Source: Monosiga brevicollis MX1
Taxonomy: Eukaryota
Reading direction: 5' to 3'
Length of the DNA stretch: 64,000 nt
Assembly: GCF_000002865.3 (NCBI RefSeq)
Contig: NW_001865049.1
Coordinates: forward strand, 316,331 to 380,330
Below the pieces are notes generated by a model that was not told the origin of the DNA, did no database searches, and saw nothing but the letters and a program-made list of their open reading frames with translations. Each line of letters starts with the position of its first letter. The stretch's first letter is position 1. This document shows, in pieces, positions 1-64,000 of the stretch. The position numbers and the translations under genes are program-made.

Positions 1-1812
1 CACACACAGACACAGACAAAGACCCAGACACAGACACACACACGCACTAGTTGGGATGCGCGTGACTGCGGTAAGAGCTGTTGTCTTCAATCCAGCGATC
101 CAAGCACCGAAGTACGGGGTGTTTGCCTAAATAAAGTGAGGAGGGTGGGGATAAGGGGCAAGGCAACGGGCCTGATGCTCAAGGCGCAGCCACTATGATT
201 GGGAGATCCAGGAGCAAGCAAGTCTGTAGTCCAGTGGCACCAACGTTTGCCAGTTTTGTAGTCGTTGAAATCGCGATCTTGCGCCACCTCTTCCTGGGCT
301 CGCCGCTGGCGACGCTGGTTGAGCACGATGGCCGGGACCTGGACAGGCTTGTCCTTGTAATCTGAATAAGCATTGACGATGGCACAAGAGGATGAGCGGG
401 CTTACTGAGGCCATGGGGTGCTGCGACATCATGGATCACGACTATGCCCACCGTTCATGAGCTGTAAAATGCGAGTTTTGGCTGGAGAGTCTTGGTAATC
501 CTCGATGATGTCGTGAGGCGATTCATTGTCCCCATTGGGGTTGTAAGCATCTGCGCCAAAGGCCAGCAGAACCTCAACCGCGTCAGGCCTCGTGTAGCGC
601 ACGGCCTCGTGTAGGGCCGTGTTCTTGGAGTCGGGGTCCTAGAGCAACCCAAGGTGATTGAGATGCCGGGAAAAGTTCGACTGCCATATTGAGGAAGATT
701 TGGGATGCAGGCTCACCTGGGCGTTGACGTCAGCACCCATGTCTAGAAGAAGGCGGCACAGCTCGGCCTTGCCCTTTTTGGCGGCCTCGCTCAGGGCTTT
801 AACGGAGTGCACCACCTTGACGTCGTGATCCAAGAGGAAGGAAACGGCATCCTTGCGGTTGTAGCGCACAGCAATGTCCAGGGGCGTATCACCCTCATCG
901 GTCCGTGCGTGCACGTCAGCCCCATGGTCCACCAATAGGATTAGCATGAATGTGTGGCCCGTCTAATTTGCATGAGAGGGTGAATCGGTGCATTTTGCCA
1001 GACGCTGGTATACATGGCCGCGCTTGGCAGCCCAGCCAGGCCTACCTGAGCGGCATGATGAAGAGGCGAGGCGCCAGAGTTGTTGATGATGTTGGGATCA
1101 GCGTTGAGCTTCATCAGCAACTCGGCAATGTCACTGCTGCTTGCACGTTCCTGCCATGCTGCCATGTGTAGGGGGGTGTTGCTGGCGCAGCGGTGGTGGG
1201 ATGAGGTGCAGCACCCTGCCGGCATCGCAAAGGCATGTGGCTCAGCTCACCCTTGCGAGTCTTGGGCATTGACGTTGGCACCGAAAGCGAGCAGCATCTC
1301 CACAACATCAATGTGTCCTTGGAAGCAGGGGCCAGATGCGGCAAGGATGAGGGCGCCGACTGTTGCTCGGGGCGGGGTTGGAGTGAGGCACACTCACCAG
1401 CAAGGACGGCATTGATGAGTGCAGTGTTGCCATTTTCATCGCGCACATCCATGCGCACACTGGGCGCGGCTTGTTGTGGAATCAGCTGGCCATTGTGGTC
1501 CTTGAGATGTACGGCCTGTGTGGTGCAAAGTGAGCACGGCCATCGCGATCAAGACCAACAAGGCTGAGATAGAAGCCAGCCACAAGACATACCTTGTGTG
1601 TTTCTTGAGGGCGGCGCTTTTTGATCGACCCCAACAGGGAAGGCTTGACTTGACCCGTGAGAATGCCCTGTGTTTGAACAAGGATTGAGGTGAGTCGAAG
1701 AAGTAGCCATCGAGAGCACAGTCGCACACAAGGCTGAGCACCTAACCATCAGCTTTTGCAGATCTCCCGAGGCAGCAGCCTTGAGCAATTCACCATCTTC
1801 CTTCTTGCCCAT
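1..1812 (-). CDS. Ankyrin-repeat protein, Caskin/ANKS1-like N-terminus; multi-exon, probably continues off the left edge
   Basis: Spliced reading MGKKEDGELLKAAASGDLQKLM|GILTGQVKPSLLGSIKK...NGNTALINAVLAG...NTPLHMAAWQ...SPLHHAAQ...TPLDIAVRYNR...ALSEAAKKGK...NTALHEAVRY. This resembles Caskin MGKEQEL...KLLGSTKK...PLHYAAWQ. A probable donor near 47 suggests further exons outside the window. Confidence 0.8.
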
Positions 1813-2207
1813 GATGTCAGTCCGTGGTCCAGCACTGGATGAGCACGGCTCTGCACGGATGCCCCAGCAGGTGTCAGTCAATCAATCCATCAATCTGCCC
1901 GTACCAGGGGGTCGAGCTCGCAAGGTTGTGGGGATAGCCGTGACAATTTGGCCCAAGCAGACCTATGTACTCTTGGTACTCACTTGGACCAAGTATCAAC
2001 CCAAAACCACTGGCCGTGCTGTGGTAGCAACGCCTTCACAACTTGCTCAGATGGCCCCAAGGCCAGAAATGTGAGCCGCTGCCGTCGATCGAGTCGCCCA
2101 CTGATCACAACCGCCACAACAACACTAAAATACAACAATAACAACAGTTAAAAAATACACACACTGTTCATGTCAGATTCAAATTGTCAGACGTTTCTTC
2201 GAGAGGA

Positions 2208-2212
2208 GAGAG

Positions 2213-2255
<43 letters not shown>

Positions 2256-2258
2256 TGA

Positions 2259-2304
<46 letters not shown>

Positions 2305-2337
2305 TGAGTGAATGTGTGAGTGAATGTGTGTGTGAGT
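2208..2337. repeat. (GA)n followed by (GT)n microsatellite in a divergent intergenic region
   Basis: Directly visible dinucleotide runs. Confidence 0.95.
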
Positions 2338-2527
2338 GTTTTTTCACGCGCAGGGTTGTCGACCATCACGGACGCCGAGTGTAGCATCGACGATTGTCTT
2401 GGCTGCTGGGTGCTGGTGGCCATCGGCTGGGAACTGGGTTCATTTTGGCAGTCGCGGATAAGCTTGCCGGGTCGTGCGTGTCCACGCCTGTTTTCTGGTC
2501 TTTTTCGAGCGGTGGCAAGGCAACACC

Positions 2528-3742
2528 ATGGGCAAAAGCAAGCAAAGTGAGCGCCCCGTGCGCCAGGCCGTCGAGCAGGTTCCAACCTCGGAAGAGGAGG
2601 AGGAGGAATATACGCCGCTAGCAGATGCAGAGGACCTAGATAGTGATGGGGACATGGGCGACGTCCAGGGCGACGAGTTTGATGACGTTGATGAGGATGC
2701 TGCCGACGGCTCTGACGACGATGCGGGGGCAAGCGACGATGAAGCTGAGGATAGCGGCGATGAGGCCGGTAATGAGGCCGAGGCTGAGATTTCTGATCAA
2801 GAAATCGATGCTCTGCCTGAACCAACAGCGGCAGCCATGACAGATGTTATGGCCAAGTTGCTCGGGGCTGAAGCACCGGCAAAACGCACTGGCAAGCGTA
2901 CCCGCACCTCCGCCCACAAGCTGGATGCAGAAGCGGATGAGGAGAGTGAGGATGAGGGTGAATCCAAGGGCCCAAAAGTTAATCCCTTTCTGGCCCGTGA
3001 TCTGCCCACCATCAAGGCTGTGCAAGCTCAGAAACTGGCCGAGCGACGAGAGCGCGTACGTCTTGAAACTGCCGTCTTGTCTTCCGCCTGACCGCGCCCG
3101 CGACCCAGCCTTACCTTTTCTGACACCGCCTGCTCATCTGATTGGTGCGCAATCTGCCGACCCACAGGAGGCTCTGCGAGCCAAGCGTGAAAAGGTTGAT
3201 GATCAGCATCGCGAGGCCATTGACTTCCGGCAAGACCGTGAGCGGGCGCTCTTGCGGGTCGCTACTCGTGGCGCCGTCGCGCTCTTCAACGCTGTCAAGT
3301 CGCAGCAACGCGAGGAGGAAACCGCGCGACGTGCGACCAAGGTGGACAAGGCTGGATTTCTGGACCTCCTGCGCACAAAATCATCCGGACACCAGGTAGC
3401 TTTGCCATGTACAATGTCTGAGCGATTGTCAATTTGCCGAATCAGGCGCCCCTATCCCATGACTGCTTCTGACAAATGGTCAATGTACACAATCCCAACT
3501 TCTTTGCAGGAGGAGGTTGAGGAGGAGCACCAAACCAGCAAGGCTGAGGCGTCCTGGTTGACTGACAGCTACTTGGTGAAAGACACGGCCGAGGACGAGG
3601 ACGAAACAGCAATGGTGCGTATGAATAAAAGCCAATCTCGACGCGGTTTAGCGCGGTATCTTTCTCACTCGGGGCCCCTTGTGCTGCCTAGTTTGAGAAC
3701 GAGCTGGAGTCTGAGGAGGAAAGCGAAGCCGAGTATGAATGA
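2528..3742 (+). CDS. RRP15: RRP15-like pre-60S ribosome biogenesis protein (multi-exon)
   Basis: Acidic N-terminus, then ERALLRVATRGAVALFNAVKSQQ, DKAGFLDLL and SWLTDSYL, matching the Rrp15p motifs; last exon FENELESEEESEAEYE*. Confidence 0.85.
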
Positions 3743-4406
3743 GAGACGTGTTGCAAAGCCTTTGCTCAGATATACAACGCGGGGCCCGCGGCCCGATGTA
3801 ACGATGTGAATGGGGGTGGTAGTAACGTCTGGCGCAAAAAATGGTTCGCACGCTTCAATACCGATGAGAGACTTCGCGAGCATGCTTTTGCTTTGACACT
3901 TTGCAGTCAAGATGGTGCTTCAATTGGACATCCCAAAGAAAAAATCAGGACAAGGGATCGCGGATACAAGCAGGTGTCTGAAGCCAACCACGACCAGTAC
4001 ACACAAGAGAATGGGGAGACAATCGGAAGGGAATCAGGGCTTGATGACCTGAGCCACTTGCAAGCTAATCTGACAAGGTCAAAGTGCAGACGAGCCTTCG
4101 TAGTATCAACACTCAACACGATGCAAAGCGTGCCCATCGTCGCTGCTTGGCTCACATCTGCAAAGAGGGGCAGGTTAAGGGAAAGCTGTGCTGGAAAGCG
4201 GCGCAGAAGGAGGGGAAGGGATATGCATGTGTTCCTCCGCCTGTCCTCAATCCACTCCTAGAAGTCGCAAAGACGACAGAGAACGATGGCAGAAAAACAC
4301 TACGGACCACAAGAATCAGGATAGATCAAGTGAGGAACGATGTTGATACCAACAATATTGCTCGACCAAGGGAAGCAAACTCGCCTCATCAACCAAATCA
4401 CTGACC

Positions 4407-6368
4407 TTAGTTGGCAGCGTCCTCCTTCTCTTCCTTGGGCTACAAAAATCGACGCGTGCATGAGCAAACCACTGCAACCCAGCTGGAGCAGGCTCTCAAT
4501 GCAAGGCAAAATGATTGTGGGGCGCCAGAGGCCACGTAGCAGGCTCACCTTGGCACCGCCGAAAACAGCGCTGTCGGTCTCGCTCACGGCACCGACGGGG
4601 GTGTCAACAGTGCGCTTTTTCAATTGCAGGCGAGGGCGGCCTGGAGCCGGAGTGGTTGCTGAAAGAGGGCAGCCAGACAGATACAGAAACGATCAGTCGG
4701 CAGAGAACTGATGTTCGTCTGTTGAGGATGGGCGATCGGTTTACACTTACAAGCTGGCTTGAGGTCTTCAGAGGCGCTGCTGCGGCCGCGACCGTCAAAG
4801 CCACCATCACGGCGTCCATAGCCACCATCACGGCGCTCGTAGCCGCCGTCGCGGCGCTCGTAACCACCGTCACGACGATCATGTTGGGGGCGATCCTGGA
4901 AGCGACCGCCCTGGCCGCCATGAGGAGGGCCACCAGAGGGTGGACCGCCAGCCGAGCCTTCACGGAAATTCTTGCGATCACCGCGCTTGCCTAAAAAAAA
5001 AATAAGGTACGCCGAGCAGCAATGCAATGCAATCATGAACAAAATCAAGGCGAAAAGCCGACGCGAGTAGCCGTTGAACAAGAAAGAAGGAGACGAGGGA
5101 CCTGGACGCACCCTTGCCCTCGGACACGTTCACACGAATGCGACGCTCGTTCACTTCCTAAACAGCGGGCGAATGGGGAAGCGTGAGGTACGGACGGATG
5201 TCGCTTTAAGAGAAAGAGAAAGGGTATCTGCATCGTTGAGGCAGCAGGAAAGCAGCAGGGCGGGGGCCCAAACACGAGACACGTACAACGCCATCGAGCT
5301 CAAGAGCGGCCACAAGCGATTGGCGGTCTTCAAACTCAACAAAAGCGATGCCCTTGAACTTGTTGGTCATGCGGTCACGGACCATACGGATTGATCGAAT
5401 CTGTGCTTGGAATCCAGAGTTTGGCGTGAGTAAAAGCGAGCCGCAGCATTGAGCTTGAAAGCTTCGAAAAATCACCCGAGAACGATGCAGTCAGCAGGTG
5501 CGCCTGAAACACCGACCTTGGCATCGGGGAAGATGTACTGTTCAAAATCGCCCTCGACAATACCGTCAAAAAGGTTGCCAACAAAAACCTCAAAGGGAGG
5601 TTCGTCGGGGATGGGAAGCGAGGGCCGACTACCCAAGGCATCAAGTGCACGCACAAGCCGACAGAAATGAGACAGCCATCAAACAAGCATGTATCATTCA
5701 GGCAACTGGGGGTGGAAACGCTGAACAGCTTGGCAGAAGAATGCAGCTTTCTGCCAGACAAGTGGGGCGTTCACATCTCAAGCGTTGTGGTGTCGGGGTA
5801 GACTGGGAATACGTACCGGCCACCACCGTTACGGTCCTGAAAGCCGCGGTTGTCGCGCTGCTGGTAGCCACCACGGCCACGGCGATCAAAGCCACCGCTG
5901 CCACCGCTGGAAAAGTCACGATCTATGATCCAACGGGTCACAAATGAGGGTGGTATGAAAATAAGTCTGAGATGGTATGAACGGAAGGGTGCGGGGTCGG
6001 CATCTGGTGCTGATGCCTCGAGGCTGCTCGACTGCTCGACCGTTGCTACTCGCTGCTGTCACAACAACTCTCGATTCAGGGAAGAGCGCACACCAATATC
6101 GAGGAGCAATCCAGCATTTGGGACCAAGCCCTCGACCAGCACACTGTGTTCCATTCTGAAATGCATTTCCCATGCTTGCCATTCCAGCGCTCAGCGCCAA
6201 GCCCGAACAGAGAGGTCCGGGCTGCCAGAGAGAGAGAGAGAGACCGGTCACACGACCGACACACACACACACACACACACACACCAGCGCTCACTACAGC
6301 AAGCACCACGCGGCCTTGAGTCTTTTGTTCTCATGTACGTAACACTTACCAAAGAAGCGATCACCCAT
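4407..6368 (-). CDS. EIF4H: Translation initiation factor eIF4H (eIF4B/4H family RRM protein), multi-exon
   Basis: MGDRFF|DRDFSSGG..., PDEPPFEVFVGNL (RNP2), KFKGIAFVEF (RNP1), and C-terminal RPRLQLKKRTVDTPVGAVSETDSAVFGGAK|PKEEK matching eIF4H RPRLQLKPRTV...SAIFGGARPRE. Confidence 0.85.
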
Positions 6369-7081
6369 CTCGCAGGTCAGGTTGCAAGCTGAAAAATGCG
6401 CTTTCAAGCAGAACTGCAGTGAAGGATCGGCTCTTGCGCAAGAGCGCCTTCGCGTTGCTGTGAGAAATTGAATCATTGGAAATTAACTTTTGCCGACAAA
6501 TTGATATAAACTTCTGCAAGGTAAAAACACACTGACTGGTTTCGTCAAATCGAAACTCAGGTTGTTTCACACCTGCGTCGTCCGTCCTGTCTGCAGATCC
6601 AAAGGGACGGAAGTGATCGTTACAGAAACGCAGGACCCCTCCTCACTGAGGTTGGGCAGTCGGATCGGAGAACCACAGCCAGTGTCCCGTCATCCAAATC
6701 AAAAGACAGAAGATCGTCAACGGCAGACACACGACACGCGACACACGACACAATGAACATCAAGACAGAGTCGTGTACGGAAGATAGAATGTATACACAC
6801 ACGTACACGTTCCGTCGATCTCTCTAAAATCTGAAAAAAAAAAAAAAAAAAAAAAAAATCTGTTTTTCGTGTGTGTGGTGTCTGTGCGTGTGCTTGACCT
6901 TGATGGGGCGTTTCCTTCGCGAGACGATTCAAGACGGCAGCGGACAACATGTGTGGTGCTTGACTGCCGCGATTTTGCATGAGACACGCTAGAGAAACCA
7001 AGGACTGCGTGTGGGGAAGGTTGCATTCTGGATTGGCCGCGCTTGACGTTTCCGATCGCCAGCGAGGCGTCCAGAGGCAAG

Positions 7082-10000
7082 ATGACAAGCCATATCGAGC
7101 CCGCCAGCCTTGCCGCAACGCAGGATCTTACCAGCCTCGAGGAGCTCTCAAGCGAAACAATTTGCGAGGCTCTGGCAGCTCGCTACGCGCACGATGATAT
7201 CTATGTAAGCATGCCACCGCAAGCCGTTCCCCGGCTTCAACCCCACGTGTCTGCAAGTTTATGCCCTTTCGTACGCAAAACTCTTCTCACGACACAAGAT
7301 TCGAATGGGACGATAGACATACGTGGGTGACATTCTGGTCGCGCTCAACCCCTTTCGTAACATCGGCATCTACAGCGAGGCTGCGCACGCCAACTACACA
7401 CACACGGCTGGTCGGGATCTTGCGCCACACATCTTCGCTTTAGCAGACCGTGCATACAGTTCGCTGGTCAGCCAGAATCAATCGCAGGTAGGCCATGCTG
7501 CTGCTCACGCCCCGCCGTTGAGCCATGGCAGTAATAAACTAAAGTGTAAAAGGTTTTCAACCTTCTGTTACAAAGTCTCAGCCCCCTCTTACCTGCACCA
7601 ACAGGTGTGCGTCATCTCCGGCGAATCAGGTGCCGGCAAAACAGAAACATCAAAATACTTTCTGCAGCACGTCATCTACTTGGCCAATCACCAACGTCCT
7701 GGCGCTGCTGCCTTTCATGACATTCATCACCGCATCAGCCAAGTGCGACTCGGGCCCTGTGATCCTTTCCCTCCATCCTTCGCAACCGCAATAAAAGCAC
7801 GCACGCCCCTGACTGCTGTCTTTTTGCAATCTACATTAGACTTCGCCGATCCTCGAGGCTTTTGGCAACGCCAGCACATCAGCCAATGCCAACTCCAGCC
7901 GCTTTGGCAAATATCTAGAACTCAAAGTTAGCCACCCACTGTATTGAACCCAGGCTGCTGTTTGTGTTTCTCACAAGGACACCGGGGGCGCGCCGCTGTG
8001 GCGTTACTAGTTTGACGCCAACTGCGTGCTCGTTGGTGCGACGCTGCGACACTACTTGCTTGAACACAGCCGTACCGTGGCGGGCGTGACTGGCGAGCGT
8101 AATTATCATGTTTTTTACTACATGTATGCCGGTCTCTCAGCAAGCGAGCGTGCCCAACTGGAGCTGCCTGATCCCAACCTGCATCGGTACGGGCGCCTGA
8201 CGCCGCCCTTTTTTCCATGTCAATGAATCGGCTTACGGCATGGATCTTTCCGAAATACACGTGCACGCACCCACACGCCACTGCCGGCCATCATTAGGTT
8301 TTTTGGCGATGAGGTCCCACGCCTTGACGATCCGGAGGCGGCAAAGGCTTGGCAAAACTTGCAGGTGCTCCTGCCATCCTCCCAGCATCTCCGTCCTCCT
8401 TGTTGACCTACCTGACTTTGTTGTCCTACCTGACTTTGTTGTCCTCACGGACTGAAAACATGAACCCTGTGTCCGACGGCAGAAATCCTTGCACGACGTT
8501 GGGCTAACCCAACACGCCGTCCATGAGCTGCAGCGCATTTTGGCAGCTGTGCTGCACACCGGCGATATTGTGATTGAGCAAGACAGCAACGACGATGCGC
8601 AATTTGACAACGTGGCGACGGTTGGCAGGATTGCGAGCCTATTGGGGGTTACCCTCGGCTCGCTGGCAGAAGCTCTCTTGAAGGCCCGCATTCACATTCG
8701 CGGTGAAACGTATCACCGTCCACATACGCAACATGAAGCCGAACTTGTGGTTGATGCTCTAGCCAAGGCGCTCTACGGCCATCTGTTTGCTTGGCTCATG
8801 CAAAACCTGGACACGTTGCTGACGCCCACCCAGCCCGCCACCCGTACAGACCTCGGTATCGGCATCCTAGGTCAGTTTGCCCCAACCCTCTGCTGCTCTT
8901 CTACGTCGTAAATAAACGGCCCACCGTCTTGCTTTTGGCTTTGGAATAGACATTTTTGGGTTTGAGAATTTCGAGCGAAACAGCCTCGAGCAGCTGATGA
9001 TCAATTTTGCCAACGAACGACTTCAATTTTATTTCAATGAGGTCAAGCTCTGCGACATGTGCATTGTCTTGCACGAGTGCAGCCGCATGTACGCCCTCGT
9101 CCGTTGGTGCTAATCCGTCTTGCCCGACTACCACCCCCTCTCGCGTCCAACACTTGCAGAACATCTTCAGTAACGAGCTGCAGGATCTGCAGGCCGAAGG
9201 AATCGGCATCGACGACCTACAGTTCCAAGACAATCTTCCCACTCTTCTGCTCTTCTACGGCAACAAACCACAGCCTGGGCTTTTGCAGTTACTGGACGAG
9301 GAGTCGCGTTTCACGAGCGGTACGGACGGTGACAATCCATCTGGGCTCGCTGAAAGCCACATGGTTTTCTTCATTAGTACACCATGCAGCCATACAAGAA
9401 AGTCCTCACCACCTTGCTGCGTTGGCCGAACCGTAGCTACGGATGAAACCCTGGTTGTTAAGCTGAACAACATCTTGGGAAGTGATCCAGTCTACCTCAC
9501 CTGCAAACACGCTGATCGCTTTGGTGTGCGGCACTTTGCTGGTACCATTACTTACGATGTGCATGGTTTCTTGGCCAAAAATCGTGATCCTTTGTCGCCG
9601 GCTGTTAGTACATGCCTCATGCCCAATCCAATCTCTCTTGCTCGGCCAAAACACGGCGCATCCCAGCTCTGCCAGCTCATTTTTTTATTTGTTTTTTATT
9701 TTTGTTTCTTGGACGCGCGAAACGCACTTGCATGGGCATTCCCTCTGCCCGATGGCCTTCAGATGCTCGAGGTCTTGGCCTCTGGCAGCAACGTGGTGCT
9801 GGAGGATATGTTTGGACTGGGCAGCGACAAGTTTGCAAACGAAAGTTTGCCTCAGTCGCGAGCCGTGTCTCGTCAAAAGCGACGCTCAAGCTCAGCTGCA
9901 TTGCTGCTACCCGCGCCCGGCCGTCGGAGTGGTCGAGCCTCCCAAAGCGGCAGTCGCTATGACCTTTTACCCTCCCAGCCCTCACAGACCAGGCTTTCAA

Positions 10001-13000
10001 ATGGCAGCAACGGTACGCTCAGGTTTCGTGGTGCAAATCCTATCGACCTGCTTTCGCAGCCTTCTCAGAGCATGTTTTGCACTTGCGTCGGTGCGTTTGC
10101 AGAGGTGGGGACACGACGTGGCTCAGCCATCAGGTATGCTCGCCGCTGTCCGAAGAGCTATGGGATTGCTGTCAGTGTCAGGGCCTCATTCTGCTTTTGC
10201 TTGGTCATTATTTTACCATTTGTCGCTCGTGTCTTGCGTGTGTCTTTAGCTTGCTTAATTTGATGCGCCCTCGGCGTTCTTCGTACAACATTACGACCGC
10301 ACCTCCTCCTGTGGCTGAGACCGCAAGCGCAACGCGTCGCCATCTGCAAGCATCAGGGGTACGTACTAGGCGATCAACCAAGCAAGGCTGCCGGCTGCTC
10401 ATCGCACCATAGGCCAAAGGACTAACTCACGGCGCTCGATGGTTTGTCCGAGATCAGAGCACCACACTGAGTGGCCGCTTTGCGACCTCTTTGGACGAGT
10501 TGATTGAACGGATGCAGCGCTGCAACCCGCACTTTGTGCGCTGCATCCGTTCCAATGCGGCGTGTGAAGCAAAAGTTTTTGGTGTGTTTTTATCAACTGT
10601 GTCTTTCCTCGCCCCACCGGTGTGAGCCGCCGTCAGTCCTTTTGCTCGCTTGTCGCTCAACTCACGGCTGTTTTGTCGGCATCAACTAGAGCGTGCGCTG
10701 GTGTTGAAGCAGCTCAATTACACCGGTGTTTTAGAGACGACGCGTATTCGACGTGAAGGCTACTCGCACCGCATTGTGTTTGCTGATTTTGTCCGACGGT
10801 AAGGTGGCTAGTTGTGGCCGGTAGCTTGAGCAGCATCGATAATCGCATGTGTCGAAACGGTGAGACTCATGGCTCATATGATGCGCACTGGTGGTGGGAG
10901 CACAGCTACCGACACATTGGCTTTGCCCATACGACTCATGTCAAAGCCAACCCTGAGGCTTGTCGTGTGATCCTGCAGGCTGCTGAGCAGTTCCTTCGGA
11001 CACAAAATGAACAGGTGCATCTTGTTTCTTGCATTCTGCCGTGCCTTTTGTCAATCAAACCAACCCCATAACGGCTGAAGCGCATTTGGCTCACGTCCCT
11101 ATGCTCACAGCTTCAGGATCGTCTTCCCAGGCTAGATGGCTGGCAGATGGGGCACTCGAAGATTTTTCTCAAGTATTGGCATTTGGATGCCTTGCAGGCC
11201 ATCACCCAACACTACGATGCTGCGGCAACGGCCCTGCAGGCACGTTGAACCAACACCGGGCGACGGGTTTCCTCCAGCTCATGCTATACCTGTCCGGCAC
11301 TCACTTTTTGCCATTGTCTGCCATATGGGTAAAATATAGAGCTGCTTGCGCGGCTACCATGCCCGGCGACATTTCCATCAGATGCAGGCGAGTCTTGGCA
11401 AAGAAACAATGCTCGGTCCCAACACGTTGTGTTCTCATGTGCTTGCTCCTGTCGTTGTAGGCCGAGCAACAAAAACGCCGGGCTCTGGCCATGACGTTCT
11501 TCCAAGAGATGCGTGGTGTGAGCAAAGTCATCTTTCAATCGCTAGTTGCACTTGCGGACGCCGATGGCGAGCGTGTGTCTTTGGTACAGGCTCGCGCCTC
11601 CGCCCATCGTGACCGACAACGACATAAAGCCATCAACAAGTTTGATCGCAAGGACTTTTTCAAGTCAATCCACAAGTCTCGCCGTGACGTCGAAGGATGG
11701 TGGCTTCGCCATGAGCACCCACTCGGTACGTTTCCGTTTCTACAGCCAACGCAAGCAACAAAAGCATTCAAAACCCATGGACTGCTCGTTGATCACAAGG
11801 CCATGATGGGAAATGTGTCAAGTTGACCGCCCCCGACCCTTGGCCGTTTTCGGTGTCGTTGCTCGTAAAGTGCAGTCAATCTGGTCAACGTATGCCTGCT
11901 CTATGCGTAGGTAATCATTGCGACGCTGAGTTTCAGGTCTATTCCTGGTTCCATGGCTTGCTGGATCGTACCGGGGCTGACCTGCTACTGGAAGATACGG
12001 AGGATGGCACATTTCTGGTGCGCGTTTGCCAAGCGTATCATGGCTACGCCCTGGCCATGAGAACACCGACGCGCACACAGCACTTCAAAATAGAACTGAA
12101 CACCACGACGGTACGGTATGACTGGGCCATGCCCAAAGGGGCAGGCAGCATTATGCCGCCCGACGTCTAAGACCATGTTCTCACCCGCGCCACCTTCCTT
12201 TGTCTGCGGCATGGCCCACAGCATTGTTACGCCGTCTCAGGTCACCCAGAATTGTCATTCGACAGCTTGAATAAGCTCATTCAGCACTTCAAACAGCAGC
12301 CCATCGGCAACTTTGAGCTGAAAGCTGCCTTGGCCTGCCAGCACCCCTATCAACTTGGTGACTTGGACGTGCGCATTTGCAACGGAGTCGATACATCCCT
12401 CACACCTCAAAGCGTGGCCAAGGCTCGCCCAAAGCCGGTACGTTTTGACCAAATGTCTTTTTCTAGCGCGACACACACTTAGTTCTAGGCCGATTTAGCT
12501 TTTATTCTGCATTCACACCTGGTCGGCTGCGTTGTAGGTCATTGACATTCAGGTCGAAACGTCATTGCCAACACCCCCGCAGCCGTCACCGCGCCCCTCG
12601 CTTGCAAAAACAGAGCCTGTTGTCCAAAACACTTTGACCACATCGGTGCCGACTCCAGGTCCCAATTTCCGCCCCGAGTCCGAATATCAGGTGCCCGTGG
12701 GGGTGGGTTCACCGCCCTCGGCTACCACACCGCCTCCGGCTGTGACACCACCCATACCTGGGCCCGTCTCAACGCTACCCGGGATCAACTTGCTGGCAGT
12801 TGGTGGAGTTTCAACGCCTCCCAATGTTGACGTACGGCAATTGCGTGCGCTGGGGGGCATCATCGAATTTGATCCCAGCAAGTATCAAGCTGCCGGGCCA
12901 CCTATGCCTGAGACGATGTACCTGGACACAAGCTGTCCCAAGCCCCAGTGGCTACGTGGCCGAATCAGCCGTTTTGATGCCGAGCGCGAACTGCGCCACC

Positions 13001-26749: not shown

Positions 26750-27337
26750 GCACTGTCACCGATGCCCTGACCTTTTGTCGTGTTCTCTTGAAAAGCAGCA
26801 AGCCACTGCGTGCAGCTGACGAGCTTGGGGCGGGGGTGTTTCCATCTATCTCTTTGAGCGAGGGGTTTTTTTTTGCGTATCATCTTTATCTTTTGCTGCT
26901 CTGAGACCTGTAGCTGACGACGACTTTTCTAATCGATCTCTGGTTCAACGTACCTCATACAAGGCTGTGCTGTGAAACTGATGCGTGCTCATGCCGGGGA
27001 CCCGCCCCCCCAAAAAAGAATACTTACGTTTGTCCCCTTTTGGATGTAAAAAAAAAACCAAAAAGCAAAACCCTAAAGTGCTGACACACACACGCAAATA
27101 CCCTTTGTCCTTTTGATTTACTTGACGCCCTTGCTTGAAGATTCGGATTCGTCATTTTTTTAGAGCTTTCGATCAGGTGTGTGTGTGTGTGTGTGTGAGA
27201 GATGGATCAACGGTGCGGCGGGGAGGGGGGGGGTGTCTCAGAGGGGGCGTGGCATGATCAATACTGGGTTCTCGCTGAATTGGCTGCTTAACTTGGGGTG
27301 TACTTTAGGCTGGCATCTGTTTTTCCAGTTGTCCGTC

Positions 27338-28360
27338 ATGATGAGCGCAAAATGGCAACGTTGGATGTTGCTGTCCTTGGTCGTGGCCTTGGCGGCGACG
27401 CTCGTGGCTGGTGATGATCGTTATCGTCGCGATGACGATGATTTCTTCGATGACGATGACGATTTTTACTGCCACGACAACAATGCGCGCTACTGCAAAT
27501 CGTTCGTCTTGTCGCCAGAGCCAACGCTTGCTCGTCTGCTAAAAGGTGACCTGGATTGCTTCCAAACCTGACGCATCCGATTGCGCGCGCGCACTTAGAA
27601 ATTGCTGCATCAACAAGCGTTGTGGAAGCGAGTCCGAGTGCCGCCGCGTGGGCATTATCGTTGGAAGCGTCTTTGCTGCTATTTTTGCCATTGGCTTTTG
27701 CATCTGCTTTGGCTGCTGGTGAGCATTGCTGGCTTGACAATATCCACTCCTTCCCATTTTTGAGCGCTTGCTAACAGAAGATCCCGCAGGTATGCAAGTT
27801 CGCAGAGCCGGCGCCGTCGCGCTCAACAGGTCCAGGTGCAAAACCAAGGCCAAGCCCAGCCAGTTCAATACTATAACAAGTGCGTTTGCTCTATAATGAC
27901 GTGGCGCCTTTCCGAGACAGTACACAGCGGCCTCTGGCCCGGCTCATCAGCATCTGTTACCCCTCACTCGGTACTGGCCGGTTTGTCCTGCAGTGCGCCT
28001 GCTTCTCCACCAAGCTACAACCAACATTATCCTCCGCTGCAACACAATGCCGCCGGTCCCGCAACCAACAGCAATGAGGTGCCAATGCAAAGCTACCCGC
28101 CCCAGCAACAGCAGACTTATACACCCCAGCAACAGCAGACCTACCCCCCTCCAGCGCAGCAGACCTACCCCCCTCCAGCGCAGCAGGCCTCCACGTATTC
28201 CCCCGAGTCGATTCCAACCGCCTACCCGCCCCAGCAGTCCTATCCCCCACAACAACCTGCGTCTCCTTATCCATCTCAACCTTACGGCGCTGCTTATCCC
28301 ACGTCATCAGCAGCGGCATATCCCCCCAACCCATCGACGGCCTCAGCGGTGCGCCCCTAG
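27338..28360 (+). CDS. Shisa/WBP1/VOPP1-like single-pass membrane adaptor (six-Cys ectodomain, TM, Cys cluster, Pro/Tyr-rich tail)
   Basis: Signal peptide; spliced YCHDNNARYCKS|NCCINKRCGSESEC; TM VGIIVGSVFAAIFAIGFCICFGC; basic juxtamembrane RRRR; PPSY motif and repeated YPP units. Confidence 0.7.
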
Positions 28361-28829
28361 TTCACCTTCGCTTGTTTGAACCACTTTTGCCTGAACTCAT
28401 TCCCCCTGTCTTGCTGTTCTTGCAGGTCGCTCCCCCACCCGCATACACGGACGTTGTTCAGCCCAAGGGAGACACTCAAGCTTGAGCCAACTCGGAACTT
28501 TAAAAATACGATCGTCGTTTCCAGCATGTGTGCATGTGTGCCCACGATCATAGCGTGACAGTTCTATGGCGTTCCGTGTTTTGCCCCGTCGTGGTATCTT
28601 GCTGCACCTTTTGTTATTCACTGATTGTACAAGGAGAAGCGGTCCTCTGACTGTCGTCTTGGCGTCGATGCGGTGCAGAACTGGGTAGAGCTGATGTTTT
28701 GTTTGTTGTTTTGTTTTTGTTCAACTACGCTAAATCAATTTTTTTTCTTTTTCTTTTGGTCAGGCAGCCTCAACTCGACTGCTACACGGCGAACAAGGAA
28801 GATAACAAAACGCAGCCGACAGTCCCATT

Positions 28830-31800
28830 CTACAGGCACTCAGACACAAAAGCACTCCCCGAGAGCTGTACCCGCGTGTGGAGAACATTGGTTCCCGTTG
28901 TTCGTGGACCAGTGGGCTGTTGGTCGCTCACAAAAATCTCTAGAGGTCCAGTCTGTAACTCCAGGCGAGAAGCCACGTGGGCCGACTCGTAGTTTGACGT
29001 CACCGTGCCAGGAACAGGGCCGCGCAATTCATTTAGAAGCTCACATGTGCCGCTATCGGTGGCAAAGCGGTATCCCTCACATCGATCACCAAACTGCTGG
29101 CATGCCGTGCAGCATTGACCGTGGTTCTGAACATTCGAGACATTTTGCAAAACGTTGCCCTCCAAACGCTCCGCCTTGGGCGCGAAACACCTACTCCCGC
29201 GGCAGCACACAGGTTGACCCGACGGCAGTCGTGAGCGCGAGCAGATGGAACAAGGATACCTTGCCCAGCTCGTGCACATGCACGGTTGGAGCAGCTTTAA
29301 GCTCAAGGAAATTTGAAAAAAAAAAAAAAGGGGGCCGGGGGAAATTTGTAGGACGATTTGGTGATGACAATGCGTTGAAGACGTACGAGAGGTCTGAGGC
29401 CCGAGCCAACTCGCGGGGACGAATGCTGAGCTGCACCGTCTTGGAGCTCGCGGCATCAACAAATACGCGCGTTGTAGTGGCAAGCTGACGAATGGGACCA
29501 CCCACTGCGTTGGGCCACTCGACATACACCTGCAAGGGGATGGCACCTGACAAACGTCCCGTATTGGTGACGTTGACCGAAAGCCGCAGGGCTTGGCAAA
29601 CGGGCAAGATATAGGGCGCGGCAAGATGGCTCAAATTGAATTGGGTGTAACTCAGCCCATATCCAAAAGGGAAGAGCACTATCCCAAGCCGTCAGAAATG
29701 AGCACGATCATGGCGAAAACTGCAGAAGCCATCCACACGGAACACAGGCAAGCTAACCGTCGGCTTGTGCAAAGCGATACGTGCGACCTTGCATGGTGTA
29801 GTCGTCAATGGGGGGAACATCTGACACCTTGTTCGGCCAAGAAAAAGGTAAACTACGCCGGGAACATGGCCGATCAGTCGAGGCTAAAAGAGGAAATGCT
29901 CGCAGTCGAATTTGACACACTACTCTAGTCACAGGCAGCGGAGCTGGAACGTCATACCAACCGGCCTGACGGACTTGTCTCGCCCAACAAAATGTCGGCC
30001 AGCGCCGTGCCCTAGTGAACCAAGTTCAATTCGGAAACAGCCACAAATAGCCACGCGTCAGGGTGAAGAAGACCTGCAGAGGAGAGCAGCTGTGACGTGG
30101 AGCACATTTACTTGGCATACCGCTGTTTGACCGAGATAGATCAGGTCCAAGATGGCGGCCACACGAGTGTCTTGCTCCAAGGCAGCCAGATCGACGGGTC
30201 CCGCGGTAGAGACCTGATGGCGAGCCGCAGCAGGAAAAAAGGTCGAGAGACATCGTCAAGGAGGGGCAGGAGTGAGCAAGCGGTCTGATGACGCACGATA
30301 GGCAGGCATTTAAGTATGTGCTCCAACCTACCAGCAAGACGAGCCGCTGCTTTGTGCCCAAGGCCTCCAAGACGGTCTGCACCAAGGTGGGCTGGGCTCC
30401 GGGGAAGCTCATGTTAGAGCGGTCCAAGCTCTCCGACTCGACGTGGTAGCTCGTGCCCACGGCCAGCAACACGGTATCACAGCCTATGGGAGCAGGTGCC
30501 GGGACACAGAGAGATGTCAGCCCAGCAGAACAGATGTATCCATGCATGTCTGACGCTTTTCTGCGACCATGGAACGCCACGCGTCTTACCCTGTTGGATG
30601 AAGGTAGTAACTGCCGCCGTGTCCAGCCCGTCACAAAAAGGGCCAGTACAGCCCTCGAGGTATTGAAACGAAGCTGCATAGGAGGGAGCGAGCACGTGTC
30701 TGTGAATGGCGCCTCGAGCAGAAGTGTGACACTTTTGACCGTGCATGTAACGATGACACCATCCGCGCGCGAGTGCAGCAAGCCATCGAGCATAGCAGAA
30801 CAAACCAGTCTGGGAGGCGTTTTGCAAGGCGGCTGCAAGGCCAGCGCGGTACGTGACAGTCACGTTTGTACTGCCGTGAGGCGAGTATTTGCCCATCATC
30901 AGGTCGGCGTTATCCGCAAAGGGGCCCAGCAGGCAGTAGGATGCATTCTTGGCGGCAGCCGACAGCGGTAGCGTCTCGTTTTGATTTTTAAGCAGAACGA
31001 TGCTGGCCGTGGCGACGTCGCGAGCCATTTCCACATGTGCCGGGCTTGAGACGATACTCATATTCAACGATCGCCAGGGATCATTCTTTCAAGCGCAAAA
31101 GCGTTTGTTCAAGTGAGGTTACTGGAAAAGCAGGATGGCTTCTGGCCAAAACAATGGGCGGAATGTGAGCGTACCTCGGGTGGGTCAAACTCGCCGAGGC
31201 GCATGCGAACGTAGAAAAGACGGGATACGGAAGCATCGATTGTGGCCATGTCGGTCAGCTTGAGGTCTAGAGCCAGGCTGAGGTTGTAATAAGCCACATG
31301 TTGCGCATCGTCCGAGTCCTCCATGTCACAGCCGGCATTGAGCGCAGCTACGGCCCCCAGCGTCTAGCCAGATCAGATGGCTCAAAAAGTGAGAGAAGAA
31401 AATAAGATAAAGAGGGGGGAGTGCCCAATAAGAGCGACAAGCAACAGCCGCGCGCTTGTCAAGAGGCTGCTTCACCGATGGCAAATCGTTCTCGCACTCA
31501 CCTGGTTGGCCGTGTAGTTGTGGGATTCGGTGATGCGAAAGACGGCGCCTTGATCCGAGACCACGTATCCCTCAAAACCCCACTGTTCGCGGGCGAAAAA
31601 AGTCATGGTTCGATAGTTGGCACAAGCCGGGACGCCTCGAATGCTATTGTACGAGCACATGTAGCCCATTACACCAGCCGCGGCACATTCCTCAAAGGCC
31701 ATCAGAAAGGTGCCCGTTAGGTCGGCCTGAGACACATCTGCATCAAACACGTAGCGCAGGTTGTCTGGTCCACCGTAAACATCCAGATGCTAGAAATGGA

Positions 31801-32981
31801 TCAGGCGCAAAGAGCCGACTTGAGAAAGTATCATGGGCTGCTTCAATGGATCAAATTCATCATCTGATAGGGCAAGATCTCTGGGCCAAACACGGCAACC
31901 ATACCTTGCAGGCGGCGGCTGCTGCGTAGTATCGAGTGTGGTTGCCCTGGATGCCCTCGACAAAGCTTCGGGCCATGAAGGAGCTGAGAACGGGGCATTC
32001 ACCAAAGGTTTCGTCGTTGCGACCCCACAAAGGGTGGCGATTGATGTTGACCACAGGAGACCAGCTACCGCAGCACCACCATGCGAACCAAGATCAGCGG
32101 TGATCGATAACCAGAAAGGTCACCAAGATCTCCAGGCGTGTTTGCAGTCCTACCAGCTCAAACCGTGATGGAACTTGACGACGCCATTCTAGGCAGTGAG
32201 GATGTCCACGATAAGGTGAGACTTTTTGAGAGTCCGCGACGGTGGGATGGCAAACACGGTATAGGACATACCTCGCGATCAAAATTGCGCTGAGCGCGCA
32301 GTTCAAGTGCAATGGTGCCTGCAGCACGCTTGAGCAGGGCCGGATCAAATGTGGCGGCCATGCCCAGCGGCTGAGGAAACGCCGTGCCGTGAGGATCATT
32401 CCCATCAGTGCCCAGGCCAGTGACACACTCAGAGCCCCAGACAAAGGGTCTAGATGGGGGAGATGAAGCAAGCATGACAGGCGCAGGCCGAAGTGGTGAT
32501 CAGAAGGATATAGAAAGCGCACTGTGCCGCGTTTGAACGAGTTCTTTCATCCATCGCACCGGGGCGGACTCACCCGATCCCAAGTCGCTCGACAGCGGGC
32601 GCTGGTGTCATTTGTGCAGCACCGCCATGCTGCAGCTGTTGTAGCTGTGTTGTCGGCATCAGCGTAGGAGGAGGACCATGAGGGGCGAGCATAACTCGAG
32701 ACCAACCCAAGGAAGATTTTCTTTATGGCAGGCGCTGATCTGCGCGTGCGTGTTGAAGATCACCGACAGTCAGCCACCAGATCACGCACCTTCTCCTCGA
32801 GCGTCAGCCGACCGACCAAATCATCAAGTCGTGCAGCCCATGGCAGGTCCGGGTTACGAAAAGGATACTCTGGTGGAGCAGCAGTAGTAGTAGCAGCAGC
32901 GCCGGCCATGCCGATCCCACCCACTAGCAACAGCAGGGCCCCGAGCAGGGCTCTACAACGCCCCATCTGACCCACTGCCAT
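28830..32981 (-). CDS. Secreted GH3 beta-xylosidase/beta-glucosidase with an Fn3-like C-terminus carrying a PAN/Apple-like insertion, multi-exon
   Basis: Signal peptide, PFRNPDLPWAARLDDLVGRLTLEEK, TAFPQ, RHPLWGRNDETFGE, CK|H, MCSYNSIRGVPACAN, nucleophile motif GYVVSD, IVLLKN, SPSGRLP, LFPFGYGLSYT. Confidence 0.92.
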
Positions 32982-33428
32982 TTTCGCAGGCAGTCGGAAG
33001 AAAAAAAATTAAAACACACAAACCAGAGAACAAAAGCGGGTAAAACACAACTACCACAACTACAACTTTAGCGACACGTATCATGCTTGGTCATGTTAAC
33101 AAATCAGCATCAATGTCTTTTTTTGCTACAAAACGCTGCTTAAGCTTTGTCGACAATCCGTATACTTCCCGCCAAAAGAGCGAGGTGTCGACAACAGCTG
33201 TCAAATTTATTTGTTGTGCTTTGAGGCAAAAAAATCATTGCTCGTTGAGGTATGATGGCAGCGTCACTGCGCTGAACTCGCTGTCCTCGGGATGGAGTGC
33301 TGAGCAGGCGCGAGCTTGTGTGGAGCAGTGGGCTGACGCACGAGACTGATTCCTTGCCATGTGCCTTGAACAGGGTCTTTGATCTGACTGGAGGATTGGT
33401 TTGACGCAGACGTTGCGCACTAGGCACC

Positions 33429-36400
33429 ATGGCGTCGATGCAGGCAGCACAGCGAGAGGCGCTTGAGGCCATGCTCGGCGCGACGCCCGCCGCTCGCCGT
33501 GCCCGTAGCTTCATGCCCGACTGGAAGGTCCGCAGTGACATGTTGGCACACAAGGCCACACGAATTGGTGCTCCAGAGCATGGTACGAGCTTGATTGACG
33601 CTTGTCTGACGCGCGTGTAGGTTTTGATCTACGATCGAATCGGCATGAAAATTCTCGCCCCCCTGCTCAACGTCTCCGAGCTGCGAGACCTGGGTGTGAC
33701 GCTGCACGTGTCTATTGAAGCATCGCGTGAGCCCATCCATGGTGGGTTTTTCGCTTCAATTTTTGCCACCAGGCAGGCGCATACAACCCGCAGAGTCGTG
33801 CCTGTGCAGCCCTGCGTCCACCCCTGCGCTTCTTCCTGGTCTCTACTGCCCCCTTTGGCTTATGGTCCTGTTCCTGGCCCGTGCTTCTTCAGACGTCCCT
33901 GCTGTTTATTTCGTGATGCCCACGGAAGCCAACATCAAGCGAATCTGCCGCGACTGCATTGAGCGCCGCTACGGTTAGCCCCCTATGGAAGCACAGGCTG
34001 AGCCAAGTGTTCATGACAAGGTCCATTTTGCGGCTTTAGCCCCTCACTCCATTAATCATCGCCCATTCGTGGTTGGCACAGCGTCTTACCAGATCAATTT
34101 CATCACGACGGTGCCACGACCCTTGTTGGAGGAACTAGCGTCGACCACCGCCGAGGCTGGCGTCGCCGCAGACGTTCATCGAGTGTATGACATGGTGTGT
34201 CTGCCGTGCGCGCCGACCCCAAGCAACTGCTTCACGGATTCCTTTGTCGTCGATTTTCCATCTTTCTCCTCTGCGCGTCTCCTCGCGCGTCTTCTTGCTT
34301 CTCTCATTCGCGATCCTTCCTCTTCCCATGTTGAAAACCTCGCTGGTAATAGTACTCCAATTTTGTCGCCCTGGAAGATGAATTCTTTTCCCTGTGCCCC
34401 AGTGAACCAGATGCGCTCTCCTATGGCTCTCTCAACGCTGAGGTCTGCTTCGTGATCCTGAGCCTTCTATCTCATGACTTGTTTTCTCACCCTGCCCACC
34501 GTGAGATCCATCAACATTCACCAGTGTCATACGTCTCTCCACCCCGTCCGATTGTACTCATTGACAGGGCGCAAGTGAGCACCAGCTCATGTCAGCTATG
34601 AACGAGATGGTGGACGGCTTGTTCTCCGTTTTCGTCACCTTGGGTGTTGTGCCCATTATCCGGTGTTCACCAAAGTTTGTAATTGGTCCTGGGCCTCGTG
34701 CTTGCAAGATTGGTTGGCATGCCACTCATGAATTCGCTGCCTTGGTCGATACACCCCTGCAATAGAAATGCGGCCTTTCAGATTGCGGACCGCCTCAACA
34801 GCAAGTTTCGTGATCAGCTCAAGAACAGCCGAAGCACCATGTTTCAGGACCGCATGTCCGCCACTGGCAGGTACACAAGGGATACACTGAATCAGTGCTT
34901 TGTATGGCTGCCCAAGACTCCCAAGATGCACTGAGCAAAGACCAAGCGACCACTCTTATTCCCCGGTGCATGCACTGCTGCTCGTCCGTGCGCTCGCAGT
35001 TTCCAACGCCCCGTGCTGGTGCTCTTGGATCGCCAGCTGGATATGGCAACAGTGCTCCACCACACCTGGACCTATCAAGCCCTGGTTCACGACATTTTGG
35101 GCCTTGAGGTGCGAATGGGATCCAACGTTGCCGCCAACTTTTCAAACTGCCTCATGTGGATCCATTTTTGGCGCTCATGTCCTCTCCCCGTCATGTGCCT
35201 GTGAACCAGTCGAATAAGGTGACAATCATGGAAAAGGCCAAGCAGGAAGGGCAGTCTCCCAAGCGTCGCGATATTGTATTGGACAAGGATGACCGCTTTT
35301 GGCAACGCTACAAGGGCGAGCCCTTCCCCGTGGTGGCCTCGGCCATTGAAGAAGAACTTCAGGAATGCACGCGAAAGGAAAAGGAGATCAAAAACCTGGT
35401 ATGTATCCCGGTGCAAGGCGGTCTTGGGGCACGACATGGCGCGCTCTTTGGCTTGGCATCATCGCGGTTGCAGATCATGCGTGACAGCCATTTACTGAGC
35501 TCCTTCGGTCCACCCCACCAATTCATCCCCTGTCCCATATCCTTACTCCTTGCAGGGCTCTGCCGCTAGCACGGGTGCTGAAGCCGAGGCTGATTCGGGT
35601 GATCAAACCAGCAAGATTACGGCTGCCGTCAAGTACGTTCTGAAAGTCCCAAGGAGAACGAAAGCTAACAGCTCTGCTTGCGTCTTTGACCCACCTCATG
35701 CCGTTGTTCATCGGTCATCCACAGCTCACTGCCAGAGCTGCTCAAGCAGCGCTCGATGCTGAATTCACACATGGTACGATAGACCTTGGTTTGCACGCGC
35801 GTGCCCAGTCGGCTGCTGCGTGCCTACTAACTCACTTGTCTCTGAATCGATATTAGTCCCTGTTGACAAGCATCATGGACAACCTCAGTTCACGCAAGCT
35901 GGACGAGTACTTTCAGACGGAAGAAGAAGTCATGAACAAGAAGACTGTGAGCATTCCCGTCCTGGACATGCTCAAGAACCCAGAGGCTGGCACGCTTGAA
36001 GATCGGTATGGCCAGCTTGTTCTCCATTTGCAGCCACTGGCATACCCATGCCTATCTACGCCCTCACCATGAAATGCAACTGACCTCTGCACGCGCTGCC
36101 CCTGCCTCCTGCTGACGGTGACCACCCGTAGGCTACGTCTGTATATCATCTACTTGTTGGACGGCGATGCATCGGAGAAGGAACGTGAGGCGTGTGAGGC
36201 TGTGCTGGCTGAACAAGGCTGTGATCTGTCGTCGCTCAAGTTTTTGAACCAGCTCAAGGAACTGCTGCACATGCAGCACCAGCCCACTGTCTTGGCCAGC
36301 CACAGGTGAGGGAGTGAGGCTCAGTGCATAGTCAAATTGGCGCTTGATTTGAAAATCTTTGCTCATATCATGGGGTGCTCTAGTTCTGGTGGGCTCTTTT

Positions 36401-36983
36401 CCTTCAGCAAAACGCTGAGCCAAGGTGCCAGCTTTTTGCAGGGCGTCAAGTCCTTGATGCCCACGTCAGGTGACCTTCCCTTGACTCGCATCGTGGACGC
36501 GCTGATGGAAAACAGGACCTCAGAACTTGTGGCGGTGCGTTATCTTTTGCAAAGTGTTGATGCAAATGGCAGGACTTCTCGTCCGCCCGAATTGCGATGG
36601 GCGTTTTGCTCTTTGCAAACCCTGACCTTGTTCTTTCCGTTCTTTTCGCCACAGGATTACCCCTACTTTGATCCCAAGCGAGGAACAACCGAGCTGCCAC
36701 GCCACCGCGCTCCATTTGACCAAGCCCTGGTCTTTGTGGTGGGAGGGGGCAACTACACCGAGTTTCAGAACCTGCAAGATTATTGCAAAGTAAGAAGCGC
36801 CCGCCTTCTAACCCTCACCACAGCAGACCAGCCCCAAGGCTCATGCCCAGTGTGTCACTGCTGTAGCGCCATAAGGAGCGGAATATCATCTACGGCGTTT
36901 CGCAGCTCGTTCGACCGACCGAGCATTTGGACCAATTGTCTCAGTTGGGTAAAAACATGGGTGGCGGTGCCTCCTCTGCCTAA
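33429..36983 (+). CDS. SCFD1: Sec1/Munc18 family protein Sly1/SCFD1, multi-exon
   Basis: [91 protein letters not shown]. Confidence 0.93.
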
Positions 36984-37298
36984 GCGGACACCAGAACCGG
37001 CGTTGGTTCTCTCGGTCTCTGACCATGCATACGCATCTGATCAAACAAACAAGCAAAACGTTGAATTCAGCTAGACACTTCCTTCTGCTATGACTCGATT
37101 GTCACCGCGCAGAGCAACCCACTGAACCAGAAAGCTTCAAACTCGATCGAAAAGAGAGCAACATGTCAAGTCAAAACAATCAGAGACAAAGGGGAAAAAA
37201 AAACCTTACCAACCCCTGGTCCCACAAAAACGGCGGGCAACCTCTCACACGAACGGATACGCAACGCAAGGCGAGCAAGCCTGGCTCGCCCAAAAAGG

Positions 37299-37371
37299 CG
37301 ACCGTGGCGGGACTCGAACCCGCAACCTCTGGATTAGAAGTCCAGCGCGCTATCCATTGCGCCACACAGCC
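37299..37371 (-). tRNA. tRNA-Arg-TCT: tRNA-Arg (anticodon TCT), intronless
   Basis: GGCTGTG TGGCGCAATGGATAGCGCG CTGGA CT TCT AA TCCAG AGGTT GCGGG TTCGAGT CCCGC CACGGTC G folds into a cloverleaf with A and B boxes, followed by an oligo-T Pol III terminator. Confidence 0.97.
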
Positions 37372-37798
37372 GTTCAACATAAAGAATTTGTTGTGTCCAG
37401 TGCAAACCACTGGCATCGTCAAAAGCAATGTATAATATTTTATATAAAGAGTCAAAAATGTTCTCAAAAAATTTAATTTTATTTCAAATTGTGTGTGTAG
37501 GGTGTTTTGCACTTTTGCGCAGCAGCGACTCGTGCTTTGTCGCGCGTCGCTCGGATCGGGGTGAGTGCCTCGTAGCGTAGTGCACCGGTGGGCGAAGAGA
37601 GAATGCTGAATGCATGGATGCATGATGGCTGTCCAGGCACGGGGTGGTCTCACTGCTGTTGGGTTTTTTTTTTTTTGATAGACGACACAACACGGCTCGA
37701 TTTGACCGTCCGCCTGATTGAGTTGGAGCGATATGGACGGGGACGGGAAGGCCGGCTAGACAACTGCCTGTCCAGATCTCGGCCACTTTGGACGCAAG

Positions 37799-40938
<3,140 letters not shown>

Positions 40939-41758
40939 ATGTCGTCGCTGATCACCTGGGGCAAGAGTCTTGTCGCAAAGCAAAAATAGTTTGTCCCGGG
41001 CCCAAAGGTACAGCGCAACTTTCTAAACAAAAACCCAGTTGATGGAAGACTCCTGACGGCAAAAATAAATGTGTCCCGAATCCTTATAACCAGTGTGCAT
41101 GCGTGGATCGTGGCATTTCTGTTTGCCGATACGCGTCACAAAACTAATTGAAATTAGATTGCCAGGTCCATCCAGAAGCGAGGGTGTCGTTTACGCGTGA
41201 AAACATTATGGCTGGACTTTGGCCTAGTGCCGTGATTGTACATGGACACTTTTTTATCTTTTGGCGCACAGAGGTATGCTGAATCTTAACTCGATTTATA
41301 TCAGAGGGAGGAGGGTAACCAGCGTAAATCGATAGTCGCGGTTGACCCGTCCATTCGGTTATTCTGAGATGCAGCCGAGGATTGACGCCCATGCCACGTC
41401 TGGCACAGCGCCCGCATAACCTTGGCTGAAAAGACAGCTACTACATCAATGACACGCCAGCAGAGAAGCACAAATCACAACAAGTCACAAAAAAGAACGA
41501 AAGCACACATTCCCCACGAGTTTGCAGCACGTAGAGGCATCAAAAAAGTCATTGATCCCTGTGTCTGGGGCGCACGGCGCCGCTGAGTAGGACCGAGAAG
41601 GACAATGCAGACACAAGTTCAAGACACGGGAAGGGAAAGACTGGCAAGCCACGAACAGACAAAGACAGGGCCCAGTTAGCCGCCACCGGCCTAGTGCACG
41701 GCGACGGGTTGGGCCCTGGACACACTTGCACAGCGTAGATGGGCAAGGCTCACGACTC

Positions 41759-43120
41759 TCACGAGGACATGGCGAAGCGACCGCAAATGACGTAGCCAAT
41801 GTTCTCAACAACCGCTCGGGGCGTGTCGACGACGGTGTAACGCATAACCCAAAGTGGTTGCCACTGAACGTTGATAGAATCGCCATCGCTGTTTGTCAGC
41901 GTTGTCTCTGGGTGCCGCATACTGGCAGGTGGCGAGCGGGGTGGCGAGCTGCACGGGGTCATGGAGGTTGGTGTCGTGGAGTTTGGCGTAAAGGCCTCGT
42001 GGCCACGGAGAACCTTGTTCATGATGTGCTGAAAATCCTCTTTTGTGAGGGTGGCGCCAGCGTCGTGGTGGGCCTGGAGGCGAATAGATTGCTCTCGGGC
42101 ATACGCACGCAGCTCGTCGGAAGCGGGTGCACCGCTCGTGCGAACGTCCAATTGATCGACACTGGGCCGGCGGCGACTCTTGCCCTCCAGATCGCGAAGA
42201 GCATCAACGCCCAAGTTGGCCACGCCCAAATGACGAACCAAGCCGGCATCATAAAGGTTCTCCATATCCTAGGGGGGGCAAAATCGAAAGAAGTCAAGAT
42301 GAAGCTTTCAGCTTTCAATCTGAATCGGTTGAGGCGAACAGTTCTTTTTGTTGTTTTCTGTTTTAGGAAAAAAAAAAAAGAGAGAGAGAGAGAGAAGGTG
42401 ATAATGGCTTGGGAAAACAGTCGGGAGAGTGTTTGACTACCGTACCTCCCACATGCCGCTGGAGGTCAGGCTCGAAGGTCCATCAGCGACAGGGTCAGCA
42501 ATGAGGGTATCAATGTACTCAAGGTTCAAGGTAGAAATCACTGCGAACATGTGGGGCAGCAGCAGCAGTTGGCAAAGCAAGGGTCAGGCTGAGGCATCGT
42601 CCTTTACTAGCATGATTTGTTGAAGAATGCACAGCAAAAAAAATGCGGGGCCCTTTGGGTGAAACCACGTACCACTGCGCAGAGCGTCTGACGCAAAACC
42701 TGCACGGTAATGGTCAAGGACAAAGAGCTTGGCAGTGACAGACTTTTCAGCGCGCTCCTCGGGTTTGATCTTGTCCATGAGTTTGGGATGGCCAATAAAC
42801 TGCAATGAGTACATTGAGTCATGGTGAATGGCACGCACGGGCATGCGCTGATTGTTCAAAGTACCAGAGAGAAACCGAGCCAGTCAAGTACGAACGTCGT
42901 TGGCGAGAACATAGTCGCCCGAATTGTACTTGCGCCAACAATGCATGGTGCACTTGAGGGCAGTGGTGATCTGTACGCGATGAGGCAACGGGATGAGCGC
43001 ATGCGGGCACTAATAATGACCAACAGAGATGAGAGCTAGGGTAAAGAAAAAGGGCGGAAGCGGGTTTTACCTCGTTCTTAGTGGAGGTCTTTGCGTGCAA
43101 CTGGTGATTGCAGCTATCGC

Positions 43121-43185
<65 letters not shown>

Positions 43186-43616
43186 GGCGGAAAAACAGCA
43201 ATCCGGTCAGTCCGGCAACAGGCAGGACATCAAGGCAGGTGCCAACATCACCAAGTCAACTCGATTTCGTGTTGGGAGCCAGGAGCCACAACGTACCGGC
43301 GGACGTTACCCGTGTGGATCATGACCACGCGGCTCAGATCAGAGAGACCATCGAGGCCGACAGGGACGGGTTCGGTGGCATACGCGCCGGCCGCGGTCGG
43401 CGCGGGATGAGGTTGCCGCATCATCTCAGCAGAGGCCGGAGTGGGTAGTGTCGGAGGCTGAGAAGTGAGGGCCACCGGAGCAGAGGGTTGGTGGTGGCAC
43501 TCGGCGCAGACGTCGAGAAGGGCTTGTTCGCGACCAGCCACGTCCAGCAGCTGCTCATCAGCGGTCCAATAAGGCGGAGCAGAGGTCAGAGCGTGAAGAA
43601 CAGCGGCAGCTGACAT
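41759..43616 (-). CDS. GCLM: Glutamate-cysteine ligase modifier subunit (aldo-keto reductase fold), multi-exon
   Basis: IHTGNV, IKPEERAEKSVTAKLFV, MWE|DMENL...LGVANL, DELRAYA...IRLQAHHD, WQPLWVMRYTV...RAVVENIGYV parallel GCLM (LQTGNL, INPDEREEMKVSAKLFI, WVPLWLLRYSV..RGIIKSKGYI). Confidence 0.88.
43122..43180. repeat. Intronic (CA)n microsatellite
   Basis: Directly visible. Confidence 0.95.
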
Positions 43617-43997
43617 GATGGGGATACCGAGCAGAGCGCACGCCAATGAATGAGCGTCGGCAGCCGTGCGCACAATCGGGCCGTCTGTGACGTTATGATT
43701 CCAAAGGCAAACCGGATGGCAGGTGCGCAGGCGTATACGAGGGTCTGTCTGATTGTTTTTGTGTTGTCGTGATCAGCGACCCGTGCGAGAGAGAGAAAAT
43801 GAATGGCACGGTGTGTGTCGTGGGCGCACAAGCATCAACAACTGGATCTCTCTCTCTCTCTCTCACTCTCTCTCTCTCTCTGTGAGAGAAAAAAAGCCAG
43901 GGACTGGGCTGGACGGGGGCTGGCTGACGCGGACAGTCGTGATAAACAACCACCAGCTGTAAGCTGTAGCCAACCCTGTCTGTCTCACTCGACCACC

Positions 43998-44038
43998 AAG
44001 CCCCAGAGCCCCAGAGAGCCCCAGAGAGAGCCCCAGCC
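43998..44038. repeat. Short tandem repeat of (AGCCCCAGAG)-like units
   Basis: Four agccccag cores with variable AG spacers. Confidence 0.8.
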
Positions 44039-44739
44039 AAGCGAGCGCGCGCCGTCACACACGCACAACACACACGAGAGAGGTTTTTTTGTTTTTTTTT
44101 TGCTGCAACGGCCAGGAGCCTTGATGTCTGTGTGTGTAACGAACGAGTATAGCGGAACGAGTAACGTACTGGGAAAGGGGTTACCAACGTAACGTGAAAA
44201 TGGTGTTTGCCCTTGGCGTGTCATCATCATCGTGTCATGATGATGATGAGTTGTTGGTGTTAAGCTTGTTGGTGTAAAGGCTTGTTCGGTCATGTTACTG
44301 CAGCAGCTGGGAGAGTTGATGTTGGGAGGCCTCTCTCTCTCTCTCTTTCTCTTTCTCTCTCTCTCTCTTTACTTTCTCTCTCTCTCCCACGTGATGATGA
44401 TGAGATGAAATCGGGACACGTAACGTTGCCCATTAGACTTGATCATGATGTTGTCATGCGCTTCGCACATGCGGTGGTTCAGGTGTAACCGTCATCACAC
44501 TTTTGGATCATGGCAGCTCCCACACTGAAAATTGTCAGCATCGTCAGTTGTTGCGCAATGGGGGTGGAGGCGTTTGGAGCGGGTGGTACGCTCACACTCG
44601 CTTGTTCGGGGCATACAATCAAGGCTGCAATATGGTGCAGCGAGGCATTGGCGATGGGATCACCAAGATTCAAAAAAGTGGGCCAGAAACAAAACGGAAT
44701 TGGGCTGAACGGATTCATGGCTAGAAGCTGCTCAATTCA

Positions 44740-45021
44740 TTACAGATCAGTCTCGCCGTCGGCTCCCGGACCCTCCTCGTATTCCAGGGTCAGACGGCGC
44801 GTCGGGCTAGGCTGGTCGGGATCGGCATCAACCTCATCCCTATCATCCTGCTGCTCTGTCCCTGTGGCAGAACGCGTGGGCAGAACCTGTGGCGTCATCG
44901 TCGTCGGCTCTGCCCCTCGTGGTGGTGGTGGCATCTCGCCCAAAAACTGCGGAAGCTGCCCATCCGAAAACCAAACAGAGGCATGAGCCCGGATATCCCA
45001 TGCACCATCAACAAGAACTGA

Positions 45022-45055
<34 letters not shown>

Positions 45056-48000
45056 CGTCGTCTGGCCCCGATTCCATTGAAAGCCTGTCGCAAGCACACG
45101 CAACCAGACATTAAATGGGTGAGCAATCAACGAAATCCCATGTCCCATGTCCCATGTTCACTCGACTCCCGACTCGATGTCCAGCCCTTCACACGCCTTG
45201 CTCTGGTCACAGCACGTACCCAGACTGGTGGCCCTGTGAACGGCTGCTGCGTGTCTGAAGCCTGCACGTGAATCAACATGAGCTGGACGCCATGGCCCGC
45301 ATTGTCCAGAGCCACCTCCGATTTCACAAATCATGGCCTCTCGAACTTACCGTGCTGCGTCAGATACACGCCGTTGCATCAACAAGGGCGACGGCGGTTC
45401 AGATCGAGACAAGGACAGCTCCTGCCCGTTCCCACACCAGATCAGACCGCCCATGAATCGGCATAGGTGCAACAGAAAACAACACAAGATGAAGAAAATC
45501 AAGGCATATCGCCACAACATACGGCAGCATCAGGCATGGAGGACTTTGGTCGACGACGCAACAAGCCCGACAGAGCTCCTCGCGAGCGACGTGGCGTGGT
45601 GGCACTACTCCCATCCAATGAAGCTTGGAGGGCAGCTTGCTGTTGCCTGGCACAAGCAAAAAAAAAAAACGGGTAATGATAGCGTGAATAAATATAACTC
45701 TCCAATCACTCTCCTGCCTGCAAAACGGCACAATGATGTTCGGGTGCACGACGCACCGTTCAGCCTCATTGATGAGCTGCATTTGCTTGTGGGCCAAGAG
45801 GCGGTGATACTCCTCCTCCGCCTCGCGAACCATGACGAGCTCATCCTCCGTGGGTGTCGGAAGCTTACGCACCACGTCGACCAACAAGGCCGCCGCCGTG
45901 TGTCGAGCGTCATCGTCCCCGATGGCCCTGCGTATGAGAAACCCCGACACAGCCACGCTGAGTGTCCAGCACCCAACACCTGCCCGAGCCAAGCATCCTC
46001 ATCTCATCCCTACGCCCACCACCAGCACCAAGCACCCTCGCAATTTCCAACTCACTCGGGCATGGCCGGAATGCAGTCCAGTAAGAGACGGTTGAGTCGA
46101 GCAAAGCAGCGGGGCGCGGCCTGCAAGAATAGGCTGCATGGCATCTGCTGAGCCGGACAGTTGCACAGAACCTGAATCACCGTGCCCATCATGCCCATAT
46201 GCTTCTGCACAAAGTCATTCAGAGGAAGCATGTATGGCTCCTTCTGCCCAAAGAGGACGCCGTTGGCCAAGTTTTGCAGCACTTTAGAAATGAGCGTCAA
46301 AGACCGTGCCACGCCAGCCTCGGGAATGTCCTCTTGCAGTTCAAAGAGCTGGGGGTTCAAGATTGCTGGACAAATCAAGCGAAGAAAGAAAAAGCCGACG
46401 ACTGCCGACTTGGGTGCTTCCTCATCTCCCGGGAATTTGGCGCGCACCGATGAGTGCAAGTGGTGAAACACATATTTCAGCTCGCGCGGCACCTGATCGA
46501 GTGCGCCCGTAATACTTTTCCATATCGCCTGAGCGTAGCTGACCAAAGCTTTTTCGTTGGCAGCCAAGTCCCGCATGGGATCCACGCTATCCACCCGCGT
46601 GGGATCCATTTCACATGATGTCTTTAGGTCGTACAGCGCTTGAATATGGCTTGATAAGATATCCACCAAGTACGTGCCCTGATGAATGCAAAGCTCCTTC
46701 ATCAGATAGTCCAGGCCCTTGGACGCCAACGAGTTGCCGCGAAACAAGGTCTCCGGATGTGTTGCCGCCTAGAAAGGGTAGCCACACCTCATTGGATGAT
46801 GTGAGCGCCGTTCTTAACCAAGAAAGCCCCAAGTCTCTCTGGACGCAACTACCCGCACTACTTTCAGAGTTTGCCCGGCCTCCTTCCTCTTCTCAAAAAA
46901 AAAAAAGAAAAAGGAATAATCAAAAGAATAATAACAAAAAGCGATTCAAAAAAAAGCGCCACGCACCTGCACCTCAGCTCGAAGCATGGTGATCATGACC
47001 GACAACAAGGCATTGTTGGCCTGCGCTGTTGACAAGACGGCCTATCATTCACGTGGTTCCAAACGCCAGGCGAAACCAGAAGTAGGTGGCACTGAGTCAT
47101 CGCCGGACTTGATACAGCTGGCATGCTCGACGGCTTGACGCGCAGTTGCAATGCAAGGAAGGCACATGGCTGAACCATACCGTCGCAAGATCGACGCGTT
47201 GTGCGGATGGAACCGCTGCGTCCATCAGCTGGCAAATTGGAAGCAACAGCTGTGCACAACCAAAGTATGACGTGGTGATTTAGACTGGTTTCCCAACGTC
47301 TCTGCGGATATAGCTCATAGCTGACACGTAGCAGTACAAAGACAGACCTCATTCGAAGGCTTAAAGGCATCTCGAAGTTCCTTATACACTGGTGCTGACC
47401 GGATGTACTCATCTGAGCAAAGCAGAGCAGCCCAGACCATGAAATTAATGGGCAAGAAGCCATGCTGGGAATCGTTGCATGCAAAGAACCCTCGAACAAC
47501 ACGAGCTCGGTGCCGCAAGAACTCACCGGTATGCGTTACATTTAGTCGAATGCGGCCAACTAGGTCACCTACAGTGGGGAAACGTGGAGAAGATGATAGA
47601 AGCGGCGGTATGAGCGTGAGCGCATCTGAACGACGGCAGCTGGACGTGATGCTCAAACATGTTGCTTAGCCAGGCCCTGGATGGGACACAAAAAAAGAAC
47701 GATGATGGTCGATCCATACCGTCCCCGGAGAGTAAGGAATGCCACTCGTCGTGCGCACCACCCATGGTGTTGGCAGAGATGAGAACTTCGGCACGTCTGC
47801 ATCCACACGTGCCGGCAGTCACCATGATATCAACACCTCGCACTCGCTGAAGCTTGACATTACTGTAGCAACAAAAAAACAGATAAAAAAAAAGAAAAAA
47901 AGAGAAGAAGAACGACGAACCCGACGACATCGGCATCGCGTCGGTCTTTGATGCCAGAGCCAGCCGAGAACTCGGTGGCTGACACTCGACTCCTGCCGGC

Positions 48001-51000
48001 AATAGGACGTACGAGAGCGTCAGTCGCACAAACCAGCAGGGCAGACCTACTTCCCCTACCGCCACCAAACTCACCCCTTGCGCGGCGAGGGATCAGCGCG
48101 CGCAATCGACGCCACCTTGCGCTTCAGGGCCGCAGCTTGATGCCGCGCCGTCGCGCTCAAGGCACTCGAGGCTCTGTCAAGCAAACCCAAGTTGACCGGG
48201 TGAGCGTGAGCCTGATCTCATTGGGGACTTGCATTCGGCCGCTCACTATACAGAGGGGAGGCAGCTACGTACTTGACAATCTGGATGATGACGCGCTCAA
48301 ATTGCAGAGGTACATCATCGAATTCAAAGCTCTGGCCCCAGTACGGCTCGGTGGTGGCGCTTTTCACCTACAGACGGCACCGCCGCCCGGCAGCGATGTT
48401 GACGGAAACTCCGGTGGGTCAGCGCGACGCGACGTGCCCCTCCTCAAACGTTGCTGGTGAAAGCACGCACGAGCCCACCTGTGTGCGCGCTTGACGCTCA
48501 TCATCCAGCAAAACCTCAGCTACGTAGTCCCCACTTTTTATCAGCTCCTTGGCCTCGGTGACCTTGACACTGATGGAGCGCACGAGGTGTGGGCGCTGAT
48601 CCACGTTGGTGGGCGGCTGGCAAATGTGCGTCAATTCGTTGAACCAGCGGTGGTATGTCTCCCGGTCTGGGCATGCTACGCAGATTGTGCGAGATCTACG
48701 GCGACAGCGAACAGAGCGAGGTGAAAAAGAAGACATAGGAGATTGAAAGGGAACGACAAAGAGGCAGGACGACACGATCAGACGGATTGCAGCCCCGCGC
48801 CCGTGCAAGGCTCCTCGGTGGCTTGTACTGACTGATTAATCACTTGAAAAACGTGCGGTCGGCCAAACAAGGATGCGTGCACGGGTCGCACAACTCGGTT
48901 GCCAAAGGGTAACGTCACCACCAATTTGGGGTGGTCCGCCTGCCATCAGAATGTCAAAATATACATGAAACAGCAAGTTGACTGCACACACCCTGGTCGG
49001 TTGTTCAAGCCCCACGGGGTCAGGAAACACGGCGGATCGATGAAGATGAAACAAGTGTTCCTGCGTACGTTGTCGGATTCATATTGGTAAAGCCGGCGTT
49101 TATGGCGCACAACGAGAAACAGATAGTCTTTGAAAGGCCTGCTCAGTCCGGGTTGGATTCCATTGCGGGCAGGCAGGTGTTACAGATATGAGACGTGACA
49201 TAGCCAGGTGATCTGCTATCGAAGGAAGCCGATGGCAGGCACTTTACAGACTTGATGGTGTCCATGCTCTTGGCTTGCAAATGTGCTTTGAGGGTGGGCG
49301 CAACAACGCTTGTCACAGGCATGTCCATGTCATCATCGGCGGTGCTTGCCTGGCGCAAGGTTGAGACACCATGGGTGAGATCATGAAGATTGGGGGCCGA
49401 CAATCCTGACAGACGACATCAGGGACAAGTAGGGGCCCAGGCTAAACTGACTTCGGCGATGCGTTCCTCAAGGTCGGCGCGCACTTGCAGTCGCTGAATG
49501 ACGTGGGCCAGCTTCAGCTGGGCGTCGTCACTTTCCAGTGTTGTATCTCTGAACAGACCCCAAAACGGCAAAATAATGCGAAAAGAATGCGAAAAGAATG
49601 CGTTCAAGGCAAGCCCGGCACGTGAGAGAGCGTGTGGGTGCTGGTATAGCTTCTGGGCCGTCAAGAAGAGCTCCGACGCACCGTGCGATTTGCGCCGCCC
49701 GGATGAGGGCTTGGCGTAAGCGCCAACTGCGATCTTCTTCCTTCATCTCCAATTGCTGCACACAAGAACCCGCCACAAAGCACATACGCACGTGCACATG
49801 ATTGGGTCGACGCGCCAGTGCAACGGCAGAGCACACGGTGAAGATTCAAAGGTCTGCAACGTACCTCCAGCACCTGCGGCATTTGCAAATTGTAATGATC
49901 TTGCTGCGCCTAGAACGGCAGCGCACACAATAAAAAGAGTGAGTACAAGTGTACAAGCAAGACACAAACATAACACCTGAGCAAAGCGCCTTGCAACTTA
50001 CCTCCTTGCAGGCCTGCTCCTGGTCTTGAAGCTTGGCGCGGGCGTCTTCAGCCTTGGACTCTGCCGCCTGATGCTTGGCTTCGAGTTTGCTCACGGCCGA
50101 CGCTTTGGCACCAGGGTTGGATTGGGCGCGATCACGATTGGACCGAGTCTCATCGGCCTCCTTGGTGGCAGTGTGATGGGCTGATTGCAGCCTCTTGAGC
50201 TCAGTGTAGCTATCCTTGAGCTGCTTTTGCAGGCGCTGTCCCTCCAAAACTTGCTGCGGTGGAGAAGAGCAAGAAGGGCGACGCAAGGCAAAAGCACATG
50301 AGTTCATTCGGTTTGCTAAACGCGGGCGAACCCAACAAAGGCCGCGCCGCTCGTACGTGTTTGCGAAATGTTTCGGTTTCGCGACAGCATTGAGCCAGTT
50401 CATCCACCACGTCGTTTAACAATCTTTGCGCCATGATTTCCTGTACGAATCAAACAAAGGAGAAGACCCCATATCACGACGCAACCACGTTGACGTTGGA
50501 TCGATGTGCCACTGCGGGACACTGGAAAAGCAGGAACACTGGAAAAGCACTACATGTGCACACGAAAAATGACCAAGAGGCGACGGACGGAGCTCGTACG
50601 TGGCGGCGCGCCGTGGCAAAGGTTTCCTGAATCATCAAGTAGACGCCCGACATGATACCAGAGGAGCTGAGGAAGTTGATTAGACAAAGGACCGTGAGGT
50701 AGTTGCGGGAGGCATCCAACTTGCAGTCGCTGGACTGGCGAGGCGTTTGGGCAACGAGGCACAACGCACGATGCACTGTCATCCGTCACGGTGCCCAGGT
50801 CCAAGGCTTTATCGTCGGGAACAAGGTCTTTGAATTGAGCATGAATGCGTTCTAGAATGTCATTTGCGTGTGCGTGGCTGGGTGAGAGTGTGTTGCTGCC
50901 AACGAGGCGGGGATAGGCTGTCGTGGGAGCGAGGCAGAGGTGCGGACCGAGGCTGCGGCTGTACTCGAGTTCAGCCTGCTGGCGACGCTTGATCAGACTG

Positions 51001-51216
51001 AGAACATCGCGGGAAAATTTGAGACCATCTTCCGTGATGCGCGCAGCGCTATCAAAGGAAAACTACAGTCAATTGATGAGCCATGAGGACAAAGGTGTCG
51101 ATCAGTCGTTAATCGTCAACGAGCGAGATGGGACCTCGACGCACCAAGAGGTGGGATTTGAAAGAGGCCTGACGGGCATCGATGGGCGTCAGATACTTGG
51201 GTGGTTGCATGGTCAT
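44740..51216 (-). CDS. F-BAR-PH-C2-RasGAP protein with C-terminal ETDL (class I PDZ-ligand-like), multi-exon
   Basis: FCH motif FKSHLL|FSFDSAARITEDGLKFSRDVLSLIKRRQQAELEYSRSL; F-BAR helices (...QDHYNLQMPQVLE|QLEMKEEDR); PH-like end CPDRETYHRWFNEL; C2 SISVKVTEAKEL...PYWGQSFEF; RasGAP TLFRGNSLASK, FFFLRLICPAILNP, LISKVLQNLAN, KEPYM. Confidence 0.82.
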
Positions 51217-51688
51217 GGCAGAGGTGAACACCCGCGCGATGCGGGCCTTGTCCAAAGCTTCAGCCAAGCTGAGCTGACCGCCCGAGCCGCGCCAAAGACC
51301 AGTTGGTTGTCCAATTGCCAGCACCACCTAACATGCAAATGCAGTTGCAGGTGGTATGACATTGTATTTCTCGGGCGCGCCGACTGTCTCGGCTTGAATC
51401 AAAGCCAACAGGGTTGCAAAAGTCGAGCGCAAGACCAGGCATCACTCTTACCTGCCCCACCAAAGCAGCTCACCCTCACGGCTCTAGGTTGGTCCGATTC
51501 GGGACAAGACACAACAGGGAGGAGTGCCCGGCTCTCACAAGCCAAGCGTCCTTGAAGTCGAGCAAGAGACCGTGGCACCCAGTCTCATCCCCTTGATTGC
51601 CCAGCACCCAGCCAGATCCAAAGAGCTTTGACTACAGTAGATGACCAGGCGCCAGTTCCCCCCAGCGCTCCGCTGCGCTGCACGACCG

Positions 51689-51856
<168 letters not shown>

Positions 51857-52573
51857 ACAAAAACCCCGACGACAGCAACGAAGAAGAAGAGGAAGTGCTT
51901 CAGGCTCGTAAGTGTGAGACTTGAACACAGCAATGCAGTTGGTATGCAGTGTATGTGTGTGTAAAGGCAGTTCGTCAGGCCAAACGCATTGTGAATAAAA
52001 TGTCTGACATCGGATGTCAGATCGTTCGGACCGGATTACTGTTTGATGATATGAGTATCGTGTCCGGCGTAGAGGAGGGGGCGGGCGAAGACACGGTCAT
52101 GTTATCATGAAGATTGATGCGGGATTCAATTGGCTTCGGAAGAGGCAGAGCAAAACCCCCAAAAAAAGAAAAAAAAAAAAGAAAAGAAAAGAGGAAAAAG
52201 CCGCAGCACAGCTGGGAAAAACTCCCGAGTTGCGACGGTGCCTGGGGCGAGCAGCAGCCAGAACAGGAAAAGACGACAAAAAAGGGACATGGCCACTGCT
52301 ATTCACGCGCACACACAGGCGGCCCTTCATGGGAACAGACACTCTAAAGTGAACTGAAGGACAAGGGACCGAGGGAAAAAAAGCAAAAGGAAAGGAAAGG
52401 AAGAACATCACAAATGTAGGAACAACAAAGAAAAAGAAAAGAACGAACCAAAAGGAAACCTTCCCTGGCATGGTCCAGATTCAACTACGCGCAGAGTAGG
52501 AAGACGAGGACAGTCATAAAAGACGGGGGCCAGGTGGGCGTAGTGCAGGGTGCAGGGTGCGGCGTTCAGCCAC

Positions 52574-53371
52574 TTATTGAGTGGACTTGGCATCCTTGGC
52601 CTTACGCATCACGGAGATGTTGCCCTTGCCCCAGTGGATGAGGAGGGTCTCGCGGATGAGGAAGAGCATGGTGGCAATCTGGGCGATGGAGAAGAAGCAC
52701 CAGATGCTGGCCTGCTCCATAAGGTTATCGGAGATGAAGGCGGCCATGACGGGGCCAAAGAGGAAGAGGAAGAGACCCTGAACAACCATGCCCTTCTTCT
52801 CGTAGAGGGCGAAGAAGGGGGCAAACATCAAGAAGGAGTGGATGGAGGCAGACATGACGTAGTAGGAGGGATCGGCCATGGGGACCGACCAGCCGAGGTG
52901 AACCATGCTCTGGGTCTTGAAGGTGCAGAGCTTGTCACCACGCAGCCACTCGGTGGAGGGGCTGGTCTCGGGGTTGACGTCCATGGTGTTGAGTTGGGGC
53001 ACGAAGGAGAGGGGGTAGCGCATGAAGAGGAGGAAGCCGCCGATGAGACACAGACGCTTCACGACAACGTAGCGGTCGCGGTACTTCTCGCTCTTGGTGA
53101 GGCTGGCGTTGATCACATGGCAGTAGTAGGGCTGGAGGCAGATGTGGAGGAAACCGAGGAGGGTCAGGACCTGGTTCACCAAGGTGTCGCAGGTGGGATC
53201 AGACAGACCCGAGGCGATGTAGATGTACTGGATGGCCTGAAGAAACTCCATGGTAAAGAAGAAGAAGACGCCCGACGCCAGCTCCGTGTTGTTGGTCTTG
53301 GAGTAGATCCACCAGGAAGCGAAGAGGCCGACGGCGGCAAAGCCGGCCGACATTTCACCGGTGAAGCACAT
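52574..53371 (-). CDS. Intronless polytopic membrane protein (~265 aa), DUF5765-like
   Basis: Single uninterrupted ORF MCFTGEMS...MEFLQ...HICLQP...LCTF...HLGW...EQASIWC with about 6-7 hydrophobic segments and strong C/G-ending codon bias; family name is from recalled motifs. Confidence 0.8.
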   Translation of the reverse strand: MCFTGEMSAGFAAVGLFASWWIYSKTNNTELASGVFFFFTMEFLQAIQYIYIASGLSDPTCDTLVNQVLTLLGFLHICLQPYYCHVINASLTKSEKYRDRYVVVKRLCLIGGFLLFMRYPLSFVPQLNTMDVNPETSPSTEWLRGDKLCTFKTQSMVHLGWSVPMADPSYYVMSASIHSFLMFAPFFALYEKKGMVVQGLFLFLFGPVMAAFISDNLMEQASIWCFFSIAQIATMLFLIRETLLIHWGKGNISVMRKAKDAKSTQ

Positions 53372-54215
53372 GATGGCAGGCGCAGGTTGAACGAGAAAGG
53401 TTCTATCAAGACAAGTAGCTCGGCTAAGAGCTACGAGATGCGGCAATGATCCCTGCAAAAAAAAAAAAAAATGCCAGGCGATCTTTCGCATTCACGACCC
53501 AGAGCAATAGCAATAGCAAAGCGCGCACAACGAGATCGGCACGAAAGGCAAAGGGGGGGCCAAAGGGCAAAGCACGCCAGGAAAGGGAGCGCGAGAAACC
53601 TGTTCAACACCTGTCAACGTGGGCACCTCTTGCAACACGTTGAAGGGAAAGAGGTGGTGTGACTCTTTGGCTTGAAGGCTGTTGAAGGGGTTTTGGCTAA
53701 GGATGATGAAACCGATTCAGGTTTTTGCTGACAATCATGCAGTGGATAAGCGACACGTGGGGCACTCGCGTTGAATGTTGCATGGTATAAACACACTTTG
53801 TGTACAGATCGGACACGATTGTAACGGTATTGTGTGATCAACGCTACACTTTGCTCAATTCAAACAGACCCACGCCCACGCCAAAGCGCGATTCCTCGAC
53901 GCTGGGCGACAACAACTGTTCTGGCCAACAGAATTCTGTCAGCATGGGGTCAATCTCTAACCTCGTCCACGGCCACGACCCCCGTCTGGACCAAATCAAA
54001 GTCCGAGGGTATAGTTGGTATAATTACATTTCCGAGGGGGTTGTATTCGTCCGTGCGAGAGTCACATGCGCGCGCGCTCTCTCTCTCTCTTTTTTTTTTT
54101 TTTAAATTTTTTCGAGTGCGGTGCGCTGCTGTCCCCGGCCCGTCCTGTGTCGCTCCGTGCCTTCCGTATTTCTCATTTCTCTGGGCTGCTTTAGGTAATC
54201 AATCAACCAGCAGAC

Positions 54216-54595
54216 ATGGCGTCCAACGAATTGATGGCCAATGAGGTCGAGCTTGAAGCCATTACCGACCTCTTCAACAAGTGAGGCGCAGCCGCAACCG
54301 CAGCCGCGTGCTCGCTGTCTGGAAGCGCGACGGCGGCAGGGCTCACCACCATTGGCGCATCGCTTAGGCTGACGCAGTCTTGCCAGGACAAGTGCGTGAA
54401 CCAGGTTTTCAGTGAATCACCTGAGCTTACCAAGGGCGAGTCGGTTTGCATTGATCGTTGTGTCGCCAAGTTCCTCGAGGTGTGTCCCGCGCTTTTCGCA
54501 TACCGGCTGCACCCAAGAAACGCCTCGGCCCGCGTCGCTAGCAGATGGATTTCTCATGTGCCTCCCTGCCTCTCCTCGCTCTTTCTCTTTCTCTC

Positions 54596-54630
<35 letters not shown>

Positions 54631-54750
54631 CTCTTTCTCTCTTTCTCTCTGCTCGCCTCTCCTCTCTGTCAGGTCCATGAAATGGTCGGCAAGCATATGC
54701 AACAAATGCAGAGCACGGTTGAGGGAGCAGCTGGTGCACCTCCCTCGTAA
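54216..54750 (+). CDS. TIMM10: Mitochondrial import small Tim chaperone Tim10 (3 exons)
   Basis: [20 protein letters not shown]...[25 protein letters not shown]: twin CX3C motif. Confidence 0.93.
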
Positions 54751-56049
54751 TTTTCATTTCGAGTGCTTCCAATGGTCCGGACACTCCGAGTTCCCCAATA
54801 GTCCGGACACCGCCATCGTTTCGCCTTTTCTGTTCATCTCGTTGCTTTCATTCTTTTTTTGGGGGGAAAGCGGGGGGATTCTCCCTGCAATTTTCGACCC
54901 TCGAGCTGGTAGCGCCGCCCTTTCTCTCCACGCTGTCCTTTTTTTTTTTTGTCTTCTTCATCATTTTCTTCTTTTTCTTCTTCTTCTTCTTCTTCTGCCC
55001 ATTAAGCATGGGCCCCTACACAGAACCCATACCCATCTCGCTTTCAAGTGCCGCACTTGATCAGGACTTTGGCCATTGCAGGGGGTTGCTCTCCACTTCT
55101 GTGAGCTCGACACAGCGCCCCGCGGCGCCCGCTGATGTTTGTCCCTCAAATGTTGATGGGGTAGCACCGGGTGTGGGAAGGACTTGGGCGGTGGCTGTCG
55201 TCTGAGAGTGGTTTTTGGCTTGAAAAGCAGTTGGACATGGACCTTCGTTCTTCCCGACGAGCAACGCCAGCAGTCTGCATTTTTTTTCGCTCCTTGGATG
55301 CGGTTTTCTTAAGCTTTTCTATCGCGAGAGATACTCTTCTCTTCAATTCAAAAGTGCGCACTCGCATTCGGGGTGCATGAATTCCCTATGCAACACCATC
55401 AATTGAAGCCAAACTAGGTTTGCTCCTTGTGCACCGCCAACCCACCACATAACACAAGAATATTTTTGCAAACAGCTCTCGATCCCGTAATAGCTTCACA
55501 TGTACTTCAGCATTCGTAGTCAATTTCAGAAGGCTTGAGCACAACCAAGGGGACAAAAAAATCAATGAGACCCATGGACAAAAACATAAACGCCGTAAAC
55601 TCGGAAAAACTCGACGAAAATTCTTTTGAAATTCATTTGAGCGGCACACAGAGCAAACAAGAGAGGCTGTGTGCTTGAACATGCACACACGCACACACAA
55701 GTTCAGTAACCCGCACCGACAGCAAACACGCTCGCCCACGCTTAACAAGTTGAATCCACTCAAGAACAAACAGGCCCAGATCCAAGAATAAGGTATACAC
55801 GGCAAGGCGAATGTACACGAGTGGAACAAGCAAAGCCGGCGAAAGGTGGTGACAATCTTGGTGGTGGCGGACGAGGCAGAGAGAAAACACGACGAACGTT
55901 CTATCCTAGCACACTGTTCAAACTGCGAGCCTTGGTTCTATCACACCCAATGCAGGACCAGAGGGGTGCGCCTGAAGTTACGCCAAAGACCTGGCCCATC
56001 ACGTTTCATTGCGTTCCGCCTTGCAGCGGTTAGAAGCTTGGCGGTTAAC

Positions 56050-57571
56050 TTAAAGATCGCTGTTGCGGATGAACCGATTGCCCTCGGAATGGCGGCCATA
56101 ATAAACATATTTGCTCTTGCTCAGCGTCCCGCGGTGTGCGTGTGGATCGCGTTCTTGGTGGGGTAGTGGATTGAAGGACGAGCTGGCTTGATCAGCGCCC
56201 GCCGAATCTGCGCCGGCGTCGTGTCCTTCAGGCTCTTCAATCCGCACAATTTTCATGTAGCCCCCAATGCGACTCGCTTCCTTCACCTCCTGACGATGCA
56301 GTCAGACAAATAGCGAAAAAAACGACAGGTGACCTCGCGATGTTGCAGTGATCAAGGTGCTGTCGTGCAGCGCGGCAAACGGGTCGGCACCAGCAGAGTC
56401 AGCAAGAAAGCATATAGGACATACGTCAGCTGTGACGGGACGTGAGTCGAGAAACTTGAGATTGGGAAGATGGTGCAAGACAAAGTAGCTGTGCGATAAA
56501 ACCACGGTGATTAAGATGAATGAGCAAAGACGTTCTGATGCCGATCGTCTCACGCTCAAGTGTCCATATTTTAGTTTGTCTGTCTCCAACGCACCGATAG
56601 CGTTGGTAATCATCTTCATCTTTCTGCACGAGTTCATTGGGGCAGAGCTGATTGCCGAGTAAACTGAGAAACCTACACGAGCATGATGATAAAAGGGTGC
56701 ACAGCGATTGTCATGGAAAGCATGAATCCCTCGTCATTGGCAAGCATGGTCTGGCAACTCTATCAGAGGCCTTTGAAAAAAAAAAAGAAAAAAAAAATAA
56801 TAAATCAGGCACGCTGTGTGCGTACCGAAGATTTGGCGCCTTGGTGCGCACTTGTTCAAGAAGGTGGTCAAGGTTGGCCAACTGATTTTTGTTGAGGGAA
56901 AGCGTTTCAAGAGCAGGCATTTCCAAAGGAAATTCAAACTGGTCGTCCAAACAGTTGCCGTCCAGGATCTATAGAGGGACAAGTTGAGGGTTAGCGCATG
57001 CGCATGACGCATTGCTAGCAACGCGATGGCCCGCCACGCACCAACTCCTGAAGTCCAGTAAAGGGGGCAATGCCCTCCAGCGAGTTGAGCATGTTGTGTG
57101 AGAGATCCAGTCGGCGCGTGAGCGTGCCATAGCGCTCTGATAGGCAGACATTGAGCAAATCCCGAGAGTGCAGCACGGTGGTGAGGGTCAAGCTGATCCA
57201 GTATCGACGACATTGATCGGTTGCATGGTAGACAAGTAGGTGGTATACAGAAAAGGCAGGGCAACGTACGGCCAAGTTCGACCGGAAGGGCTTCCAGGTC
57301 ACGGTAGGCAGCGGAAATCTATAGATAATGAGGCTCAAATGATTCCCAACTGGGCATCTGCTTGGAACGCATAGAAGCAAACCGAACGTACCGTGCCGTG
57401 CTCGAGCGTCAGTCCTTCTGCGCAACAAATGCGATGGTGGAGGACAGTTGAGATAAATGAGCCAGATGGATGGTGCGGAACACACGGCCCGGCCACAGTG
57501 TCACATGACGCAGGTTACGCACGCAGTCTATCTTGGTCCTCGGGGGCTGCCCCAGCATCGGTCGGCTCCAT
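56050..57571 (-). CDS. LRMDA: Leucine-rich repeat protein LRMDA/C10orf11, multi-exon
   Basis: [70 protein letters not shown], and C-terminus [20 protein letters not shown] matching [24 protein letters not shown]. Confidence 0.9.
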
Positions 57572-57984
57572 GGCGGCAGTAGATGTGATATCTCATCAAG
57601 CCTGTTCCAACACCAGTCACGCGAGACAAGTCAATGTGAATGGCGTGCAATTGAACTTGACCATGCTCAGGCACTTTTCTTGCCCTTTCCCCGCACCACT
57701 TGGCGCACAGCGCCATTGGTAGGAAGCGCAGCTCCTGCTCCCCCGTCCATCCAAGCATGCGGCAGATCACTCAGACCCATAAAGCCAACAGGCACACGCT
57801 CGCGGCCACATCAAACCGAGTGAAAAGCAAAAGACGCACGTCGCAGCAACTCACGTCACAAGTTGCTTTGGGTCGCTGCCAAACAGGCGACAAGATAGAG
57901 TAGGCAACCAACCCACCACGACGCCACCAAAAAAAGTAAAAAATAAAAAAAATGTGCTTGTTGCCGCAAAGCAAGAGAGAGTGA

Positions 57985-58045
<61 letters not shown>

Positions 58046-58779
58046 CGTTTGGAATCTCTGAAAAAAGCAGAAAATTCTCATTATGCTTGCACATGTTGCG
58101 GTGCACATGGGCTTGCGTGAATGTTACGATTTTTTTTTTTCCAAAGTGTGCATGCGCTTTTGATTGAAACGAGGGCGAGCGGGGTTGACAAGCAGCGGGC
58201 GAGTTGAATGGCTTCTATGAAAGGGAGTCGATTAAAAGTTGGTAGCAAAAGCAAGGTGCAATCTGCGCCTAAGAAAAATGTGAAAACCAGAAGGATTAAA
58301 ACCTAAAACCAAGCCTTTCTTTGGGACAGGTCGGGTAGGCTATCGCATATGGATGACTAATAAAAGGAAGCACCCAGGGGTGTCACGGCCCATGGGATGA
58401 CGGACAAAGTCGATGCCGGCGCCGGCGCCATGTCAGGCCATGCAATGGCGGCGGCCTGGGAAACAAAACTCAATAGTCTGCAGAATAGTGCGGAGGGTGT
58501 CGTGGACCACAGTGTCAAAAACAACAAATAAACAAAATACGCAAACAACAGCCTGCACTGCAAGCAGGTCGAGAAGGAGCAGTCACACGCATGGACAAGG
58601 ACATGAACATAGACACATGCAAGCTAAAGGCCTTGCAAAGGGTCATCCATGGGCGTTTGAGCAAAATCAGGCTCGGAGAACGGGACGATTGTAAGAGGAC
58701 GCTGAGGAAAATGACAAGAGGAGGAATAACTCAAGCAGAAAAACGGAAAGACAACAACGTTAGCACAAGAAGCAACACG

Positions 58780-60725
58780 TCAGCTTCTTGCAGTAGCCGA
58801 TATGGGTGCCCCTGGAGGCCCTGGAATAAGGTGCGAGATGCGGTCTTGCCACTGTTGGGCAATGCTGGCGGACCGCGCCTCTAGGTCCCAGGTGCGGTCC
58901 GGGTTGACAATCAAGAGACGGTTGCCATCTTTGATTTGGATGGTCGTGGAGGCCTGAAGCTCGATGCGCCCCTTGAAATTGGTCGGTTCACCAGCATTGG
59001 CATCAAAGCCGGCGTAGTACTCGAGGCCCGTGGAAGTGAGAATACAATACCGGTTTTTTCGCCCCGTCAGCTGGATACCACCCGTCTGCAAAACACGTCA
59101 AAAGAAGGCAAACAGACAGGTCGCGTTATGTCACAGCCAGGTTGCTCCGCCGAGCTGAGCCGAGCGAGCCAAGCAACGCCAGGAGTAGCACGGCACGCAC
59201 CACTTTCCAACCACCCTTTTTCATAAACCACTCGCCCGACGATGCGCCAGCGCCGGCACCAGACACCGCGTTGGCAGCGTGGAGGCCGACTACGGGATAG
59301 TTGACGAGTGTCACTTCACCGCTACACACACACACACAAAACGAGGGCATGGGGGCGAGACCAACGCGAAAATGAGTGGAAAACAATCGCTATGTGCAGG
59401 TCATGGACCAATCTGTCTCAGCGAAGCAAACACGGGCCGCCTGAACCTCGCGGCACAGACCTGGCGTAGCCCACTGCGGCAGCTAGGACCTCGTCGTCAG
59501 CAGCGACGGCACAGCAAAGCGCGGTGGCCTGCATCCGACTCGCGTGCAAGACGTTGAGGGTGGCGGTCGACCACAACAGCAGCGTGCCATCGCCGCTGCA
59601 AGACACGGCCGTGCCGTCCTGGGCAATGGAAAAATCGGTGACCCAGTCTTCATGGGCGGCAAAGCTGGTAAAGGTTCGATTTCGGTCCCATATACCAATG
59701 AGGTGATCACTGCTGGCGGTAAAGAGTTTGTCCTGATACGTCTGTATCCGGTTGATGGGGGCACTGTGGCGGGTATCCCGGAACATGGTTTGGCCCTGTC
59801 GCCAATCAACAACATGCAGTGTGCCCTCAACATCCCCAAGAGCCAACGCGGTCTCGCCAAAGGCTTCACCGGGCGCACGGCTGCACAGCGATTTGACCAC
59901 GGCACCCCGGTGCAACCGATGAACGGGGCTTGCACCGGCGCGGGGATCAAAGAGCTGCAGCTGGCCACTCCAATCGGAGACGGCAAGCATATTTGATCCG
60001 CCGTCCGACACAAACGTGCACAGATTGACCCAATCTGAAAAGGCGGACATTGTCAAAAGAGATTGCTGTGTCTCTACATCCCAGAGGCGACATGTACGAT
60101 CACCCGATCCCGAAGCCAGGTGGCGGCCATCGGGTGCAAAGGCCAGGCAGCGCAGCCATTCATCATGGCCCACTAAAGCACCGCATTCGCTGCCATCTTT
60201 CAAAGACCAAAGTCGGGGTGTCTGATCAAATGAGCAGGTGCAGACGAGGCGACCTGTAGGGCAGCGAGACGAGGAAACGAGGCAAAGGTAGTACACACTG
60301 TGAGACGTTTCAGAAAGCCTTGCAGAGCAGCTTTGCCACCGGTTGGACCGGGAACAGCAAACTGAGTGGATGGGTGCAAGCGGAGATCGCGCTGACCTTG
60401 CGGGTCCACAGCCATGTCGGATATGGGTTGCTCATGAGCATTGATGGTAGCACGCTCGGAACCATCCGGTAGGTTCCAGAGGCGCACAACGCCATCACCC
60501 GATGCGGAAAGCAGCGTGTCGCCGCTCAAAGCCAGTCGCGCGACATCAATGGCATGGCTGCGAAGGTGCACCGTTGACTGTCACATCACCGACGCAAGGG
60601 AACGCGCCATGTTAGTTGAAAGCGGTGCCAAGGTTCTGGGTTGTTTGGGACATTGGTGAACAGGGGAGGGCGTGAAGAAACATTGAGCTGCGTACCGAAA
60701 CGGCTGTGTGCGCGCCATTAGCCAT
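58780..60725 (-). CDS. WD40-repeat protein with a C-terminal PH domain, multi-exon
   Basis: About seven WD repeats (LLSASGDGVVRLW, GHDEWLRCLAFAPDGRHLASGSGDRTCRLWD, etc.). Intron 59322-59460 joins in frame GYA|SGEVTLVNY...GEWFMKKG...RKNRYCILT...KGRIEL...RTWDLEA...QQWQDRI. The 3' end is uncertain. Confidence 0.78.
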
Positions 60726-61223
60726 GGCGACTGGCTGGCAGCTGTCTCTTCCACTGGCGTTGACAAAATGATGCGAGGGCAAGGAGGTCGTCGGGGCTAA
60801 TGCATCCGAAAAAGGGCGAACGGGCCGCCTCTAGTGTGCCATGATGGTGCTGCCACGTATTGGGATTGACGGCAGGGGCGCACGCGTTGGGGCTGATCCC
60901 AGCAGGCTAGATCGTAGACAAAGGCGTTTGGCCTTGTCGGATGGTCTCTTTTGCTCAAACCCCAGCTCAGAAATGCTGGGCAGCACCTGTGCCCCTTTTT
61001 ACGCTCGTCTGATATCAAATAGTGGCTGGGGTCGCAGGTGCACGGCTGGGAGGTGGTCAGAGTGGCCTTGATCGGGTTGACCTACAATAGAGCAAAAGGT
61101 CAGCTGGTCACCTTTCCAAGACCCGCTTCTCTGGCTCGAGTACAATCACTGCTTTTGCTGGTGCACCCCAACTGAAAGCCAGGGTCATCAGCGTGAGGGA
61201 GGCCCACCATCAGCACTCACCAG

Positions 61224-61227
<4 letters not shown>

Positions 61228-61269
<42 letters not shown>

Positions 61270-61452
61270 GAGCTAGAAGCGCAAGGGGGCATAGAGGGCT
61301 GCTGCTGCTGATGCTGCTGCCAATGATGATGAGAAGGAGGAGAAGGAGGAGGAGGAGGAGGAGGAGGAGGAGGAGGAGATGCGCTGAGCCACGGGCAGAG
61401 GCAGCTTGAGAGGAAGAGCACGGGTTAAGGATGAGGAGGATGAGGATGAGGG
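61228..61452. repeat. (GA)n, (CTG)n and (GGA)n simple repeats in a divergent intergenic region
   Basis: Directly visible. Confidence 0.9.
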
Positions 61453-61913
61453 AGGAGGTGTTGGACTGCTGATGATAACCGTGAATTGGACTCGAGGGCC
61501 AGTCTCCTAGTCTCCTAGTCTGCAGACAAGAATCAGATTCGTTGTAGTTGTCAGATAAAAGTGTCTTGCTTGCAAGCCAACCAGAAGGGAGAAGAAAAAG
61601 CGTAGCGACTTTTCTTTTTTCGCTTGACAAGGTCAGTGAACGGCCACGACACTTGCGGGCAGCACGGTCAGGGGCTCAAGGGCAGCGGGTATGCGGCAGG
61701 GCTGGGCTAAAAGGACAGATGTGTGCGCACGCATGGCATTGAAGCAGAGAGGCATGCTTATTATACGAATAATGCAGGGCAAGCGTGGGCTTGCGTTTTG
61801 GATATGCGGTGTGTATCGGCGGCTCATCATGTTTCATCTCTGGCCCGGCGCATTGGAACCGAATCAGAATCAGACAGATTGCCTTTGGACCTGAGCAAAA
61901 CATACCGTGCAGG

Positions 61914-62662
61914 ATGGCAGACGTATCCAAGAACCCGGAAAACAACATGCTGGAGGATGACGATGAGTTTGAAGAGTTCCCAAAGGAAGGTGGGTTTTTT
62001 TGGATCAGGTGGTCTTGGAGGCGGCTCGTCGGCGCAGCAGGTCTTGGCCTTTGCTCACCCATTGATTTATTTTTCCATCGTGGCATGTGTTGTATTGGGC
62101 CTTCGGTATAGATTGGACGGCCAGTGAGGAGGACGGCCAGCAAGCCCCTCAATGGCAAGATGACTGGGACGACGACGACACGGAGGATGACTTTACCAAA
62201 CTGCTCAGGTGAGCCAATTGTCTTTGAGCGTTCCTGCGAGATCTTGCTGTAACTCGAGGTTGTCAGGATTGACAACCGGGCCTCCGTGGCCCAGGGCGTG
62301 ATGACGACATTTCTTTCATCCCACATATGGGAGCTTGATTTGGTGGGACTGGGCCTGGCCTCCCCGTGCGGGTTGAGGCCGGCACAATCTCACCGTTTCT
62401 GAGAGTTTTATAACGTGTCAGCTGAGCGCCCAGCCGTTCTTGATTCTATTGTTTTCCAAAAGTCTCTCTTTGTGTTTTTTTTTGGTTCCTCTGCATGCTG
62501 CTTCTCTGTGTCTTGGTCAATTTCTTTAAATTCCCGACTTTGGACAACCACCCATGTTTTTTCATGGCGGAACGTTTAGAACCATGGCGCCGCGGCTCAC
62601 ATGCACACGTATTGTATCATTGTAGGGCGGAGCTGGAGAAGGCAAAGCAGGCGGCAAAGTGA
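61914..62662 (+). CDS. SEM1: 26S proteasome/TREX-2 subunit SEM1/DSS1 (3 exons)
   Basis: MLEDDDEFEEFPKE|DWTASEED...WQDDWDDDDTEDDFTKLL|RAELEK. Confidence 0.95.
62294..62431 (+). ncRNA. Candidate intronic box C/D snoRNA in SEM1 intron 2
   Basis: Box C GTGATGA (62298-62304), CTGA at 62399 and 62422, terminal complementarity GGGCG/CGCCC, internal hairpins. Confidence 0.5.
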
Positions 62663-63254
62663 ACGCGTCGAGTCAATTGCCGGTCGTTGTTGATGTTGTT
62701 GTAACGTGTAAACACGAGGCGTGTAGGCGCTCGGTGTGGGTGGCTGCCCCTCGGTGGGCAGATTGCATCCGAGCTCGTCGATTGCACCTTTGACAGATCC
62801 TTCTGTTACCATGTGCACTTGATGCCAAGTTGAAGCCATTCTGGCTGTGCCACGATGGTTCTCATAGCCGACGTGAATGAAAAATTTACCGTGTCAGCCT
62901 CCACGTGTATCTCTGCTTGTATCCGCACCACGGGAGACATGCTGGCCCCTCCTTTGATGTTGGCAACCGGTCGGTGCAACTGGAAATGCTAGGGACTAAG
63001 ATTGACGGCGGGCAGATGTTGTTACAACTGAATGATTAATTATTAAAAAAATTAAGTTGACACCACGCCACAGTACAAGGGAGGGCCCGGGGTCAGCTGG
63101 TGATGAATGGGCGAGACACAGGAATTCACTGATGAGAAGCTGCTCTCTCAACGTCATTTAGAGCACAGGCAGCAGAGAGTTGCGCCTGGTATCCGTTTTG
63201 AGGGTGTTGTGCAACAGGCAAAGGAGAAGCAAAGGGAAGGACGTTGTCGTGGGG

Positions 63255-64000
63255 TCACAGCTCAAACATTTCGTCAGTGTGACCTTGCAATAGCCCGTCG
63301 TCATGGTTGCTTGAGTAGACTGATGTCAATGGGATGCCCATTGACTTGTCTTCGGGTTCTTCCTCACGTTCATCCACAGGAATGACTGCGCGTGGACGGT
63401 ACTGCACCGGTTGCGAGCTATACTCGGACATCCACTTGCTTTGGCTGCACAGCCATTCAACAGAGCGTGGATCATGGTTAGGGTGACAAGGGGGGGGGGA
63501 CGGCAAGCAGGTGGCATAAACTCGGAGGAGGGGAGAGAGCCATCGGTGTACCTGAGCGTGGATTCCGTTTGTTCCTTCACGGCACCAAACTGCAGGTCAA
63601 AGCGGGCGAGAAAATCGTCAACCGAGGGCGTGGCCGTAGTGGTCGCAGCCGATGCATCGGAGCTGCGTCGGGATGTGTTGCGTGACTTGACATCCACCAC
63701 TTTGTGTTGTGGCAAGGGCTGGGTCACGCCGGGTAATTGGAGATAGGGGCGTGCAAAAATCGAGTCTTGCGCATACATTCGGTTCGCCTCGAGAATGGAG
63801 GCCGCCTGGCATTCGAGCAACACAGACCACAATCAAGCGATGGGCGATGAGCGATGAAGGATGAAGGCTCGCTGGTGGCTTGAAGTCAGGGTGCCATGGC
63901 AGACAGGCAAGGACGTGCACGGTGCTGATCAGCGGCGCAAGCTGGGGCCAAAAGTAAGGGCTTACCGAGAGGCCATACTGCACACCCAGCGACTCGAGCG
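63255..64000 (-). CDS. LysM-domain protein, LYSMD1/2-like; 5' part outside the window
   Basis: SLESLGVQYGLS|AASILEANRMYAQDSIFARPYLQLP (LysM), SVDDFLARFDLQF, C-terminal DEMFEL* resembling LYSMD1 DEIFKL. Confidence 0.8.

Follow-up and report, generated by a model that had tools for sequence, protein, structure and literature searches.

An F-BAR domain joined to a p120GAP/SynGAP-like PH-C2-RasGAP cassette in a predicted Ras-family GAP of Monosiga brevicollis

The locus and its transcript

One gene occupies positions 44740..51216 of the minus strand of the window (the whole 64,000-nucleotide stretch of Monosiga brevicollis DNA analysed here, to which all coordinates refer). It has 28 coding exons, a CDS of 3342 nt and a product of 1113 aa, in which the domain order is F-BAR, PH, C2 and RasGAP, followed by a low-complexity/disordered tail with a terminal ETDL. 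The gene limits and the ETDL terminus of the original prediction are exact: the ATG lies at 51216-51214, ETDL at 44754-44743 directly before the stop, and the TAA at 44742-44740. The transcript and the repeats at its ends are laid out as follows.

51691..51851, no strand assigned: (AG)80 microsatellite, lying at the transcript's 5' end or a little upstream of it
51217..51708, minus strand: 5' UTR (remainder of exon 1 at 51327-51217, intron 51451-51328, upstream non-coding exon from ~51708 to 51452)
51216-51145, 51062-50948, 50851-50770, 50666-50600, 50440-50357, minus strand: coding exons 1-5
50253-50002, 49909-49865, 49755-49682, 49548-49452, 49349-49252, minus strand: coding exons 6-10
49138-49069, 48939-48833, 48695-48479, 48367-48273, 48173-48075, minus strand: coding exons 11-15
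47992-47921, 47796-47720, 47568-47527, 47412-47348, 47249-47181, minus strand: coding exons 16-20
47041-46967, 46768-46056, 45927-45757, 45646-45523, 45421-45351, minus strand: coding exons 21-25
45261-45220, 45084-45054, 44955-44740, minus strand: coding exons 26-28
45024..45053, no strand assigned: (AC)15/(GT)15 microsatellite found by tandem repeat search, at the start of the last intron (45053-44956)

The exon model takes 15 splice joints from the joints listed for transcript contigs; the rest (11 inferred joints, plus 2 at skipped repeats) are placed from contig offsets, GT..AG ends, the open frame and homology. All 27 CDS introns are GT..AG, the 3342-nt frame is stop-free across the 28 exons up to a single terminal stop, and the CDS length is exactly that implied by the offsets in the spliced contig of run X3. 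The colinearity of this 28-exon open frame with full-length proteins of other species is far beyond chance. The 5' UTR is drawn from contig pieces 51145-51325 and 51450-51600 together with 108 further contig letters, and its outer limit near 51708 holds if there is no additional intron. It contains a 124-nt GT..AG intron (51451-51328) and, when spliced, an in-frame stop that precedes the ATG by 45 codons, without another ATG in between. The GT donor of the last intron is provided by the (AC)15/(GT)15 microsatellite. No second gene is hidden in the F-BAR-RasGAP locus. The antisense and flanking ORFs (45282-46151, 47858-48460, 50917-51555 and 44489-44986 on the plus strand, 43693-44220 and 43248-43772 on the minus strand) have no Pfam match, and no Rfam families were found within 43000-53000.

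Runs X3 and X5 each yield a spliced contig over this gene (3736 nt in X3, 3450 nt in X5), and these span 44714 to beyond 51600. Of the 26 splice joints reported, 15 are listed, and each of these has GT..AG ends on the minus strand (CT..AC on the plus). Both runs come from one study and each is labelled RNA by guess; they are taken as RNA-derived solely because their contigs are spliced. In run X1, which is of genomic type, the locus is unspliced, each of the listed joints being seen in 0 contigs. Two contigs from run X8 are unspliced and give no splicing information (runs X8-X11 contain about one third of the sequence words).

A contig that ran across two genes would not demonstrate a single transcript, and the spliced contigs were supplied by one study only; the F-BAR and RasGAP parts might on that account be two adjacent genes whose transcripts are fused in the long contig. 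This reading is close to refuted and very improbable: a single stop-free frame passes through all 28 exons, the PH and C2 exons occupy the interval between F-BAR and RasGAP, at least four further choanoflagellates have colinear full-length proteins of 1079-1156 aa, several of them known as complete ORFs from transcriptomes, and both domains lie on 29 of the 40 best profile matches. It is vanishingly improbable that the locus arose as a chimera during genome assembly. The window does have an assembly gap (17946-18464) and many microsatellites, but the gap is 26 kb distant from the gene, run X1 independently yields a single 6695-nt contig over 45063-51600 with 0 differences from the window, the spliced contigs of another study agree with 0 other letters, and the same domain order recurs in other species. 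One gene, with the F-BAR exons joined to the RasGAP exons in one transcript and one frame as originally proposed, is the reading adopted here.

Domains of the predicted protein

The domains and catalytic residues are placed as follows.

49452..51216, minus strand: F-BAR (FCH + coiled-coil), residues ~1-296, exons 1-9
48614..49325, minus strand: PH, residues ~305-415, exons 10-13
47727..48592, minus strand: C2, residues ~423-572, exons 13-17
46056..47412, minus strand: RasGAP-related domain, residues ~595-895, exons 19-22, with its core in the 713-nt exon 46768-46056
46739..46741, minus strand: Arg668 codon (arginine finger, LFRGNS)
46379..46381, minus strand: Arg788 codon (FLR)
44743..45927, minus strand: C-terminal tail, 218 residues (896-1113)

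The expected F-BAR and RasGAP exons are both present, with slightly different limits: 51216-49452 in place of 49440-51216 for the F-BAR, and 46768-46056 in place of 46140-46770 for the RasGAP exon. In the window itself the Pfam FCH (PF00611) match, on exon 2 alone, is weak (21.3 bits against a cutoff of 27.8) because only this one 38-codon exon could be scanned, and Pfam PH and C2 have no match on the single exons scanned separately. These domain calls rest, therefore, on alignment and on orthologues, three of which (P0001-P0003, P0001 being the nearest) were used in the Pfam scans and the alignment; FCH, PH, C2 and RasGAP are all matched in the three, with the PH of P0001 under its cutoff.

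The Pfam FCH scores of the three orthologues (39.7, 50.4 and 49.5 bits) pass the cutoff of 27.8, as does that of a Codosiga protein (59.1 bits). The spliced product matches an F-BAR profile HMM built from the three orthologues over positions 1-292 (E 2.3e-98), and its F-BAR region is 51% identical to that of P0001. Residues 1-298 of P0001 match the F-BAR of FBP17 (2EFL; match 21-262, E 6.4e-12) and that of CIP4 (2EFK; E 1.3e-9). For the family profile, positions 3-280 match 2EFL with E 1.8e-30, and the F-BARs of CIP4, GAS7, PACSIN1-3, Fes, PSTPIP1, Imp2 and syndapin are matched as well, over ~270 positions. These comparisons show homology over the whole domain (~250-300 residues) with solved F-BAR structures of the CIP4/FBP17 kind. 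In the S. rosetta orthologue GMIP-like_FCH is also matched, at 28.5 bits. With 45 K+R vs 49 D+E, the F-BAR region has no basic excess.

The PH region is 72% identical to that of P0001. Pfam PH scores of 33.2 and 40.2 bits in two orthologues pass the cutoff of 25.1, that of P0001 (19.5 bits) falls under it, and the family profile matches cytohesin/GRP1 PH structures with E about 1e-12. The possibility that this PH domain binds 3-phosphoinositides was dropped, the basic signature being incomplete by reading of the alignment. Pfam C2 scores of the orthologues are 32-38 bits (cutoff 22), and the family profile aligns with the C2-GAP structure of RASA1 (9BZ4) from position 424. By reading of the alignment, the C2 domain carries a basic insert of ~45 residues (around 492-545) that is common to other choanoflagellate proteins.

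The 713-nt exon, scanned as 46052-46768, matches Pfam RasGAP (PF00616) with E 8.6e-31 and 107.9 bits (cutoff 28.3), and its best solved relatives are RASA1/p120GAP (6.3e-30), SynGAP (6.4e-25) and neurofibromin (6.1e-24). LFRGNS, residues 666-671 (46747-46730), aligns its Arg668 with the arginine of 'LFRATT' in the p120GAP/RASA1 chains 8BOS/1WER; FLR, residues 786-788 (46387-46379), aligns with 'flrlicpailnp' of p120GAP. (The p120GAP counterparts of Arg668 and Arg788 are R789 and R903.) The finger arginine (R673 of P0001) and the FLR motif (F791-L792-R793 of P0001) are invariant in 28/28 family members and are kept in the window, which retains 29 of 30 invariant and 31 of 34 near-invariant family residues as well as a conserved Lys. 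The original description of an intact arginine finger and FLR motif is borne out, as is that of a cassette of the p120GAP/SynGAP/DAB2IP kind, by structure matches, the family profile and the GAP-domain tree.

The tail, rich in L/R/E/A/P/S, is 35% identical to that of P0001 and has short conserved patches. Its ETDL matches a class I PDZ-binding motif in form (the rule for such ligands being a C-terminal S/T-x-hydrophobic-COOH) and is a predicted ligand. Among 40 C-termini listed, this ending is common only to the window protein and those of C. flexa and S. rosetta, all three from craspedid choanoflagellates; P0003 ends in -S-E-I. One conserved tail patch, 'LPxFL', was considered as a Homer ligand and dropped, its spacing being unlike that of the Homer-ligand motif PPxxF.

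An F-BAR-RasGAP family and its relatives

Aligned end to end (1063-1100 columns), the product is 51% identical to a protein of Choanoeca flexa, 41% to Salpingoeca rosetta PTSG_03032, of which it is by sequence the orthologue, and 34% to another choanoflagellate-type transcript. Several relatives are complete ORFs from independent transcriptomes. Among the best 40 of 7138 profile matches, 29 carry FCH (E <= 0.001) together with RasGAP, and 26 of these exceed the FCH cutoff. Named members come from choanoflagellates, Capsaspora, Amoebidium, Fonticula, many chytrids and Rhodelphis; animals and dikaryons account for 0 of the 24 named F-BAR-RasGAP representatives. The same build as in the window protein is seen in PTSG_03032 (1156 aa) and C. 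flexa EP00730_P004915 (1121 aa), both of which end in ETDL, and in Codosiga hollandica, Diaphanoeca grandis, Capsaspora CAOG_07684, Amoebidium, Fonticula H696_04547, Spizellomyces SPPG_06623 and other chytrids. The relatives of Capsaspora and Amoebidium carry an extra C-terminal SH3 (that of Amoebidium also a weak SH2 match), and that of Rhodelphis an extra OCRE. In the GAP-domain tree the window protein is sister to that of C. flexa (100/99) within a 7-row choanoflagellate F-BAR clade (100/99); F-BAR forms, RASA1 and DAB2IP types make up one clade (100/99), with the F-BAR forms along its unresolved base. Judged by these sequences, the gene is one member of an old and uncharacterised family found widely among unicellular opisthokonts.

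The original prediction held that no F-BAR joined to such a cassette was known, and this claim of novelty is overstated. Pfam labels for FCH, PH, C2 and RasGAP are already public for S. rosetta PTSG_03032, Capsaspora CAOG_07684 and Spizellomyces SPPG_06623. The database relatives are automatic predictions named 'hypothetical protein' or 'Ras GTPase-activating protein (1)', and among chytrid entries the automatic name 'Ras GTPase-activating protein 1' is frequent. A literature search found no paper that describes or tests an F-BAR-PH-C2-RasGAP fusion. In a study of Ras-switch evolution that includes Monosiga (PMC3141262), the string 'FCH' is absent from the main text and, file 1 apart, from 6 supplementary files; a study of S. 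rosetta Homer partners (PMC4137706) mentions an srGAP homologue, but none of the terms '03032', 'srGAP' and 'Ras GTPase' turns up in its 7 supplementary files, again file 1 apart. With public, Pfam-labelled proteins and no describing paper, 'undescribed in searchable literature' stands and 'unknown' does not.

Like the window protein, RASA1/p120GAP has its PH, C2 and RasGAP domains in this order, with the arginine finger and FLR; it is the best solved relative of the GAP exon (6.3e-30), and its structure 9BZ4 is the best match to the C2-GAP part of the family profile (E 3.7e-134). In place of the N-terminal SH2-SH3-SH2 of RASA1, however, the window protein has an F-BAR (Pfam finds no SH2 or SH3 in P0001-P0003), and in the GAP-domain tree the window protein falls outside the RASA1 clade (99/99). 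The two types coexist in Capsaspora, as CAOG_06967 (RASA1 type) and CAOG_07684 (F-BAR type). SynGAP/DAB2IP/RASAL2 proteins likewise have the PH-C2-RasGAP cassette, SynGAP 3BXJ being the second-best profile match (E 4.1e-113), and the C-terminal PDZ ligand that SynGAP bears parallels the ETDL of the window protein. DAB2IP-type rows, however, lack an F-BAR and form their own clade (100/100), and DAB2P_C (PF12004), present in 6/6 such rows scanned, is absent from P0001-P0003 at E <= 0.01.

F-BAR domains are otherwise fused to HR1-SH3 (CIP4/FBP17/Toca), RhoGAP (srGAP, Rgd1, GMIP/HMHA1) or kinase (Fes/Fer) partners. The logic shared with such fusions (CIP4/FBP17, srGAP, Fes/Fer) is that of a curvature-/lipid-binding dimer carrying a signalling protein; here the effector is a RasGAP rather than a RhoGAP, kinase or SH3 adaptor. 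A BAR-superfamily domain and a RasGAP do share one chain in Dictyostelium RGBARG (RCC1-RhoGEF-BAR-RasGAP), the RasGAP of which is active according to its 2020 description (PMC7416115). There, RGBARG was shown to localise to the rim of cups, both macropinocytic and phagocytic, and to restrain the Ras patch; among the Dictyostelium BAR proteins tested, most are at endocytic puncta and only RGBARG is at cups. RGBARG is the best tested model for the original proposal of Ras shut-off at curved membranes. It differs in having a classical BAR rather than an F-BAR, RCC1 and RhoGEF domains (for which Pfam finds no match in the three window orthologues) and no p120-type PH-C2, and in belonging to a different supergroup. 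RGBARG is an analogue and no family member.

Predicted function and its implications

We conclude that the locus probably holds a single expressed, intron-rich gene for a Ras-family GAP, combining an F-BAR with a p120GAP/SynGAP-like PH-C2-RasGAP and a PDZ-ligand-like ETDL, that would act on Ras at bent membrane. A membrane-targeted Ras-family GAP is the most likely function predicted from the sequence. In such a protein the F-BAR region would dimerise and bind acidic, shallowly curved membrane, with PH and C2 contributing extra lipid contacts; the GAP domain would be set beside GTP-loaded Ras anchored in the membrane, or beside a closely related GTPase such as Rap or R-Ras, and Arg668 would then be inserted to trigger GTP hydrolysis. 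Ras signalling would thereby be switched off locally, for example at endocytic or engulfment sites, and ETDL may tether the protein to a PDZ scaffold. Ras shut-off at phagocytic cups is a conjecture; the nearest tested analogue, RGBARG, has a BAR and not an F-BAR.

RasGAP-like domains without activity exist (IQGAP is an example), and the protein might in the same manner be a scaffold with a dead GAP-like domain, F-BAR, PH and C2 serving only for localisation. The structures of IQGAP2 (5.3e-8) and IQGAP1 (8.3e-6) are indeed distant matches, but active GAPs are far more similar (RASA1 6.3e-30 vs IQGAP2 5.3e-8), and the finger and FLR arginines are present and invariant in 28/28 family members, which makes an inactive domain quite improbable. 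It is a genuine possibility, on the other hand, that the GAP is active and the F-BAR is no sensor of phagocytic-cup curvature, working instead at clathrin-type endocytic sites, on flat membrane or at the cell cortex, or serving for dimerisation or autoinhibition, and that the substrate is Rap or R-Ras rather than canonical Ras. The closest solved F-BARs are those of FBP17 and CIP4, which bind endocytic tubules; Fes and Imp2 F-BARs are also among the profile matches, and some F-BARs (Fes, Imp2/Cdc15) attach to flat membrane or function at the division ring. The C2-GAP part has SynGAP as its second-best structural relative, and SynGAP is a dual Ras/Rap GAP that requires its C2. Endocytic puncta are also where most of the tested Dictyostelium BAR proteins are found (PMC7416115). 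The data favour no particular site: the family is kept in phagotrophic or zoosporic unicells, and this fits engulfment, if equally endocytosis or motility. A Ras-family GAP acting at bent membrane is the reading retained.

It is a tentative and rather doubtful reading that the entire PH-C2-RasGAP group derives from an F-BAR-PH-C2-RasGAP protein of ancestral opisthokonts, a form kept in naked, engulfing or zoosporic lineages and lost or re-headed elsewhere. Its keepers would be choanoflagellates, Capsaspora, ichthyosporeans, Fonticula and chytrids; re-headed forms would be RASA1 (SH2-SH3-SH2) and SynGAP/DAB2IP in animals and, in higher fungi, proteins with a BAR_3-like head in Kickxellomycotina. 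If true, it would mean an ancient tie of Ras shut-off to membrane shape, for which animals substituted phosphotyrosine and scaffold control.

Fusion of BAR-superfamily domains to Rho GAPs, kinases and adaptors is textbook knowledge. Here an F-BAR sits directly on a p120/SynGAP-type cassette, both in the nearest unicellular relatives of animals and in early fungi, a solution unlike that of RGBARG, which was shown to shape the feeding cups of Dictyostelium. The value of the finding is limited in that the sequences are already public and the function is deduced wholly from them. It raises the questions of how Ras was spatially switched off before phosphotyrosine-recruited RASA1 existed, and of why animals and higher fungi apparently dropped the F-BAR form. 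S. rosetta and Spizellomyces punctatus are transformable model organisms, and the presence in them of an orthologue (PTSG_03032) and a family member (SPPG_06623), respectively, makes the question directly testable.

Transcript and gene model

The locus encoding the F-BAR-PH-C2-RasGAP protein (44740-51216, minus strand) is one transcript with one frame. The surrounding window has a G+C of about 54%, is dotted with dinucleotide microsatellites and shows short open stretches on either strand, and so looks like DNA of an intron-rich eukaryote. Stop-to-stop ORFs on the minus strand from 51216 to 44740 resemble parts of an F-BAR, of a PH/C2 region and of a RasGAP domain. (Pfam, applied to the single pieces, recognizes RasGAP strongly in 46052-46768, E 8.6e-31, 107.9 bits, and FCH weakly in 50550-51062, E 3.4e-4, its 21.3 bits falling short of the cutoff of 27.8; it matches nothing in the other 10 pieces.)

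Words sampled from the locus are present at 0.99 in 2 of 11 sequencing runs (one organism), and at 0.15-0.36 in the others. In run X1 the locus is unspliced: a 6695-nt contig spans 45063-51600 with zero differences, and the number of X1 contigs at each listed splice joint is zero. Run X8 has two unspliced pieces at the locus. Runs X3 and X5 belong to a single study and contribute one spliced contig apiece (3736 and 3450 nt), starting at 44714 or 44718 and reaching 51600 and beyond, or 51302. Fifteen of the 26 splice joints reported are listed individually, and every one has CT..AC ends when read on the plus strand, equivalent to GT..AG for a gene on the minus strand. The runs bear the label 'RNA? 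(a guess)'; X3 and X5 are taken to be RNA-derived because their contigs are spliced. The original prediction placed F-BAR and RasGAP in one gene, and the spliced contigs across the locus, with their single open frame, bear this out.

Exon chains were assembled from the canonical phase of the listed joints, GT..AG ends and an open frame, with contig offsets as length limits (348 exonic nt for 50253-51145 and 384 for 49068-50001), and candidate chains were ordered by similarity to the nearest homologue. For the 5' part there were 18,267 open chains, the top one scoring 381 and the runner-up 367; the introns of 50253-49069 were read by hand from the sequence. Two introns, 45053-44956 and 47920-47797, overlap repeats skipped in the contig comparison and are placed by the model rather than by direct joints. 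The resulting model has 28 coding exons, 3342 nt and 1113 codons, with one stop, which is terminal. All 27 introns of the coding sequence are GT..AG and 82-198 nt long, and the length of the model equals that given by contig offsets (contig position 3368 corresponds to 51216 and position 27 to 44740, hence 3342). The ATG is preceded, 45 codons upstream, by an in-frame stop, and no other ATG falls between the two.

Features of the gene and its flanks
51451-51328, minus strand: intron of the 5' UTR, one further intron beside the 27 of the coding sequence
45024-45053: (AC)15 repeat, (GT)15 on the gene strand, at the start of the last intron, whose donor it supplies
51691-51851: perfect (AG)80 microsatellite, at or just upstream of the transcript's 5' end
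43122-43180, 43847-43881 and 44331-44386: CT/AC repeats on the gene's 3' side

A change in length of the (AC)15 repeat would shift intronic sequence only. Pfam and Rfam disclose no second gene hidden in 44740-51216. The neighbor upstream, also on the minus strand, is an ORF with DUF5765 (52574-53491; E 2.7e-17); the spliced contig stops short of it, ending near 51708 in the (AG)80 repeat. Farther off, on the plus strand, an SH2 ORF (12538-13425, E 5.7e-7) comes after ORFs matching Myosin_head (7317-7931, E 3e-22; 9001-10263, E 8.8e-14); 7317-13425 probably forms a single gene that couples myosin to SH2, an uncommon combination. An assembly gap (a run of N, 17946-18464) adjoins a long (GT)n tract and poly-A stretch (18465-18640), and this juxtaposition accounts for a bin of 0.237 G+C.

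Other domain matches in the window
2841-3809, plus strand: Rrp15p fragment
25489-26298, plus strand: GIT Spa2-homology domain fragment
36310-37074, plus strand: Sec1 family fragment
40213-40938, plus strand: weak PBD/CRIB match
59418-60431, minus strand: WD40 propeller fragment

Domains and closest relatives

Searched among longer proteins, the RasGAP exon finds as its top three matches proteins of 1121-1156 residues: P0001 from Choanoeca flexa (61% identity to the exon), PTSG_03032 from Salpingoeca rosetta and P0003, an unnamed EukProt transcript protein. Precomputed Pfam assigns FCH, C2 and RasGAP to all three and PH to two. A fresh Pfam scan gives RasGAP at 114-127 bits, FCH at 39.7-50.4 and C2 at 32-38; for PH two of the scores are 33.2 and 40.2 bits, and the third, 19.5, is under the cutoff. 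The S. rosetta protein additionally matches GMIP-like_FCH. (Lower in the ranking are fragments, CAOG_06967 of Capsaspora and numerous vertebrate RASA1 proteins bearing SH2/SH3.) The model aligns with all three over its full length, with identical columns numbering 560 of 1100 (P0001), 444 of 1091 (S. rosetta) and 363 of 1063 (P0003). Identity to P0001 is 51% in the F-BAR, 72% in PH, 67% in C2, 42% in the linker, 52% in RasGAP and 35% in the tail, and the ETDL C-terminus is conserved in three species. Reading of the alignment also brings out features common to the choanoflagellate proteins: a basic insert within C2 (residues about 492-545; 48173-47921 region), short conserved patches in the tail (44743-45927), and, just before the C-terminal end, RR-x-T/S, resembling a basophilic kinase site.

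As judged by profile comparison, the N-terminus is a complete F-BAR homologue. An HMM of the three orthologues' F-BAR is matched by the model over positions 1-292 (E 2.3e-98). Residues 1-298 of P0001 match the F-BAR/EFC structures of FBP17 (2EFL, E 6.4e-12, 21-262 against 10-242) and CIP4 (2EFK, E 1.3e-9); with a 28-member family profile these values become 1.8e-30 for 2EFL, over positions 3-280, and 9.2e-24 for CIP4, and GAS7, PACSIN1-3, Fes, PSTPIP1, syndapin and Imp2 are matched as well. The region is not net positive in charge (45 K+R vs 49 D+E).

The RasGAP exon is nearest to RASA1/p120GAP (6.3e-30), followed by SynGAP (6.4e-25) and neurofibromin (6.1e-24), with the IQGAPs far behind; the family profile finds the C2-GAP structures of RASA1 (9BZ4, E 3.7e-134) and SynGAP (3BXJ, 4.1e-113). 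LFR(668)GNS aligns with 'LFRATT' of p120GAP, and FFFLR(788)LICPAILNP with 'FVFLRLICPAILNP'. F-R-x-N, F-L-R and a Lys downstream do not vary in any of the 28 family members, and the window protein retains 31 of 34 near-invariant positions. The GAP motifs had been predicted to be intact, and they are: Arg668 and Arg788 fall on their p120GAP counterparts and 29 of 30 invariant residues are kept. On the evidence of its sequence, the domain has all the catalytic hallmarks of a RasGAP.

Distribution and ancestry

A profile of the three orthologues, searched against 1.84 billion representative proteins, has 7138 matches at E ≤ 0.001 and 1160 at ≤ 1e-30. The architecture had been thought new. That view is not sustained: among the best 40 of the 7138 matches, 29 public proteins already have the same build, FCH (E ≤ 0.001) plus RasGAP by Pfam, 26 of them above the FCH cutoff. 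Ten of the 40 lack a Pfam match to FCH, several of these showing a partial F-BAR by the orthologue HMM, and one is an SH2-type RASA1. The F-BAR HMM detects its domain in 52 of 273 sequences, a figure that counts the model as well as the three query proteins. Thirty representatives were looked up, 24 of which carry organism names.

Family members
Choanoflagellates: C. flexa, Codosiga hollandica, Diaphanoeca grandis, Didymoeca costata (the last without FCH match)
S. rosetta, beside the 24 named
Capsaspora: CAOG_07684
Amoebidium parasiticum
Fonticula alba: H696_04547
Rhodelphis marinus: non-opisthokont, transcriptome record
Chytrid-grade fungi: 16 entries, including Spizellomyces SPPG_06623 and Piromyces finnis

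Lineages were checked for C. flexa, Quaeritorhiza and Rhodelphis. The Rhodelphis sequence could be of foreign origin. Animals and dikaryons do not appear among the 24 named representatives. Additional modules are present at the C-terminus of some members: SH3 in Capsaspora CAOG_07684 (P0122/P0268), SH3 and a weak SH2 in Amoebidium (P0123), and OCRE in Rhodelphis (P0132). Capsaspora has a separate SH2-type RASA1, CAOG_06967, beside CAOG_07684.

A tree was made from about 300 GAP-domain residues of 60 chosen rows (35 F-BAR forms, 11 RASA1 type, 6 DAB2IP type, 4 kickxellomycete type and 4 outgroup), leaving out partial F-BAR rows and two long-branch rows of an 80-row quick tree; groups were identified by Pfam on the rows. 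The window protein lies inside a 7-row choanoflagellate clade (100/99), with C. flexa as sister (100/99) and S. rosetta next (100/98). RASA1, DAB2IP-type and kickxellomycete groups form one clade each, and these three together with the F-BAR forms are united (100/99) to the exclusion of the outgroup chosen.

The backbone is unresolved. The best tree has three changes of the F-BAR label, and the data do not reject grouping all F-BAR forms in one clade (lnL difference 3.25, AU p 0.385); in the quick tree, a branch with a support of 23 separates 49 F-BAR and fragment rows from the rest. That the RASA1/SynGAP cassette originally had the F-BAR as its head is a bolder reading, and less likely than not. 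The kickxellomycetes Tieghemiomyces parasiticus (P0012) and Dispira simplex (P0019) have a PH-C2-RasGAP protein with an N-terminal BAR_3 match and no FCH. (In P0012, BAR_3 scores 30.0 bits, just below the 31.7 cutoff, ahead of PH-C2-RasGAP.) Here the same PH-C2-RasGAP cassette may bear a BAR-type head that has diverged or been exchanged.

Proposed working and nearest analogue

By analogy with its family, the F-BAR would dimerize and bind acidic, gently curved membrane, with PH and C2 expected to contribute lipid contacts. The GAP domain would there meet lipid-anchored Ras-GTP, Arg668 completing the Ras active site, and the Ras signal would be ended locally. The terminal ETDL conforms to the class I PDZ ligand pattern and could tether the protein to a scaffold.

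Full-text searches of the openly accessible literature, judged by listings and the openings of abstracts, found no description of an F-BAR-RasGAP protein, and no paper for the locus tags of three family members. Monosiga-specific domains in Ras regulators are noted in PMC3141262, of which the text passages and 6 of 7 supplements contain no FCH. The nearest tested analogue is Dictyostelium RGBARG, which, according to PMC7416115, has RCC1, RhoGEF, BAR and RasGAP domains and is located at the rim of macropinocytic and phagocytic cups; its loss leads to a larger Ras domain and poorer uptake of elongated bacteria. RGBARG carries a BAR, whereas the window protein carries an F-BAR.

F-BAR-PH-C2-RasGAP is an old and widely distributed family that has been annotated only automatically and, as far as the searches show, is unstudied. 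The combination of a membrane-shape domain with a small-GTPase GAP is a known kind, and the Monosiga gene can be thought of as a variant of it.
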